From UHGV virus genome UHGV-1351982: DNA of 64,000 nucleotides; one strand, given 5' to 3'. Positions within the stretch are counted from its first letter, which is position 1. The number at the start of each line of letters is the position of its first letter. The notes under the pieces are model-generated. The model saw only the letters and a list, made by a program, of their open reading frames with translations. It was not told the origin of the DNA and did no database searches. The stretch is from a virus. Shown here piece by piece: positions 1 to 64,000 of the stretch. The translations under genes were made by a program, and so were the position numbers.

Positions 1-68
1 GTCACTCAGAATTGAACTGAGTTCCACTGCTTGCAAGGCAGTAAGTTTAACCAAATAACCTATGACCC
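1..68 (-). tRNA. tRNA, 3' end truncated by window start; anticodon not securely resolved
   Basis: Reverse complement shows T-arm ctcag-ttcaatt-ctgag, anticodon-arm-like hairpin actgc/gcagt, acceptor gggtcat pairing with the window edge. Confidence 0.4.
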
Positions 69-77
69 CGAATTTGG

Positions 78-152
78 TGGAGAAAGAGGGAGTTGAACCC
101 TCGTCTTCTGCGTGCAAAGCAGATGTTCTACCATTAAACTATATCCCCAAAA
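78..152 (-). tRNA. tRNA-Ala (anticodon UGC)
   Basis: Cloverleaf on reverse complement: acceptor ggggata with G3:U70, anticodon stem tctgc/gcaga, loop tttgcac, T-arm gaggg-ttcaact-ccctc, CCA encoded. Confidence 0.6.
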
Positions 153-410
153 TCTTTAAGTTTACTAAGGCTATTAGCTCGGTGTGCGTAATACCCTCGG
201 CAATTAGCCATGCGAGGATACCCGCTCTCCACAAACCCGATACACTATTCAGTTGCCGCTGAATCTAGTGGACTAATCTAGAACTTCTTGCAAAGTATCC
301 CCCGCCATTAGGGGTCTAATTGCAACCGTGCTTTTTGGCAGCCAGTCCTAGGTCGAGCTAATACCTTAGTGAACTTTGATGAGGATTTCTCCTCATCAAT
401 TTATATAAAT

Positions 411-440
411 ATTATAACAAGAAATTAAGCATCAAGCAAG
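411..440 (-). promoter_or_regulatory. sigma70-like early promoter (TTGCTT, spacer, TATAAT) feeding the tRNA/ncRNA block at 1-400
   Basis: Minus-strand reading gives ttgctt ... gttataat followed by the conserved leader ttatataaattgatgaggag; no ORF follows, only RNA genes. Confidence 0.5.
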
Positions 441-791
441 TACATTTTTGCAGATTTCTTGTATTTCCTTAACGTCACTAACGAAAAGGTAATCAGAGCT
501 TCCAGAGTGCATACTCTGCATAACCACACCACCATCCGGTGCATCATCTTTCAGAGTAATTCCTAACCAGAACTCGGCAAAACTAGGTGTTACCTCACCT
601 TGACTTGCCTTGAACACATCGCCTTCTGTGATCTCTTGACCAGTAGAGAGTCCTATGTACGGTACATTCAGATCAATATCTTTGTAGAATTCAGCTAGAT
701 CTTGTTCGAAGTCCCAACCTTTAGAGATAGCGAACTCCATTGTTACATGCCCGAAATAGCCTTGAACCTTGCTTGATAATTGCATTTGCAA
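432..791 (-). CDS. hypothetical protein (119 aa)
   Basis: ORF with AAGGA RBS 6 nt upstream of the ATG; no recognisable motif. Confidence 0.55.
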   Translation of the reverse strand: MQMQLSSKVQGYFGHVTMEFAISKGWDFEQDLAEFYKDIDLNVPYIGLSTGQEITEGDVFKASQGEVTPSFAEFWLGITLKDDAPDGGVVMQSMHSGSSDYLFVSDVKEIQEICKNVLA

Positions 792-810
792 TTCCTTATT
801 TTGAGTTAAT

Positions 811-884
811 TGGTACTCGGTGATAGAATCGAACTATCGCAACCGCCGTGTAAAGACGGGGTTCTCCCATTAAACTAACCGAGC
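811..884 (-). tRNA. tRNA-Val (anticodon UAC)
   Basis: Acceptor gctcggt/accgagt, anticodon stem ccgtc/ggcgg, loop tttacac, T-arm gatag-ttcgatt-ctatc, CCA encoded. Confidence 0.6.
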
Positions 885-1017
885 AAAAGACTTCCTATGA
901 TGTAGGCTTCAAACAGAAACTCACATAATCCCGCTAAGAACATTCCAATAGTAAAATCAGCAGAAAATACGTTGTACTGCTTGACTTTTTGTTTCATTAA
1001 GTAAAACCAGATTATCA

Positions 1018-1335
1018 TCAAAATCTCTCCATTCTAAAACCAATGAAGTAAGGAGCGTTACAGGGAACATGTTTAAGATCTTTAAGAGTAATTTTACGTC
1101 CTAAACGTCGTTCCATACAAGTAAAACATAGAACAATATCTTTGGATTGTTCTTTTCTTATCTGATCCCAGACCCAATCTTCAACCACACACATTTCATG
1201 GTATTGTTCACAGTCTCGACAATAATGACATTGATGTTCTGGTACTTTTTGATTTTTAATACATAATTCAGTGAAGCGTTTTCCAGCTCTACCAGACATT
1301 TCTGATATTGTTCCTAGAACTTTGTTAATATTCAT
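1018..1335 (-). CDS. hypothetical Cys/His-rich protein (possible zinc-binding), 105 aa
   Basis: ORF; CxxC and HxxC clusters (HQCHYCRDCEQYHEMC, CFTCMERR). Confidence 0.5.
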   Translation of the reverse strand: MNINKVLGTISEMSGRAGKRFTELCIKNQKVPEHQCHYCRDCEQYHEMCVVEDWVWDQIRKEQSKDIVLCFTCMERRLGRKITLKDLKHVPCNAPYFIGFRMERF

Positions 1336-1352
1336 AACAAATTCCTTTAAAT

Positions 1353-1430
1353 TGGTTGACCGTCTGGGATTCGAACCCAGAACCTACGAGGTAAAAGCTC
1401 GGTACTCTTATCCAGTTGAGTTAACGGTCA
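1353..1430 (-). tRNA. tRNA-Lys (anticodon UUU)
   Basis: Acceptor tgaccgt/acggtca, anticodon loop cttttac, T-arm ctggg-ttcgaat-cccag, CCA encoded. Confidence 0.55.
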
Positions 1431-1432
1431 AT

Positions 1433-1597
1433 TTAATACATGTATACTTCTTTAATAGAGTGGACTTTCAAGTAAGGATGATTAATACCAAATTCCGCCA
1501 TCACTTCATTTTCATCTTTACCGTAATGGGCTAGTGGATACTTCTTACGATCTTTGCTAGAACGTAGATCACTTACTTTTAAACGAAATAATTTCAT
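1433..1597 (-). CDS. small hypothetical protein (about 54 aa) between two tRNA genes
   Basis: ATG preceded by GAAGGA RBS; below the ORF-track length cutoff. Confidence 0.3.
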   Translation of the reverse strand: MKLFRLKVSDLRSSKDRKKYPLAHYGKDENEVMAEFGINHPYLKVHSIKEVYMY

Positions 1598-1618
1598 TTC
1601 GAAATCCTTCTATTAAAT

Positions 1619-1696
1619 TGGAAGCGGGTGTAGGAATCGAACCTACCTCTTTCTAGCTTATGAAACTAGCGATCTCTACCAGAGATCTAACCCGCA
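1619..1696 (-). tRNA. tRNA with CAU anticodon (Met or Ile-lysidine)
   Basis: Anticodon stem ctagt/gctag, loop ttcataa, T-arm gtagg-ttcgatt-cctac, acceptor gcgggt/acccgc; possible 1:72 mismatch. Confidence 0.5.
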
Positions 1697-1702
1697 ATTG
1701 TT

Positions 1703-1778
1703 TGGTCTCCGTGGGAGGATTTGAACCCCCGACCCTACCGCCCCAAACGGTGTACTCTAGCCAATTGAGCTAATCGGA
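1703..1778 (-). tRNA. tRNA-Pro (anticodon UGG), tentative
   Basis: Anticodon loop tttgggg on accg/cggt stem, T-arm ggggg-ttcaaat-cctcc, acceptor tctccg/cggaga. Confidence 0.45.
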
Positions 1779-1811
1779 GAATATTCTTTGTTAACTCACT
1801 TTATAAAATAT

Positions 1812-1840
1812 ATTATACAGACATTTAAGTATAATAGCAA
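1812..1840 (-). promoter_or_regulatory. sigma70-like early promoter for the tRNA block at 1353-1778
   Basis: Minus strand: ttgcta, 17 nt, tataat. Confidence 0.5.
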
Positions 1841-2099
1841 ATGAGTTTTTAATAAATTTACTTATTGCGTAGGCCACCTGGAGGGTTCAAGCCCCACGGC
1901 TGACAAAGAAGTTTGCGAGACTTCTCTTAAATGCCAGAATAGACCCGCCGATCTATCGGAACCTACTCAATAAGTAAACTTCCGTTTACTTACACCTACC
2001 TGGTCGGGAGGATTTTCAGCGACTAGAACCGGCCGGAAACTCATCGCCTTGTTTATCTTGTAGTCCCACCATAGGTGACGCGACCTACAAAGATTTGGT

Positions 2100-2474
2100 T
2101 TATTCTTTTAAATAGTGAAGTTCTCTATGACAATTAGCGCAGAGTATAATACACTTTTGCAATTCAGTATGTAATTTAGCTCTAGAAATATTTGAAGACC
2201 TAAATACGCTTATATTATAATCTTTTGAGTCACTTTCTACGTGATGAAATTCTAATGCAGCTTTGCATTTATCATATCCGCATTTAGAACATTTTAATTC
2301 AGGGAAATATAAAGATATTATATCATCTACTGATTGTCTACGCTTGTTATTTTCACTTATCTTACACGTGGGTTTCCATTTCTGTTTTCCTGAAGGATGC
2401 AGTCCATTAGTGTAAAAATACTCTGTTGTCAGTGGATGTTCAACTCCACAACTTTTACAAAACTTATATTCCAT
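2100..2474 (-). CDS. HNH endonuclease (likely homing endonuclease) within the tRNA cluster
   Basis: Zinc-ribbon CxxC pairs plus HNH core (EFHHVESD ... CANCHRELH) in the translation. Confidence 0.65.
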   Translation of the reverse strand: MEYKFCKSCGVEHPLTTEYFYTNGLHPSGKQKWKPTCKISENNKRRQSVDDIISLYFPELKCSKCGYDKCKAALEFHHVESDSKDYNISVFRSSNISRAKLHTELQKCIILCANCHRELHYLKE

Positions 2475-2490
2475 TATAATACCTTAGATT

Positions 2491-2616
2491 TGGCGTTCTA
2501 GGGAGGACTTGAACCTCCTATCACTTGTGCGGAATTACGAGCAAACCATTTATCTACGGAATCGAACCGTATCTCAACCCTCGGCAAGCTGGCTTCCCCA
2601 CTCAGCCACGCTAGAA
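2491..2616 (-). tRNA. atypical tRNA-like element of about 126 nt with two T-arm-like hairpins; may be one unusual RNA or two overlapping degenerate tRNAs
   Basis: 3' end has T-arm ggagg-ttcaagt-cctcc, acceptor ctagaac and CCA; the complementary acceptor strand ttctag lies about 120 nt upstream; a second hairpin tacgg-ttcgatt-ccgta sits inside. Confidence 0.3.
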
Positions 2617-2699
2617 TGATAATTAGTGCCTGCTCCTTTGAATCAAGAAGTCCACCCTGGACTTTGGGTCTTTGCAGTACATCACGCTGCTCTGATGTT

Positions 2700-2775
2700 T
2701 GGTACACCCACTAGGACTTGAACCTAGAACCCTCCGCTTAAGAGGCGGTAGCTCTAACCATTGAGCTATGGATGT
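2700..2775 (-). tRNA. tRNA with apparent CUU anticodon (Lys), tentative
   Basis: 76-nt cloverleaf: acceptor acatcca/tgggtgt, D-stem gctc/gagc, anticodon loop ctcttaa, T-arm ctagg-ttcaagt-cctag, CCA. Confidence 0.5.
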
Positions 2776-2851
2776 ATTATTATGTTTTGCAGTGCTCTAA
2801 ATATAGACACTTCCCACGCGGTGGTTATCTATACCAGCGTCCTGCAAAAAT

Positions 2852-2928
2852 TGGCGCGACCGATGGGATTCGAACCCACATTTTCTCCCGTGACAGGGGA
2901 GTACCATTACCAAGCCAGCCCCGATCGC
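2852..2928 (-). tRNA. tRNA-Asp (anticodon GUC)
   Basis: Acceptor gcgatcg/cggtcgc, anticodon stem ctccc/gggag, loop ctgtcac, T-arm gtggg-ttcgaat-cccat, CCA. Confidence 0.6.
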
Positions 2929-2937
2929 ATAATTTAT

Positions 2938-3123
2938 TTACTCAGTTTTGAGTTTTTCGATAGCTTCCTCAACCTCTTTTAGAGCTTCACGACGGACATT
3001 CTGTTGCTGCATATCTTGAATTAATGTCAGTTTTTGGTTTTCAATTTCTTGATCCCAAACCTTAATATTATTAATCAGACTATCACGATCAGCTTCTAGT
3101 CGAGCAATTGCACGAGTTGTCAT
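2938..3123 (-). CDS. hypothetical coiled-coil protein (61 aa)
   Basis: ORF only; charged, helical-looking sequence. Confidence 0.4.
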   Translation of the reverse strand: MTTRAIARLEADRDSLINNIKVWDQEIENQKLTLIQDMQQQNVRREALKEVEEAIEKLKTE

Positions 3124-3225
3124 ATCTATTTCCTCAGTTATTAATGAAAATGGTATCTGTGACTGAATTCAATATCAGTAATGATAGCTGGTTGGCTACC
3201 GGTTTACTTAACTCTACACAGAATA

Positions 3226-3312
3226 TGGCGGGCCGTGTAGGAGTCGAACCTACTTTATCCTTGCGGATACGGATTAACAGTCCGGCGCTTAAACCGTTCA
3301 GCCAACGACCCT
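3226..3312 (-). tRNA. type II (long variable arm) tRNA with apparent GUU anticodon; identity uncertain
   Basis: 87 nt: acceptor gggtcgt/acggccc, 3-bp D-stem, anticodon loop ctgttaa, variable hairpin tatcc-gcaa-ggata, T-arm gtagg-ttcgact-cctac, CCA. Confidence 0.45.
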
Positions 3313-3317
3313 AAATT

Positions 3318-3393
3318 TGGACGACCGCATGAGATTCGAACTCACATAAGGAGGTTTTGCAGGCCTCCGCCTAAGCCATTCAGCCAACGGTCG
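3318..3393 (-). tRNA. tRNA-Cys (anticodon GCA)
   Basis: Acceptor cgaccgt/gcggtcg, anticodon stem ggagg/cctcc, loop ctgcaaa, T-arm gtgag-ttcgaat-ctcat, CCA. Confidence 0.55.
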
Positions 3394-3571
3394 ATTTATC
3401 TTGTTTTTCGAGATTAGTAAATTCTAGGTCTTTGGAATGCCCTATAGATCTAGCATAATAACCATCTCCAGCATCGTAGCCTGATTTACCACACTCACAC
3501 ATCTTAAACTCCCGATAACGAGTGAATGTATGCTCAGAACCACAACACTTAAATTTAACTAACATTTTCAT
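3380..3571 (-). CDS. small zinc-ribbon-like protein (63 aa)
   Basis: ORF with CCGSEH ... CECGKSG cysteine pairs. Confidence 0.45.
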   Translation of the reverse strand: MKMLVKFKCCGSEHTFTRYREFKMCECGKSGYDAGDGYYARSIGHSKDLEFTNLEKQDKSTVG

Positions 3572-3810
3572 GAAACACGCTCCGGTAGATCTTCTAATTT
3601 ATATTCAGTAGCTACATTAGCAGCGTCTAGTAATAAACCCATATGTTTAAGGATTTTAGTAATAGATTCGCCTTCAGCTTCTTCTACAAAGGTGCGTAGT
3701 TGAATGAAGTCAATACCACCATCCATACCAGAGAAAATGTTTAGTAAGCGAAGCATTACCAGCTTACGTTCTTTTAATTCTTGTTCTGTCATGTTGCTTC
3801 TCCAGTTCAA
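3568..3810 (-). CDS. hypothetical protein (80 aa)
   Basis: ORF, start/stop overlap with the downstream gene. Confidence 0.5.
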   Translation of the reverse strand: MNWRSNMTEQELKERKLVMLRLLNIFSGMDGGIDFIQLRTFVEEAEGESITKILKHMGLLLDAANVATEYKLEDLPERVS

Positions 3811-3842
3811 TTTATGTAATAATTATACGGAACTTTAAGGAT

Positions 3843-4130
3843 TTAAGCAACTACATTTTTCAGAAATTTGATGCCTTTCTTTTTCTTCTTATATTTCCAC
3901 GTTAATGGATTCTGTCGATTATGAACGCTTGAGATCTTTGTCTCGTCAAAGTTCTTCAAGACCATGTAATCACATGCCAACTGCTCTAGTGGAATGGTTT
4001 CTCCATCAAAAGCATAAACATAAGGCTGTTGACTAACACGATAATGATAGACTTTGTTAATTCTACGTTTCAGCGACTTATCCGCGCAGTAAATAAAGAA
4101 GTTTTCAGGATGCATCAGCATCTCCTTCAA
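3843..4130 (-). CDS. hypothetical protein (95 aa)
   Basis: ORF. Confidence 0.5.
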   Translation of the reverse strand: MKEMLMHPENFFIYCADKSLKRRINKVYHYRVSQQPYVYAFDGETIPLEQLACDYMVLKNFDETKISSVHNRQNPLTWKYKKKKKGIKFLKNVVA

Positions 4131-4132
4131 AT

Positions 4133-4207
4133 TGGTGCAACCTGTACGTAACGATCGTACCTCTTCTCCTTTTCAGGGAGACGCTAATCCATCTCAGCTA
4201 AAGTCGC
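4133..4207 (-). tRNA. tRNA-Phe (anticodon GAA)
   Basis: Acceptor gcgactt/aggttgc, anticodon stem tctcc/ggaga, loop ctgaaaa, T-arm gtacg-atcgtta-cgtac (non-canonical loop), CCA. Confidence 0.5.
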
Positions 4208-4213
4208 AAATAT

Positions 4214-4290
4214 TGGCAAACCTACTAGGACTCGAACCTAGACCGTACGGTTTTGGAGACCGACATGCTGTCCAGTAACACTCTAGGAAT
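4214..4290 (-). tRNA. tRNA-like, apparent CCA anticodon (Trp); acceptor stem poorly paired
   Basis: T-arm ctagg-ttcgagt-cctag and anticodon loop ctccaaa present, CCA end; only 4 of 7 acceptor pairs. Confidence 0.3.
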
Positions 4291-4298
4291 GCAGAAAT

Positions 4299-4376
4299 TG
4301 GCGTCCTGTGCGGGGATCGAACCCGCAAACCCTACCTTGAAAGGGTAGTGACTTTACCAGTTTGTCTAACAGGACT
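4299..4376 (-). tRNA. tRNA-Glu (anticodon UUC)
   Basis: Perfect acceptor gtcctgt/acaggac, anticodon stem ctacc/ggtag, loop ctttcaa, T-arm gcggg-ttcgatc-cccgc, CCA. Confidence 0.65.
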
Positions 4377-4382
4377 TAAATT

Positions 4383-4473
4383 TGGTGTTGGATGATGGAG
4401 TCGAACCACCCGAGACCCTTCCGAGTCGGCAGATTTACAGTCTGCTTCGCTACCTCTACGATACTAATCCAAC
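4383..4473 (-). tRNA. tRNA-Tyr (anticodon GUA), type II
   Basis: 91 nt; acceptor gttggat/atccaac, anticodon stem gcaga/tctgc, loop ctgtaaa, long variable arm, T-arm ggtgg-ttcgact-ccatc, CCA. Confidence 0.6.
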
Positions 4474-4537
4474 ATATTTAGAAATATTCAAATACTAGTT
4501 TAAACACTTTTAAATATGTTTTCCAAATTAGATAACT

Positions 4538-4566
4538 ATTATATCAAGTTTTGAAGGACTGAGCAA
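4538..4566 (-). promoter_or_regulatory. sigma70-like early promoter for the tRNA block at 4133-4473
   Basis: Minus strand: ttgctc, 17 nt, tataat. Confidence 0.45.
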
Positions 4567-4602
4567 GTCAAATTTTAAAGAACTTGCTCAGTGCTATATC
4601 AG

Positions 4603-4878
4603 TTACTCGAAGCTAGGAGTGACACTCAGTTTGAATGGAAGCTCGAACACTTCTTCATAATCATCATTGAGCGTAATTACACGACCTTCTAGCTTAGTTA
4701 TGGTGATTTCGATATCAGCCTTTGCATCCGGAGCCATACCAGCTTCCACACATTTAGCTTTGACTTCCGGCAGAAGTTCTACATCGTAGAAATAAAGCCA
4801 TTCAATCTCACCTTCCCAGCCACCCCAGGATTTACAAACAGCACTTTCAACACCAGTTGCAGAAACACGTTTTGACAT
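4603..4878 (-). CDS. hypothetical protein (91 aa)
   Basis: ORF downstream of promoter at 4908-4938. Confidence 0.5.
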   Translation of the reverse strand: MSKRVSATGVESAVCKSWGGWEGEIEWLYFYDVELLPEVKAKCVEAGMAPDAKADIEITITKLEGRVITLNDDYEEVFELPFKLSVTPSFE

Positions 4879-4968
4879 TCGTTAACTCCTTCATCAATTT
4901 ATATAACTATTATAGCAGAAATCTTAAGTAAAAAGCAAGTACATTTTTAAAATTTCTGCTTGGAGGAG

Positions 4969-5241
4969 TTAAACTCCTGATTCTTCAGCCAGATCAAGCC
5001 CAACCAATGTGATTGCCATAATAGCCGCGCCATGTTCTTTCTCTCCTAGCTCTTTGGCTTGAGTGAGAATATTGAGGAATTGCTTTTGAAAATCTGCAAC
5101 TTCTTCTGTCATGCCTGCTTCAGCAATAATTCCTTTCAGCATAAAGCGTTGTGCCGTAATTTCAGGATTATCCATTTGTTTTCTCCAGTTGTTTAGAGTG
5201 TAAGCCAAACTTAGGCTCATAGCGATCGTAAGTCGTACCAT
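4969..5241 (-). CDS. hypothetical protein; start uncertain (internal ATG at 5175 has a GGAG RBS)
   Basis: ORF; an alternative short upstream ORF in another frame would be translationally coupled. Confidence 0.4.
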   Translation of the reverse strand: MVRLTIAMSLSLAYTLNNWRKQMDNPEITAQRFMLKGIIAEAGMTEEVADFQKQFLNILTQAKELGEKEHGAAIMAITLVGLDLAEESGV

Positions 5242-5326
5242 TAGTTGAAGCCTTGATGCTATGAAAACGACAGTACATAAATTTACGCAGTGCTTTCTTA
5301 ATAGCTTTCATTTTATTTCCTTAATT

Positions 5327-5404
5327 TGGTAGGGGTGGTGGGATTCGAACCCACAAAACCTGAATTTTAAGTCCAGTACCTATGCCAATTCGATTACACC
5401 CCCA
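5327..5404 (-). tRNA. type I tRNA with apparent UAA anticodon (Leu-like decoding of UUA)
   Basis: Acceptor gggggtg/cacccct, anticodon stem ctgga/ttcag, loop cttaaaa, T-arm gtggg-ttcgaat-cccac, CCA. Confidence 0.5.
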
Positions 5405-5495
5405 TGTAATCAGTTTATCAGTTGATACAAGTTGTAGCCCAGTGAAAATCCTACTATTAGTCCTACAAACCAACCAATATAATAATCTTTTAATT

Positions 5496-5843
5496 TCATA
5501 GTTCGTAACCTTGAATGTATCGAGCAAAGCCAGTAATTTCGAACTGGATAGCCCAGGCTACTTCCATGTGTTCAATCTTCTCAAACCGAGCGTCGGACTG
5601 CTCTAGGAAATAACGAGAGATTATAGGGAACTCAATGTCAAAGTCTTCCTTATCCATGCCATAATAGAAGTTCTCAGAGATATTACGCACTTCACAGAAG
5701 AAGTCCTCAATCTGAAAATCCATCAGAGGATAGGTATACTCCTCTTTGCTATCATCCGTTTGGAAGAAGCGGAAATGCACAAGGCAAGAGCCAATCAGGT
5801 TTACTGCTGGTGTAGTGTAGATATCCATCTTAACCTCGCTCAA
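5496..5843 (-). CDS. hypothetical protein (115 aa)
   Basis: ORF. Confidence 0.5.
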   Translation of the reverse strand: MSEVKMDIYTTPAVNLIGSCLVHFRFFQTDDSKEEYTYPLMDFQIEDFFCEVRNISENFYYGMDKEDFDIEFPIISRYFLEQSDARFEKIEHMEVAWAIQFEITGFARYIQGYEL

Positions 5844-6015
5844 TATCTAGAGAAATACCGCATTCAGGATTAATACCAGAACCATTACAATGTGTACAAA
5901 CGTATGTATTATACCATGTATCACCAGGTTCAGCATCGTTCCATTCACCTGCTCCGAAGCATTTTGGGCAGGCACACTCTTCTAGTTCCTGCTTCAATTC
6001 CTGAAACTTAGACAT
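5830..6015 (-). CDS. small Cys-rich zinc-ribbon-like protein (61 aa)
   Basis: ORF with CACPKCFGAG ... CTHCNGSG. Confidence 0.45.
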   Translation of the reverse strand: MSKFQELKQELEECACPKCFGAGEWNDAEPGDTWYNTYVCTHCNGSGINPECGISLDIERG

Positions 6016-6032
6016 ATCGTCTCCTAGTTAAT

Positions 6033-6110
6033 TGGTGGCTCCCGGAGGATTCGAACCTACCTACCTTTCGCTTATGAGGCGACGGCTCATACCAAATGAG
6101 CTTGAGAACC
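6033..6110 (-). tRNA. tRNA with CAU anticodon (second copy; Met or Ile-lysidine)
   Basis: Acceptor ggttctc/gggagcc, anticodon loop ctcataa, T-arm gtagg-ttcgaat-cctcc, CCA. Confidence 0.5.
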
Positions 6111-6115
6111 AAATT

Positions 6116-6209
6116 TGGAGGAAGATGCCAGACTCGAACTGGCACACCGTGTTTCCACAGCTACTAGCTGTTTAGCAAACAGCTCCCTTACCTTTAGGGT
6201 TAATCTTCC
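6116..6209 (-). tRNA. tRNA-Ser (anticodon GCU), type II
   Basis: 94 nt; acceptor ggaagat/atcttcc, 3-bp D-stem, anticodon stem gctgt/acagc, loop ttgctaa, long variable arm, T-arm gccag-ttcgagt-ctggc, CCA. Confidence 0.55.
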
Positions 6210-6223
6210 GAATTTATGAATAT

Positions 6224-6252
6224 ATTATACAGAAAATTTCGGCATTAAGCAA
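6224..6252 (-). promoter_or_regulatory. sigma70-like early promoter for the tRNA block at 6033-6209
   Basis: Minus strand: ttgctt, 17 nt, tataat, leader ataaattc. Confidence 0.5.
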
Positions 6253-6260
6253 GTGAAATT

Positions 6261-6557
6261 TTACTGAACATTGCACTGATATACTTGTTTGATACGTGTC
6301 ACTGACTTCTTAGTTGGGTTGATAGAAGAACCCTGCCACCAACGTGACTCTGAGCTAAGAACAGCACCAGGAACAGCTTGTTCTTTTGGCAGAACAATAT
6401 CAAAACACTGTTCACCCATATTATCTTTAATATGTGACCAAATGTCTAGAGTAAATCGTTCTAGCTTATTACAAACTTGAACTTGACAAAGTTCCTGTTG
6501 TGGAGCAGCAAATACAGAAGTAGATACTAGAGTCAATGCAAGTACAATGCGTTTCAT
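6261..6557 (-). CDS. secreted or periplasmic hypothetical protein with signal peptide (about 99 aa)
   Basis: Start MKRIVLALTLVSTSVFA after GAGAGAGG RBS; the longer ORF-track start translates the promoter leader. Confidence 0.55.
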   Translation of the reverse strand: MKRIVLALTLVSTSVFAAPQQELCQVQVCNKLERFTLDIWSHIKDNMGEQCFDIVLPKEQAVPGAVLSSESRWWQGSSINPTKKSVTRIKQVYQCNVQ

Positions 6558-6587
6558 GTTTGATTCCTCTCTCAAATTTATAAATAT

Positions 6588-6616
6588 ATTATACAGAAAT
6601 TTTCTATATTAAGCAA
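6588..6616 (-). promoter_or_regulatory. sigma70-like early promoter
   Basis: Minus strand: ttgctt, 17 nt, tataat, then leader ataaatttgagagagg. Confidence 0.5.
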
Positions 6617-6663
6617 GTGAAAATTTCTGTATAATAGCCCTCGCTTAGAGGGCTATAACTACT

Positions 6664-7341
6664 TTATTTGTTAATGCGTACAAAGTATCCTTTATAAGTT
6701 CCAATAATAGAGTTACCTAAGAATACTAGCCACATTGCTAGGATTGCGTAAGATGCACCCGTAGATTGAGCAGTTACAAGCCAAATGTACACAGTACCAA
6801 TGTTAATAGCAATCCAAATCAGCCATTGTTCAGCATATTGTTTGACCATAAGCCACATAGCAATCACACTACCAACCGCAGTAAATGCGTCAAGCATTGG
6901 GAATGGATCAGCGGTAGTAGCAAGGAAGCTGCCATATCCTAAAGTAGCTACTGCTAGAACCCCTAGAGTCAGCAAAGCTTGAGCTTTGGTCAGAATCTTA
7001 GTTGGAACATCTGGCAGATTACTTGGCTTATTTTTATGCCATAAGTACATTCCATAAAACTGCATAGGAACGTAGTATAGCAGGTTTAGTGCAGCGTTAC
7101 CATAAAGATCTGCATTTAAAGCCGTAATACCATAGGTAAGAACACCAACTAAGCCCCAAATATAGTTGGAAACACGTCCTTTTGCAACCAGAATAACACA
7201 AACCACGTTGGTTATTGCAGTAGCCCAATCTAGAGCCGTACCATTATAGTTTGCTAAACTAATAAAGGCGACTGCTATAAACAGCCACAGATATTCCAAA
7301 GGTTTCCAGTTTTTAAAATCATTTACAAGATAGTTAGTCAT
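6664..7341 (-). CDS. pnuC: nicotinamide riboside transporter PnuC family
   Basis: About 225 aa multi-pass membrane protein with PnuC-like W/Y-rich helices (YIWGLVGV, WLIWIAINIGTVYIW); GGAGAG RBS before the MTNYL start; stop of upstream gene abuts. Confidence 0.6.
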   Translation of the reverse strand: MTNYLVNDFKNWKPLEYLWLFIAVAFISLANYNGTALDWATAITNVVCVILVAKGRVSNYIWGLVGVLTYGITALNADLYGNAALNLLYYVPMQFYGMYLWHKNKPSNLPDVPTKILTKAQALLTLGVLAVATLGYGSFLATTADPFPMLDAFTAVGSVIAMWLMVKQYAEQWLIWIAINIGTVYIWLVTAQSTGASYAILAMWLVFLGNSIIGTYKGYFVRINK

Positions 7342-7342
7342 A

Positions 7343-16078: not shown

Positions 16079-16132
16079 TATTTGCTTCCTTATATGAAGT
16101 TTGAGATTTGAATTTGTTTTAAAAACGGTCTA

Positions 16133-16315
16133 TTACAGACCGATTGCCAGCATAGTGCGCAGAACAGTATCAGAACTGTTATCAATATTCGGATTGGCGC
16201 GATTCAGCACGTTAAAGATTTTCTGGATGCCGGACTGACGCTCAGCCATACGACGCAGACCCAGGTTACGTTTTGCTACTTTACCATTTTTACGGACGTT
16301 TTTAGATACTGGCAT
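16133..16315 (-). CDS. small basic protein (60 aa)
   Basis: AAAGGAAAA RBS; K/R-rich. Confidence 0.5.
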   Translation of the reverse strand: MPVSKNVRKNGKVAKRNLGLRRMAERQSGIQKIFNVLNRANPNIDNSSDTVLRTMLAIGL

Positions 16316-16385
16316 AATTGTTTTCCTTTTGTTGTTCTCTCAAATTTATGAATATATTATACAGAATTTTGGAGCTGAAAGCAAA

Positions 16386-17087
16386 TCAAATTTTGATTTT
16401 TTCGATCATGATGGCTACACAATAACTTTCAACTAAAGCATCGAATGCGGGATCATGTTTCACTGGATAGATTCCATAACGAATGGTATCCATCTTTTCC
16501 ATTTTAGCTTTTGCCCAGCTAGCGCCTTCGGCTTCTAGATCTTTATAATTATAACCAGCTTGCATCCACTGATTACGGAAAGATCGAACGTTACCTAAGT
16601 TCCAGAATTTCCACGGAACTATTTCTTCATTGGTTCCGGCATGGAATGTATTTGCAGAGTAGATAGTCATATCAAACTCTGGGCCATTGCCGTAATACAG
16701 AGCATTATCTCCTAGAGACAATTCCATAATGTTCTGAGCCATAGAGAAGGCAGCGTAATTAGAACCTACATCATTAGTACAGTGATGCTTACCATCACGG
16801 AAGGCAATCAGTTTTGGATTGCGACCATTCAGAGCCTCCATAATATGGAGCGCAGATGGACTGTTTTTAGCTTGATCCATCCAGAAAGCTAGGGTAGACG
16901 CTGTAACTTTAGCGCCTGCATTAAGCTGATCTTGAACGTCTAGAGTAACGAATACCAGATCAGGATCTTTGTCAATTCCGTGCATCGCTACAAAAGCGAA
17001 AGAAGGCATTGCGATATGAGTAGTACCGCAATTTCCTGGAGTACCTAGAGATTCAATGTCCAGCATACCAAAGGGCTTGAATTTCAT
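16386..17087 (-). CDS. putative DEDD-type 3'-5' exonuclease
   Basis: 233 aa; LDIESLG (Exo I D-x-E) near the N-terminus and H-x4-D (HDPAFDAL) near the C-terminus. Confidence 0.45.
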   Translation of the reverse strand: MKFKPFGMLDIESLGTPGNCGTTHIAMPSFAFVAMHGIDKDPDLVFVTLDVQDQLNAGAKVTASTLAFWMDQAKNSPSALHIMEALNGRNPKLIAFRDGKHHCTNDVGSNYAAFSMAQNIMELSLGDNALYYGNGPEFDMTIYSANTFHAGTNEEIVPWKFWNLGNVRSFRNQWMQAGYNYKDLEAEGASWAKAKMEKMDTIRYGIYPVKHDPAFDALVESYCVAIMIEKIKI

Positions 17088-17117
17088 AATTATGTCCTTT
17101 ATTGTTGTAGAAAACTA

Positions 17118-17330
17118 TTAAAGAGCTGTCTCTTTAATAGACTCCCACTGTTTGGGGTCTTTCAGAGGAAGTTCCTCTTCTTCAAACAGGTCTGTTCCAT
17201 TTTCATTAACATCCCAGTTTTCTTCCATGATCTCTTCTAGAAGCTCATGTTTAGAAAGACGAGTGTAGTCTCTAGCAGATTTATGAGTGCTAGCACGGTT
17301 AAAATCATTCTTTGCAACGAAGTTACGCAT
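17118..17330 (-). CDS. hypothetical protein (70 aa)
   Basis: ORF with GGAGA RBS. Confidence 0.45.
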   Translation of the reverse strand: MRNFVAKNDFNRASTHKSARDYTRLSKHELLEEIMEENWDVNENGTDLFEEEELPLKDPKQWESIKETAL

Positions 17331-17371
17331 AGTTTCTCCAAATAAGAGGGGCTTTCGCCCCCTGATTTAAA

Positions 17372-17587
17372 TTACTTGCCCAGCAGTTTAAGGATATTTT
17401 CCTTAATAGTTTGAGCAGATTTTTCACTCTTATTGGTTTCAGCCAGTTTCAGAGCGAGTTCTTCCTGCTGTTTCTGAATATCAGCAGCAGTTTTCTGATC
17501 AGCTTCAATACGAGCTTGAAGTTCGTCAGTAATAGTGGTAAAGGAAGCAACGATTTCAGTAACGGAACGTGGTTTCTTAGAGAACAT
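17372..17587 (-). CDS. hypothetical protein (about 71 aa)
   Basis: Internal ATG with AAGGAT RBS chosen over the longer ORF-track start. Confidence 0.45.
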   Translation of the reverse strand: MFSKKPRSVTEIVASFTTITDELQARIEADQKTAADIQKQQEELALKLAETNKSEKSAQTIKENILKLLGK

Positions 17588-17647
17588 AAAATATCCTTGA
17601 TTAGTCAGAGAAAGAGTTAGTATATGAGGCTTTCGCCTCATCAATCA

Positions 17648-18163
17648 TTACTTCGCTTTACGCTTACGAGCAGGTTTAGCGGATTTACGATCAGAAGCAC
17701 CGGTAAACTTAATACCGATACCATAGCACAGAGCGCGAACGTTGTCACGGCTGTACTCTACACCGAAGATATTCGGTTTAACGGAGCCAAACTGTCCACG
17801 GGATTCACGCATTACGTCAGCCATTGGCTTACGCTTCTGATTGACTGCTTTTTCGTAGTCTTTCAGAGCCATACCGTTGCGGGCAAACATCTCAGCACCG
17901 CCGTTAAAGCTCAGAGTTACCGGTACAGACTTATGACCTTCACCCTTGATGAACACAACCTGCTTAGCAGTTGCGCGAGTGGAGTTCTTAGCCTTCGGCT
18001 TCTGACGAATTGGAGCCGGACGACCAAGAGCTTGTGCAGCCTGAACATCTTCAGGATGCTTACGCAGATGACGTTCCAGACGAGCCTTACGATTGGCTTC
18101 GGTCTGAGCGAAAGTTTTAACTGCCGGAGCTGCCTGAGTTTTTGCGTTTTTCTGCTTAGCCAT
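17648..18163 (-). CDS. hypothetical basic protein (171 aa), possibly nucleic-acid binding
   Basis: AAAGGAAAA RBS; K/R-rich termini; host-optimal codons. Confidence 0.55.
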   Translation of the reverse strand: MAKQKNAKTQAAPAVKTFAQTEANRKARLERHLRKHPEDVQAAQALGRPAPIRQKPKAKNSTRATAKQVVFIKGEGHKSVPVTLSFNGGAEMFARNGMALKDYEKAVNQKRKPMADVMRESRGQFGSVKPNIFGVEYSRDNVRALCYGIGIKFTGASDRKSAKPARKRKAK

Positions 18164-18201
18164 TATTTGTTTTCCTTTTTGTTAATCAATTTATGAGATA
18201 T

Positions 18202-18230
18202 ATTATACGAAATTTTGAAGCGTTTAGCAA
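18202..18230 (-). promoter_or_regulatory. sigma70-like early promoter
   Basis: Minus strand: ttgcta, 17 nt, tataat. Confidence 0.5.
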
Positions 18231-18246
18231 ATGAATTTTTTAAAAA

Positions 18247-18525
18247 TTATCTGCCGATCATCTTAGCTTGTTCCTCACTGGAAACGTATTGATAACCACC
18301 CTTATTATATGCAGGAGCAGTACATAGTTTCTTGCGCTCAATTTCTTCTTGAGCTTTGCGTTCCCTTTCGGCTAATTCTTCATCTAGGTAAACTAGACGT
18401 TGCTCCGGAGGTGGTGGAAGCCTAGTTTCTGGCTCACCAATATTTGCCTTTCTGATCTGACGCGGAGATTGTGCGCGTTTTCTCAAAGGTTTAAATCCTA
18501 ATGAATTTGAGTTGTAAATTCGCAT
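18247..18525 (-). CDS. hypothetical protein (92 aa)
   Basis: GAGGAGG RBS. Confidence 0.5.
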   Translation of the reverse strand: MRIYNSNSLGFKPLRKRAQSPRQIRKANIGEPETRLPPPPEQRLVYLDEELAERERKAQEEIERKKLCTAPAYNKGGYQYVSSEEQAKMIGR

Positions 18526-18601
18526 AAAGCCCTCCTCACTTTCAATACGAATATTATACTAAATTCGAGGGCTTTAAGCAAGTGAATTTTTAAATTATTT
18601 A

Positions 18602-19078
18602 TTACATCTCAGCAAGTTCTTGCTCAGTAATTATAGTATTGCATAGAGCATCAACTTCTTCATTACCACGAATACCTGAGTGACCTTTAACCTTAACAAA
18701 GGTTGGATTGGTATCATGGAAATTAATATACTGTTGAGTTAGTTTAAATGCTTCTTGCCAGAGTTCTAGATTAAGAGGAGTTTCACCATCTCCCTTCTTC
18801 CAGCCTTTCTTCTGCCAAGACCACATCCAGCTTTCCATACCATTTTTACAGTAAGCAGAATCAGTATAGATAATTACTGGACGATTATCTTTCTTAGTAG
18901 ACCAACGAAGAACTTCTACAATTGCAGTGAGTTCCATTTCGTTGTTAGTAGTTTTAGGGCTAAAGCCGGATTTAGATCCTATACGATCATCATTATCATT
19001 ATAGACAACGAATCCCCATGCACCTAACCCAGGATTGCCTTTACATGCACCATCTGTATATATGTGGAAAACCGACAT
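18602..19078 (-). CDS. rnhA: ribonuclease H (RNase HI-like)
   Basis: MSVFHIYTDGACKGNPG start plus downstream E and D/H catalytic residues; TAATG overlap with upstream gene. Confidence 0.65.
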   Translation of the reverse strand: MSVFHIYTDGACKGNPGLGAWGFVVYNDNDDRIGSKSGFSPKTTNNEMELTAIVEVLRWSTKKDNRPVIIYTDSAYCKNGMESWMWSWQKKGWKKGDGETPLNLELWQEAFKLTQQYINFHDTNPTFVKVKGHSGIRGNEEVDALCNTIITEQELAEM

Positions 19079-19347
19079 TATTTGCTCCAATCAATTTCAA
19101 GCCAAAAACCTTCACGCTGTTCATACTTAGCTTCCACAACATAACCTAGTTTGCTAAGTTTTTGCATAACGCTATTTCTAGCGTTTTCTGAGTATTCAGT
19201 CAGTCCCTGGATGTGGCAATTAAATTCTTTATCTTTGATGGCTTTGTCAATCTCTACGGCAATAAGTGACTCTAAGTCAATTACTTCCTTTTTAATACTA
19301 GCAATAGTATTTTGTTTTGCTTCTAAAGCAGATAAAAGAATAGACAT
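19078..19347 (-). CDS. hypothetical protein (89 aa)
   Basis: ORF. Confidence 0.5.
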   Translation of the reverse strand: MSILLSALEAKQNTIASIKKEVIDLESLIAVEIDKAIKDKEFNCHIQGLTEYSENARNSVMQKLSKLGYVVEAKYEQREGFWLEIDWSK

Positions 19348-19349
19348 AT

Positions 19350-19928
19350 TTATTCTCCAATTACTAAAACATCATGTTGGGAAGATACACCACACATATA
19401 ATCTGCACAATGCGTAAAAGCCAGATCAATGATTTCAAATATATCATCTACATCTAAATCTGTGGCTCGACAATCCGCAATAGCTAAACCTGTACGAATA
19501 CTGGAAAGTACATCTTCTCCTCCACAGCCTACACCGGCATATTCAACTTCTAGAATAGAAGCATTAGATTGGAAAATAAAGATTCTTCCTTTGTAGATCA
19601 TAATAAATTGTCCCAGATTAGGTTCAGCATATTTTTCATTTTTCTTTTCGCCAAAGTCTTTCTGGTTAAACATATCACGTAATTTAGGTACTATTTCCGT
19701 ATATAAATATTTATCATCGGAAATATCTGCTAAACGTGGTGGTACAGTAAAGCTATGCTCTAGTAATTGTCCCATGTAGAAGGAACTAGTGTATCCGAAG
19801 TACAAATCATCAGAGATTTTGAATACTTTCGGATTTTTAACCAGCAGTTTCGTATAGCCATTAGAACCCATACGATCACCAGCTAAGTATACTTTATCTT
19901 TATATTTAAATGCTACTATGGCTGTCAT
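19350..19928 (-). CDS. HslV/proteasome-like Ntn-hydrolase peptidase
   Basis: N-terminus MTAIVAFKYKDKVYLAGD resembles HslV (Thr right after Met, AGD); C-terminal GVGCGG resembles the HslV GSGG motif. Confidence 0.45.
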   Translation of the reverse strand: MTAIVAFKYKDKVYLAGDRMGSNGYTKLLVKNPKVFKISDDLYFGYTSSFYMGQLLEHSFTVPPRLADISDDKYLYTEIVPKLRDMFNQKDFGEKKNEKYAEPNLGQFIMIYKGRIFIFQSNASILEVEYAGVGCGGEDVLSSIRTGLAIADCRATDLDVDDIFEIIDLAFTHCADYMCGVSSQHDVLVIGE

Positions 19929-20026
19929 TATTAAATCCTTCTGTCAAATTAGAAGTATATTATATTTTAATTTCACTCAGTAAGCAAATGAAATTTAAAT
20001 ATAATAGCCCCGAAGGGCTATTTGAA

Positions 20027-20881
20027 TTAGACTGTGAATGGGTATGCAATAGCAGGATGGTGCTCATAGCCACGAACAGTAAAATCATCCTTATTTACCC
20101 ACGTTAATACATCATCCAAAGTTTGGATATTTGGATTGATTTCTAAAGTAGGAGATGCAAAAGGTTCACGATCGAATTGCTTGTGTTCCATCAGAACATT
20201 ATACTGATCTTCATAGATATGAAGATTGATAATCTTTTGACGAGCAATACCTGGCTTAAGACCTGTAATCTGTGCCATAATAGCTAGAAGTGCATAGCAT
20301 TGCACCATATTAAATACTTGGCCCAGCAAGAAATCATTAGACCTCTGGAAAGAGTTTAGGTATAGTGTATCACCTAAAATAGAGAATTGATGGGTATGCA
20401 TACACGGACGTAGGCATCCTTTACGAAATTCCCCAGGGTTCCAAAAAGTTAAAATTTCTCCACGATCGTCAATCCCTCTTTTCAAATTATGATAGACTTT
20501 GGCTAACTGATCAAATACCATACCATCAGAATTAGTCCAATGACGTCCTTGAACACCATAGACTCGTCCCATATCATCCTCGCCTTTACGGAATGGATTA
20601 CCTAGCCAGGCAATATTTTCATTTGCATTAGCATTCCATGTATTAACACCAATAGCGCGGAATTGTGCTGCTGAGTCGTACCCACGGAGATATCCGATCA
20701 TTTCCATTATTGCTTGTTTAGCAAATGCTTTACGAGTAGTTACTAGCGGCAGTTCTCCTGCTCCTACGTTAAAGGTAAAGTCTGCATCAATAATGGTTAG
20801 GCAACGAACCCCTGTTCTAGGATTCGTTACCCATACACCCTCTTCAAGAATACGTTTTCCAGTTTCAATATATTGCTTCAT
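20027..20881 (-). CDS. thyA: thymidylate synthase family (ThyA-like)
   Basis: 284 aa; RPCMHTHQF active-site Cys region and other ThyA-like blocks; lies beside DHFR. Confidence 0.6.
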
Positions 20882-21408
20882 TTAAATATCACCAATTCTT
20901 GTAAGAATGAAAGTGTTTTATCTACATTCTGTCCTGCTACATAATCCATTCTAGTTGCCATTGAATTAGTTAAAGTAATATGATGATGCAGATGTACATC
21001 AGCAGATAATGGTGTGACTGAAGTAATAGTAGAGATATACGCCATATCTAGATGATTTTTGACATACATTTCAAGAAGCAGAGTTGCTCCTCCTAATACT
21101 ACAGTTACTTCTTCCTTGAGGAAATCAGGCAGACTGTATCCAATATTACTTATGCGTGTGGCTGATCCTACAGAGTTAGGTAGTGGTCTATTTGCATAAA
21201 TAAATAGGTCAGAATCTCCTAGTATTCTTTTTTGCAGAGTCTCAGGGAATGCTAACCAAGTTCCTGCTCCTACAATAATATTGTCAGGTGCTAGAGAATC
21301 CAAAGTAGCATAGAAGATATCTAGTTCTTCTTTGAAAGAACCCCAAGGGAGTTTACCATTGAGGCCGAACTCCCCATTCGGCCCAGTTGCATAGATTGCT
21401 GCTATCAT
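20878..21408 (-). CDS. dihydrofolate reductase
   Basis: 176 aa; N-terminus [22 protein letters not shown]; overlaps thyA and nrdB ends. Confidence 0.6.
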
Positions 21409-22553
21409 TAGAACATACCCTCAAATTCGTTGCCAAGATCTTTCAGAGTATCAGCAGAGGTTTCAGTTACCTGACCTACACGATATGCTGCACCAATCTG
21501 AATCTCTTGCGGAGCAGGTTGTAAAGATGTAGTATCCAACCAGTTCATAATCCACGGAATAGGGTTCTTAGTAATTACAGGTAAGTGGCTTGGCCATTCT
21601 ACACCAATGTGCATAAATGCGTTACGTCCTACAAAGTAAAGATATTCTTCAAGCAGTTCTGCGTTCAAACCAATCAGACTACGGCCTTTAAAGATAAAGT
21701 GACCCCATTCAATCTCAGTTTTCAGAGTTTTTAGGAGTTGTGCTGGTGCTTTAGCTAATGCTTCATCTACCAGATCTTTATCAAACTGCTGAAACATAAT
21801 CTGGATGATAGCTTTAGACATTTGAGTGTGCAGAGCTTCATCTTTAGCAATTAGTTGCAGGTTCTTGGCAATACCTTGCAGAATATCGTTCTCTGCTAGA
21901 GCAAAGGTACATGCAAAAGATGCGTAGAACTGCATTGCTTCCAGACCGTAGATTGCAAAGTAAGCATCTAACAGCTTAGCCTGAGTTTCACGTTTAACTT
22001 CAGGGAACTCAGTTTCTGGATAAGTATTATCACCCTGATGATCACGTACTGCAAGGAAATACTGACCTAACAGATACAATTCATCAAACAGTTCAACAGA
22101 ATCTGCGATACGTGCAAATGCTTCTTGGTTTTTAGTTACAGAATCAATAAATTCTGCTGGGTCAGTCAGAACGTTACGAATAATGTTACTATACGCACGG
22201 CTATGTAGATCTTCGAAGTAGCTCCACTGCTTGAGCATACCTTCCAATTCAGGACGGCTTACAAGTGGCATAATAGCTGCCTCAGGAGCACGACTAATGA
22301 AAGAATCTGTTTGAACCTGCCAAGCTAAGTTCAGCAGAGTGATTTCTTGTATTTCTCTTGGAAGATTAGGCCATTGCTTTTTGTCACTTTCTAGACTGAT
22401 TTCAGTTTCAGTCCAAAACTGGCTCCTCTGTAATAGTGCGAGTCGTTCTAGCTCTGGATGAGCAACACGAACATAGTCTGCTACTCCCAGGGTATCTCCG
22501 AGAAATAGCTCTTCAGAATCAGGATTCCAGTTCAGATTTAGTAAGGTTGTCAT
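21408..22553 (-). CDS. nrdB: ribonucleotide reductase class I small subunit
   Basis: 381 aa ferritin-like protein immediately downstream of NrdA. Confidence 0.65.
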   Translation of the reverse strand: MTTLLNLNWNPDSEELFLGDTLGVADYVRVAHPELERLALLQRSQFWTETEISLESDKKQWPNLPREIQEITLLNLAWQVQTDSFISRAPEAAIMPLVSRPELEGMLKQWSYFEDLHSRAYSNIIRNVLTDPAEFIDSVTKNQEAFARIADSVELFDELYLLGQYFLAVRDHQGDNTYPETEFPEVKRETQAKLLDAYFAIYGLEAMQFYASFACTFALAENDILQGIAKNLQLIAKDEALHTQMSKAIIQIMFQQFDKDLVDEALAKAPAQLLKTLKTEIEWGHFIFKGRSLIGLNAELLEEYLYFVGRNAFMHIGVEWPSHLPVITKNPIPWIMNWLDTTSLQPAPQEIQIGAAYRVGQVTETSADTLKDLGNEFEGMF

Positions 22554-22556
22554 TAA

Positions 22557-23078
22557 TTATTCTCCATTATTAGCGTATTCGCCATGAAATTCTTTAAGTT
22601 TAATATCTCTATGTTCTAGAGCTTTTTCTAGAGGCATTGCGGAAGATCTGTAAACAGTACCGTTGTGTGTTATCCTAACCCTCCAGTTTCCTGAACTAAG
22701 AGGCTCTAGGTTTTTATGTCCATGGGTATTGTTTTTACCGGCTCCCCTATTTTGGGCATTACCAGCATCGGTTGATTCTCGTAGATTTAAAGGATGGTTA
22801 TTAAGTTTATTTGTATCTTTATGGTCTACTGTCTTAGTTGGGTAATATCCATAATAGAGACAGAAGATTACTACATGATTTCTTAATTCCCATCTATAAC
22901 CTTCCACGTTAAGTCGGAAGCATAGGTAGCCATTTCCATTGACGGCTCCTACAGGTTTTCCAGCAAATCTAGTATTAAATCCACCTTTATTAGTCTCTCT
23001 TGGCTTCCAATAGAGAGTATCTTCTCTGAGTTCTAGGTATTTCTCTAGAAATTCTTTTGTTAGTTGAGGTTTCACAGT
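22557..23078 (-). CDS. HNH homing endonuclease inserted between nrdA and nrdB
   Basis: GTG start after AAGGAG RBS and own promoter; HNH-like His/Asn core (DHKDTNKLNNHPLNL). Confidence 0.55.
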   Translation of the reverse strand, partial: TVKPQLTKEFLEKYLELREDTLYWKPRETNKGGFNTRFAGKPVGAVNGNGYLCFRLNVEGYRWELRNHVVIFCLYYGYYPTKTVDHKDTNKLNNHPLNLRESTDAGNAQNRGAGKNNTHGHKNLEPLSSGNWRVRITHNGTVYRSSAMPLEKALEHRDIKLKEFHGEYANNGE

Positions 23079-23099
23079 ATATCTCCTTAATATAGAGAT

Positions 23100-23128
23100 A
23101 TTATAGCAAATCTGGTAGCGATTAGCAA
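23100..23128 (-). promoter_or_regulatory. sigma70-like promoter for the HNH endonuclease
   Basis: Minus strand: ttgcta, 17 nt, tataat. Confidence 0.45.
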
Positions 23129-23140
23129 GTAAAATTTCAA

Positions 23141-23170
23141 AGAAAAAAGGAGACCCGAAGATCTCCTTGT
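23141..23170 (-). terminator. rho-independent terminator after nrdA
   Basis: Hairpin aggagatc-ttcg-ggtctcct with U-run on the minus transcript. Confidence 0.5.
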
Positions 23171-23175
23171 TTTTA

Positions 23176-25506
23176 TTATAGGTTACAACCACCTGATGCA
23201 CAACCTGCTGCTTCTTCACCAGCTCCACCACCATTTTCAGTGTTGAAGTTAGCGTAGTACCAAGTTTTCCAACCGTACTTAACAGCAGTCATAAAGTCAC
23301 GAACTACTACTGGGCCGGGAATGATTTCATTCTCGAACTTGGTGTAGTCATAGTACATATTCGTACTGATAGACTGGCTGAAGAATTTCTGCATGGTTGC
23401 TACCCATTTGATCCACTCGATACGATCTACATCATAAGCCAGTTTATAGCTCATTAATGTATCCCAATCAGTTGCACCTGGAGCAATTGCAATTACTTTA
23501 TTCACTGCACTACCCTTGATAGATACGATCTTACGGGGCGGTTCGATAGAGTTAGTAACACCTAGCAGTACAGAGGAACTTTCACCTGGCATCTGAGCAG
23601 TCAGAACGGAGTTACGCATACCATATTTCAGGATATCTGCACGCAGAGATTCCCAATCCATTTCTAGACCTACAGTTACCAGTTCATCAACAGTTTTCTT
23701 GTACGTGTCGATTACCAGAATTCCTTGCGACGGCTTAGTACGATTAAACCAGTCACATGCACCTTGTTCTTTAGCCAGACGTACAGAGGCTTTATGCAGG
23801 AAGTAGGACAGCTTTTCAGCTTCACGGTGAATCCAGTTACGAGCTTCAACACCTTCGTAAGCCAAACCTTCTGCTGCCATTGCGCCTGCTGCGTTCATCA
23901 GACCAATACCAACGTTACGACGTTTCTTAGCCGTGTACTCCATAGTTGGGAATGGGTAATCCTGAATCTCGATGATTGTATCAACGAATTTCAGAAGAAT
24001 GTAGCAAGTTTTCTCCCATTCAGCCAGAGATTCCATACGACCTAGTACAACACCACCTAAGTTACACAGAGATACTTCACCAATATCTTCGGGACGCATA
24101 TCGTCTAACTGATCTTGGGTCTTATACAGCTCCGTAATGTGATGGAATGGACGGGTTGGCTGAGTAATTTCAACACAAAGGTTGGTCATACGAATCGGGT
24201 CAAGGAAGTTACCATGACGGTTAGATTCACCAATGTGATGAGCATACATACGCCCTGTTTCCATACGGATACGTAACCAAGTATCTAGGATTTCTTTTGC
24301 AGAGATTCTAGGAGCTGCTGGAATTGTTTTTCCTTCGTGGTCGATCTTTGTAAGAGAAGCCACACGTTTCTCCGCTGCCACGTAGATTTCTTCAAACTTA
24401 GCCTCATCTTCGCCATAAAACGCTTCATGAACTTCTGGTGCGTAGAAGTAGGACATTAGCGTAATATCTTCGTTTTTCAGGTAACGTTTTAATAGAAGGT
24501 TGTTAAAGCTCAGAGAGTAATCCATCTTATCGATTTTATTCTCGTCTGTAGCACGTTGCTGCTTAACCTGCATCAACTGAATGATTTCAGGATCGAAGTA
24601 TGGATAAGACACAGTAGCAGAACCGCCACGGGTTTGCTGAGTGTTAGCTTTTACTGATCGGTCAATGTGTCGATAATATGGCAGTTTTCCGGAATGCGGG
24701 AATGCCCCATTTCGCACCGGATCAGCAATTGATCGGCTTTCAAGATGATACCCGATTCCCGCTCTGGCTGCGACCATTTTGAAGACGATGTGCTCGGCTG
24801 TGTCGATTGAATCCAGCGTGTCAGTGGAATCCACGAGACAGCAACTAGCAAATCCACGGTCACTAGAGCGCAGGCCAACCAGTGGCGGCGTAGGAACGTT
24901 GATTTTGTGGAGCGACATTGCATTGTAGAGGTCGATTGCATCTAGGATTGTCCAGTTAGGTTGAGATAACATCGCCATTGCCATACCCATGTAGGCAAAC
25001 TGCGGGGTTTCATAAATTTCACCAGTTGCAATATTACGACGAGAATACTTGTCGAAGAACTGTTTCAGTCCACCACTGGTGAATAAACGATCGCGATCAT
25101 GATCAATAACTTGGTTCAGAGCGTCAAACTGATCATCGCTAATCCATGCACTCATGTCTTCCCAAGCGCCAACACGAATCATATGATCGTGGAAGAAACG
25201 CAGAGAAGGTGGTTCGAAGGAATCATATAGGCGTTTACGCATCTGCGCAAGACGTAATTCCTTTGCTACAGTATCATATGCTGGGTTGTCTTTGATAAGA
25301 CCTTCAGCGGCTTTAATTAACACATCTTGGAGTGTATCGGAGTCTACAACACCTTTGGGTAGATTTTTCAGGGCAGCCATAACTACGGCAGACCAACTTA
25401 CGTCAGTATCTTTACATGCCCATGCAGCCCAATCATTGAGTTTTTCAGGAGCAAAGTCCTGAACAGTACCGTCACGTTTAATTACTTTTTCGATGCGATG
25501 GCTCAT
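23176..25506 (-). CDS. nrdA: ribonucleotide reductase class I large subunit
   Basis: About 777 aa; NLCVEI active-site segment; start MSHRIEKVIKRDG after AAAGGAAAG RBS. Confidence 0.7.
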   Translation of the reverse strand: MSHRIEKVIKRDGTVQDFAPEKLNDWAAWACKDTDVSWSAVVMAALKNLPKGVVDSDTLQDVLIKAAEGLIKDNPAYDTVAKELRLAQMRKRLYDSFEPPSLRFFHDHMIRVGAWEDMSAWISDDQFDALNQVIDHDRDRLFTSGGLKQFFDKYSRRNIATGEIYETPQFAYMGMAMAMLSQPNWTILDAIDLYNAMSLHKINVPTPPLVGLRSSDRGFASCCLVDSTDTLDSIDTAEHIVFKMVAARAGIGYHLESRSIADPVRNGAFPHSGKLPYYRHIDRSVKANTQQTRGGSATVSYPYFDPEIIQLMQVKQQRATDENKIDKMDYSLSFNNLLLKRYLKNEDITLMSYFYAPEVHEAFYGEDEAKFEEIYVAAEKRVASLTKIDHEGKTIPAAPRISAKEILDTWLRIRMETGRMYAHHIGESNRHGNFLDPIRMTNLCVEITQPTRPFHHITELYKTQDQLDDMRPEDIGEVSLCNLGGVVLGRMESLAEWEKTCYILLKFVDTIIEIQDYPFPTMEYTAKKRRNVGIGLMNAAGAMAAEGLAYEGVEARNWIHREAEKLSYFLHKASVRLAKEQGACDWFNRTKPSQGILVIDTYKKTVDELVTVGLEMDWESLRADILKYGMRNSVLTAQMPGESSSVLLGVTNSIEPPRKIVSIKGSAVNKVIAIAPGATDWDTLMSYKLAYDVDRIEWIKWVATMQKFFSQSISTNMYYDYTKFENEIIPGPVVVRDFMTAVKYGWKTWYYANFNTENGGGAGEEAAGCASGGCNL

Positions 25507-25629
25507 TTGGCTTTCCTTTTTGTAGTTATCAGGATTTAGGAAATATTCTACTTTGTTTTGGGTCATTTTGCAAGTACAATTTTACAGATAAAAAGAGCCC
25601 GGATATTTTCATACCCAGGCTCGTCTGTC

Positions 25630-25872
25630 TTACCATTTAAGTTTATCGGCTTGATCAAGTAACTGCTGTCGTATTTCTCGGTTAAAGAGAATATCTACAG
25701 AAGTACTTAGTTCATTATAGTTGAAAGGCCGATTTGGATTAGAGGCTACAATTTTCCACGCTAGGGTAGTCTTAGGACTTTCTTCCCCTTCCTTACGTGT
25801 AATCATATTAGCAGCACTCAATGAAGTACGGTGGATCTTAGTTTTGCGGTGCAGATGTACGACGTTTCCCAT
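25630..25872 (-). CDS. hypothetical protein (80 aa)
   Basis: ORF. Confidence 0.45.
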   Translation of the reverse strand: MGNVVHLHRKTKIHRTSLSAANMITRKEGEESPKTTLAWKIVASNPNRPFNYNELSTSVDILFNREIRQQLLDQADKLKW

Positions 25873-25873
25873 A

Positions 25874-26626
25874 TTACACCTTCCCCATATCCTTAAAGAT
25901 ATCGTAGAATGCTTTAGACTCTGGTGAGCGAACGTTGTCGATCAGTTCGATCATAGAGAAAGGAGAGTTTTCGTACTTCTCATAGACTTCCATAAGAAGT
26001 GCTAGACCTGAATCACCCTTGATGTCTTTCTGAGCTATATCCCCACAGATAATTAAACGACAATCTTGTCCTACACGAGTCAAGAGACAGATCATTGCTT
26101 CAACGGAGATATTCTGAGCTTCATCGACAATAACATAGGAGTTGTTGAAAGTTCGGCCACGGGCATGTTCGATGGCCAGGAATTTGATTTTCTGACGTTC
26201 GACATATCCTTTGTAGGCGTGATCACCGATTGCCCATTTCATGCCATCGGCTATTGGTTCCAACCAAGGCTCTAGCTTTTCTGCTAGATCACCTGGGAGC
26301 ATACCAAGAGATTTACCTAGAGGTTCGTTCGGACGCACGAGGATCACTTGCTCAATATCTGAGTGAATGTCTACGAGTTCCTGAGCTGCAAGAACGGACG
26401 GGATAAAGGTTTTACCAGTACCTGGTTCACCGATACCCACAGTCACTGTGTTGTTCTTGATCATATTGATATATGATTTTTGCTCACGGTTTTTACCAAC
26501 TAGGGATTTAGCAACTGGATTGGCGTAATCACCAGAGAAATCTGCTTGAATTACGTTACTCTCGTACTTGTTGCCACGCTTTCTTGAACCATTGCGGTTC
26601 TCTCTTTTTTGACGTGCTTTTCCCAT
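25874..26626 (-). CDS. phoH: PhoH-like ATPase
   Basis: Walker A GEPGTGKT; start MGKARQ after AGGAG RBS. Confidence 0.65.
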   Translation of the reverse strand: MGKARQKRENRNGSRKRGNKYESNVIQADFSGDYANPVAKSLVGKNREQKSYINMIKNNTVTVGIGEPGTGKTFIPSVLAAQELVDIHSDIEQVILVRPNEPLGKSLGMLPGDLAEKLEPWLEPIADGMKWAIGDHAYKGYVERQKIKFLAIEHARGRTFNNSYVIVDEAQNISVEAMICLLTRVGQDCRLIICGDIAQKDIKGDSGLALLMEVYEKYENSPFSMIELIDNVRSPESKAFYDIFKDMGKV

Positions 26627-26920
26627 AAATAACACTCCTATAGTGTACTTCGCTAACAGAGGATCAACAAAAAGATCTTGTTTATCAACTTACAAATATA
26701 TTATACCAATATATACGGGAGAAAGCAACTACAATTTTAAATAAGCCTATGATATTGCATTTAAATAAAAAATTTGCTTGCTTTTATTGGGAGATGTATG
26801 GTACTAGATAATCATTTTATATCGCGTACACGGGTGCGTGATTATACTATTTTTAGTAGAGGTTGGCAAATAAAATTTTTTGACTCAGATCATGTTACAG
26901 AACTTTATAGTAAAATATTG

Positions 26921-26949
26921 TTGACATCCGCCTTCGAATGAGTTATAAT
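26921..26949 (+). promoter_or_regulatory. consensus sigma70 promoter for nrdD
   Basis: ttgaca, 17 nt, tataat; a second ttgact/tatagt pair lies about 40 nt upstream. Confidence 0.6.
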
Positions 26950-26978
26950 AGTAGTCTTAGTTAGAGAAGGAGGGTATA

Positions 26979-28853
26979 ATGAATCGTAATGAAGAACTAA
27001 AGTATAAAGGAATGCAGTCCTTGATTCGAAACTGCAAAGAAATTATCGAAGGTTCAGCAGATGAAGAGCTGCTGTTTAATAATGCCAATAAGCCCTCAGA
27101 ACGTTTCCCTACACAAAGGGATATGCTTGCAGGGGAATTGAGTAAATATCTGATTCTGGAAGAAATGCCAATCCAGATTCGAAATGCTCACATGATTGGT
27201 GATATTCACTTCCATGATGCTGATTACGCTGCGTTAGGTATGACTAACTGTTGCCTGGTTGCTTTGGAAGATATGTTGAAGAATGGCATGAAGGTTGGTA
27301 ATGCTGAAATCAGTACGCCAAACTCCATTACTACTGCGGCTGCTATTACGGCTCAGATTATTACTCAGGTTAGCTCACATCAATATGGTGGTACTTCTGT
27401 AGACCGATTAGATGAAGTATTAGCTCCTTATGTTCGTAAGTCTTATGATAAGAATCATGCGTTTGCAAAACGTTGGACTAAGGATGAAGCTAAAGCATCT
27501 GTAATGGCTACGGAAATGACTGAGAAAGAAGTTTACGATGCCTGCCAGGGTCTAGAATACGAAATCAATACGATGTTCAACTCTAATGGTCAGAGTCCAT
27601 TTATTACCTTTGGTTTTGGTCTAGGAACTTCTTGGGAAGCACGTCTTGTACAGAAAGCAATACTAGAAGTACGTATGGATGGTTTGGGTATCAATAAACG
27701 TACAGCTATTTTCCCTAAACTGGTATTTGTTCTGCGTGACGGCGTAAACATGAAACCTGGCGATGTTAACTACGATATCAAGAAGTTAGCTATGAAATGT
27801 ACTGCTGAACGTATGTACCCTGACTATATCAGTTATGATAAGGTTGTAGAAGTTACTGGAGATTATAAAGTCTCTATGGGTTGTCGTTCATTCCTGGCTG
27901 CTGCGGAAGATGGAGAAACTTCTGGTCGAAACAACTTAGGCGTTGTTTCTGTGAACCTTCCTCGAATCGCTATCGAAGCGGAAGGAAATATTGATCTATT
28001 CTTCGATCTGCTTGAGCTGCGTGTTGATACCGCGTTAAAAGCGTTGGAATGGAGGGTTGATCGCTTAAAATACATTCAAGCTAAAGCCGCGCCCATCCTC
28101 TATATGTCAGGAGCCTTTGGATTACGTCTGGGGCCAGATGAATATGTATTTGATCATTTCTACAAGCGTGCTTCTGTATCTCTAGGATATATTGGCTGCC
28201 ACGAAATGTTACAGTTCATGTTTGGTAAAGATGTAGATACAATGTCTGAGTCTTGTATCAAGTTCGTTCAACGTGTGCTACAATACATGCGTGATCGTGC
28301 TGATCAGAAGAAGGAAGAGACTCAATTAGGGTATAGTCTATATGCTACACCATCTGAATCTCTATGTGATCGCTTCTGTCGCCTAGACCGTGAGTATTTC
28401 CCAGAGCATGAAGATATTCTGACTAAAGGATATTACACTAATTCCCACCACCTTGATGTAGAACGTAAGGTTGCTCCAAACGTGAAGTTTGATTATGAGT
28501 CTAACTTTACCCCAATTGCTTCAGGTGGGTGCATTTCCTACGTGGAATTGCCGGATATGAAACGATTCCCAGATGCACTGGAATGGGTTATTAACTATGC
28601 CGCAAGTAAAGTTCATTACTTCGGTATTAATACTCCAGTAGACTCTTGTGGGGAATGTGGATTCTTGGGTGAGACTATAGCTTCTGAGGATGGTTTCAAA
28701 TGCCCTATCTGTGGCAACCATGATCCTGAGACTCTTGAGGTAACTCGTCGAGTTTGTGGATATCTCGGAAATCCGGGTGCTCGTCCATTTAATCCAGGCA
28801 AACAGCATGAGGTTATGGGTCGAGTGAAACATCAGGACATTCGCGCTAAATAA
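26979..28853 (+). CDS. nrdD: anaerobic ribonucleoside-triphosphate reductase
   Basis: 624 aa; C-terminal zinc ribbon (CGECG ... CPICG) and glycyl-radical motif RVCGYLG; GAAGGAGGG RBS. Confidence 0.7.
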   Translation: MNRNEELKYKGMQSLIRNCKEIIEGSADEELLFNNANKPSERFPTQRDMLAGELSKYLILEEMPIQIRNAHMIGDIHFHDADYAALGMTNCCLVALEDMLKNGMKVGNAEISTPNSITTAAAITAQIITQVSSHQYGGTSVDRLDEVLAPYVRKSYDKNHAFAKRWTKDEAKASVMATEMTEKEVYDACQGLEYEINTMFNSNGQSPFITFGFGLGTSWEARLVQKAILEVRMDGLGINKRTAIFPKLVFVLRDGVNMKPGDVNYDIKKLAMKCTAERMYPDYISYDKVVEVTGDYKVSMGCRSFLAAAEDGETSGRNNLGVVSVNLPRIAIEAEGNIDLFFDLLELRVDTALKALEWRVDRLKYIQAKAAPILYMSGAFGLRLGPDEYVFDHFYKRASVSLGYIGCHEMLQFMFGKDVDTMSESCIKFVQRVLQYMRDRADQKKEETQLGYSLYATPSESLCDRFCRLDREYFPEHEDILTKGYYTNSHHLDVERKVAPNVKFDYESNFTPIASGGCISYVELPDMKRFPDALEWVINYAASKVHYFGINTPVDSCGECGFLGETIASEDGFKCPICGNHDPETLEVTRRVCGYLGNPGARPFNPGKQHEVMGRVKHQDIRAK

Positions 28854-28860
28854 TGAATCA

Positions 28861-28895
28861 GCCAGGTTGCTAGTCGACCTGGCTTTTATTTTATT
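28861..28895 (+). terminator. rho-independent terminator after nrdD
   Basis: Hairpin gccaggt ... acctggc followed by a T-run. Confidence 0.55.
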
Positions 28896-28923
28896 TGCTT
28901 TCGAGCTAAAACTTATGTATAAT
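28895..28923 (+). promoter_or_regulatory. sigma70-like early promoter
   Basis: ttgctt, 17 nt, tataat, leader ataaatttgagaggag. Confidence 0.55.
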
Positions 28924-28951
28924 TGATTTATAAATTTGAGAGGAGAAAGCT

Positions 28952-29191
28952 ATGAGCGAATTGCTTCCGAAAGTAGATGTTTCCCATCTTGGAGAGCCTA
29001 GTGAAGAACGTAAGGCTCTCGATTGGTTAGGTTACTTTGATGAACGTGTTGTATTACGTTCTGTCATGAAAGGTAAGGCCAAACATTTTAGAATCCGCTA
29101 TATTCGTAAGGATTTTGGCCATGTAACAATTGACTATATTGAAAAAGCTGGTAGTATTTCTACAGAAACAATTTACAAGGTTAAACAATGA
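28952..29191 (+). CDS. hypothetical protein (79 aa)
   Basis: ORF after GAGAGGAG RBS. Confidence 0.5.
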   Translation: MSELLPKVDVSHLGEPSEERKALDWLGYFDERVVLRSVMKGKAKHFRIRYIRKDFGHVTIDYIEKAGSISTETIYKVKQ

Positions 29192-29391
29192 AAAACGTAA
29201 AACATCTTAAATATCGCTTAATTTACAACGGACGTATGGAAACAGAAGATCTAGCTCAGCTAGCGATCAATTCAGATGAAGTTACAGTTCGTGCTTTGTC
29301 CATCGAGAAGCTGCGTGCTTCTTACGAAAATCGTATTATGGAATTAGAGGATAAACTTTATGGCATTCTCGAGTCAGAAGCTACCAAGTGA
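29188..29391 (+). CDS. hypothetical protein (67 aa)
   Basis: ORF; ATGA overlap with the upstream gene. Confidence 0.45.
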   Translation: MKNVKHLKYRLIYNGRMETEDLAQLAINSDEVTVRALSIEKLRASYENRIMELEDKLYGILESEATK

Positions 29392-29597
29392 AACTGTTAG
29401 TCTTATTAGCCTGAGTAAACTCAACGAAGAGTTTCAGGGAGTCTTAATGAAGCACTGGGAAACTGGGTATAAAGATGGTGTTGAATCCTGTGCTACTATG
29501 CTAGAAGTTCTTGCTGATAACCTAGTAGAGAAAGGCAATAAAGAATTAGCTGAGCTGTTAGAAGGTATTGGACAAAACTTCAGAGAACAGGTGAAAA

Positions 29598-30428
29598 ATG
29601 CGTAGACTAATTGTTGTTAGTGGTGCAGGTTTGAGCGTAGATAGTGGTGTTTGTGCATTCCGTACAGATACTGCTAGTGGTAAAGCCATGTGGGATGAGT
29701 ACGATCTAGAGGAAGTATGTAACATTAGTGCTTTCCAACGTGGGTATCGTTGCTACACTGGTGAGTTTGGCGTATGGGGTACTGATGAAGATGGTAAGGA
29801 CTTCTACACCAAGACTCATGAGTTCTACAATATGCGTCGTCAAGAACTTGAGAATGTAGAACCTAACATTGCCCATTTGCGTACTGCGGAATGGTTTCAA
29901 CGCTACGGTGCTGATTCTGTAAAGAACTTTACAACTAACGTTGATGACTTGCTCGAACGTGCTGGTATTCCTCGTGAGGAAATCTTACACGTGCACGGCT
30001 ACCTGAAAGAGATTATTTATCGTCGTGATCGTGATATGGTTATTGATGATATTGGGTATAGTGCTGTTGATATTAGTCAGTTTGAGTGGGTAAAGCCAAA
30101 CGTGGTGTTCTTTGGTGAGACAGCTCCGTGGTACATGGGCCAAATCAATCTGTTTGATACTCTTACTAGCAATGACATGGTTATTGTGGTGGGTTGTAGC
30201 AACCAAGTGATCAACTTCAACTGGGAATTATTCCCTGCTGTATGTCGTGGTACTAAGATGATGGTTGTTAACCCTCAAGTTCGCTATGACGAGCAGCTTG
30301 AGTACGAGAAACGTGGTGTTACTGTATGGCGTGCTGGAGCTGCCGAAGTTTTTGGTAACAAGCACTTCATTGGTCAAGTTGAAGCTTTTATGGAAGGAGC
30401 TATTTATGTCCCCGAAAAGACATCCTGA
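29598..30428 (+). CDS. SIR2-family (NAD-dependent deacylase-like) protein
   Basis: VVSGAGLSVDSGVCAFR Rossmann motif, catalytic-His region LHVHGY, VVFFGE and VIVVGCS blocks; no clear zinc-binding CxxC pairs. Confidence 0.55.
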   Translation: MRRLIVVSGAGLSVDSGVCAFRTDTASGKAMWDEYDLEEVCNISAFQRGYRCYTGEFGVWGTDEDGKDFYTKTHEFYNMRRQELENVEPNIAHLRTAEWFQRYGADSVKNFTTNVDDLLERAGIPREEILHVHGYLKEIIYRRDRDMVIDDIGYSAVDISQFEWVKPNVVFFGETAPWYMGQINLFDTLTSNDMVIVVGCSNQVINFNWELFPAVCRGTKMMVVNPQVRYDEQLEYEKRGVTVWRAGAAEVFGNKHFIGQVEAFMEGAIYVPEKTS

Positions 30429-30560
30429 TGATATAATTGTATGGCCAGATAAAACATGGTGCTATCGTGAAGAGTTGTGGGAAATGGATTATATGTCAGA
30501 TGATTTCTGTGTAATCTATATCGACACACCGGAACATAAAGCGTTCCTAGAGGAGAACGA

Positions 30561-30746
30561 ATGATAAAGAAGATTTTTAAGGGTATTTGGAAAGGTCTAG
30601 TATGGTTTGTCAACCTAATCGGTATGATTACCATTTATTCTCTGTTCATATCTGTTATGTGGGGTAAAGGTGAGCTGAAGGTTCCGGTTCCTTTTACTGA
30701 TGAAGTTAAAGTCTGGACATGGGATGCTACTGGTGGAAATAAGTAA
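30561..30746 (+). CDS. small membrane protein (61 aa)
   Basis: Hydrophobic helix WFVNLIGMITIYSLFISVMW. Confidence 0.4.
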   Translation: MIKKIFKGIWKGLVWFVNLIGMITIYSLFISVMWGKGELKVPVPFTDEVKVWTWDATGGNK

Positions 30747-31239
30747 TACTCCTGTGATTTTCCTGGATATTGATGGGGTGCTCAATTCGAGCATCTCTCA
30801 CCATCATGCTCCAGATAGTGAAAAGCTATTCTTTGGTGGTGATTGGGTTTATAAGCCATTACTCCAGGCTTTTCAGAACTTCCTTAAACCTTCTTCAATA
30901 ATGATTGTTGGGGTATCTTCATGGTTTTCTGTACGAAATGAAATGGAGAACGTTCAGATTATGACCGGACTCGGTTTGATCGATCGTTTTCTTGGTACAA
31001 CAGATTTTACTGGAGGTGGTTTATCTCGGGGTAATTCTGTTTTACGTTTTGTCGAAAAATATAAGCTCAAGCATTGGTGTGTCCTAGATGATGCTGGTGC
31101 TATGATGTATCAATTTCCTACTGTTATTGTAAACGGCAGGACTGGAATAAACCTTCAAGATTTAAACGCTATCAGCTATATGCTGGAGTTTAGTCCAGAT
31201 CTTGAAATGTGTAAGGCTCTTCAGAAACTCAAGGTGTAA
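30724..31239 (+). CDS. HAD-superfamily phosphatase (deoxyribonucleotidase-like); start uncertain
   Basis: FLDIDGVLN motif I near the N-terminus. Confidence 0.5.
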   Translation: MLLVEISNTPVIFLDIDGVLNSSISHHHAPDSEKLFFGGDWVYKPLLQAFQNFLKPSSIMIVGVSSWFSVRNEMENVQIMTGLGLIDRFLGTTDFTGGGLSRGNSVLRFVEKYKLKHWCVLDDAGAMMYQFPTVIVNGRTGINLQDLNAISYMLEFSPDLEMCKALQKLKV

Positions 31240-31241
31240 AT

Positions 31242-31670
31242 ATGTTCGATAATCTTTTCATGAAAGAGGTAAACCCTATGCTTCTCAACTTCTGGCGTTC
31301 TCTCCCTAATGGTATGTACAATGAAACCATCAATCTCCTTAAGATTTGGTGTGAGAATAACGATATCTTCCTGTCTTTTAAAGGCCCGCTAGAGGAAGCT
31401 CCGTGTATTGGAGTTAGTGTGGATTTAGGTGAGGGAGTAGAAGAGATTGTGGACTGGAAAGAACTCGATGAAATGGGTCTGGTTTTTGCCTTGAACCATA
31501 AGCTGTTTATGCCTGCAAATCACCGTCTTATTGTAAATTATCGTACTGGTGAAGCTCCTGCTTTCCAGGTAAATGAACGTGAGGGCTGGTCATATTCGCC
31601 CGAGGAAGTAAATGAGGGGATTCAGAAACTTCGTCGTTTCGGGTATATGATCCCAGGTTTAACTGCTTAA
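31242..31670 (+). CDS. hypothetical protein, paralog 1 (142 aa)
   Basis: AAGGTG RBS; shares WxELxxMGLxxALN ... TGExP ... PGL with the next gene. Confidence 0.5.
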   Translation: MFDNLFMKEVNPMLLNFWRSLPNGMYNETINLLKIWCENNDIFLSFKGPLEEAPCIGVSVDLGEGVEEIVDWKELDEMGLVFALNHKLFMPANHRLIVNYRTGEAPAFQVNEREGWSYSPEEVNEGIQKLRRFGYMIPGLTA

Positions 31671-31679
31671 GGAGGCAGA

Positions 31680-32075
31680 ATGGAACAAGTATTTTGGCGT
31701 CAGATAGATCCTAGTTTGGTAGAGCGTGCTGAGGGGCTCCTTGCACGTTGGTTGGGGGTTGACAAGGTTAGTGTAACATTTCCGTTTACTTCTGTAACAG
31801 ACCCTAGTGTAGGTGTCTTTGTGGACGAAGATGAAGATGATGGTTGGGAAGCTGACTGGAATGAATTGTCCAGCATGGGCTTGATTGTTGCCCTCAACTT
31901 CTCTATATTCCATCCATGTGGCTTAGCCATTACACGTGACCCCGAAACTGGTGAATCCCCTTATCTTTTGCAAGTAGAAGATGATATTTGGGAGTACACC
32001 GAAGATATTCTCGAAGAAGCTAAAGGTCAATTAAATCGCATTGGGATCTATGTTCCAGGCCTAAATGATGATTGA
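31680..32075 (+). CDS. hypothetical protein, paralog 2 (131 aa)
   Basis: TAAGGAGG RBS; similar to 31242-31670. Confidence 0.5.
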   Translation: MEQVFWRQIDPSLVERAEGLLARWLGVDKVSVTFPFTSVTDPSVGVFVDEDEDDGWEADWNELSSMGLIVALNFSIFHPCGLAITRDPETGESPYLLQVEDDIWEYTEDILEEAKGQLNRIGIYVPGLNDD

Positions 32076-32691
32076 TTTTCATTAGCCCAATCCTGATTAC
32101 CGAGTCATTTTGGCTCGGTTTTCTCTGTGCTCAAAGACACTGATAGCACCTTCGGAAAAATTTTACTTGCAGGATGCTCAAAATCTTGATATAATATTTA
32201 TATTGAATTGAGAGACATTAGTAAAAATTGATTTTGCTAATTTTTCTTGTTTACAATCCGCAATACGGAACAGTTAGGCTGCCCCATTAAGGGTTGTTTT
32301 AACTATTACTAGTGTTTATACTGCATTAGTTAATTATCAATTAAGTGATCTGCGTACCCTGAATTCGGAAAGGTAAATCCAAACCGTGCATATTTAGCTC
32401 GTTATATAGGCAGAGCTTTATATGGGGGTGCGAACGAAAAGAGCAGCGAATGGTGACACGTCCAGTAGCCACCTACCAATAGGATAGTGAGGGCAATCAG
32501 AATCGGCTTAGCGGCCAATGACCTAGGTTCTGATCTGGATAAGAGTTAAGAGAGCGCAGCACTGAGGTATGATAACTTATTCATACTGCTTGATGATGAT
32601 TAATGTTTGTGTAAATGGTAGTAATAGTTGTTCTATTCTTTTGAATAGTCCTAAAGAAAGATATCCGAATAACCAACATAGGAGTATTGTT

Positions 32692-35481
32692 GTGTTCTCA
32701 ATCCTACAAGGTCACGCAGGATTTTCCAGAGATAAAGCCACTGGCATCTGGAAAGAGATCAAAGTGGAAGATTACACCTTTGCAAAGCGATTCTCTAAAG
32801 AGCATCCAGAAGGTAAACCAGCTTCCATGCCCTTCAAATTTGATGTACTTGAAGAACTTGACCCGCAAAACCTTGCTGAAATGTTACCTATCATGCGTCG
32901 TCTTACCAAAGACCCGCATATTGTAGCTATTCGTGGTAAATGTTTAGCTCCAAAAGATAATGTGCGTCGTACCAGGGGAAACTTTAACGTATCCAATCCT
33001 AGTCATATTATTGCTATGGACGTGGATGGTATTGTAGATACTGGTGGCTATGACAAGTTTAATCTTGTTGGCATGGCACGTCATATTATTAAGATGTTGA
33101 ATAGTATTAGTGAGGATATGTTTCCTCTTGATGCAGGGTTTATTGCCCATGCATCGTCTTCGGCTGGATTAAAACCAGGTATCCGAATGCACTTAATGCT
33201 AGAATCTAATGTCAAGGTAACGCAGGGACAGTTAAAGTTCTTATTTACATCTATCAATGACAGTAGTAAGCAAAAGTATGGCTTTGATATTGCTGACTTA
33301 GCTTATTATTCTTCTGTTCAGCTTCACTATTTTGCAGATCCCTTATTTGATGATGGTATAGTCGATCCGTTTAAAGCGGAGAATAAACCACGTCTTGTGT
33401 ATGTTAAGGGTTCGAAGGTGAATCTACCTAATAACCTAGTTGACTTTGAAACAACTAGAGGTGAGTTTAAAGAAGAGTTCTACTCCTTACTTGACCAAAT
33501 TAAAGGCAAGAAGGCTGCATCTGATAAAGTGGAAGAAACCATCAGCGAACTAGAAGAAGCTGAGGATGGAGTGTACCTGCGTATTATCCCAAAACTTTAT
33601 CACAGAGCGTTAGAAGATGGTGTTGACTTTACGTGGTTAGAACGTGAGATTAAACCAGCTTTATCTGAATATATTGCAACTAAAGATAATAGTCGTAATA
33701 TTCAGGATTACTTTAATAACGGTCGTAAGCAGGCTCTCAAAGCCTTTGTAAATAACTCCAAACGTGAGATTCCACCAAACTTAAAAGGTGTACCATTAAA
33801 ACGTCTAGACACAGATTCTCCACCAGAAGTTCCGTACCTGAAAATTAACATTGTACCCCCAAAAGGACATTTAACATTTGTTAAGGCAAGTCTTGGTACG
33901 GGTAAAACTACAGCAGTAACTAAGTGGCTAGATGCAGGTGTTCTTCCAGGAAACTTTATTGCAATCACAAATACTAGGGCACTTGTATCTTCTAACGCGA
34001 AGAAATTCGGTGCTGGTCAGTATGATAAGTCAGTTGATATGCTGAACTTCAAACGTGGTGCCATTGATCGTATGTCTTCAACTATTCACTCTATCCATAA
34101 GTTCAAGAGCTTTGTGGGTCAGATTGATACGATCTTTATTGATGAATGTGATGCAGTAATGAACGATCTGTTATTCGCTCCGGTTGTTAAAAACCGTCGT
34201 GAATGTATTCAGGTTCTTCGCGATATTCTTATTACTGCTAAAACTGTTATCTTATCTGATGGTGATATCAGTGCAGAAACGATTGAAGCCTATGGTTCTT
34301 TGATTGATTTTGATAAACCGGTTGCGTTCTATAATCATCACCGTAAAATGCTGGCGAAAGCTCACGCTTATGAATTCCCTGACGAATCCAGTATTTGGGT
34401 TGCACTTCAAACATCTCTAGAGATGGGTGAGAAGTCAATCCTAGTATCTGACTGTGGACCAGATGAACTGAATGAAAAGGGAATGGCATTACGTCGTAAT
34501 ACTGGTGCGTTAGTTAAAGAAATTCACTCAAACTCTACGTCTGATGTAGATATCCGACGTATTCTGGATTATACAACTAATGAGCTAATTGATCAACAGA
34601 TTGATTGTTTGTTATGTAGTCCATCTGTAACGAGTGGTGTTGACTTTAACTATTTTGATAATGTATTCGTAATCACTAGAACCTCAAACCAAGCGCCAAA
34701 CATGCGTTTCCAAGCAATCAGGCGCGACCGTGGTGCTCAGAACATTTATTATTTTATTGATAAATCTACGAGTGGATTTTCTGCGGGTTCCGAGCAATAT
34801 AATATTGACGAAGGTTGGATTGAGTTAGCCCAACAACTGTACGCACGCCGTCGTGAGCTGGAATCTAGAAACTATACTAGTACTTTGCGTTATTATCTGC
34901 TTGATCAGGGTGCAACTATCGATATTTTCAGCGAAAGCTGGGGAACTATCGAAGGTGCAGGCAAAGAGTATATAGAAGAGCGAATCAAAGCTATTTTGCA
35001 CTCAACTCCTGAATATTGCGCACCACGTCATGCAGACGCATATGAAGCTAAATTGCTTCTGGTTCGCTATTATCATCTGGATTCTATCAAAGATGTAACA
35101 GTGGAACATGTTGAACAGTATATCAAGGATAAACCGAATGATAGAGCTGCATTTTTCCATAAGATGCACGAGATGTTCTGGGAAGATATCAAGAAGTGTT
35201 CAAACGTAACAATCAAACCTTTTATTGAAGCTCTTAAGAATAAGAAGAAGGATTTCTTCCTTAAGACAGGTCAGAGTGCTAACCCAAAATATGCTCGTAT
35301 GTATCTTGGCATGATGGGTATCGGTAAAGATCTGGATACGGAAAAGATTGTGGACTGGTACAGAACTTACTGTAAGATCGAATGTATGCCGATTCCAGTT
35401 AAGTTTATGACAGATGAAGAACGTCAGATGCATGAGGAAGCTCTTGCTGAATTGGGAGCTAGAAATGACAGTGAAGAATAA
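32692..35481 (+). CDS. large Walker A/DExD-box ATPase, putative replication initiation or origin-binding helicase; start uncertain
   Basis: Walker A SLGTGKTT, Walker B/DExD FIDECDAV; in-frame GTG at 32692 after AGGAG RBS. Confidence 0.55.
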   Translation: MFSILQGHAGFSRDKATGIWKEIKVEDYTFAKRFSKEHPEGKPASMPFKFDVLEELDPQNLAEMLPIMRRLTKDPHIVAIRGKCLAPKDNVRRTRGNFNVSNPSHIIAMDVDGIVDTGGYDKFNLVGMARHIIKMLNSISEDMFPLDAGFIAHASSSAGLKPGIRMHLMLESNVKVTQGQLKFLFTSINDSSKQKYGFDIADLAYYSSVQLHYFADPLFDDGIVDPFKAENKPRLVYVKGSKVNLPNNLVDFETTRGEFKEEFYSLLDQIKGKKAASDKVEETISELEEAEDGVYLRIIPKLYHRALEDGVDFTWLEREIKPALSEYIATKDNSRNIQDYFNNGRKQALKAFVNNSKREIPPNLKGVPLKRLDTDSPPEVPYLKINIVPPKGHLTFVKASLGTGKTTAVTKWLDAGVLPGNFIAITNTRALVSSNAKKFGAGQYDKSVDMLNFKRGAIDRMSSTIHSIHKFKSFVGQIDTIFIDECDAVMNDLLFAPVVKNRRECIQVLRDILITAKTVILSDGDISAETIEAYGSLIDFDKPVAFYNHHRKMLAKAHAYEFPDESSIWVALQTSLEMGEKSILVSDCGPDELNEKGMALRRNTGALVKEIHSNSTSDVDIRRILDYTTNELIDQQIDCLLCSPSVTSGVDFNYFDNVFVITRTSNQAPNMRFQAIRRDRGAQNIYYFIDKSTSGFSAGSEQYNIDEGWIELAQQLYARRRELESRNYTSTLRYYLLDQGATIDIFSESWGTIEGAGKEYIEERIKAILHSTPEYCAPRHADAYEAKLLLVRYYHLDSIKDVTVEHVEQYIKDKPNDRAAFFHKMHEMFWEDIKKCSNVTIKPFIEALKNKKKDFFLKTGQSANPKYARMYLGMMGIGKDLDTEKIVDWYRTYCKIECMPIPVKFMTDEERQMHEEALAELGARNDSEE

Positions 35482-35698
35482 AAAGTGGGAGACAAGGAAG
35501 TTTCCCGTAAAAGAACGTAAAACTTCTGTTTACGATACTGCGGAGAAACTATGTAGGGTTGTACCACCTCGTCTCGCTGGTATCCCTAATGTCTCCATAT
35601 GGTTACTTAAACAACGGAAGACTCGTGTGTCTCTTCGCATTGGCTTTGAGTTAGATAAAGTCTATGCTGAACTTGCTTCTTTGCTCAAAGAATCGTAA
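35465..35698 (+). CDS. hypothetical protein (about 77 aa)
   Basis: ATG with GGAG RBS; overlaps the 3' end of the preceding gene. Confidence 0.4.
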   Translation: MTVKNKKWETRKFPVKERKTSVYDTAEKLCRVVPPRLAGIPNVSIWLLKQRKTRVSLRIGFELDKVYAELASLLKES

Positions 35699-35705
35699 AA
35701 ATTTA

Positions 35706-35735
35706 TTTGCTTTCAGGAAAAATTTTCTGTATAAT
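35706..35735 (+). promoter_or_regulatory. sigma70-like early promoter
   Basis: ttgctt, 18 nt, tataat, leader ataaatttgagagaggag. Confidence 0.55.
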
Positions 35736-35766
35736 AGATTCATAAATTTGAGAGAGGAGTTTAAAT

Positions 35767-36471
35767 ATGGCTGGTTCTCGTAGAAAGAAACTTATCCATG
35801 AAATCCCTGATGAAACCTTTAAAAAGGTTATTGAACATCTGGAGAATGGTGGTACTAAGAAAGCAGCATGTGAAATGCTCGGTGTTTCTTCTAACCCAAC
35901 TATGGAACGAATGATCGAAGAATGGAGAGATCGTCAGGTTCAAGTTGCGGAAATGAAAAAGAAGAAGCGCGGAACACTGATTGAGGGTGTTGAGCTTGCA
36001 AACATAATTGAACAGTATCTTTCTGGTGATTCTTTTGAAGAAATTGCTGATCGTAACTATCGTTCTGTAGCGATGATTAAATCTGTTCTGGAACGTTATG
36101 GTGCTCTGCTTCGTTTAAACGATATTGTTGATCCATTGAATCCTCCGCTGATTCCTGATGATGCAATGGCAGAAGAGTTTGAAGTTGGTGAACTTGTTTG
36201 GGTTCCTGGCTATCAGTGTATTGGTGAGATCAAGAAAGCAATGACTAATCCAGTTGGTTGTTATCGTGTTTGGTTGTTATCAGAAGGTAAACAACAGAAC
36301 GTGCACTATATGCACTACGAATTAGCTTCTGTTAAACATCTGGAAAAGCTGGGTGTTGACGTTAAAGCTCTAGGCTTTAAGTGGAGTCGTGAAGAAGTTA
36401 TCACGTTGGTTAATGAAGCTGTTAAAGCTGCCCTGAAACTCGATAAAGAGAAAGGAAAACGCCGTGAGTAA
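35767..36471 (+). CDS. putative DNA-binding (HTH) regulatory protein
   Basis: 234 aa; N-terminal HTH-like segment GGTKKAACEMLGVSSNPTMERMI. Confidence 0.45.
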   Translation: MAGSRRKKLIHEIPDETFKKVIEHLENGGTKKAACEMLGVSSNPTMERMIEEWRDRQVQVAEMKKKKRGTLIEGVELANIIEQYLSGDSFEEIADRNYRSVAMIKSVLERYGALLRLNDIVDPLNPPLIPDDAMAEEFEVGELVWVPGYQCIGEIKKAMTNPVGCYRVWLLSEGKQQNVHYMHYELASVKHLEKLGVDVKALGFKWSREEVITLVNEAVKAALKLDKEKGKRRE

Positions 36472-36718
36472 ACTAACTGATCTGTTAAAAGCTGGAGAGG
36501 TAAAATATCTCCAGCGAGATAGCTGGGAAAACAATACTTATTCTACTACTATTATCAAAGTAGATGTTGATAATAATGACATCGTAGAATTTACATGGTG
36601 GTGGTCTAAAGATGGACGCACTAAACTCACGCTAGACGATGCATCGTGGAAAACCACTGAGCTAACTCTAGACGAAGCTCTGGCCGACGATTGGGAGATC
36701 GTTGAACTAGATGTGTAG
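36464..36718 (+). CDS. hypothetical protein (84 aa)
   Basis: ORF overlapping the upstream stop. Confidence 0.5.
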   Translation: MSKLTDLLKAGEVKYLQRDSWENNTYSTTIIKVDVDNNDIVEFTWWWSKDGRTKLTLDDASWKTTELTLDEALADDWEIVELDV

Positions 36719-36738
36719 CAGTTACTGAAAAATTTCAG

Positions 36739-36767
36739 TTGCTTAATCCTGTAATTCTTGATATAAT
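36739..36767 (+). promoter_or_regulatory. sigma70-like early promoter
   Basis: ttgctt, 17 nt, tataat. Confidence 0.5.
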
Positions 36768-36825
36768 ATTCTCATAGTTTGAAAGAACTATTCTGTTTAA
36801 TTCTTAATTAAGGAAATCGAAAAAT

Positions 36826-37236
36826 ATGACTACTCCAACTCAGTGGACTGATGAACTGTTCGAAAAAATGTCTTCCGACTACGTTGCTCGTATGGAGCAA
36901 TTCCCAGAAGATGAGCGTCCGGGCGTTAGCATGGAAATTGTTAGCGAAATTGCTCAGGAAAATGGTGTAACTCCGAATGGTTTCCGTATGAAGCTGACCA
37001 AAGCAGGTCTGTATATCAAGAAAGCTGCTGGCTCTACTTCTAAATCAAGCGCATCTACTGGAGAAAAAGCTTCTGGTGGTTCTCGTACTTCCAAAGCTCA
37101 GGCTCACTCCGATCTTCGCTCTGCATTCTCTGATGCTGGCTTAGCACCGGACTTCCTGGACGACGCAATCATCGACAAGCTGACCGGTAAAGCAGCTGCT
37201 CATCTGGCAGAAGCTATCCGAGCTATCACTAAGTAA
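36826..37236 (+). CDS. hypothetical protein (136 aa), likely highly expressed
   Basis: AAGGAAA RBS; host-optimal codons. Confidence 0.55.
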   Translation: MTTPTQWTDELFEKMSSDYVARMEQFPEDERPGVSMEIVSEIAQENGVTPNGFRMKLTKAGLYIKKAAGSTSKSSASTGEKASGGSRTSKAQAHSDLRSAFSDAGLAPDFLDDAIIDKLTGKAAAHLAEAIRAITK

Positions 37237-37272
37237 TTCTTAGATAAATCCACCAACACAAGGAATACAGCT

Positions 37273-37569
37273 ATGAATAAAGCTGAAATTATTGCTCAAT
37301 GCGAAAAATTTGGTGAGTTTTATCTTCATTACGAAAAACTTCGTCAGAAAGGAACCACGTACCTTCAGGGTACGATGGAATTTGATCCAGCTCAGGATAA
37401 ATACCTGGCTGAGCGTATTAAACGTGAGCGCATCCGTAAGCCGAAAGAAGATGAAATCCTTGTTTTCTCTCGTACTAATGATAGCTTCCGTTTCATTCCT
37501 GTTGCGAAAGTTCGCCGTGTGACGAGCCTCCAGTCAGAGTTAGATCGTGCTTCTCCAGTAGGCCGATAA
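37273..37569 (+). CDS. hypothetical protein (98 aa)
   Basis: AAGGAA RBS; terminator follows. Confidence 0.55.
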   Translation: MNKAEIIAQCEKFGEFYLHYEKLRQKGTTYLQGTMEFDPAQDKYLAERIKRERIRKPKEDEILVFSRTNDSFRFIPVAKVRRVTSLQSELDRASPVGR

Positions 37570-37578
37570 GAAACCAAT

Positions 37579-37602
37579 TAGCCCCTATATGGGGCTTTTT
37601 GT
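37579..37602 (+). terminator. rho-independent terminator
   Basis: Hairpin agcccc-tatat-ggggct plus T-run. Confidence 0.55.
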
Positions 37603-37619
37603 ATATTTGGGATATGTAA

Positions 37620-37928
37620 ATGAGCGATCAGGTAAATCAAAACTATGAAGGACACGTTGACGACCAGTCCATCATGCTTTGGGAGAAGGAGGGGGAACAA
37701 GTAAGACTAACCGTATCTGAATTTCGTGGGAATCTATACATGGGAATTCGTTACTGGCTCCAAGATATTACTGGAGAGTGGTTTCCAACGAAATCCGGCT
37801 TCTCTTTTCCTTATACCCTAGAAACTACATCACAGCTATTCTACGCTTTTACGCAAATCCTCAGTGAATCCGAGGTCTTGCATGAAGTACAGAAACGAGC
37901 TGAAGAACTCAAAGCCAAGAATGCCTAG
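37620..37928 (+). CDS. hypothetical protein (102 aa)
   Basis: ORF. Confidence 0.5.
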   Translation: MSDQVNQNYEGHVDDQSIMLWEKEGEQVRLTVSEFRGNLYMGIRYWLQDITGEWFPTKSGFSFPYTLETTSQLFYAFTQILSESEVLHEVQKRAEELKAKNA

Positions 37929-37945
37929 TTCTTGGCTTTTTCTTT
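37912..37945 (+). terminator. rho-independent terminator
   Basis: Hairpin gccaagaa ... ttcttggc plus T-run. Confidence 0.5.
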
Positions 37946-37955
37946 ATAAATGTAC

Positions 37956-37984
37956 TTGCTTTCGACTCAGTTTTCATATATAAT
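37956..37984 (+). promoter_or_regulatory. sigma70-like early promoter
   Basis: ttgctt, 17 nt, tataat, leader ataaattgatgagagg. Confidence 0.55.
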
Positions 37985-38013
37985 ATTTATATAAATTGAT
38001 GAGAGGATCAATT

Positions 38014-38214
38014 ATGGCAATGACAATAACACTTCCAAAGATTCAAGCAAAACTTAATTTGCTCTCCATAGCAAGAATCAATTATCAGGATAGTATCGGC
38101 ACTCCAAACCAGAAAGCGTACAAAGATGCGTGGTTGAAAGAGGCTGCTGATTTAGCTGGTATGGCTGCTCAGTATAATAAAGAACTCAAAATGGAAATTG
38201 CAGACGATGAATAA
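38014..38214 (+). CDS. hypothetical protein (about 66 aa)
   Basis: ATG after GAGAGGA RBS. Confidence 0.45.
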   Translation: MAMTITLPKIQAKLNLLSIARINYQDSIGTPNQKAYKDAWLKEAADLAGMAAQYNKELKMEIADDE

Positions 38215-39178
38215 TGTAAAAGACTTTATCAAACGTTGTCAAGAAGCGTACTACCAGGGAATGAGTCTTATTTCCGATGAAGAATATGATCGTCTGATTA
38301 AAAGATTCCCGTTAGAGGAAGAAATCGGGCCGAAAGGTGATATCCCTCATTTGTATCGTATGTATTCTTTACAGAAAGTCTATTACGATCGTGGTGATAA
38401 AGCTCCATTTAACCCATTAGGTCAGGTTGAAACTGATAAGTTAGATGGTTGTGCGATTTCTCTATTATATATTAATGGTGAATTTGTTCAAGCGTTAACT
38501 CGTGGTAACGGTATTCTAGGGAATGATGTAACGCATAACGTTAAGATGCTGAACATTCCTAAAACTATTTCCCAAAGAGTACCAACTCAAATCACTGGTG
38601 AAGTTCTCATTACTAAAGAAGTAGAGAACAAACGTAACTACGCTTCGGGTGCTATTAACCTGAAAGATAGTGATGATTTCATACAACGTATTGGTGAAGG
38701 TGGTTTAATCTTCGTTGCATATGGTATCCAGTGTTCAGCGGAAACAGTCGGTATTACAGAAGCCTATTTAAAAGATATGCTTTGGCTAGAGAATGAGAAC
38801 TTCTTGACAGTTGTTAATGTTCGTTCCTTTTTTAAATGGATTCCGACGGACGGTAAAGTTGTTCGTATTAACGACAACAATAAATTCTTCCGTGAAGGTT
38901 GGACTAATAAATTTCCTCGTGGTGCATTTGCTATTAAAGAGGATGAAGAAGGCGAAATTACCACACTTGTTAAAGTTGAATGGCAAGTAGGGGCTTCTGG
39001 TAAAGTAACTCCAGTTGGTTATTTCGAGCCGGTGATTATTGATGATGCCACAATTGTTAAAGCAACTCTTAATAACGTTGATTATATTAACGCTCTCGAT
39101 TTAGAGATCGGTTGCCAGATTCGAGTGATTCGTGCTGGTGGTGTAATCCCTTGTATAGTAGAGCGAGTATACGACTAA
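38198..39178 (+). CDS. NAD-dependent DNA ligase, N-terminal (adenylation) subunit
   Basis: KxDG adenylation motif (TDKLDGCA) with LigA-like flanking sequence. Confidence 0.6.
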   Translation: MQTMNNVKDFIKRCQEAYYQGMSLISDEEYDRLIKRFPLEEEIGPKGDIPHLYRMYSLQKVYYDRGDKAPFNPLGQVETDKLDGCAISLLYINGEFVQALTRGNGILGNDVTHNVKMLNIPKTISQRVPTQITGEVLITKEVENKRNYASGAINLKDSDDFIQRIGEGGLIFVAYGIQCSAETVGITEAYLKDMLWLENENFLTVVNVRSFFKWIPTDGKVVRINDNNKFFREGWTNKFPRGAFAIKEDEEGEITTLVKVEWQVGASGKVTPVGYFEPVIIDDATIVKATLNNVDYINALDLEIGCQIRVIRAGGVIPCIVERVYD

Positions 39179-39321
39179 TTCGTAACCCTTTGCTACCCGT
39201 TTACCGTGTCGGAATTATAAAGTGGTTATTGACATTTTCGCCGCTTAGGTATATACTATTATCATTCAGTTGAGGGATAGAAAGTTATGGCGAGGGTAAG
39301 CAAAGTTAGTTAAAATTGTAG

Positions 39322-39350
39322 TTGCTAAATGCTTAAATACTTGCTATAAT
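39322..39350 (+). promoter_or_regulatory. sigma70-like promoter between the two ligase parts
   Basis: ttgcta, 17 nt, tataat, leader ataaattgataagg. Confidence 0.5.
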
Positions 39351-39380
39351 ATTTATATAAATTGATAAGGAAGAAATTTG

Positions 39381-40160
39381 ATGAAAATCGAAATTCCAAC
39401 ACAATGTCCCTCTTGTGGTTCTAAGCTAGATCTTGTCAACGGGCAATTATTCTGTAGGAATAAGTCCAACTGTCCAGCGCAATCAAGTAAGTTAATCGAG
39501 AACTTCTGCACAAAAATGAAGTTAAAGGGCTTTGGCCCGAAAACTATTGAGAAGCTGGAGCTGACTAAGATCTCAGAACTGTTTTACCTGACCGAAGAAG
39601 ATTTGGTCGGAGCTGTGGGTAGCAAGGTTGCCGCTAAATTGATTAGCGAGTTAAATACTAAGGTTCGCGGAGACATTGACTTTGGTTCAGTTCTCGGTTC
39701 TTTAGGAATTCCTCTTATTGGAGAGGTTGCAGCAAAGAAACTGTCCCAAAATTGCACTAGCTTCCACGATGTGAAGGCTGACGGCAAGGCTGGAGAAAAT
39801 TACAAAACCTGGCTAAATTCCCCACAAGGCAAGGATGTTATTGAATTACCGTGGAAATTCTCAACAGGTATTCGAGGTGCTAAAGCGGATATCATCATTA
39901 CAGATGATTTAGTTGCCCAGCCAAATGGAATCACGGTCTGTATTACCGGATCTTTGCAAGATTTTGCAAATCGAACGGATGCAACAAACTATTTAGAAAG
40001 TCTAGGATATACGGTTAAGAAGTCCGTTACCAAAGACGTCAAATACCTAATCTGTGAGGATGAATCAAAACGTTCTTCCTCATCTTATAAGAAAGCCGAA
40101 ACGAATGGGATAGAAATCCTGTCGATTAAAGAACTATTGGAGAAAAATAATAATGTCTAA
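39381..40160 (+). CDS. NAD-dependent DNA ligase, C-terminal subunit (zinc finger, helix-hairpin-helix, BRCT-like)
   Basis: CPSCGSKL ... CRNKSNCPAQ Cys4 zinc finger followed by GFGPKTIEKL helix-hairpin-helix-like repeats. Confidence 0.55.
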   Translation: MKIEIPTQCPSCGSKLDLVNGQLFCRNKSNCPAQSSKLIENFCTKMKLKGFGPKTIEKLELTKISELFYLTEEDLVGAVGSKVAAKLISELNTKVRGDIDFGSVLGSLGIPLIGEVAAKKLSQNCTSFHDVKADGKAGENYKTWLNSPQGKDVIELPWKFSTGIRGAKADIIITDDLVAQPNGITVCITGSLQDFANRTDATNYLESLGYTVKKSVTKDVKYLICEDESKRSSSSYKKAETNGIEILSIKELLEKNNNV

Positions 40161-40920
40161 ACTGAACTGGAACGTAGAAGGTGTAACCGAGTCTCTGAAA
40201 GCAAAAGCCACTGCTCTGGGTGTTGCTGTAATCTCTCAAGAACAAGTAGCTGCTATCGCTGCTGAACTGGCTACCGAGACTGGTAAAGACGTTACCGCTC
40301 GCTCTGTTGGCTCTAAGCTGCGTAAAGAAGGTTTCGAAGTACAGAAAGCAAACGAAGTACAGAAATCCCCGTGGACTCCTGAGCAGGAAGCTGAACTGGT
40401 TGATTTCCTGAACGCTCATGCTGGTCAGTATACTTACGCTGAAATCGCTGCTGCTGTAGCTGGTGGTCAGTTCGGTGCTAAGCAGGTACAGGGTAAGATC
40501 CTGAGTCTGGAAATGACTGCTTCTGTTAAGCCAACCGAAAAAGCTGCTGCTGTTCGTTCCTTCACTCCTGACGAAGAAACTGATTTCGTTAATCAGGTTG
40601 TTGCTGGTGCTACTATTGAAGCTATCGCTGCTCACTTCGGTCGCAATATTAAGCAGATCCGTGGTAAAGCTCTGAGTCTGCTTCGTGAAGGTCGTATCGC
40701 TGCTATGCCGGTACAGGAAACTTCAAGTGCTAAAACTCGTGAAGATCTGTTAGAAGGTCTGGATCTGGCTAACATGACTGTTGCTGAGATCGCTGAGAAA
40801 ACTGGTAAGTCTGAGCGCGGTGTTAAATCTATGCTGTCTCGTCGTGGTCTGGTTGCTAAGGACTATGATGGTGCCGCTAAGCGTGCTAAACTGGATGCAA
40901 AAGCTGCGGCTGCTGAATAA
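40153..40920 (+). CDS. hypothetical Ala-rich protein (255 aa), likely abundant
   Basis: Host-optimal codons; internal repeats; strong terminator follows. Confidence 0.55.
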   Translation: MSKLNWNVEGVTESLKAKATALGVAVISQEQVAAIAAELATETGKDVTARSVGSKLRKEGFEVQKANEVQKSPWTPEQEAELVDFLNAHAGQYTYAEIAAAVAGGQFGAKQVQGKILSLEMTASVKPTEKAAAVRSFTPDEETDFVNQVVAGATIEAIAAHFGRNIKQIRGKALSLLREGRIAAMPVQETSSAKTREDLLEGLDLANMTVAEIAEKTGKSERGVKSMLSRRGLVAKDYDGAAKRAKLDAKAAAAE

Positions 40921-40937
40921 TCTGGTAAATTAAACCT

Positions 40938-40970
40938 AAGGGGAGGGGGCTATGCTCCTTCCCCTTTTTG
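40938..40970 (+). terminator. rho-independent terminator
   Basis: Hairpin aggggaggg ... ccttcccct plus T-run. Confidence 0.55.
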
Positions 40971-41002
40971 CATTTAGAAGGCACGAAAGCGTGCAAAGGA
41001 GA

Positions 41003-42475
41003 ATGACCTTGTTTAACGTGCAAGCTGTAGTGTTGAAGATGCTTCTCGCTTCTGAACAGAAGCAAATAGCATTGGAAACATTCTCAAAACTGCATAAAGA
41101 TCATTTTAATGACGCTTTCTCCTCAATTTACCAAGCCGTCCAGAATTATTATAAGAAATATAACGCAATGCCGTCCATTGACGCACTGATGCTTGAGGCC
41201 AATAGGAACGCCCGCCTTTCTCAAGCTCTTGTCGTCTTAGCTAACACTCAAATTCCAGAAGTGAGCATGGAACAGGCGCTTGAAGTCCTAGAAGCCGAAT
41301 ATACACAGGATCTATTCCTGAAACTTCTAGAAACAGACGTGCTTCAAGATTTAACAATGCTGGATCAGGGAGAAATTCTCAACCGAGTTGCCTCCCTTCA
41401 CTTAAAATTAGAAGAGAAAGTAACGAATACTGGAAAGGTATTCAACGCAGACACAATGCGTATTTTCCAGAGAGAAGAAGATACCAAACTGAACTTGATC
41501 GCTCTTGGTATTTGTAATGAGTTCGACGCTCAAATTGGTTTAGCTCGCACAGAAACGTTACTGCTTGGTGGTTGGCGTGGTACTGGTAAATCCATTATCT
41601 GTTCAAACATACAGGTTCAGCAATATTTGAATGGAGACATTGCTCCATATTTCTCAATTGAGATGAAAGAGCACGAAGTGTTTAGACGTAATCTGGCTAT
41701 GTTAGCTGGAGTATCTGCATTAGCAATGCGTAATAACACTCTTGAAGGTGCTGCTCTGTTGAGATTAGCCAGAACTAGGGCTAGAATGTTTAATGGTGGT
41801 GAAGAGCTTTTCGATAACTTCGTTAAGCAATACACTATGGCTAAAATGAGTGACTTCTATGATATGGAAAGTAAACTCCTTGAAGGCTATGAGCTTCACA
41901 CTCCTATGATCATCGTTTACGATCCTGAACTGTCTATTACGACGGTTGACGTAGAATTAAATAAACTAGTTGCTAAATATGGTGATAAGGTTACTGTAGC
42001 TCTTCTAGACTATATTAACCAAACAAGACTTCCAGATTCAAAGACCATTGATATGTATGACTGGAAAGAACAGATGGTTGTTAGTTCATCTTTCAAATCT
42101 ATATGCCAGAAACATAACGTGGCTGGTGTTGCCCCTTACCAGATTGACCAAGATGGTAGAACGCGTATGTCTAAAGGGATTCTTGATTCCGCAGATATGG
42201 CTGCTAATCTTAACGCTGCAAAAGCTGATAATGGTCAAGGTGCTATTATGTTTGATTTCGTTAAGACTCGTTCCTCTGATAGTGTGAAGTTTATGCCTAA
42301 GATGAACTGGGAAACTCTACGAATGGATAACACTACCAACCTAGCAATGGAAGATATTGCGCAAATGGAAGCTGAGTTCGTTATTCCTATTGAAAAGGAT
42401 AAACCAGCTCAACCTAAACGTGCTAAGAAAGACAAAGCTGAAAATTCAACAGGTGAACAGGCCAGCGATATATGA
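41003..42475 (+). CDS. RecA-fold ATPase, putative DnaB-like replicative helicase
   Basis: Walker A GGWRGTGKS; ATG after AAGGAG RBS (the ORF-track start lies inside the terminator). Confidence 0.5.
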   Translation: MTLFNVQAVVLKMLLASEQKQIALETFSKLHKDHFNDAFSSIYQAVQNYYKKYNAMPSIDALMLEANRNARLSQALVVLANTQIPEVSMEQALEVLEAEYTQDLFLKLLETDVLQDLTMLDQGEILNRVASLHLKLEEKVTNTGKVFNADTMRIFQREEDTKLNLIALGICNEFDAQIGLARTETLLLGGWRGTGKSIICSNIQVQQYLNGDIAPYFSIEMKEHEVFRRNLAMLAGVSALAMRNNTLEGAALLRLARTRARMFNGGEELFDNFVKQYTMAKMSDFYDMESKLLEGYELHTPMIIVYDPELSITTVDVELNKLVAKYGDKVTVALLDYINQTRLPDSKTIDMYDWKEQMVVSSSFKSICQKHNVAGVAPYQIDQDGRTRMSKGILDSADMAANLNAAKADNGQGAIMFDFVKTRSSDSVKFMPKMNWETLRMDNTTNLAMEDIAQMEAEFVIPIEKDKPAQPKRAKKDKAENSTGEQASDI

Positions 42476-43362
42476 GTAGAATAACAGAACTACTTGATCT
42501 GAAAGGCATTGAATACAAAGACACAGGTGGGGACATCCTCATCTGTTGTCTCAATCCAGATCATGATGATAAACACCCAAGCTTGCGTATTGACCCTGAA
42601 TCAGGTATTATGCATTGCTTGAGCTGTGGCTTCGGTAGAGGAATACCGAGCATTTACCATTATTTTAATGAGACTCAGTACAGACAGTCACCAAGATTGT
42701 CACAAGTACGTAAAAAGATTTCAGAGATTAGGAATGGATCTACGAATCTTGCAATTCCTGAATCTGCTTACCTTTTCGAAGGTGATTTCCGAGGTATCAG
42801 TTCTAAGACCTTGAAGAAATATTTTGCTTTCCAACATCAAGCAGACTGGGAAGGCAGAATTGTATTCCCAATAACAGATGCTGTTGGACGCAATATCCTA
42901 TTCCTGGGACGTTCTATAAACAGTTCTGCCCCTCCTAAATACTTAGTAAAACCAAAACAAGTTTCACCACCAATTTTCCCTGTACGATATAATACACCAG
43001 TTCTTGTTCTAGTTGAAGGTATCTTTGATATGTTAAATCTAGAAGATAACGGTGTGGATTATGCTTCTTGCTGCTTTGGTACACATCAGTTTACATCTGA
43101 TAACATTGCCGATAAGTTCAGTCCTTACATTATTGCTGGAGTAAGAGTAGTAGTTATCCTATTAGATAATGATGCCTCTGGTAATAAAGCCGCACAAGCA
43201 CTAGCGAAGCTAATTCGTACAAAAACGCGTTTAACACCTGTAGTTGGTAACTTCCTTCTTCCAGAAGGCAAAGACCCAGGTGATTTAAATAAAGAAGAGA
43301 TCGATATGTTGGCTCAACGTATTGAAATTTTAGTTGCCGAATCGCTCAAAGATTTGGTATAA
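42472..43362 (+). CDS. DNA primase (DnaG-like: zinc finger plus TOPRIM)
   Basis: CCLNPDHDDKHPS ... HCLSCG zinc finger; TOPRIM VLVLVEGIFDM and LLDNDASG. Confidence 0.65.
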   Translation: MSRITELLDLKGIEYKDTGGDILICCLNPDHDDKHPSLRIDPESGIMHCLSCGFGRGIPSIYHYFNETQYRQSPRLSQVRKKISEIRNGSTNLAIPESAYLFEGDFRGISSKTLKKYFAFQHQADWEGRIVFPITDAVGRNILFLGRSINSSAPPKYLVKPKQVSPPIFPVRYNTPVLVLVEGIFDMLNLEDNGVDYASCCFGTHQFTSDNIADKFSPYIIAGVRVVVILLDNDASGNKAAQALAKLIRTKTRLTPVVGNFLLPEGKDPGDLNKEEIDMLAQRIEILVAESLKDLV

Positions 43363-43424
43363 TATATTGGTAAGTTAGAGAAGAAACACTGAAGTTATAC
43401 TTACTTACCAAAAGGAGACTAAAT

Positions 43425-45992
43425 TTGAAAATTGCAGTAGTTGATAAAGCTCTAAATAACACTCGTTATGATAAACACTTCCAGCTTTATGGTGAGGAAG
43501 TTGATGTATTCCATATGTGTAACGAGAAGTTATCTGGTCGTTTGCTGAAAAAGCATATTACAATCGGAACTCCAGATAACCCGTTCGATCCGAACGATTA
43601 CGATTTTGTTGTACTAGTTGGTGCTGAACCTTTCCTGTATTTCGCAGGTAAGAAAGGTATCGGTGATTATACTGGTAAACGTGTGGAGCATGGCGGCTAT
43701 GCCAACTGGATTGCAAGTATTAGTCCAGCTCAGCTACACTTTAAACCTGAAATGAAACCAGTTTTCGATGCAACTGTAGAAAGTATTCATGACATTATTA
43801 ATGGTCGTGAGAAGATTGCAAAAGCTGGTGATTATCGTCCTATTACTGATCCAGACGAAGCTGAAGAATACATTAAGATGGTGTATAACATGGTTATCGG
43901 ACCTGTCGCATTCGACTCCGAAACCTCAGCTTTGTACGCTCGTGATGGTTATCTGCTTGGTGTTTCTATGTCTCACCAAGAGTATCAGGGTGTTTATATT
44001 GACTCTGACAGCATCACCGAAGTAGCTGTACATTATCTCCAGAAAATTCTGGATAGCAAGAATCATCAGATCGTTTTTCATAACTTGAAGTTCGATATGC
44101 ACTTTTATTCCTATCATTTAGGACTTTCCTTTGAGAAAGCACATAAAGAGCGTAGACTTCATGATACCATGTTACAACACTATGTTCTCGATGAACGTCG
44201 TGGTACTCACGGCTTGAAATCTCTGGCTATGAAGTATACTGACATGGGCGATTACGACTTTGAACTGGATAAGTTCAAGGATGATTATTGCAAAGCACAT
44301 AAAATCAAGAAAGAAGATTTCAGCTATGATCTGATTCCATTTGATATTATGTGGCCTTATGCTGCAAAAGATACCGATGCTACTCTGCGTCTGCATAACT
44401 TCTTCTTACCGAAAATTGAGAAGAATGAAAAACTTCGCAGTCTATACTATGATGTTCTGATGCCTGGTTGCGTATTCCTGCAACGTGTTGAAGATCGTGG
44501 TGTACCAATTTCTGTTGATCGCTTGAAAGAAGCTCAGTATCAGTTAACTCACAACCTGAACAAGGCTCGTGAAAAGCTGTATACTTATCCAGAAGTCGTT
44601 CAGCTAGAGAAAGATCAGAACAAAGCATTTAACCCGAACTCTGTTAAGCAACTTCGTGTTCTTCTGTTTGATTATGTTGGTCTGACTCCAACTGGTAAAC
44701 TGACAGATACAGGTGCAGATTCTACAAACGCAGAAGCTCTGAATGAATTGGCTACTCAGCACCCGATTGCGAAAACTCTGCTAGAGATTCGTAAGCTGAC
44801 TAAGCTGATCTCTACTTATGTTGAGAAGATTCTTCTGAGCATCGATGCAGATGGTTGCATTCGTACCGGTTTCCACGAACACATGACTACTTCTGGTCGT
44901 CTGAGTTCTTCTGGTAAGCTAAACCTGCAACAGTTACCGCGTGATGAATCTATTATCAAGGGTTGTGTAGTAGCTCCCCCTGGATATCGTGTAATCGCAT
45001 GGGACTTAACAACTGCGGAAGTTTATTACGCTGCTGTACTGTCTGGTGACAGAAACATGCAACAAGTATTTATCAACATGAAGAATGAGCCTGATAAATA
45101 CCCTGACTTCCACTCAAACATCGCACACATGGTATTTAAACTGACCTGTGAACCACGTGATGTTAAGAAGCTGTTCCCAGCTCTGCGTCAGGCTGCTAAG
45201 GCAATTACCTTCGGTATTCTGTATGGTTCTGGCCCAGCTAAAGTAGCTCATTCTGTTAACGAAGCTCTTCTGGAACAGGCTGCTAAGACAGGCGAACCGT
45301 TTGTTGAATGTACCGTTGCAGATGCGAAGGACTATATCGAAACTTACTTCGGTCAGTTCCCTCAGCTTAAGCGTTGGATTGATAAGTGCCACGATCAGAT
45401 CAAGAACTTTGGATTCATCTATAGTCACTTTGGTCGTAAGCGTCGTCTGCACAACATCCATTCCGAAGATCGTGGTGTTCAGGGTGAAGAAATCCGTTCT
45501 GGATTTAACGCAATCATTCAGTCTGCATCTTCTGATAGCCTGCTGTTAGGTGCTATTGATGCTGATGAAGAAATCCTATCCCTGGGTCTAGGAAAAGAGA
45601 TGAAGATCGTCATGTTGGTTCACGACTCCGTGGTTGCTATTGTACGTGAAGATCTGATTGATCAATATAACGAGATTCTGATTCGTAACATCCAGAAGGA
45701 TCGTGGTATTAGTATCCCTGGTTGCCCAATCGGTATTGATTCTGATTCTGAGAAAGGTGGTTCTCGTGACTACTCTTGTGGTAAGATGAAGAAACAGCAC
45801 CCATCAATCGCTTGTATTGATGATGATGAGTATACTCGTTATGTTAAGGGTGTATTACTCGATGCAGATTTCGAGTATAAGAAGTTAGCTGCAATGGATA
45901 AAGAGCATCCAGACCACAGCAAGTACAAGGATGATAAGTTTATTGCTGTATGTAAAGATCTGGATAATGTGAAAAGGATTTTAGGTGCTTGA
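43425..45992 (+). CDS. DNA polymerase, family A, with 3'-5' exonuclease domain
   Basis: Exo I FDSETSAL; polymerase motif VMLVHDSVV; TTG start 8 nt after AAGGAG RBS. Confidence 0.7.
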   Translation: MKIAVVDKALNNTRYDKHFQLYGEEVDVFHMCNEKLSGRLLKKHITIGTPDNPFDPNDYDFVVLVGAEPFLYFAGKKGIGDYTGKRVEHGGYANWIASISPAQLHFKPEMKPVFDATVESIHDIINGREKIAKAGDYRPITDPDEAEEYIKMVYNMVIGPVAFDSETSALYARDGYLLGVSMSHQEYQGVYIDSDSITEVAVHYLQKILDSKNHQIVFHNLKFDMHFYSYHLGLSFEKAHKERRLHDTMLQHYVLDERRGTHGLKSLAMKYTDMGDYDFELDKFKDDYCKAHKIKKEDFSYDLIPFDIMWPYAAKDTDATLRLHNFFLPKIEKNEKLRSLYYDVLMPGCVFLQRVEDRGVPISVDRLKEAQYQLTHNLNKAREKLYTYPEVVQLEKDQNKAFNPNSVKQLRVLLFDYVGLTPTGKLTDTGADSTNAEALNELATQHPIAKTLLEIRKLTKLISTYVEKILLSIDADGCIRTGFHEHMTTSGRLSSSGKLNLQQLPRDESIIKGCVVAPPGYRVIAWDLTTAEVYYAAVLSGDRNMQQVFINMKNEPDKYPDFHSNIAHMVFKLTCEPRDVKKLFPALRQAAKAITFGILYGSGPAKVAHSVNEALLEQAAKTGEPFVECTVADAKDYIETYFGQFPQLKRWIDKCHDQIKNFGFIYSHFGRKRRLHNIHSEDRGVQGEEIRSGFNAIIQSASSDSLLLGAIDADEEILSLGLGKEMKIVMLVHDSVVAIVREDLIDQYNEILIRNIQKDRGISIPGCPIGIDSDSEKGGSRDYSCGKMKKQHPSIACIDDDEYTRYVKGVLLDADFEYKKLAAMDKEHPDHSKYKDDKFIAVCKDLDNVKRILGA

Positions 45993-46482
45993 TTTCAAAT
46001 TGCCCGTATATGCTTTACGGGCGTTTGTATCAATTGAGCAGGAAGGTGATTATTCCGTAATTACAACAAGATATAATAAATATGTGCTGGATAACAGGGA
46101 GTTGCCTGGCACATTCTCTCAACGTAGGTTAGCCTTATTTGAGAAGCGGAAAGAATTACCTTATAAGCTCTATCCTATTCGTGGTAGAATATCAATGTTG
46201 TCCCAATTAGTTGGGTCAAAGCGTAGCCAGTTCATAGATTCTGATGGAAATCTCATTAACTGGAAGAAAACTACGTTCTATGATGTTATCACGTCTAAAG
46301 TTCTGCATTCTGCAAGAATTTATAATGGAAAGTATCAATGCTATGTGGCTAAAGTCCCATATCCATTCGTGCTATCCTATGTTCCAGCTTATATAAGCTA
46401 TATTCTGGTAAATAATAGCCCTGTTATTTATCAAGTCCATCAAGAGGAGCCTGAAATTCCTAGACTTAGAATAAAATTATGA
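45985..46482 (+). CDS. hypothetical protein (165 aa)
   Basis: GTG start after AAAGGA RBS; overlaps polymerase stop. Confidence 0.45.
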   Translation: MLDFKLPVYALRAFVSIEQEGDYSVITTRYNKYVLDNRELPGTFSQRRLALFEKRKELPYKLYPIRGRISMLSQLVGSKRSQFIDSDGNLINWKKTTFYDVITSKVLHSARIYNGKYQCYVAKVPYPFVLSYVPAYISYILVNNSPVIYQVHQEEPEIPRLRIKL

Positions 46483-47831
46483 AGGTTGTTATATCTAATA
46501 AAGCCTATTTCAAGCCCGATGATGAACTCTGGGATTATTGTAGTAAGCAAACCACTTATCACATCGAGACAATGACTAGTAAATACCCTATTATGTATAA
46601 GAATAGTGGTGTTGTTGCTAAAGAGATTAAGTGGATTCCCCTTACGCGCCTGGATTTACTAGATGCTAAGGGAGTAAAATACGAATTAGTTGATAAACGC
46701 ACATTAGCTCCGGTAGAAATACCAGAACCTCAGTTCAAGCTACGTGAAGAAGATCAGCTTCCTATATATGAAGAGTGCGATGATACCTGTATTATTAATG
46801 GTAAGCCTGGATTTGGTAAAACTATCCTAGCTCTAGCTCTTGCATATAAGTTTGGCCAGAAAACTCTGGTAATCTGCACTAACACATCCATTCGTGAAAT
46901 GTGGGCTGCAGAAGTTCGTAAATGGTTTGGATTCGAGCCGGGTATTATAGGTTCTGGAAAGTATAACATTGATCCACCAATCGTGGTCAGTAATATACAA
47001 ACAGTGAACAAACATGCGAATAATCTTTCTAAGGTATTCGGTACTGTTATAGTTGATGAAGTTCACCACTGTGTAGCTACAACTTTCACTAATTTCCTAG
47101 AGATCTCATGTGCTCGCTACAAGATCGGTCTATCAGGTACATTAAAACGTAAAGATGGGCTACAAGTTATATTCAAAGATTTCTTTGGATATAAGATCTT
47201 TAGTCCCCCTGTTAATAACACTGTTCCACCCACAATCCATAGGTACTCCGTACCTGTCGAGTTATCAGGAAACCAGAACGTACCATGGGCACTACGTGCT
47301 AATGATGTATATAATCATCCTGAATATCGGGAAACTATTATAAACCTAGCACATTTATATGTGTCTATGGGGCATAAGGTTCTCTTTGTAAGTGATAGGA
47401 CGGAACTAATCCAAACAATATTAGAAGCTCTCGCACAACGTGGTGTTACAACCTATGAGATTATAGGTGCAACTCCTTTGGATGACCGATTGAGAATCCA
47501 GAAAGATGTAGCGGAGGGCGGACCCTGTGTGCTTGCAGCAGCTCAGAGTATCTTCTCAGAAGGTATTTCTCTTAACGAGCTGTCTTGTTTAATAATGGGA
47601 AGTCTCATTAATAATGAATCTCTCATAGAACAGTTAGCAGGCCGCGTTCAACGTATTGTTGACGGAAAGCTAGATCCGATTGTTGTAGATTTAATTATGA
47701 AAGGAGGTACTGGTTTAAGACAGGCTTCTGGACGTATGGCCGTGTATCGCAATAATGCATGGAAAACTATTACTATGACTCCGGAGAAAGCAGTACAATT
47801 AGCTAAAATTGCATTTGGCAACTGCTCATAA
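46479..47831 (+). CDS. SF2 DNA helicase (T5 D10-like)
   Basis: Walker A GKPGFGKT, DExH box VDEVHH, helicase C-terminal motifs. Confidence 0.6.
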   Translation: MKVVISNKAYFKPDDELWDYCSKQTTYHIETMTSKYPIMYKNSGVVAKEIKWIPLTRLDLLDAKGVKYELVDKRTLAPVEIPEPQFKLREEDQLPIYEECDDTCIINGKPGFGKTILALALAYKFGQKTLVICTNTSIREMWAAEVRKWFGFEPGIIGSGKYNIDPPIVVSNIQTVNKHANNLSKVFGTVIVDEVHHCVATTFTNFLEISCARYKIGLSGTLKRKDGLQVIFKDFFGYKIFSPPVNNTVPPTIHRYSVPVELSGNQNVPWALRANDVYNHPEYRETIINLAHLYVSMGHKVLFVSDRTELIQTILEALAQRGVTTYEIIGATPLDDRLRIQKDVAEGGPCVLAAAQSIFSEGISLNELSCLIMGSLINNESLIEQLAGRVQRIVDGKLDPIVVDLIMKGGTGLRQASGRMAVYRNNAWKTITMTPEKAVQLAKIAFGNCS

Positions 47832-47914
47832 TTATTGTATAATATACACATAAATTTGAGAGAGAAAGTTTCGGATTGATAAGAAAGTCCGAAGCAGAAA
47901 AATAAAAATTGTAC

Positions 47915-47943
47915 TTGTCAAATCCTCCCGATTTAATGTATAA
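47915..47943 (+). promoter_or_regulatory. sigma70-like early promoter
   Basis: ttgtca, 17 nt, tataat, leader ataaattgatgagag. Confidence 0.5.
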
Positions 47944-47971
47944 TATATACATAAATTGATGAGAGACAAAA

Positions 47972-48334
47972 ATGAAATTCTTTGATTACGAGAGAATTTA
48001 CCTCTTAGCTAGAGGAAACTCCGACCTGATTGTCAAGCTATTTAATAGAATGCTTGCAGAGCCTGATGCTCACCAGTTACTGGTCGGTTCTTCATTCATC
48101 TTGAATGAATCAACTATTGTTGATAACCCTTACAAATTGTCTAATAGACAACTGGCAGAATATCTAGGAATTCTAAGTCTACGAAATTATGCCGAATATA
48201 AGTTTACAAACGATCCGAGTTTGGACATGCAATATGTTCCCATATGGATACCACGTTCTGTAATCGACACTAACCCACTAATTGCAATCAATAAATCGAA
48301 GATAATCTTTAAAGAGGAAATAAAATATGGCTAA
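47972..48334 (+). CDS. hypothetical protein (120 aa)
   Basis: ORF with GAGAGA RBS. Confidence 0.5.
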   Translation: MKFFDYERIYLLARGNSDLIVKLFNRMLAEPDAHQLLVGSSFILNESTIVDNPYKLSNRQLAEYLGILSLRNYAEYKFTNDPSLDMQYVPIWIPRSVIDTNPLIAINKSKIIFKEEIKYG

Positions 48335-49100
48335 GTCTTGGGGCGAAACTACTGGCGGTTCTAACGATAAAATCGACTTCCTGAAATTCAACAACGGTGT
48401 AACTCGTGTTCGTATCGTTTCTGGTGTTCTTCCACGTTATGTCTACTGGCTGACTAACAAAGATGGTAATGCAGCTCCGTTTGAGTGCCTGCGTTTCAAC
48501 CGTACTAAAGAGAGCTTCGTTCGCGGTAAAGCTGACCCGATTCACGAAATGGGCTTCTTCGAGAAAGAGCTGGACAAAGATGGTAATCGTGTTCCGCTGA
48601 AACCGAAGAAAAACTACATCGCTTTCGTTATCGACCGTTCTGATAACAAACTGAAAGTTATGGAAGTTAAAGCTACTATCCTGAAAGGCATCCAGTCTAT
48701 CATGAAGCAGCTGAAACTGTCCGACCCGTTCGATATCGATATTTCTATCGAGAAGAAAGGTAAAGGCTTCGATACTGAGTACGATGTACAGCAGATCGCA
48801 GCAATGCAGTTCCAGATGGCTCTGAAAGATCCTACTAGCGCAGAAGCTAAACTGCACGCCGCAGATGCCGATATTCTCGGTGAAGCTATGTGTGATGATA
48901 CTGGTGAGTTCATCAAGTTTGAAAAAGTTCCTTCTCTGGAAGAAACCTACCCGGTTCCGTCCTACGAAGAGCAGAAAGAAGCTATTCTCGCCTTCATGGA
49001 AGGTCGTGAGAAGCAAGACGGCGGTGACGCTAAGTCTGGTGGTGATGCTGGTTCTCAGAAAGGCATCGACGCTGAAGCTGCTAGCGATCTGGACGACTAA
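48327..49100 (+). CDS. putative single-stranded DNA-binding protein
   Basis: 257 aa, host-optimal codons, acidic C-terminal tail (EAASDLDD) typical of SSBs; sits inside the replication module. Confidence 0.45.
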   Translation: MAKSWGETTGGSNDKIDFLKFNNGVTRVRIVSGVLPRYVYWLTNKDGNAAPFECLRFNRTKESFVRGKADPIHEMGFFEKELDKDGNRVPLKPKKNYIAFVIDRSDNKLKVMEVKATILKGIQSIMKQLKLSDPFDIDISIEKKGKGFDTEYDVQQIAAMQFQMALKDPTSAEAKLHAADADILGEAMCDDTGEFIKFEKVPSLEETYPVPSYEEQKEAILAFMEGREKQDGGDAKSGGDAGSQKGIDAEAASDLDD

Positions 49101-49105
49101 TAAAC

Positions 49106-49134
49106 CAAGGGGAGCTACGGCTCCCTTTCTTTTT
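49106..49134 (+). terminator. rho-independent terminator
   Basis: Hairpin gggagc-tac-ggctccc plus T-run. Confidence 0.55.
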
Positions 49135-49139
49135 AACTT

Positions 49140-50117
49140 ATGAGAATACTATTTAGTGCTGATCATCATATCAAATTAGGACAAGATAAAGTTCCAAAGG
49201 AATGGCAGAAGCGTCGCTTCCTGATGCTAGGAGAACGGTTAAATGACATATTCCATAATCATAACTGTGATCTGCATATTGCTGGTGGTGATATTCTTGA
49301 TGTTGCCGACCCATCGTCGGAAGAAATAGAACTTCTTGAACAGTTCATGTCAAGACTTGACCATTCAGGCAAGATCTTCACTGGGAACCATGAAATGTTA
49401 ACTAAAACTATTTCATGTCTGTATCATTATGCAGGAGTTATTAATAAAGTAACAAACGGAAATTGGGAAGTCATTACTAAACCATATCGTTCTCCTGAAT
49501 TTGATATTATCCCTTATGATGAAATCCACAAACCAAAGTGGAAACCATCTGAATCAAAACTATGTTTCACGCATGTTCGTGGTGAAATCCCTCCACATGT
49601 AAAACCAGAGATTGATCTAACGAGGTATAACTGTTATGACACTGTAATTGCTGGCGATTTACATTCTTATACTAATAGTCAAACTGTTGGTTCTACTAGA
49701 CTTCTTTATCCAGGATCTCCATTAACTACATCGTTCCATAGAGAAAGAACAAAAGGTACAAATGGTTGTTTTATCATTGATACCGACACATTAAAAGTAG
49801 AATGGATTGAACTTGGTGACTTACCACAACTGATTCGTAAAACAATCGGAGTTGGTGAGGAAATGGAGCCTAGTGACTATGACCGTGTAATTTATGAAGT
49901 CACTGGTGACGTCGTTCAGTTAAAGTCTATTAAAGATTCCGATCTCTTAGATAAAAAGATTAACCATCGAGTTACTAAAGATGCTAAGTTAAATCTTGTT
50001 GATCTTGATATGTTAGGCGAGCTTGAGCTTTACTTCCGTGAAGTTGAAAAGCTGTCTCAAGACGACATTGATAGAATCTTGGCTAGAGCTGCTAAATATG
50101 TCAAAGATTATAATTAA
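49140..50117 (+). CDS. SbcD/Mre11-like nuclease
   Basis: Calcineurin-like phosphoesterase start MRILFSADHH, later GNHE motif. Confidence 0.6.
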   Translation: MRILFSADHHIKLGQDKVPKEWQKRRFLMLGERLNDIFHNHNCDLHIAGGDILDVADPSSEEIELLEQFMSRLDHSGKIFTGNHEMLTKTISCLYHYAGVINKVTNGNWEVITKPYRSPEFDIIPYDEIHKPKWKPSESKLCFTHVRGEIPPHVKPEIDLTRYNCYDTVIAGDLHSYTNSQTVGSTRLLYPGSPLTTSFHRERTKGTNGCFIIDTDTLKVEWIELGDLPQLIRKTIGVGEEMEPSDYDRVIYEVTGDVVQLKSIKDSDLLDKKINHRVTKDAKLNLVDLDMLGELELYFREVEKLSQDDIDRILARAAKYVKDYN

Positions 50118-51936
50118 GACACTAAAATTCAGCAACGTTATGTCTTACGGTAAGGATATAGTAATTCATTTCGATAAGAATCCAGTTACTCAGTTAATCG
50201 GAGGAAACGGTCTAGGGAAGTCCACTATTGCTACTGTTATCGAGGAATTGTTCTATAACAAGAACTCACGTGGTATCAAGAAGGACGCCCTATTCTCTTG
50301 GGGTTCTCCGAAGAAAGAGTATGATATGCACGCTTACTTCTCGAAAGATGAAGATGAGTATGAGTTGCATAAAGTAGTTAAATCAACTGCTAAGGTTACA
50401 CTGATTAAGAATGGAGAAGATATCAGTGGACACACAGCAACTCAAACGTACAAGATGATTGAAGAGATTATGGGTGGTGACTTCCAAACATTCACTAAAC
50501 TGATCTATCAATCTGTTGGTTCCAATCTAGACTTCCTCAAAGCAACTGATGCAACACGTAAAGCTTTTCTTGTTAATCTGTTCAATCAGGAACAGTATAA
50601 AGAGATGTCAGAAACTATTAAGGCTGATCGTAAAGAAGTGGCAAGTACGTTAAGTAACTTGCAAGGCCAGATGGCCGTAATTACGAAGATCCTCAACGGA
50701 AAAGGCAATCTCGGAAGTTTACAAGAGCCAGTTGAAGTTCCAGAGTTTGATGAAGAACCATTAGCACAAGAACTTACTGAATCGAAAATTAAGGCGGCAT
50801 TAGCCAAGTCACAAGAGGCTAATATTACTAAACTCCGTAATTTGGACAAAGCTGTACAAGTTGCCGAACAATCTTTCGAGCCTTTCAAAAATTTCCCTGC
50901 GCCCACTGACCAATCTGAAGAGATCTCAAGTGTTACGCGTGACCTAACGATTGTTACCTCACGTGCGGGAGAAGTCAAGAAACGTTATCAGAAGTTTAAG
51001 CAAGAGGCTTCAAATACTGAATGTCCTACTTGTGGTACGCATCTTGATACAACTGCTGCTCAAAAAGCAATGGATATGGCTAGAACAGAATATGATCCTC
51101 TGTTTAAAGAGAAACAATCTCTTGAAGCTACATTGGAGCAGTTAAAGAAAGAACAACTCGAGTACACTGCGTATACTAGAGCTAAAGATACTTTGGATAG
51201 GGCAGTAGCAGCTAGAGACGAGTTCAAAAATTCAATGAGTGATGCTTCTTTTGAAGAACTCAATGTGCAAATCCTACAGGTGCAAATCCGACAATTAGAA
51301 CAGGAAATCGCAGATGGACGTTCTAAAGTTGCAATTGCCAAAGAGCATAATGCAAATGTCGAATTAGCCAATGCAAAATATAAGGCGAAATTAGAACAGA
51401 TTGAGAAAGCTGAGGCAGAAATGTCTGAGATAACGTCCAAACTGGATGGAGTATCAGAAGCTGTTGCTGATCTTGATATTCTGATCACTGCATTGAAAAA
51501 TCTGGTAGGATATAAATTAGAGCATAGTGTGAAAGTATTTGAGGAATTGATTAATAAATATCTTTCTATTATGACTGGTGGTAAGTTCGCACTTGGATTT
51601 GAGCTTGATGAAACGAAATTACAAGTAGTAATCTTCAATGATGGGAACCGTACCAGTATGGAGAACTGCTCTACTGGTCAGCAAAGTAGAATTAACCTAG
51701 CAACTCTGTTAGCTATTCGAATGCTGTTAACATCTATTAGTAAAGTTAATATTAATCTTCTGTTCCTTGACGAAGTTATTAGCTTTATTGATACGAAAGG
51801 ACTTGATACTCTCGTTGAATTATTAAATGAGGAAGATAGTCTGAATTCTATCATTGTTTCTCATGGGCATACGCATCCATTAGCCCATAAGATTACTGTC
51901 AAAAAAGATGCAGAAGGATTTTCCTACTTAGAATAA
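50098..51936 (+). CDS. SbcC/Rad50-like ATPase
   Basis: Walker A GGNGLGKST, long central coiled coil, C-terminal signature/Walker B region (LFLDEVISF). Confidence 0.6.
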   Translation: MSKIIIKTLKFSNVMSYGKDIVIHFDKNPVTQLIGGNGLGKSTIATVIEELFYNKNSRGIKKDALFSWGSPKKEYDMHAYFSKDEDEYELHKVVKSTAKVTLIKNGEDISGHTATQTYKMIEEIMGGDFQTFTKLIYQSVGSNLDFLKATDATRKAFLVNLFNQEQYKEMSETIKADRKEVASTLSNLQGQMAVITKILNGKGNLGSLQEPVEVPEFDEEPLAQELTESKIKAALAKSQEANITKLRNLDKAVQVAEQSFEPFKNFPAPTDQSEEISSVTRDLTIVTSRAGEVKKRYQKFKQEASNTECPTCGTHLDTTAAQKAMDMARTEYDPLFKEKQSLEATLEQLKKEQLEYTAYTRAKDTLDRAVAARDEFKNSMSDASFEELNVQILQVQIRQLEQEIADGRSKVAIAKEHNANVELANAKYKAKLEQIEKAEAEMSEITSKLDGVSEAVADLDILITALKNLVGYKLEHSVKVFEELINKYLSIMTGGKFALGFELDETKLQVVIFNDGNRTSMENCSTGQQSRINLATLLAIRMLLTSISKVNINLLFLDEVISFIDTKGLDTLVELLNEEDSLNSIIVSHGHTHPLAHKITVKKDAEGFSYLE

Positions 51937-51939
51937 AAC

Positions 51940-52422
51940 ATGGCCGTAGATAGTAGAGAGAAAGGTAAACGTGGGGAATATCAGGTAAGAGATATACTAC
52001 GTGAACGTACAGGTCTTGAGTGGGAACGTGTTCCAGGCTCTGGTGCTTTTGGCCAGAGCCATGGACTGAAGGGCGACATCTACCTTCCACCACAAAGCGG
52101 ACACATTAGTAAATACTGCTTCGAAGTTAAGTGGTATAAAGATGATAACATATCAAGTAATTTATTTAACGTTGGTGAATCCACTCTAGAGAAGTGGTGG
52201 CAGCAGTGTTCCCGTGAGGGTGAACAGATGAACTCCAAACCAGCCTTAATATTCAAGAAAGACAGAGGACAGTGGTTAATTGCTTTGGATAGCTCAGACC
52301 CGATGGTAGACAACTTAATGAGTCGTACCCATATGGTGTTAAATAAGAAAGACATGGAAATCGTAATCGGGTTATTCGAACCGTGGTTACATCACGCATC
52401 TGTTGAGGACTTAATTAAATAA
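51940..52422 (+). CDS. putative PD-(D/E)xK nuclease / Holliday junction resolvase-like protein
   Basis: 160 aa; GDIYL ... FEVKW matches a D ... E-x-K arrangement. Confidence 0.4.
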   Translation: MAVDSREKGKRGEYQVRDILRERTGLEWERVPGSGAFGQSHGLKGDIYLPPQSGHISKYCFEVKWYKDDNISSNLFNVGESTLEKWWQQCSREGEQMNSKPALIFKKDRGQWLIALDSSDPMVDNLMSRTHMVLNKKDMEIVIGLFEPWLHHASVEDLIK

Positions 52423-53297
52423 TGAGTAAATCCTGGGGAAAATTTATTGAAGAGGAAGAAGCTGAGCTGGCTTCTCGTCGCAACCTAATGATTGTTGATG
52501 GAACTAACTTAGGCTTCCGCTTCAAACATAATAATAGTAAGAAACCATTCGCATCAAGTTATGTTTCTACAATTCAATCTCTGGCAAAATCCTATTCAGC
52601 TAGAACTACAATAGTTCTCGGTGATAAAGGAAAGTCTGTATTCCGTTTAGAGCATCTCCCTGATTATAAAGGGAACCGTGACGAAAAGTATGCACAACGT
52701 ACAGAAGAAGAAAAAGCACTAGATGAACAGTTCTTTGAATATCTTCGTGATGCTTTCGAATTATGTGAAACCACATTCCCGACCTTTACTATTCGTGGTG
52801 TAGAAGCAGACGATATGGCAGCTTATATTGTTAAGCTCATTGGTCATTTATATGATCACGTTTGGCTGATCTCTACTGATGGTGACTGGGATACCCTATT
52901 AACTGATCGAGTTTCTCGCTTCTCCTTCACCACACGTCGTGAGTACCATCTTCGTGATATGTATGAACACCATAACGTTGATGATGTTGATCAGTTTATC
53001 TCCCTGAAAGCAATCATGGGGGATCTCGGTGATAACATTCGCGGCGTTGAAGGCATTGGTGCAAAACGTGGTTATAACATTATCCGTGAATTTGGTAATG
53101 TTCTGGATATTATTGATCAACTCCCTCTGCCTGGGAAACAGAAGTATATACAGAATCTGAACGCATCGGAGGAGTTGCTTTTCCGAAACTTGATTCTGGT
53201 TGATTTACCGACCTATTGTGTAGATGCTATTGCTGCTGTGGGTCAAGACGTATTAGATAAGTTTACGAGAGATATTTTGGAGATCGCAGGACAATGA
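52422..53297 (+). CDS. flap endonuclease / 5'-3' exonuclease
   Basis: N-terminal LMIVDGTNLGFR and acidic metal-binding clusters; H3TH-like C-terminal region. Confidence 0.65.
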   Translation: MSKSWGKFIEEEEAELASRRNLMIVDGTNLGFRFKHNNSKKPFASSYVSTIQSLAKSYSARTTIVLGDKGKSVFRLEHLPDYKGNRDEKYAQRTEEEKALDEQFFEYLRDAFELCETTFPTFTIRGVEADDMAAYIVKLIGHLYDHVWLISTDGDWDTLLTDRVSRFSFTTRREYHLRDMYEHHNVDDVDQFISLKAIMGDLGDNIRGVEGIGAKRGYNIIREFGNVLDIIDQLPLPGKQKYIQNLNASEELLFRNLILVDLPTYCVDAIAAVGQDVLDKFTRDILEIAGQ

Positions 53298-53740
53298 TTA
53301 AAATTAAACTAACTCATCCAGATTGCATGCCAAAGATTGGCTCTGATGATGCCGCAGGTATGGATCTGCGTGCGTTCTTCGGCACTAACCTTGCAGCAGA
53401 TTTACGTGCTATTGCACCAGGCAAATCCCTTATGATTGACACCGGTGTTGCGGTGGAAATTCCGCGAGGTTGGTTTGGTTTGGTAGTTCCTCGCAGCTCT
53501 TTAGGTAAGCGTAAACTGATGATCGCAAATACCGCAGGAGTGATCGACTCAGACTACCGTGGTACTATTAAGATGAACCTTTATAACTACGGTTCTGAAA
53601 TGCAAACTCTGGAGAATTTCGAGAGACTTTGTCAGCTAGTAGTACTACCACACTACTCAACTCATCATTTTGAAATCGTTGACGAACTAGAGGAGACTGA
53701 TCGTGGAGAAGGCGGCTTTGGAAGCTCAGGAAGTAAATAA
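53294..53740 (+). CDS. dut: dUTP pyrophosphatase
   Basis: dUTPase motifs AAGMDLRA, PRSS, GVIDSDYRG. Confidence 0.7.
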   Translation: MIKIKLTHPDCMPKIGSDDAAGMDLRAFFGTNLAADLRAIAPGKSLMIDTGVAVEIPRGWFGLVVPRSSLGKRKLMIANTAGVIDSDYRGTIKMNLYNYGSEMQTLENFERLCQLVVLPHYSTHHFEIVDELEETDRGEGGFGSSGSK

Positions 53741-53972
53741 TTATAACTATTCAGATCCTAATATGGTAGGCAATTTTGAGCAGTCAAATACTTATCATGT
53801 TGCAGTTGCTGAACCTAACCTGAATAATGTAGTTCTTAAGGTAGATCGTGAAGGTAACGTAATCCATTGGGATGAAGAAGCTTTTGTCGAATTATGTAGT
53901 AAGTCTGATGATCCTACACTTAGAACTATGTTGGCAGTGTTTAACTTAGGTATTATTGCTGGAAGCAGATAA
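53703..53972 (+). CDS. hypothetical protein; start uncertain (GTG at 53703 or ATG at 53763)
   Basis: ORF overlapping the dut 3' end. Confidence 0.4.
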   Translation: MEKAALEAQEVNNYNYSDPNMVGNFEQSNTYHVAVAEPNLNNVVLKVDREGNVIHWDEEAFVELCSKSDDPTLRTMLAVFNLGIIAGSR

Positions 53973-53977
53973 TAATA

Positions 53978-54007
53978 AACCCCAGTGGATTTCCACTGGG
54001 GTTTTCT
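53978..54007. terminator. bidirectional rho-independent terminator between convergent early and tail genes
   Basis: Hairpin ccccagtgg-attt-ccactgggg flanked by A-run on one side and T-run on the other. Confidence 0.6.
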
Positions 54008-54008
54008 T

Positions 54009-55223
54009 TTACTTATCAAGTAATTGTTTTACCAATTTCTTAAGTTCATCAATTTCTTGCTGTTGCTTTTCAACAACTTCATTAAGTTCATTAAAAGCAT
54101 TAACTAGGAGAGCGGTAACACCGCTATAACTTACACCTAAATACTCGCTGTTAGAGATTTTATAAACAGCCTCCGGCAAAACTGCCTGTACATCCTGAGC
54201 TATTACACTTGCTTCCTCAGAATAAATAGAGTGTTCATCTTCATCAAGATTATTACGTTTAAAATAAGTATAACCCTTAATAGATTTAACTTTCTCTCTT
54301 GCTGTTTTAATCTCTTTTAAATTGGCTTTTAATCTAATATCAGAAGTGCTAACCCATTGAACGCAAGACGCATATCCAGCATCATTAAATGTGTAGATTG
54401 CACCTTTTATGTTAAAATGAGCCTCACAACCCCCGGCACTATATCTAACAACATCAAGGCCAGCAGCCCAGTCACCACCCCATCTAACTACTTTAAACAC
54501 GTTTGAGGCAGCATCATCACCTGGTAATTCAACAAGAAGGCCACAAGCGCGATCGGCTTCAGCCTTAGCACGATTTGCCTCAGTAGTAGCATCTACAGCC
54601 TTATCTCCTGCTTCTACAGCAGAACCAGCCGCATTAGTTTCTGATTCTTTAGCATTTAATTCTGATTGTTTAGCGGAAGCAGCATGTTCTCCAGCAGTTG
54701 TAGCAGCAGCTTCTGCACCTGCTTTTGCTGTTTCAGCACCAGTCTTAGCAGTTTCTGCAGCTGTCTGAGCTTGTTGAGCCGCAGTTTTAGCTTGTTCGGC
54801 AAGTCTACGACTGGTCTCCGCATTTTGAGCAGCTAATTCAGCAGAATTCCTGAATCCTTTAGATTCTTCCGCCGATGTAGCGGATGCTTCAGCACTCTTT
54901 TGTGACAGACCAGCTTGTCTCTCAGCTTCCGCGGCAGATGCCGCAGATTGAGTTGCAGATGTTTCAGAAGAAGTAGCATAAATTGCAGCTAGGTTCTCCG
55001 AGTCCTTAGCATTTGTTTCAGATTCTTTTGCTGCAATCTCAGAATCTTTTGCTGCCGCAGCAGAAGAAGCAGAGGCTTCTACAGCAGCAGTTAATTCACC
55101 AGCAGTAATAGAACTAATAGAATTACCTAAAACTACTGTATATTTAGGATACTTACTAGCAGTAGTTGTAGTGTCATCTATATTCAGAATCTGCTGTACA
55201 ATAATTTTAGTTTTAAGTGCCAT
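54009..55223 (-). CDS. tail fibre protein with C-terminal intramolecular chaperone (peptidase S74-like) domain
   Basis: Ala-rich coiled-coil body; C-terminus SDIRLKANLKEI ... GYTYF ... ASVIAQDVQAVLPEAV resembles the S74 chaperone domain. Confidence 0.55.
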   Translation of the reverse strand: MALKTKIIVQQILNIDDTTTTASKYPKYTVVLGNSISSITAGELTAAVEASASSAAAAKDSEIAAKESETNAKDSENLAAIYATSSETSATQSAASAAEAERQAGLSQKSAEASATSAEESKGFRNSAELAAQNAETSRRLAEQAKTAAQQAQTAAETAKTGAETAKAGAEAAATTAGEHAASAKQSELNAKESETNAAGSAVEAGDKAVDATTEANRAKAEADRACGLLVELPGDDAASNVFKVVRWGGDWAAGLDVVRYSAGGCEAHFNIKGAIYTFNDAGYASCVQWVSTSDIRLKANLKEIKTAREKVKSIKGYTYFKRNNLDEDEHSIYSEEASVIAQDVQAVLPEAVYKISNSEYLGVSYSGVTALLVNAFNELNEVVEKQQQEIDELKKLVKQLLDK

Positions 55224-55645
55224 TATTGAGTTACTCCATCGCTGATGTATACTTTACCTTCCATAATACGGAAAGAACTGACTTCAGAGCCAATTACATC
55301 ACGAGTCATTAGGATATCATAATAACCAGCAAAACGTTGTCTTGGGTTATACTTATCACGTTCTTTAGATGCTTTTTCACCAATATTAGTAACGTCTGCA
55401 ACGGAAAGACTAATTGCAGCAGCACCTTGAGCAGCATCAATAACACGAGTTTTAAAGTTAGCTAGAACCTCGGCGTTCTCATCTAAACTAGATTTAATAG
55501 TTCCTCGGAGTGAATATCCGGTTAAGTTAACAGGAACTTCTGTTGGTGGATATACACTGTCATCAACATCCATAAACTGCATGATAAGACCATAAGGTAC
55601 TTTCTCATCAACAACAATATCAATAACTCGGTTTTCTGTACTCAT
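55223..55645 (-). CDS. tail structural protein (140 aa)
   Basis: AAGGTA RBS; TAATG coupling to the fibre gene. Confidence 0.45.
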
Positions 55646-55650
55646 TATAA

Positions 55651-57708
55651 TTACCTTATATGGATATACCCACTATTTAGGTCTATCTTCATCTTGTAGT
55701 ATGCTTCAGGGTTCCCTGATAACGCAGCATTTCTATCATAGATTATATTAACACCGATTTGTGATAAGAAGGCATTTCCTGCCACAATCTTATCCGCAGT
55801 AACAGTTCCATTAACAATCATATTGCCATGAAGAACCATTGCAGGGTTAATCCATCCAGCTCCGTTCCATTGACGGGTAAATGCTGTTTGTGGAGCATTA
55901 CTGTTAAATTGTGTTAGAACATCGTATTTAACCGGAGGTTTTCCAAAGTTATTTTGAAAGAATGCGTTAGCTTGTCCATCATCCCAACCGCCTAATCCAG
56001 GAATACCCATGGAGTACATCCCAGGACCACGCTGTCCATCATGTCCTATAGTACCTTCAGTACCACTCCATTGAACTACATCAGACCAGCTAGTACCTTC
56101 AAGAAGTTTGTCAGTAACTGGATCAAGTGTACCTGTAGTCGCATAGATATTTTGTGTCATATCTGTACGGTTAGGTGGAGTTTTTGACCAACCAGGAGGT
56201 GGATAATCTTGTTCTAACGGTTTGGCCGGTAAAGATGTTGCTAACTTATAAACAAATACTATTTGCTTACCTTGTAAACCAGTTCCAATATCTACGTCAC
56301 CATTTGGTGTTCCAATTACTACACCACTAGAAATACGCAGAGTAGTACCATCATAACGTATCCATTGTGTAGCATTACCAATGTCTAACTTAGCTTTGGC
56401 AGAGGTATTATCCATACCCATCCAAATACCAGAGTTATTATCCCCCCAGGATTTACCTTGAGTGTAAATTGCTGGGTTATCTTTACCAGACAAGTTAGTC
56501 ATGATAAAGTTCGCAGCATTAATATCTCTAGTAATTACTTTACCATCAACGTTAACAACACGGTTTATAGGGTCAAAAGAAATAGGTGCTTTACCTTCTT
56601 CATCTAGCAGACCAATGTTAATAGCACCAGTAGCTGCATCAATTAGGAATGTTTGTCTCCAGATTTCCCCATCTTTCATACTACCCTTAATAAAGGCATA
56701 GTTAACATCAATACCCGTCTCATTGACAAAACTATTATCTAGAGGAGTATCTTCATTCAGAATAAATGTTACAGGAGATGACTCTGTTATATCTTGTTTG
56801 TTTGGTCCCCAGGCAATTGATGAAACCTTAAAGGTATGTTCAACTTTCCATGGGAATGATATAATCGTTGCAGCTCTGGCAGCACCCACGTTTATCTTTT
56901 GAGCTTTAGCCCATCCGGTTTTAGCGTATTCCTCGGAGTTTATGTAAGTAACCAAGAATTCACGAACGTTAGCACCAGCACCACGTTCCCAGTCCCACTC
57001 AATTCTAACATCATATCGTTCTTTACCATCAGCAATTCGTGCAGCTTTAAAAACAATATCGATAGGTGCAGTAGGAGGAACAAAATTATAAGCTACAGTT
57101 AGAATATTAGGGAACTCATAGTACCCAGAAGAATCAACTGTAACACCATCAGGCATAGTTACTTGACCAGATATTCTGATCTTATAATCTCCGATAGGAA
57201 CTCCACCAAATTTAATAGTAGAACCTAAAGCCCCAATATAATATTTAGTCCATGGACTGTCTTCAGTGGCTGTACTTTTTAACTCAATAGTACAGTAGCT
57301 TGCTTCACCAGTTGTTTCCACAACAACTATTGGTGCGCCCACCCCAACATCCACAGGTTCTGACTCAGATCTTGCTGCAACAATTATTGGCTTCTCTTTT
57401 GTTTTAAAGTTAGTTTCATTAGAGAGGTTAATACCAATTTTTGCATTTAAAAGTTCTGAGTCAATAATTGAGTCATAAAAAGCTCCCTGAACCTGATAGG
57501 TAGTTGAGGGAGTTAAGTTATTGATCATAACAAAGAAAGTGTCGATTCCAGTGAAATCTCTCCTATCCACTTCTTCGCCAAGTTTAAGCCAGAATGATCT
57601 ACCGATAACATCGTAGTCGGTATAGATAGAATGCTGGATATACGCCATAGTATATCCAGTCATAATACTATTTAAGACCATCTTGGCTGGTGCATTATTC
57701 GAAATCAT
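55651..57708 (-). CDS. tail baseplate protein, T5 pb4-like
   Basis: 685 aa Gly/Thr/Asn-rich structural protein in the pb2-pb9-pb3-pb4 gene order. Confidence 0.5.
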
Positions 57709-60558
57709 TTAAATAGATGCCCAATCCACAGATTGCTCGCCATTATCACCTTCTGCTCTTATACGGAAGCGTAACTTCCTATTAATACCTAGAGCATCCT
57801 CGTTATGAAGAGCATAGTCTGCCTTATTGTATATCAGTAGATAATCGTAGACATACTGATCTTCAATTCGTACACTTCTTAATAAACGATCTAGGTTATC
57901 GTAGATTTCGAGAGTGTAGAAGATTCCATCAATGATATCTTCTTCTGGAATTCTATCCCAGGCCAACTTAACGTCTGGTCCTACAAACTCCGATGCATCT
58001 CCTGAAGCTGTGTTAGTAACCCTGAAATTACTAACGATGCTTAAGTTTTTAGCAGAGTTAAGTTCTACCGATAATGTTACAGGAGAACTTCGTCTACCAT
58101 TAATATCTACAGCTCTAATCTCAAAGACTGCTAAACCAGCAGGTTCTCCAATAATTTCTTGGATCATTCGTAGATTTGGATTAGTTTCTAGTTGCTGTAT
58201 GATATAAGGATCAGCATGCCCTGAATGAACGATGGAGTAATAAACAACGTTATTAGTTAAGCTAGGAAGCCAAGATAACTCACCATTCTTACCAATAGAT
58301 CCTACTTGTCCACCCGGTGTTGGTGTGTACATAAAGTCTCTAGGAGGCAGTACGTTATTACTAACATCAGGGATATCGTTACCACTATTATCAACCTGCT
58401 CGGAGTTAATGAATACATCCTCACCATACTCTTGCAGTGTAATATTAATCTTACCTTCTCTAGAGTTTTCAACTTCATCAACTAGGAAGTATTTCTTATC
58501 CCAACCATAACGACCATATGTAAAAGCAATCGGATCGTTAGGCTCAATGCCTATGAAATGATATGGTAATGAGAATGTGAGAGTTCGTGAGTAACGAGAC
58601 TTTTTCAGTTCTCTATCTGCAAAGCTACGTGCAGTATAGTAGTTAGTGATATTTGCAAAAGAAAGCTGAAGTTTTTTATCTAATCCTTTATCTTGTTCCT
58701 TAAATATAGAGTTAAAGAATGTAATGGAGTTAGTTTTCCAGCTTAATGCGGGATCTAATATAGAGGCTTGTACTGAGTTAAACTTATTTCTACCAGTAGT
58801 ATCTGATAGCTCCAGATCACCATAGGTATCTAAGAAGTCAATCTCTAATGGGGTGTTTGAGAACTTCTCAACAGTTATTCTATACTGTCCAGATAAGTTG
58901 TTGATAGCACCGCCATAAGACTCTATTAATCCCTGCACGTTTTTAAATACTGACTCAGAGGTATCGAGAATAGTATTCATTTGAACTATTTGTCTATTCT
59001 CTCCTACAGCATCAGTCCATCCAACGTATCTCCAGTAGGGTTGCCAAGAAACCTGATAGGATTCATCAATGATATCCAGGATAGCTGCTTCTTGAATAAG
59101 TTGCTGGAGAGGGAACTGATCAATAGTGATATTAGCACCATAGCGATCAGAGGTTAGGTAGTCCAGAGTTTGCCAGATACCATTTAAGCTAGTCTTGTCA
59201 GCAGTTACTCTACCATCTGAATGATAGATCTTAATCTTCTTACCCTGAACTTCAGCACTAACTTCTGGAATTTCTGTTCTGTTTTCATTAATAGTAAAGC
59301 GAACGATAGCATAAGCAGTATCTAACAGTTTATAACGAGAGTCCCAGTATTCCGGGCCATTCTCATTCATGTTCTGTAAATAGAAACCTTTCTCTTTTGC
59401 AATGTTAACTAGAACATCCGCAGCAGATTGATCTGCTTTACCATGATAAGTCCATATACGGATATCGCCATTACCATCATTATACTTATATTCCTGTCCA
59501 TGAACAGAAGGTTCAGAGCTTGGCTGGCCTGAAGCAATACGTTGCATGGTATCACCAGCTACTTTCTTAGTACCAAAGCAAGTACGAGACTTACTATCAT
59601 TAGGATCAATACAGATCATTGGTACATCACCAAAGTAGAAATCTAGGAATCCATCAATCTCACCCTCACAGAAAGCGTATACTACATATACGATATTAGG
59701 GTTATGCAGTTCAGTATCTGCGAATACTGGGATTCCAGGAATTTTCTGAACTCCGTACACTACTGGCAGGAATTTAGCAGCTAAGTTAAAATCAAGATCT
59801 ACTTCCTTAGTTACAGTCTCATAGTATTTCTTTAGGCTATAGCTTCTAGAAAGACCAAATAACTTTTTCTTAGATTGTAACTTATAACGTTCTTCCTGAA
59901 CCTGATACTTAGCAAGAATAGAGATACTCTTGTTAGCGTGGAAGAACCCGTAGTCCTCTTGATATTCAGGTCGCTTAGCACCATTAGACGGAACTAATTG
60001 TCCGGCAACAATCTCAAGCCCTCTATGGTCAGCATCATCTGTGAAACGTCCATTTACTCTATCAAAGTCATAGAATTGGTTTGAACAGTTCCATGTAATA
60101 ACGGATGTACTAACTCCCGAAGTACCAATGTTATCCTTAATACCACCACCAGTGATTTTACCACGGAAGTAAAGTAAAGGACCATTAGTGTCTGGATCTA
60201 CAGGAAGAATGTTACCTTCTTCATCAATAACCGCTTGATGGATTGAGATAGATCTATCTAGGAAGGATACACCATTTTGGACTAGTTTTAATACTTCATC
60301 CTCAGCAGTACCTGTGATAGTAAAAGAAAGGCTACCAATGGAAAGTTTTCTATTTTGTTTATGTGTTGTTATAGACTTAACTTTACCGGATGTGTAAAGA
60401 ATACCATTATAAATTACATCCCTAAAATAGTCTGTAAGATAAATGTATGCAGAACTTGATCCGGTAGAGCTTGGCAATTCAAGAGTAATAAGGCATGCAG
60501 TTTTTATTTTATTATTAGTTCTTAAATACTCTCTTGCACTGTCAAGAATTTTCTTCAT
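57709..60558 (-). CDS. baseplate hub protein, T5 pb3-like
   Basis: 949 aa structural protein between the pb9-like and pb4-like genes. Confidence 0.5.
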   Translation of the reverse strand: MKKILDSAREYLRTNNKIKTACLITLELPSSTGSSSAYIYLTDYFRDVIYNGILYTSGKVKSITTHKQNRKLSIGSLSFTITGTAEDEVLKLVQNGVSFLDRSISIHQAVIDEEGNILPVDPDTNGPLLYFRGKITGGGIKDNIGTSGVSTSVITWNCSNQFYDFDRVNGRFTDDADHRGLEIVAGQLVPSNGAKRPEYQEDYGFFHANKSISILAKYQVQEERYKLQSKKKLFGLSRSYSLKKYYETVTKEVDLDFNLAAKFLPVVYGVQKIPGIPVFADTELHNPNIVYVVYAFCEGEIDGFLDFYFGDVPMICIDPNDSKSRTCFGTKKVAGDTMQRIASGQPSSEPSVHGQEYKYNDGNGDIRIWTYHGKADQSAADVLVNIAKEKGFYLQNMNENGPEYWDSRYKLLDTAYAIVRFTINENRTEIPEVSAEVQGKKIKIYHSDGRVTADKTSLNGIWQTLDYLTSDRYGANITIDQFPLQQLIQEAAILDIIDESYQVSWQPYWRYVGWTDAVGENRQIVQMNTILDTSESVFKNVQGLIESYGGAINNLSGQYRITVEKFSNTPLEIDFLDTYGDLELSDTTGRNKFNSVQASILDPALSWKTNSITFFNSIFKEQDKGLDKKLQLSFANITNYYTARSFADRELKKSRYSRTLTFSLPYHFIGIEPNDPIAFTYGRYGWDKKYFLVDEVENSREGKINITLQEYGEDVFINSEQVDNSGNDIPDVSNNVLPPRDFMYTPTPGGQVGSIGKNGELSWLPSLTNNVVYYSIVHSGHADPYIIQQLETNPNLRMIQEIIGEPAGLAVFEIRAVDINGRRSSPVTLSVELNSAKNLSIVSNFRVTNTASGDASEFVGPDVKLAWDRIPEEDIIDGIFYTLEIYDNLDRLLRSVRIEDQYVYDYLLIYNKADYALHNEDALGINRKLRFRIRAEGDNGEQSVDWASI

Positions 60559-61169
60559 AGACTTTCCCTCAAGGAAAGTGAAATACCAGTATATGTACCA
60601 TTACTATTTAACGTAGAGCCGAAGCTGTCTCCGTTCATTAATTTAGTTCTAAATAGAATACCATTAAATACCGGTTTCTCACTACCCGTAGTAGTAATGA
60701 ATAGATCAGGGTAAACACTTATATTCCAAGTATTTCCTACTGTGTTGATAGAAGTGATTTTGTACACTTTTGGGTGGTTGGACAATTTAAATAAATCGCC
60801 TGGTTTAGGCAGTCCACGAAGTGTACCTTTAGTGTCCATAATAACTGTTGAACCTTTTTGTCCAGCAGGAATATTTACAGCACTAGTATCACCACGAACT
60901 CGGAAAGCTTCATATTGTGGTAATAACACATCAATATAGCTACCTGTTCTTTTGTAATCTAGAATGAATGAATCTAATTTAGCAAATTCATCTGGGAATA
61001 ATTCTGGATAAGAGATATTAATACCCCAATATTGAGCAGACACCTTAACCTCCCTAACTTTACCATTAGGTAATTCATCACGAATCATAGGGTCATTGTC
61101 TACTAAGTTAACGCTTTCAAAACCTAACCCTGATAGCTCTGGGTTCGTGTATGGGTCTGGTAGTCTCAT
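60555..61169 (-). CDS. distal tail protein (Dit), T5 pb9-like
   Basis: 204 aa gene immediately downstream of the tape measure gene; AAGAGGAG RBS. Confidence 0.5.
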   Translation of the reverse strand: MRLPDPYTNPELSGLGFESVNLVDNDPMIRDELPNGKVREVKVSAQYWGINISYPELFPDEFAKLDSFILDYKRTGSYIDVLLPQYEAFRVRGDTSAVNIPAGQKGSTVIMDTKGTLRGLPKPGDLFKLSNHPKVYKITSINTVGNTWNISVYPDLFITTTGSEKPVFNGILFRTKLMNGDSFGSTLNSNGTYTGISLSLRESL

Positions 61170-61195
61170 AGTTAATTTCTCCTCTTAATAACAAT

Positions 61196-61224
61196 ATTAT
61201 AATAGGATTGGAAAATTTTATCAA
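61196..61224 (-). promoter_or_regulatory. sigma70-like promoter upstream of the Dit/hub/pb4 operon
   Basis: Minus strand: ttgata, 17 nt, tataat, then AAGAGGAG RBS. Confidence 0.45.
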
Positions 61225-61244
61225 GAAATTTTTATTTTTCCATA

Positions 61245-61268
61245 AAGAAAAGGAGGACATAAAGTCCT
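61245..61268 (-). terminator. rho-independent terminator after the tape measure gene
   Basis: Hairpin ggaggac-tttat-gtcctcc with U-run on the minus transcript. Confidence 0.5.
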
Positions 61269-61277
61269 CCTCCAGTA

Positions 61278-64000
61278 TTAAGAATTACCAAGTGATTTCA
61301 GGGTGGTTCCATTCTCATTAAGAGCCTGTTCCACGGCATCCCTGAAAGCAGCACTATTGCTCGAAGCAAAATCTCGGAAGCTAGCCGCATCCATCGTACT
61401 GATGTTCAGCACAATAGGTCTACCCGATGTGCCTTTTGAAGATCCTTTGAGTTCATCAGTAGGGGTAGCCTTCATCGGAACCATAGGAGTGATTACTTCG
61501 GTACCATGCTCACCCATCTGGTAACTAACTCCAGGATACATATTACCACCTTCTGCACGAGGTACGAAAGAGTTAGCATTACCAATCCCTTGATCTCCTC
61601 GAATATAAGAAAGTTCACCTGCGTTAGCCGACATAGAAACGTCTACATTCTTCTGGCGCTCTCCAAGAGTTAAGTAACCCGCTGTCTCAGCACCAGAGTC
61701 TCCAATAGAAGACATACCAGATGCAGAGGATGCTTGAGCAAGAGCCATAGCACCTGCTAAACCAGCCGCAACCATCAGAGGAATAGAGAATGGATACGGA
61801 ACAGCTGTTGCTGCTTGCATCACCGCTACTGCCGTCTGGATAATGATTTGCTTCTTAGCTGCATCTTGCTGGATCTTGAGCTTTTCAGCCTCTAACTTCT
61901 TGATCTTAGCTTTGGATTGCTCAGATTTACCATCACGTTTCTGTTCTGCTGCAATAGCTGCATCAATAGCACTTACCTGTTGACCAACACTATACTGAAT
62001 CATTGAAGACACAGTTTGCATACCAGCCGCTACTAGAGAAGTGGTATCCAGAGATCCTTGTGAGAACTGGATCATAGCGTTAGTTAGGTTACCCATGCTT
62101 TGTGCTACAGCGGTTGCTTCGGAGTTCAGTTCAGACAGCTTAGAAATAGCCTGGTCATAGGACGCCATTCTATTCTGCATATCTGCGAAGTTTTTATCTT
62201 CTCCAGTTAATCCAGTAGTAGGAGTATACGTAGCCCCTACAGCCGCACCTACAGAAGACTGCATTTCTGCATCGCGCTGTACTCTTAAAGCTGCGAGCTG
62301 GGCTCTAGTTTCTGCTAGCTTTTTATTATACTCTAACTGAGCAGCAGCATTCCCTAAAGTTTTTTGCTTAAGGTCTTCGAATAGCTGGATTTGCTCCTTG
62401 ATACGTTCCGCAGCTCCCATTAAAGGATTTGCGGTAAATTTCCTTTGTTGCTCCTCTTCCCTGCCAGCAGCCATTTCCCTTTGCTGATCCTGACGGAATT
62501 TCCAGATTTCACGTTCAATTTGTGCCTGAGCACGTCTTGATTGTTCAGCTTCCTTATGCTTATCAACCTGTTTGGAGTACCATTCATACTTTTCTTTCTC
62601 GACAGTCAGTTCAAGGTTCAACTGAGCTAAACGATATTGAGTATCTGTCATAGTACGGTTATTCAGGAGAGCAATTTCACGATCAACACCAAGAATCTTA
62701 TCGGTATAGTCCTTAACCTTCTTCTGGGCTTCCATACCCTGGTTAGTAATCTTGATACGTTCTAACTGAATCTTAGCTATTTCACCTTCGATTGCTTTGT
62801 TACCTTTGTTAGTTTCTAGGACACGCTTAAGAGCTGCTTCCTGTTCTTCTAACTGTTGAATTTCCAAACGTCTACCAGCTTCCTGTGCTTTCTCTTTGTC
62901 CTTAGTCTGGTTATACACTTCGGCAATCTTCTGCTGAACTTCTAACTGATTCTTAGTCTCATTACCAGTTAATTTTACATAACCAGCAAGAGCTTGTGAA
63001 GCAGTCTTCATCTCACTAAGAGTATTATATCCTAAGTTCAGGCTCTTAACATACTCATCAGCATTTTTACCAGTACCAGCAGAAAGAGACTCAATAGTCT
63101 TAATCGTATCTGATAGGGATGCACTAGTTTTAGCCGCAGTATTAGTATTCTGAGCAATGTTCTGGATATCATTAGCTAAGTCGCTAGCAGTTTTCTTAGC
63201 TTGGTCATACGCTTTCTGCTGTTCTGTCAATCCTTTCAGAGTTGCAGAGTTAAAGTCATAAACCGCATCAGGATCATTCATATCCTTCTGCAGATTAATC
63301 TGCTTCTGAAATTCTGGATTAGCCTTAGCAGCCGCAGCACCCGCAGCTTGATATGCAGATTTCCATGCACCTAAATTATCGGTTGAATCAGTAACTTCCT
63401 TATCCAAACGTTCTACTTGGAGTGCCATAGCCGCAGTTTCAGCTACGAACTTCTTGTTTTCCTCAGAAGCACCAAGAGCCGCAGCACTTACCGGAACACC
63501 CTGAGCCACAGAACGAATTGCACCTGCAGTAAAGAAGTCAGCCTGTTCCATACGCTTGTCTAGATCAGCTTTTAACTTATTACGCTTTTCTAGAGATTCT
63601 TTATACATATCAAGAGCTTTATTATACCCTTCCTCAGAAGCGGAAAGACTTAAAGCTACAGCGCCAACGTTAGTTGGGTCAATCTGACGGTTAGTTTCTT
63701 CCTGTGCTCTAGCAGCAGAAGCTGAGATAGATGCTTGAGAAGTATAGAATACTGCGTTAATAGAATCAATTACCGGACCTAAATACTTAGCAGCAGCCTG
63801 TTGAACCTTTCTCAGTGCAGCATCAGCATTAGCAGCAAACTGTTCCCATGGAGTTGCGCGAAGTACATCATCTAGGTAGCCGAAACGTTTAGTAGATTCA
63901 GCGATTACTGCGTTAGCATATGCTTGTTGCTTCTGGAAAGTAGATAGACTATTAACGTTATATGTAATACCTGTGTTAGCAGCATTTAACTGTTTAACAT
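61278..64000 (-). CDS. tail tape measure protein (T5 pb2-like), C-terminal part; gene continues past the window end
   Basis: Coding frame stays open on the minus strand to the window edge; long coiled-coil Ala/Gln/Lys-rich protein with hydrophobic Gly-rich segment. Confidence 0.6.
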   Translation of the reverse strand, partial: VKQLNAANTGITYNVNSLSTFQKQQAYANAVIAESTKRFGYLDDVLRATPWEQFAANADAALRKVQQAAAKYLGPVIDSINAVFYTSQASISASAARAQEETNRQIDPTNVGAVALSLSASEEGYNKALDMYKESLEKRNKLKADLDKRMEQADFFTAGAIRSVAQGVPVSAAALGASEENKKFVAETAAMALQVERLDKEVTDSTDNLGAWKSAYQAAGAAAAKANPEFQKQINLQKDMNDPDAVYDFNSATLKGLTEQQKAYDQAKKTASDLANDIQNIAQNTNTAAKTSASLSDTIKTIESLSAGTGKNADEYVKSLNLGYNTLSEMKTASQALAGYVKLTGNETKNQLEVQQKIAEVYNQTKDKEKAQEAGRRLEIQQLEEQEAALKRVLETNKGNKAIEGEIAKIQLERIKITNQGMEAQKKVKDYTDKILGVDREIALLNNRTMTDTQYRLAQLNLELTVEKEKYEWYSKQVDKHKEAEQSRRAQAQIEREIWKFRQDQQREMAAGREEEQQRKFTANPLMGAAERIKEQIQLFEDLKQKTLGNAAAQLEYNKKLAETRAQLAALRVQRDAEMQSSVGAAVGATYTPTTGLTGEDKNFADMQNRMASYDQAISKLSELNSEATAVAQSMGNLTNAMIQFSQGSLDTTSLVAAGMQTVSSMIQYSVGQQVSAIDAAIAAEQKRDGKSEQSKAKIKKLEAEKLKIQQDAAKKQIIIQTAVAVMQAATAVPYPFSIPLMVAAGLAGAMALAQASSASGMSSIGDSGAETAGYLTLGERQKNVDVSMSANAGELSYIRGDQGIGNANSFVPRAEGGNMYPGVSYQMGEHGTEVITPMVPMKATPTDELKGSSKGTSGRPIVLNISTMDAASFRDFASSNSAAFRDAVEQALNENGTTLKSLGNS

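What the first reader, a model, noticed from the sequence alone, without database searches (positions are those of the whole stretch)
38198..40160. NAD-dependent DNA ligase split into two genes with an intervening promoter
The adenylation domain (KxDG) and the zinc-finger/HhH/BRCT portion are separate ORFs, with about 200 bp of non-coding sequence carrying a promoter between them. This implies a two-subunit ligase, and makes it another NAD-dependent enzyme in this genome.
Basis: partly seen in the sequence, partly recalled or inferred. Interest (0 to 1): 0.45.

Follow-up and report, generated by a model that had tools for sequence, protein, structure and literature searches.

The report
T5-type two-subunit NAD DNA ligase
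This is the two-gene (ligA/ligB) NAD-dependent DNA ligase of T5-like phages, with the two named T5 early promoters P-K28b and P-K28a between the genes; it is real, but it was described in 2005 and a crystal structure of the heterodimer from a related phage was released in 2026.

Summary
On the + strand, ligA (38207-39178, 323 aa: domain Ia, adenylation domain with KLDG, OB fold) and ligB (39381-40160, 259 aa: Cys4 zinc finger, HhH, BRCT) are separated by 202 bp of AT-rich DNA. That spacer has 5-6 stop codons in every frame and two strong sigma-70 promoters. The window is a T5-like phage (Demerecviridae). In the phage T5 RefSeq record the same two genes are ligA/ligB, and the spacer carries the annotated promoters P-K28b and P-K28a; the spacer is 196/202 identical to T5. 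The split sits exactly at the OB/zinc-finger boundary of single-chain LigA. It is kept in six other Demerecviridae phages examined, down to 43-52% protein identity, and both genes are under strong purifying selection (dN/dS 0.05-0.08). A sequencing frameshift or pseudogene is excluded. PDB 9HU3 ([quoted passage not shown], released 2026-01-14) holds homologues of both chains (E=2e-106 and 1e-79). [quoted passage not shown] Verdict: reading supported, already known, low interest. The only modest addition here is that the tandem promoter pair stays directly upstream of ligB across the family, even where other genes lie between ligA and ligB.

The parts
37911..37939 (+). Intrinsic terminator-like hairpin with a T run that closes the upstream transcription unit
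   Evidence: 12-pair stem followed by TTCTTTAT. It lies just after the stop of the T5.115 homologue (ORF 37620-37928).
37956..37984 (+). T5-type early promoter (TTGCTT-17-TATAAT plus downstream ATAAATTGA) that drives the 66-aa ORF and ligA
   Evidence: It is a member of the repeated promoter family (D1/D3, exact match at 37979-37999). The homologous T5 sequence is annotated 'promoter' directly upstream of ligA.
38014..38214 (+). Small ORF (66 aa, phrog_8267, unknown function) whose stop overlaps the ligA start; absent from T5
   Evidence: Annotated in phage fuchur. Alignment shows about 190 bp of extra sequence relative to T5. Full-length PHROG match, E=5e-44.
38207..39178 (+). ligA: catalytic subunit (domain Ia-like N-terminus, nucleotidyltransferase domain with Lys78 in KLDG, OB fold)
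   Evidence: phrog_3359 matches end to end (E=2e-175). PDB 9hu3_A matches at E=2e-106. The last residues align to about residue 390-393 of E. coli LigA.
39229..39257 (+). Promoter P-K28b (TTGACA-17-TATACT); the annotated T5 feature corresponds to window ~39209-39283
   Evidence: 11/12 consensus. T5 RefSeq feature 'promoter P-K 28b'. The sequence is identical in T5 and fuchur. A TTGAC(A/G)-17-TATACT site is kept upstream of ligB in Spivey, DU_PP_V, AhP_Mru1 and Ceto.
39322..39350 (+). Promoter P-K28a (TTGCTA-17-TATAAT with an extended -10 TG and downstream ATAAATTGA); the annotated T5 feature corresponds to window ~39302-39376
   Evidence: A second promoter-like site is kept at the same position in the four other genera read.
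39381..40160 (+). ligB: DNA-binding subunit (Cys4 zinc finger at C9/C12/C25/C31, HhH domain, flexible linker 164-180, BRCT 185-257)
   Evidence: The four Cys are invariant in 27 homologues. The AF2 model has mean pLDDT 84. Foldseek matches 9hu3_B at E=2e-25 and E. coli LigA 2owo_A at E=3e-7. Residue 3 aligns to E. coli LigA residue 402.
40153..40920 (+). D5 gene (DNA-binding protein), overlapping the ligB stop; distal gene of the same transcription unit
   Evidence: ORF; annotation as D5 protein; HTH/sigma-70 region 4-like matches.
40938..40966 (+). Strong intrinsic terminator-like hairpin (13 pairs, 8 G-C) with a T run; first terminator downstream of ligA
   Evidence: No terminator-like site was found between 37940 and 40937 on the + strand.

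Best explanation
This is the T5-type heterodimeric NAD+-dependent DNA ligase. LigA (323 aa) carries the chemistry. Its N-terminal Ia-like segment and nucleotidyltransferase domain take AMP from NAD+ onto Lys78 of the KLDG motif, and the OB fold completes the catalytic core. LigB (259 aa) supplies what the C-terminal half of a single-chain bacterial LigA supplies: a Cys4 zinc finger, the HhH DNA-binding domain and a BRCT domain. The two chains associate non-covalently around nicked duplex DNA and seal nicks (Okazaki fragments and repair nicks) during phage replication. The break is exactly at the OB/zinc-finger linker, with only about 6-9 linker residues missing, so no domain is interrupted. 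Both genes lie in one terminator-bounded early transcription unit. An early promoter at 37956-37984 drives the 66-aa ORF and ligA. No terminator follows ligA. The tandem promoters P-K28b and P-K28a in the 202-bp spacer add transcription of ligB and D5, and the unit ends at the terminator at 40938-40966. Shown here: gene structure, domain content, split point, conservation, purifying selection, identity with the annotated T5 genes and promoters, and homology to a solved heterodimer-DNA complex. Inferred: that this phage's own two proteins dimerise and use NAD+, that the promoters fire as annotated, and that ligB is therefore transcribed more than ligA.
For: Identity with T5. The region is 89-97% identical in DNA to T5. 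The T5 record names the genes ligA (T5.116) and ligB (T5.117) and places promoters P-K28b and P-K28a between them. Literature. [quoted passage not shown] Domain tiling. TIGR00575 positions 63-378 (A) and 388-651 (B); phrog_3869 positions 9-381 and 388-654. E. coli LigA residues 284-390 align to A 214-320, and residues 402-529 and 585-666 align to B. Motifs. KLDG aligns with the KVDG motif of T. filiformis ligase (K118 by the alignment's numbering). The Cys4 residues are invariant. Solved homologue. 9HU3/9I5I hold both chains, and the entry title says heterodimeric ligase on nicked DNA. Chain B is 100% identical to the LigB of Providencia phages vB_PreS_PR1 and PSTCR5. Not an artefact. There are 5-6 stops per frame in the spacer. 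430 of 457 records keep the whole 2.4-kb segment. The split is present in six other Demerecviridae phages with intact ORFs, and dN/dS is 0.05 (ligA) and 0.08 (ligB) against T5. Promoters. Hexamer matches are 11/12 and 10/12. The spacer is 97% identical to T5, against 89% for ligA and 94% for ligB. The tandem pair is kept directly upstream of ligB in four further genera. The -10 plus ATAAATTGA signature occurs 22 times in the window against 1.9 expected.
Against: No experiment on this phage's proteins is available here. Heterodimer formation is inferred from a homologue at about 54% (LigB) identity. The N-terminal Ia-like segment, which decides NAD+ use, is not significantly similar on its own to cellular LigA (E=1.1 to T. 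filiformis), although the YY...SDEEYDRL pattern aligns in register. Neither chain reaches the TIGR00575 whole-protein cut-off (174 and 107 bits against 444). The Pfam HhH match is below its gathering score. I could not find or read the paper behind 9HU3, so its biochemical conclusions are unknown to me. Promoter activity rests on the T5 annotation and consensus matches, not on transcript mapping done here.
Confidence: 0.93

Rival explanations
1. The two ORFs are an artefact or a decaying gene: a sequencing or assembly frameshift, or a pseudogenised single-chain ligA broken by mutation.
For: ligB is in a different frame from ligA. On its own, this is what a frameshift would give.
Against: The gap is 202 nt of 33% G+C DNA with 5-6 stops in every frame, not a single slipped base. 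Alignment to LigA leaves only about 6-9 residues unaccounted for, so the spacer is not degenerate coding sequence. The same layout occurs in 430 independently sequenced records and in six other Demerecviridae phages. Both ORFs are intact everywhere, with dN/dS of 0.05-0.08. A homologous pair was expressed and crystallised as two chains.
Confidence: 0.01
2. One gene interrupted by a removable element (self-splicing intron, split intein, translational bypass), so that a single full-length LigA polypeptide is made after all.
For: T5-like genomes carry many HNH homing endonucleases, and such elements often interrupt replication genes.
Against: No Rfam family, including intron families, matches the spacer at E<=1. 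LigA ends and LigB starts at the domain boundary with no extra residues that could be intein halves. The spacer holds two promoters and a ribosome-binding site with ATG for ligB. In Vibrio phage Ceto the gap is 1134 bp and holds two ordinary genes, one of them DprA-like. The PR1 enzyme was solved as two chains.
Confidence: 0.01
3. The two proteins do not form an obligate enzyme. LigA acts as a minimal ligase on its own, and LigB, made from its own strong promoters together with D5, has a separate DNA-binding or recruiting role, for example at the phage's programmed nicks or at the replisome through its BRCT domain.
For: The tandem promoter pair stays attached to ligB, not to ligA, even when other genes separate the two. 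ligB overlaps D5 and shares its transcription unit. A core truncated after the OB fold still self-adenylates in another LigA-type enzyme (PMC1684257).
Against: The PDB entry title calls the PR1 enzyme a heterodimeric ligase on nicked DNA. ligA and ligB are adjacent or nearly so in all seven phages compared. In the comparison with T5 both are under similarly strong purifying selection. From established knowledge of LigA (stated from memory, not tested here), cores lacking the Zn/HhH module adenylate themselves but seal nicks poorly.
Confidence: 0.05

Closest known systems
Bacteriophage T5 ligA (T5.116, YP_006944) / ligB (T5.117, YP_006945) with promoters P-K28b and P-K28a (NC_005859; Wang et al. 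2005, Virology 332:45, as cited in PMC1684257)
   Same: Same genes with the same lengths (323 and 259 aa) and the same 202-bp spacer, which is 196/202 identical. Same +1 frame offset and same neighbours (T5.115 homologue upstream; D5, helicase and primase downstream). Protein identity is 95.4% for LigA and 96.5% for LigB.
   Different: The window phage is not T5 itself; its best DNA matches are Salmonella phages such as JNwz02 and BD13 at 99.5-99.6%. It has an extra 66-aa ORF between the early promoter and the ligA start that T5 lacks.
Providencia phage PR1 heterodimeric DNA ligase, PDB 9HU3 / 9I5I (released 2026-01-14)
   Same: Two chains with the same domain split. Chain A matches LigA end to end (E=2e-106) and chain B matches LigB end to end (E=1e-79). 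It comes from another T5-like phage and was solved on nicked DNA.
   Different: It is a diverged orthologue, about 54% identical for LigB. Its chain B is 248 aa against 259 aa, with a shorter linker before the BRCT domain. I could not read the associated paper.
Single-chain bacterial LigA (E. coli LigA, PDB 2OWO; T. filiformis ligase, 1DGS/1V9P; TIGR00575)
   Same: Same domain order (Ia, NTase, OB, Zn finger, HhH, BRCT). KxDG lysine motif, Cys4 zinc finger and BRCT are all present. The two phage proteins together tile the whole profile.
   Different: One polypeptide of ~670 aa against two of 323 and 259 aa. The phage NTase and HhH regions are shorter: 582 residues cover what takes about 650-670 in LigA. 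Neither chain reaches the equivalog cut-off. The similarity of domain Ia is weak.

Membership tests
NAD+-dependent DNA ligase, LigA type (TIGR00575; EC 6.5.1.2) | Nucleotidyltransferase domain with the motif I lysine (KxDG) | tested here: met
   KLDG at LigA residues 78-81. It aligns with the KVDG motif of T. filiformis ligase. Pfam DNA_ligase_aden scores 83 bits against a cut-off of 27.
NAD+-dependent DNA ligase, LigA type (TIGR00575; EC 6.5.1.2) | N-terminal domain Ia that binds the NMN moiety of NAD+ | tested here: inconclusive
   phrog_3869 (full-length phage LigA) aligns from profile position 9 to LigA residue 1. YY...SDEEYDRL aligns in register with T. filiformis residues 11-52. Alone, however, the segment scores only E=1.1 against cellular LigA, and TIGR00575 aligns only from residue 46.
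NAD+-dependent DNA ligase, LigA type (TIGR00575; EC 6.5.1.2) | LigA-type OB-fold domain after the NTase domain | tested here: met
   Pfam DNA_ligase_OB scores 77 bits against a cut-off of 32.9, at residues 255-324 of the ORF counted from the TTG at 38198. LigA residues 214-320 align to E. coli LigA 284-390.
NAD+-dependent DNA ligase, LigA type (TIGR00575; EC 6.5.1.2) | Cys4 zinc finger, HhH domain and BRCT domain C-terminal to the OB fold | tested here: met
   C9, C12, C25 and C31 of LigB are invariant in 27 homologues. LigB residues 3-122 align to E. coli LigA 402-529 and residues 169-253 to 585-666. Pfam BRCT scores 35.6 bits against a cut-off of 21.3; HHH_2 scores only 21.6 against 27. The AF2 model matches 2owo_A by Foldseek at E=3e-7.
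NAD+-dependent DNA ligase, LigA type (TIGR00575; EC 6.5.1.2) | All domains on one polypeptide that reaches the equivalog score cut-off | tested here: not met
   There are two ORFs. The chains score 173.7 and 106.8 bits against a cut-off of 444.45. It is therefore LigA-like in mechanism but not a canonical single-chain LigA.
NAD+-dependent DNA ligase, LigA type (TIGR00575; EC 6.5.1.2) | NAD+ (not ATP) as the AMP donor; nick-sealing activity | not testable with these tools
   The only support is the depositors' name for 9hu3_A, 'DNA ligase (NAD(+))', plus homology.
T5-type split (heterodimeric) NAD+ ligase: LigA subunit (phrog_3359) plus LigB subunit (phrog_3498) | End-to-end match of each ORF to the subunit-specific families | tested here: met
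   phrog_3359 matches at E=1.6e-175 (residues 1-323 to profile 1-325 of 325). phrog_3498 matches at E=3.7e-137 (residues 1-258 to profile 1-255 of 256).
T5-type split (heterodimeric) NAD+ ligase: LigA subunit (phrog_3359) plus LigB subunit (phrog_3498) | Break at the OB / zinc-finger linker with no domain interrupted | tested here: met
   The A chain ends at TIGR00575 position 378 and the B chain starts at 388. In E. coli LigA numbering this is about 393 and 400.
T5-type split (heterodimeric) NAD+ ligase: LigA subunit (phrog_3359) plus LigB subunit (phrog_3498) | Synteny: ligA, promoter-bearing spacer, ligB, D5, replicative helicase, primase | tested here: met
   Window ORFs compared with fuchur, T5, Spivey, DU_PP_V, Ceto, D386 and AhP_Mru1.
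T5-type split (heterodimeric) NAD+ ligase: LigA subunit (phrog_3359) plus LigB subunit (phrog_3498) | Physical A-B complex on nicked DNA | not testable with these tools
   Shown only for the PR1 orthologue, by the PDB entry title and the presence of both chains in 9HU3/9I5I.
T5 early promoters P-K28b / P-K28a | Position and sequence identity with the annotated T5 features, and sigma-70 hexamers with a 17-nt spacer | tested here: met
   T5 features at 66366-66440 and 66459-66533. The spacer is 196/202 identical and fully identical from about 39210 to the ligB ATG. Hexamer matches are 11/12 and 10/12.
T5 early promoters P-K28b / P-K28a | Transcription initiation in vivo or in vitro | not testable with these tools
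   Rests on the T5 annotation. I could not retrieve the original promoter papers.

The most novel reading that the evidence does not exclude
The split is maintained for regulation rather than being a frozen accident. A strong tandem promoter pair has stayed fused to the 5' end of ligB across the Demerecviridae examined, even where other genes were inserted between ligA and ligB. The DNA-binding subunit would then be made in excess of, or on a different schedule from, the catalytic subunit. That would let LigB (with D5) occupy nicks or replisome sites on its own, for example to control whether the phage's programmed single-strand nicks get sealed. The evidence does not exclude this, but none of it is shown. 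The depositors of 9HU3, who used 'phage nick sequence' DNA, may already have addressed it.
Probability: 0.1. Interest if true: 0.45.

Novelty: already known. Interest (0 to 1): 0.1.

Why it matters
It matters little as a discovery. The split T5 ligase has been in the literature and in GenBank annotation since 2005, PHROGs has separate families for each subunit, and a heterodimer-DNA crystal structure from a T5-like phage was released in January 2026. The case is still a clean natural example of a multidomain enzyme divided at a domain linker and kept that way over deep divergence. The family-wide linkage of two promoters to the B subunit is a small, testable hint about why the split persists.

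Tried and rejected
1. Paper behind PDB 9HU3/9I5I. Searches by PDB code, by 'heterodimeric/split/two-subunit DNA ligase', by phage PR1 and by 'T5-like + nicks + heterodimeric' found nothing relevant. Only the entry title and release date could be used.

2. Original P-K28 promoter papers. A search for K28a/K28b/PK28 returned only unrelated hits.

3. Known RNA element in the spacer. No Rfam match at E<=1 in 37800-41100 apart from a chance sRNA hit at 37948-38003.

4. Mini-ORF after P-K28b (39288-39314, MARVSKVS, preceded by GAGGGA). It is not conserved as an ORF in Spivey, DU_PP_V, AhP_Mru1 or Ceto. It was rejected as a gene. The purine-rich block looks like the downstream element shared by T5 early promoters.

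5. Structured leader of the P-K28b transcript. It folds well in the window (z=-4.5) and weakly in Spivey (z=-2.1), but not in DU_PP_V, AhP_Mru1 or Ceto. It is not a family-wide feature and was left as a side note.

6. Mobile-element origin of the split. The genes in the enlarged gaps of the Vibrio phages are not homing endonucleases: one is DprA-like and the others are of unknown function.

7. Domain Ia significance. The N-terminal 64 residues alone do not match cellular LigA significantly.

8. A second structure prediction, for LigA, was not run. The sequence match to 9hu3_A (E=2e-106) made it unnecessary.
Full report
**What is there.** On the + strand, an ORF runs from 38198 (TTG; the annotated start in relatives is the ATG at 38207) to 39178. 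A second ORF runs from 39378 (TTG; annotated ATG at 39381) to 40160.

- The first protein (323 aa from the ATG) matches the Pfam NAD-dependent ligase adenylation domain (83 bits) and the LigA OB-fold domain (77 bits). It carries KLDG at residues 78-81.
- The second protein (259 aa) has CPSC at residue 9 and CRNKSNC at residue 25, a weak HhH match and a clear BRCT domain.
- Between them lie 202 nt (39179-39380) of 33% G+C DNA with 5-6 stop codons in each forward frame. ligB sits in the +1 frame relative to ligA.

Two refinements apply: the OB fold belongs to the first ORF, and the spacer holds two promoters rather than one.

**Whose genome it is.** The 2.4-kb segment matches 457 phage records, 430 of them over at least 80% of its length. 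Nearly all are T5-like phages of Salmonella, Escherichia and Klebsiella, and the best are 99.5-99.6% identical. [quoted passage not shown]

The RefSeq record of phage T5 itself names them ligA (T5.116) and ligB (T5.117). It places two named regulatory features between them, 'promoter P-K 28b' and 'promoter P-K 28a'. Aligned to T5, the window's spacer is 196/202 identical, and completely identical from about 39210 to the ligB start codon. By comparison, ligA is 865/972 identical and ligB 735/780.

**The promoters.**
- The consensus scan gives TTGACA-17-TATACT at 39229-39257 (11/12, the best site in the 6.5 kb scanned). It also gives TTGCTA-17-TATAAT with a TG extension at 39322-39350. Both fall inside the T5 features.
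- The second site belongs to a repeated promoter family in the window: an A/T-rich upstream block, TTGCTN, TATAAT, then ATAAATTGA and a purine-rich ribosome-binding block.
- The -10 plus ATAAATTGA signature occurs 22 times in the window against 1.9 expected. Its strand follows gene orientation.
- Members of this family include the copies at 35696-35756 and 36716-36782. These correspond to the T5 features P-N25 and P-N26.
- No terminator-like site lies between the hairpin at 37911-37939 and the strong one at 40938-40966.

From this I infer the following transcription layout. ligA and ligB are co-transcribed from the early promoter at 37956-37984. ligB and D5 receive additional transcription from P-K28b and P-K28a.

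**Where the split falls.**
- Against the full-length LigA equivalog TIGR00575 (652 positions), LigA covers 63-378 and LigB covers 388-651.
- Against the full-length phage LigA family phrog_3869 (656 positions), they cover 9-381 and 388-654.
- Against E. coli LigA (2OWO), LigA residues 214-320 align to 284-390. LigB residues 3-122 align to 402-529 and residues 169-253 to 585-666.

The cut is therefore at the OB/zinc-finger linker. Only about 6-9 linker residues are missing and no domain is interrupted. An AlphaFold2 model of LigB, built from 27 homologues, has mean pLDDT 84. It shows a small beta zinc-finger unit, a helical HhH region, a disordered linker (164-180) and a BRCT fold. By Foldseek it matches 9hu3_B (E=2e-25) and E. 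coli LigA (E=3e-7).

**Not an artefact.** Six other Demerecviridae phages were compared with the window. All have two intact ORFs of 318-325 and 249-263 aa.

| Phage | LigA / LigB identity to window | Gap between ligA and ligB |
|---|---|---|
| T5 | 95% / 96% | 202 bp |
| Klebsiella phage Spivey | 72% / 72% | 199 bp |
| Pectobacterium phage DU_PP_V | 62% / 60% | 189 bp |
| Vibrio phage Ceto | 51% / 52% | 1134 bp, two genes in the gap (one DprA-like) |
| Vibrio phage D386 | 52% / 46% | 443 bp, two small ORFs |
| Aeromonas phage AhP_Mru1 | 47% / 43% | 178 bp |

The identities come, and the Ceto gap genes. dN/dS against T5 is 0.05 for ligA and 0.08 for ligB. A protein search found 627 LigB relatives; the best 120 are all stand-alone proteins of about 190-263 aa. 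A frameshift, a pseudogene, an intron or intein, or translational bypass are all excluded or very unlikely.

**A small addition.** In all four additional genera whose spacer I read, the DNA immediately upstream of ligB carries the same tandem arrangement. There is a TTGAC(A/G)-17-TATACT site, and about 65-70 nt further a TTGCT(A/T/C)-17-TATA(A/C)T site. This holds even in Ceto, where the pair follows the two inserted genes rather than ligA. The promoter pair is thus linked to ligB, not to the ligA-ligB junction as such.

**What is already known.**
[quoted passage not shown] 2005. It shows that a LigA-type enzyme cut after the OB fold still forms the enzyme-adenylate.
- PDB entries 9HU3 and 9I5I contain a 339-aa chain 'DNA ligase (NAD(+))' (E=2e-106 to LigA) and a 248-aa chain 'DNA ligase subunit B' (E=1e-79 to LigB).
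- The 9HU3 title is 'PR1 phage heterodimeric DNA ligase in complex with 21-mer nicked DNA containing phage nick sequence', released 2026-01-14.
- Its B chain is 100% identical to the LigB of the T5-like Providencia phages vB_PreS_PR1 and PSTCR5.
- PHROGs has one family for each subunit, and each is matched end to end here.

I could not find the paper for the structure.

**Mechanism and confidence.** The most likely mechanism (confidence about 0.93) is as follows. LigA self-adenylates on Lys78 from NAD+. LigB provides the zinc-finger/HhH clamp and the BRCT domain. The two assemble non-covalently around nicked DNA and seal it during phage replication.

Gene structure, domain content, split point, conservation and homology to the solved heterodimer are shown. 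Dimerisation, cofactor use and promoter firing in this particular phage are inferred. The weakest link is domain Ia, whose similarity to cellular LigA is not significant on its own. It does align in register, and the full-length phage LigA profile covers it.

**Verdict.** The feature is already known, so interest is low (0.1). The most novel reading not excluded is that independent, promoter-driven expression of LigB serves a regulatory purpose, possibly connected with the programmed nicks of T5-like genomes. I put that at about 0.1 probability.

Noticed in passing
window 38014-38214 (+): A 66-aa ORF (phrog_8267, unknown function, no Pfam match) sits between the early promoter and ligA, and its stop overlaps the ligA start (ATGAATAA). 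Phage T5 lacks this roughly 190-bp segment, so there the same promoter directly precedes ligA. Salmonella phage fuchur has the ORF.
   Followed up: partly
window 39264-39400 (+): The predicted leader of a P-K28b transcript folds into a long hairpin (MFE -32 kcal/mol, z=-4.5). Sequence just after the orphan GAGGGA block pairs with the -10 region of P-K28a. A similar fold is seen in Klebsiella phage Spivey (z=-2.1), with a G-C to G-U change. It is not seen in DU_PP_V, AhP_Mru1 or Ceto. Its function is unknown and it may be chance.
   Followed up: partly
window 39276-39314 (+): A Shine-Dalgarno-like GAGGGA lies downstream of P-K28b, followed by an 8-codon mini-ORF (ATG 39288, MARVSKVS, stop 39312-39314). 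The purine block is kept in Spivey, and Ceto has the same block, but the ORF is not conserved.
   Followed up: partly
window 396-47959, both strands: There are 22 copies of the T5 early-promoter signature TATAAT-N7-TAAATTGA (up to 2 mismatches; 1.9 expected). Nearly all copies before about 26.7 kb are on the - strand, and all from about 28.9 kb are on the + strand. This marks a divergent transcription switch between 26.7 and 28.9 kb.
   Followed up: no
window 35696-35756 and 36716-36782 (+): These are promoter copies upstream of the D2 and D3 homologues. They correspond to the T5 features annotated P-N25 and P-N26. From memory, the first reads like the P-N25 sequence used in commercial T5-promoter expression vectors.
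   Followed up: partly
The second ORF is, by synteny, the homologue of T5.105, which RefSeq also labels 'Sir2'. Here it matches HAD_SAK_2 (a HAD domain of RNA-repair proteins, E=6e-18) and not SIR2, so that T5 annotation looks wrong.
   Followed up: partly
window 31242-31670 and 31680-32075 (+): Two adjacent ORFs (142 and 131 aa) each carry two copies of DUF7415 (E=9e-37 and 1e-27). They look like a tandem paralogue pair of unknown function.
   Followed up: no
public records matched by window 37900-40300 and by LigB: Near-identical sequences are filed under unlikely organisms: 'Campylobacter phage A148', Listeria entries, and a 'BRCT domain-containing protein [Brucella melitensis]'. These are probably mislabelled or contaminated T5-like phage sequences.
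   Followed up: no

What the first reader, a model, noticed from the sequence alone, without database searches (positions are those of the whole stretch)
54009..55223. Short tail fibre with self-cleaving chaperone domain
At 404 aa this fibre gene is small for the slot it occupies next to pb4 and is dominated by an Ala-rich coiled coil plus an S74-like C-terminal chaperone. This suggests a swapped receptor-binding module, so host range may differ from related phages.
Basis: partly seen in the sequence, partly recalled or inferred. Interest (0 to 1): 0.45.

Follow-up and report, generated by a model that had tools for sequence, protein, structure and literature searches.

The report
Tail-fibre stub left by a deletion
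This short tail-fibre gene of a T5-like Salmonella phage is what remains after a 3.85-kb deletion fused the start of one fibre gene (ltfA) to the end of the next (ltfB), removing most of the host-recognition parts; this kind of mutation is already documented in T5-like phages.

Summary
The ORF is real: 54009-55223 on the minus strand, 404 aa. It has an Ala-rich coiled coil and a C-terminal Peptidase_S74 chaperone with an intact T|SDIRLK cleavage motif. It is not a fibre with a swapped receptor-binding module.

The window is an Epseptimavirus, about 98% identical to phages A148, STK8t and PECP14. Annotated relatives such as STK8t and Stitch carry two fibre genes at this position: ltfA (1027-1074 aa) and ltfB (661-696 aa).

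- **N-terminal part:** codons 1-226 are the ltfA 5' end, 99.3-99.4% nt identical to relatives.
- **C-terminal part:** the last 178 codons are the ltfB 3' end, 89% nt identical.
- **Junction:** the two parts join in frame at an 8-9 nt microhomology, GATCGCGC(A). In STK8t this motif occurs exactly twice in the ltfA-ltfB region, at the two breakpoints, 3854 nt apart.
- **What was lost:** the LtfB-docking region, the LtfA receptor-binding end, and about 190 of roughly 255 residues of the LtfB distal module.

No phage record and no protein cluster carries this fusion; the exact protein occurs on one Logan contig.

Golomidova et al. 2016 described the same class of spontaneous in-register ltfA-ltfB fusions (DT530(1), DT571/2-ABF), which arise when T5-like phages are grown on hosts without O-antigen.

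The likely product is an anchored, possibly self-cleaving stub that cannot bind O-antigen. This is an ordinary finding of low interest.

The parts
54009..55223 (-). Fused ltfA'-'ltfB ORF, 404 aa including the stop codon
   Evidence: ORF list. The two halves match ltfA and ltfB of relatives.
55107..55223 (-). aa 1-39: LtfA N-terminal anchor. These are the beta-strand/'lasso' residues that insert into the LtfC collar.
   Evidence: Alignment to DT57C LtfA 8HQZ. The structure description says the helix starts at T40 (PMC10713586).
54546..55106 (-). aa 40-226: Ala-rich (32.8% Ala over aa 41-226) trimeric coiled-coil shaft of LtfA
   Evidence: Composition; AF2 helix 41-198; 8HQZ match; 99.3-99.4% nt identity to Stitch, A148 and STK8t ltfA.
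54547..54554 (-). Deletion junction: the 8-nt microhomology GATCGCGC shared by ltfA and ltfB (9 nt, GATCGCGCA, in A148 and STK8t). It lies in the shared tripeptide D-R-A.
   Evidence: The two BLAST pieces overlap at this point. Junction alignment. The motif occurs only at L002 7081 and 10935 in STK8t ltfA-ltfB. Translation reads EADRA|CGLLV.
54345..54545 (-). aa 227-293: the last 67 residues of the LtfB distal module, predicted as a small beta unit immediately before the cleavage site
   Evidence: 92-93% aa identity to residues 485-661 of 661-aa LtfB proteins P0001-P0003. AF2 strands 238-287 with pLDDT 80-87. Homology to the S16 gp37 tip 6F45.
54012..54344 (-). aa 294-404: Peptidase_S74 intramolecular chaperone. 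The predicted scissile bond is T293|S294, with catalytic Ser294 (54342-54344) and Lys299 (54327-54329).
   Evidence: Pfam PF13884. SDIRLK motif. The same spacing is seen in T5 pb1, T1263|S1264...K1269 (PMC4690869).
53977..54004 (.). 12-bp-stem hairpin between the convergent late (ltf) and early transcription units; a terminator-like site on both strands
   Evidence: Terminator scan and sequence.
55223..55645 (-). ltfC / p132 collar protein (140 aa), the docking partner of the fibre's N-terminus
   Evidence: Pfam PF23926 LtfC, E=1.9e-15. Annotated as the collar protein in STK8t.

Best explanation
The 404-aa gene is a deletion derivative of the two-gene lateral tail-fibre locus (ltfA + ltfB) of an Epseptimavirus, a T5-like Salmonella phage. 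A spontaneous recombination or replication-slippage event between two copies of an 8-9 nt microhomology, GATCGCGC(A), removed about 3.85 kb. One copy lies in ltfA codons 224-226 and the other in ltfB codons ~480-482. The event fused LtfA residues 1-226 in frame to the last 178 residues of LtfB.

Shown: the fusion keeps the collar-anchoring N-terminus, the coiled-coil shaft, a 67-residue distal beta unit and a complete S74 chaperone with its Ser/Lys cleavage motif. It has lost the LtfB-docking region (DT57C LtfA 223-471), the LtfA receptor-binding C-terminal region and about three quarters of the LtfB distal module.

Inferred: the protein probably still trimerises, inserts into the LtfC collar and cleaves off its chaperone. 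That would leave a 293-aa stub of roughly 28 nm that can no longer bind O-antigen. The phage would then depend on its central-fibre receptor-binding protein alone and would plate only on hosts whose outer-membrane receptor is not shielded by O-antigen. Such mutants are viable and are enriched when T5-like phages are grown on rough or O-antigen-less hosts.
For: - **Collinearity with one gap.** Window 44000-64000 is 97.7-97.9% identical and collinear with A148, STK8t and PECP14. The single discontinuity is at 54547-54554, where the relatives hold about 3.85 kb more.
- **Two genes in relatives.** STK8t has ltfA of 1027 aa and ltfB of 661 aa; Stitch has 1074 aa and 696 aa.
- **Origin of the two halves.** ORF nt 1-677 is 99.3-99.4% identical to the ltfA 5' end of Stitch, A148, STK8t and others. 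ORF nt 678-1215 is 89% identical to the ltfB 3' end of A148 and STK8t.
- **Breakpoints.** GATCGCGC(A) occurs exactly twice in the STK8t ltfA-ltfB region, at the two breakpoints 3854 nt apart.
- **The cut falls inside a conserved module.** LtfB residues ~300-661 form one continuous homology block in more than 30 homologues, including T1-like and 9g-like fibres. The junction lies within it.
- **No other carrier.** None of the 298 matching phage records has both halves adjacent. No protein among 5.8 billion clusters covers more than 61% of the ORF. The junction is absent from IMG/VR and GTDB genomes. The exact protein exists once, on a 101.7-kb Logan contig.
- **Precedent.** Golomidova 2016 (PMC4728585) reports spontaneous in-register ltfA-ltfB fusion deletions, DT530(1) and DT571/2-ABF. 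About 30% of plaques were LTF-deficient after growth on rough E. coli C600. LTFs are dispensable on rough hosts (also PMC10713586).
- **Folding and cleavage are plausible.** The TSDIRLK motif is intact. The C-terminal 158 aa are homologous to the 204-aa S16 gp37 chain of 6F45 (E=6.6e-14). S16 gp37 autocleaves its last 113 residues after trimerisation, and only about 70 mature residues are resolved in 6F45.
Against: - **No identified parent.** The ltfB-derived half is only 89% nt and 92-93% aa identical to the nearest known ltfB. Its exact allele was found in no collection. The undeleted parent is therefore inferred, not observed.
- **No read-level support or sample metadata** could be obtained. 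The status of the deletion as fixed, lab-selected or natural is unknown.
- **Short microhomology.** It is only 8-9 nt, whereas the published DT57C-type fusions arose between longer repeats.
- **The cut may not be destructive.** A monomer AF2 model of a complete distal module places the junction in a linker between two beta sub-domains. The retained tip could be an intact folding unit, so a residual function cannot be excluded.
Confidence: 0.85

Rival explanations
1. This is a naturally maintained, functional minimal fibre. The coiled-coil shaft carries the last beta unit of the LtfB-type tip, which still contacts a surface glycan after the chaperone is released. Under this reading the short gene is an adaptive architecture with altered host range, which is the spirit of the first reader's idea.
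For: The fusion is in frame and keeps an intact chaperone and cleavage motif. AF2 places the junction in a linker between two beta sub-domains, and the retained 67 aa are predicted with pLDDT 80-87. A comparably short S16 gp37 chain is processed, with only about 70 mature residues resolved in 6F45. In T5 pb1 the receptor site is proposed to lie at the very distal end, unmasked by chaperone release (PMC4690869).
Against: No other genome or protein in any collection searched has this architecture. All natural homologues keep the whole ~250-residue distal module across the junction position. The much milder fusion in DT530(1) already gave a 'severely functionally compromised fiber'. The breakpoint sits on a microhomology that flanks the missing DNA in relatives, which is the signature of a recent deletion. 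The flanks are 98-99% identical to two-gene phages, so there has been no time for independent evolution.
Confidence: 0.08
2. This is an assembly or sample artefact. The junction would come from a chimeric read or contig, or from a minority deletion variant in a mixed population whose majority genome still has both genes.
For: The sequence comes from an automated Logan assembly of a public run, and read support could not be inspected. LTF-deletion variants are known to coexist with wild type in stocks.
Against: The shared sequence is only 8-9 nt, too short to cause a repeat collapse in a k-mer assembler (inference). The junction is in frame and exactly on the microhomology. The 101.7-kb contig runs straight through it, which a mixed population with a major wild-type allele would normally break (inference).
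Confidence: 0.05
3. This is a deliberately engineered fibre deletion, a laboratory delta-ltf construct.
For: T5-like phage ltf loci are routinely edited by plasmid recombination.
Against: The breakpoints are not at gene or domain boundaries chosen by design. There is no scar, marker or cloning site. The junction lies in a natural microhomology.
Confidence: 0.02

Closest known systems
Spontaneous ltfA-ltfB fusion deletions of T5-like phages DT530(1) and DT571/2-ABF (Golomidova et al. 2016, PMC4728585)
   Same: The locus is the same, and so is the kind of event: a large in-register deletion joins the N-terminal part of LtfA to the C-terminal part of LtfB in a single ORF. These mutants are viable because LTFs are dispensable on O-antigen-less hosts.
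   Different: Those fusions arose by homologous recombination between long ltfA/ltfB repeats and kept most of the fibre; DT571/2-ABF is LtfA 1-663 + LtfB 288-767. Here only an 8-9 nt microhomology was used and far more is lost: LtfA 1-226 plus the last 178 residues of LtfB. The genus also differs (Epseptimavirus of Salmonella rather than Tequintavirus of E. coli).
DT57C LtfA (PDB 8HQZ) and the N-terminus of T5 pb1/Ltf
   Same: Residues 1-230 align at E=4e-97. The collar-inserting N-terminus and the trimeric coiled coil starting near T40 are shared, as is the gene position downstream of ltfC.
   Different: The phiEco32 gp14-like LtfB-docking region (223-471), the repeat region and LtfA's own C-terminal receptor-binding region are all absent.
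LtfB-type distal module with S74 chaperone (661-aa LtfB of STK8t and UTK0010; side fibres of T1-like and 9g-like phages)
   Same: The last 178 aa are 92-93% identical to 661-aa LtfB proteins and 77-85% identical to T1-like and 9g-like fibre ends. The cleavage motif and chaperone are the same.
   Different: Only the final 67 of about 255 pre-cleavage residues of the module are present.
T5 pb1 C-terminal intramolecular chaperone (Garcia-Doval et al. 2015, PMC4690869) and the S16 gp37 tip (PDB 6F45)
   Same: The T/S|S-D-x-R-x-K autoproteolytic motif and chaperone are shared. The short S16 chain shows that a small pre-chaperone unit is processed.
   Different: The T5 bullet-shaped receptor-binding domain is unrelated in sequence. 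The S16 tip serves as a dock for a separate adhesin, gp38, which has no counterpart at this locus.

Membership tests
T5-like lateral (L-shaped) tail fibre protein LtfA/pb1 | N-terminal collar-binding segment followed by a trimeric coiled coil homologous to LtfA/pb1 | tested here: met
   phmmer against PDB: 8HQZ chain d, residues 1-230, E=4e-97. AF2 helix 41-198.
T5-like lateral (L-shaped) tail fibre protein LtfA/pb1 | Gene lies immediately downstream of ltfC/p132 in the pb3-pb4-ltfC-ltf late operon | tested here: met
   ORF order and Pfam hits for pb4 and LtfC. The order is the same in Stitch and STK8t.
T5-like lateral (L-shaped) tail fibre protein LtfA/pb1 | Full-length shaft with LtfB-docking region and C-terminal receptor-binding region | tested here: not met
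   Everything after LtfA residue 226 is deleted. The docking region is 223-471 in DT57C.
Peptidase S74 intramolecular chaperone (PF13884) | Profile match above the curated threshold at the C-terminus | tested here: met
   PF13884, 48.2 bits against a cutoff of 22, aa 294-354, profile positions 1-58 of 58.
Peptidase S74 intramolecular chaperone (PF13884) | Catalytic Ser and Lys in the S-D-x-R-x-K motif at the domain start | tested here: met
   T293|S294-D-I-R-L-K299. The spacing matches T5 pb1 S1264/K1269.
Peptidase S74 intramolecular chaperone (PF13884) | A correctly folded trimeric beta structure upstream supplies residues needed for cleavage. In T5 these are Asp1239 and Arg1250 of a neighbouring chain. 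| tested here: inconclusive
   The 67 retained residues are predicted as beta strands with pLDDT 80-87 and are homologous to the S16 gp37 chain of 6F45, a protein that self-cleaves. Only monomer models were possible, and the equivalent Asp/Arg residues were not mapped.
Peptidase S74 intramolecular chaperone (PF13884) | Actual autoproteolytic release of the chaperone | not testable with these tools
   Needs expression plus SDS-PAGE or mass spectrometry.
Spontaneous ltfA-ltfB fusion deletion mutants of T5-like phages | Closest relatives carry separate ltfA and ltfB, and the single ORF joins the LtfA N-part to the LtfB C-part in register | tested here: met
Spontaneous ltfA-ltfB fusion deletion mutants of T5-like phages | Sequence identity between the two genes at the breakpoints | tested here: met
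   GATCGCGC(A) is present exactly at both breakpoints in STK8t and A148. It is much shorter than the repeats invoked for DT530(1).
Spontaneous ltfA-ltfB fusion deletion mutants of T5-like phages | Arose or was enriched during growth on a host lacking O-antigen, with loss of plating on smooth hosts | not testable with these tools
   No sample metadata could be retrieved, and the phenotype needs wet-lab assays.

The most novel reading that the evidence does not exclude
The stub is a working 'minimal fibre'. A coiled-coil rod would present only the last 67-residue beta unit of an LtfB-type tip, which after chaperone release still binds a surface glycan. That would imply the receptor contact of this widespread fibre-tip module (shared by T5-like, T1-like and 9g-like phages) resides in its final beta unit, and that it can be grafted directly onto a coiled coil.
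Probability: 0.07. Interest if true: 0.5.

Novelty: new member of a known kind. Interest (0 to 1): 0.2.

Why it matters
The practical consequence concerns annotation and host-range inference. This gene should not be read as a novel receptor-binding protein. The phage it comes from is most likely a fibre-defective variant whose host range on smooth Salmonella is reduced. That is relevant if the isolate is considered for biocontrol or used as a reference genome.

The finding adds a clean natural example that the ltf locus of T5-like phages loses DNA readily, here through only 8-9 nt of microhomology. It also offers a ready-made minimal construct (anchor, coiled coil, 67-aa tip and chaperone) for testing what the S74 chaperone needs in order to fold and cleave. 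It does not reveal a new system.

Tried and rejected
- **Foldseek of the 404-aa AF2 model against PDB.** It returned only generic coiled-coil matches (E >= 0.07), because the monomer model is dominated by one long helix (pTM 0.26). Uninformative.
- **Foldseek of the complete distal module, P0020.** It gave only weak hits: Mu tail fibre 5YVQ at E=3e-4 with TM 0.18, and the S16 gp37 tip at TMt about 0.6. This supports the homology already seen by sequence but does not define the fold.
- **The look-up of encoding contigs for the exact protein.** Nothing was on record, so sample identity and neighbours beyond the window could not be obtained.
- **Exact-match scans for an undeleted parent.** The junction and the ltfB-side allele were sought in IMG/VR, GTDB genomes and JGI metagenomes. 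All were empty, so no parent was identified.
- **Possible frameshift or premature stop as the cause of shortness.** Rejected: both halves are read in their native frames and the stop codon is the native ltfB stop.
- **Apparent 776-aa ORF in the tape-measure gene.** I checked whether it signalled a second lesion. It does not: tblastn shows 100% aa identity to STK8t TMP residues 321-1226 in a single frame up to the window edge.
- **In-vitro restriction/religation at GATC.** Considered and rejected, because identity extends to 8-9 nt and many other GATC sites would lie in between (inference).

Full report
**Observation**

The finding's coordinates are exact. A 404-aa ORF runs from 55223 to 54009 on the minus strand. 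Its ATG overlaps the stop codon of the upstream gene.

Pfam places a Peptidase_S74 'chaperone of endosialidase' domain at residues 294-354, with E=1.3e-12 and 48.2 bits against a cutoff of 22. The three upstream genes are identified as LtfC/p132 collar protein (55223-55645), pb4 (55651-57708) and pb3 (57709-60558).

Residues 41-226 are 32.8% alanine and are predicted as one long helix, 41-198. The only correction is that the immediate neighbour is ltfC, with pb4 one gene further on.

**What the window is**

Window 44000-64000 is 97.7-97.9% identical and collinear with Epseptimavirus genomes: 'Campylobacter' phage A148, Salmonella phage STK8t and Escherichia phage PECP14. Identity to Stitch, 118970_sal2 and many others is 96.7-97.9%. 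The whole window is collinear with STK8t.

In every such alignment the match breaks into two pieces at window 54547-54554, and the relative holds about 3.85 kb more DNA at that point. In the annotated relatives this slot contains two fibre genes. STK8t has ltfA of 1027 aa and ltfB of 661 aa. Stitch has 1074 aa and 696 aa.

**Anatomy of the ORF**

- **5' part.** Nucleotides 1-677 of the ORF (codons 1-226) are 99.3-99.4% identical to the 5' end of ltfA in Stitch, A148, STK8t and others.
- **3' part.** Nucleotides 678-1215 are 89% identical to the 3' end of ltfB in A148 and STK8t. At protein level they are 92-93% identical to residues 485-661 of 661-aa LtfB proteins.
- **Junction.** The two BLAST pieces overlap by 8 nt. 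The alignment shows the motif GATCGCGC(A) in both parental genes. It encodes the shared tripeptide D-R-A: LtfA ...AEADRA|AQIVD and LtfB ...GWRDRA|SGLLVELP. The window reads ...AEADRA|CGLLVELP.
- **Breakpoints.** In STK8t the octamer occurs exactly twice in the 5-kb ltfA-ltfB region, at the two breakpoints, 3854 nt apart. This is the signature of a microhomology-mediated deletion from a two-gene ancestor.
- **Native ends.** The fusion preserves the native ltfA start, the native ltfB frame and stop, and the hairpin terminator at 53977-54004 between the convergent late and early units.

**What was kept and what was lost**

Kept:
- The N-terminal about 39 residues. In the DT57C cryo-EM structure these thread into the dodecameric LtfC collar.
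- The trimeric coiled coil that starts at T40 (PDB 8HQZ, E=4e-97; PMC10713586).
- The last 67 residues of the LtfB distal module.
- The complete S74 chaperone. Its motif T293|S294-D-I-R-L-K299 has the same arrangement as T5 pb1 T1263|S1264...K1269, where Ser1264 and Lys1269 drive autoproteolysis (PMC4690869).

Lost:
- The region of LtfA (223-471 in DT57C) thought to dock LtfB (PMC4728585).
- The LtfA shaft repeats and its C-terminal receptor-binding region.
- LtfB residues 1-482.

The LtfB distal module (about residues 300-550 plus the chaperone) is a single continuous homology block in more than 30 homologues. These include the side fibres of T1-like and 9g-like phages. The block runs uninterrupted across the junction position. 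The deletion therefore removes about three quarters of it.

**Uniqueness**

- None of 298 matching phage records has the two halves within joining distance.
- No protein among 5.8 billion clusters covers more than 61% of the ORF.
- The junction 28-mer is absent from IMG/VR and GTDB genomes.
- The ltfB-side allele is absent from IMG/VR and JGI metagenomes.
- The exact protein exists once, on a 101,664-nt Logan contig. Its sample could not be retrieved.

**Mechanism and consequence**

Golomidova et al. (PMC4728585) showed that DT57C-type phages carry branched fibres. LtfA is anchored to the tail and LtfB hangs on LtfA, and each binds a different O-antigen. These fibres are essential on O-antigen-producing hosts but dispensable on rough E. 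coli C600. LTF-deficient mutants reached about 30% of plaques after growth on C600.

[quoted passage not shown] Work on the Epseptimavirus phi37 likewise uses an O-antigen-free production strain, stated there to prevent Ltf evolution during passaging. It also shows that Ltf determines serovar range (bioRxiv 10.1101/2023.11.08.566301).

The gene in this window is a more drastic member of the same class. I infer that its product is a stub.

It may well fold and self-process. The C-terminal 158 residues are homologous (E=6.6e-14) to the 204-aa S16 gp37 chain of PDB 6F45. Only about 70 mature residues are resolved in that structure. S16 gp37 autocleaves its last 113 residues after trimerisation (PMC7917993). 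AlphaFold2 also predicts the retained 67 residues as a confident beta unit (pLDDT 80-87). In a model of an intact distal module it places the junction in a linker between two beta sub-domains.

With only a quarter of the tip module and no LtfA head, O-antigen binding is most likely gone. Infection would then rely on the central-fibre receptor-binding protein alone. The steps from 'folds and cleaves' onward are inference, not shown.

**Rivals**

- **A maintained functional minimal fibre.** This cannot be excluded but is unlikely (about 0.08). It has no relatives, its flanks are 98-99% identical to two-gene phages, and the breakpoints lie on a microhomology.
- **An assembly artefact or minor variant.** Unlikely (about 0.05), because 8-9 nt cannot collapse a k-mer graph and the contig runs through the junction. 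Read mapping was not possible.
- **Deliberate engineering.** Unlikely (about 0.02), because of the position and nature of the junction.

The domain calls and the remark on size were right. The 'swapped receptor-binding module' was not: nothing foreign was brought in and most of the recognition apparatus was taken out.

**Verdict**

This is a real feature, correctly located, and explained as a spontaneous ltfA-ltfB fusion deletion. It is a new allele of an already described kind. It has low intrinsic novelty and is mainly useful as a caution for annotation and host-range prediction. Interest is 0.2.

Noticed in passing
window 22557-23234 (-): A 225-aa ORF with an HNH-type motif (VDHKDTNKLNNHPLNLR) sits between the ribonucleotide reductase small-subunit (21408-22553) and large-subunit (23176-25566) genes. 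The ~535-nt stretch 22562-23098 has no counterpart in STK8t, so this is probably a mobile homing endonuclease. The HNH call rests on reading the motif by eye; no profile search was run.
   Followed up: partly
window 53977-54004: A perfect 12-bp-stem hairpin (AAACCCCAGTGG-loop-CCACTGGGGTTT) lies between the convergent fibre gene and the early-region 89-aa ORF/dUTPase genes. It scores as terminator-like on both strands, so it is likely a bidirectional terminator at the early/late boundary.
   Followed up: partly
window 52500-54550: Identity to A148 drops from 99-100% to 94-96% across the flap-endonuclease/dUTPase genes, and to 83-85% at 53750-54000 and 54250-54550. This is a divergent patch next to the deletion. 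The parent therefore carried an unsampled allele of this whole region, not just of ltfB.
   Followed up: partly
window 75-12393 (-): A cluster of 18 tRNA genes, typical of T5-like phages. Several small indels and 92-95% identity blocks relative to STK8t lie within it.
   Followed up: no
L003 (MG065642.1) and hit H24 (PQ773600.1): The closest public genome is labelled 'UNVERIFIED: Campylobacter phage A148'. Another ltf match is labelled 'Corynebacterium phage CPphiVTCCBPA_418' (41 kb). Both carry typical Salmonella/E. coli T5-like fibre sequences, so the host labels look doubtful and may reflect contaminant or mis-assigned records.
   Followed up: no
P0012 (Salmonella phage SE1Kor, 354 aa) and P0020 (118970_sal2, 381 aa): Some public genomes annotate short 'tail fiber proteins' that are simply the complete LtfB-type distal module plus chaperone without an N-terminal shaft. 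They may be split gene calls or separate distal subunits, so the ltf locus architecture varies more than a simple one-gene or two-gene scheme.
   Followed up: partly
window 61278-64000 (-): The ORF lister shows a 776-aa ORF in the tape-measure gene, which could be mistaken for a truncation. tblastn shows 100% aa identity to STK8t TMP residues 321-1226 in a single frame up to the window edge, so the gene is intact and simply runs off the window.
   Followed up: yes
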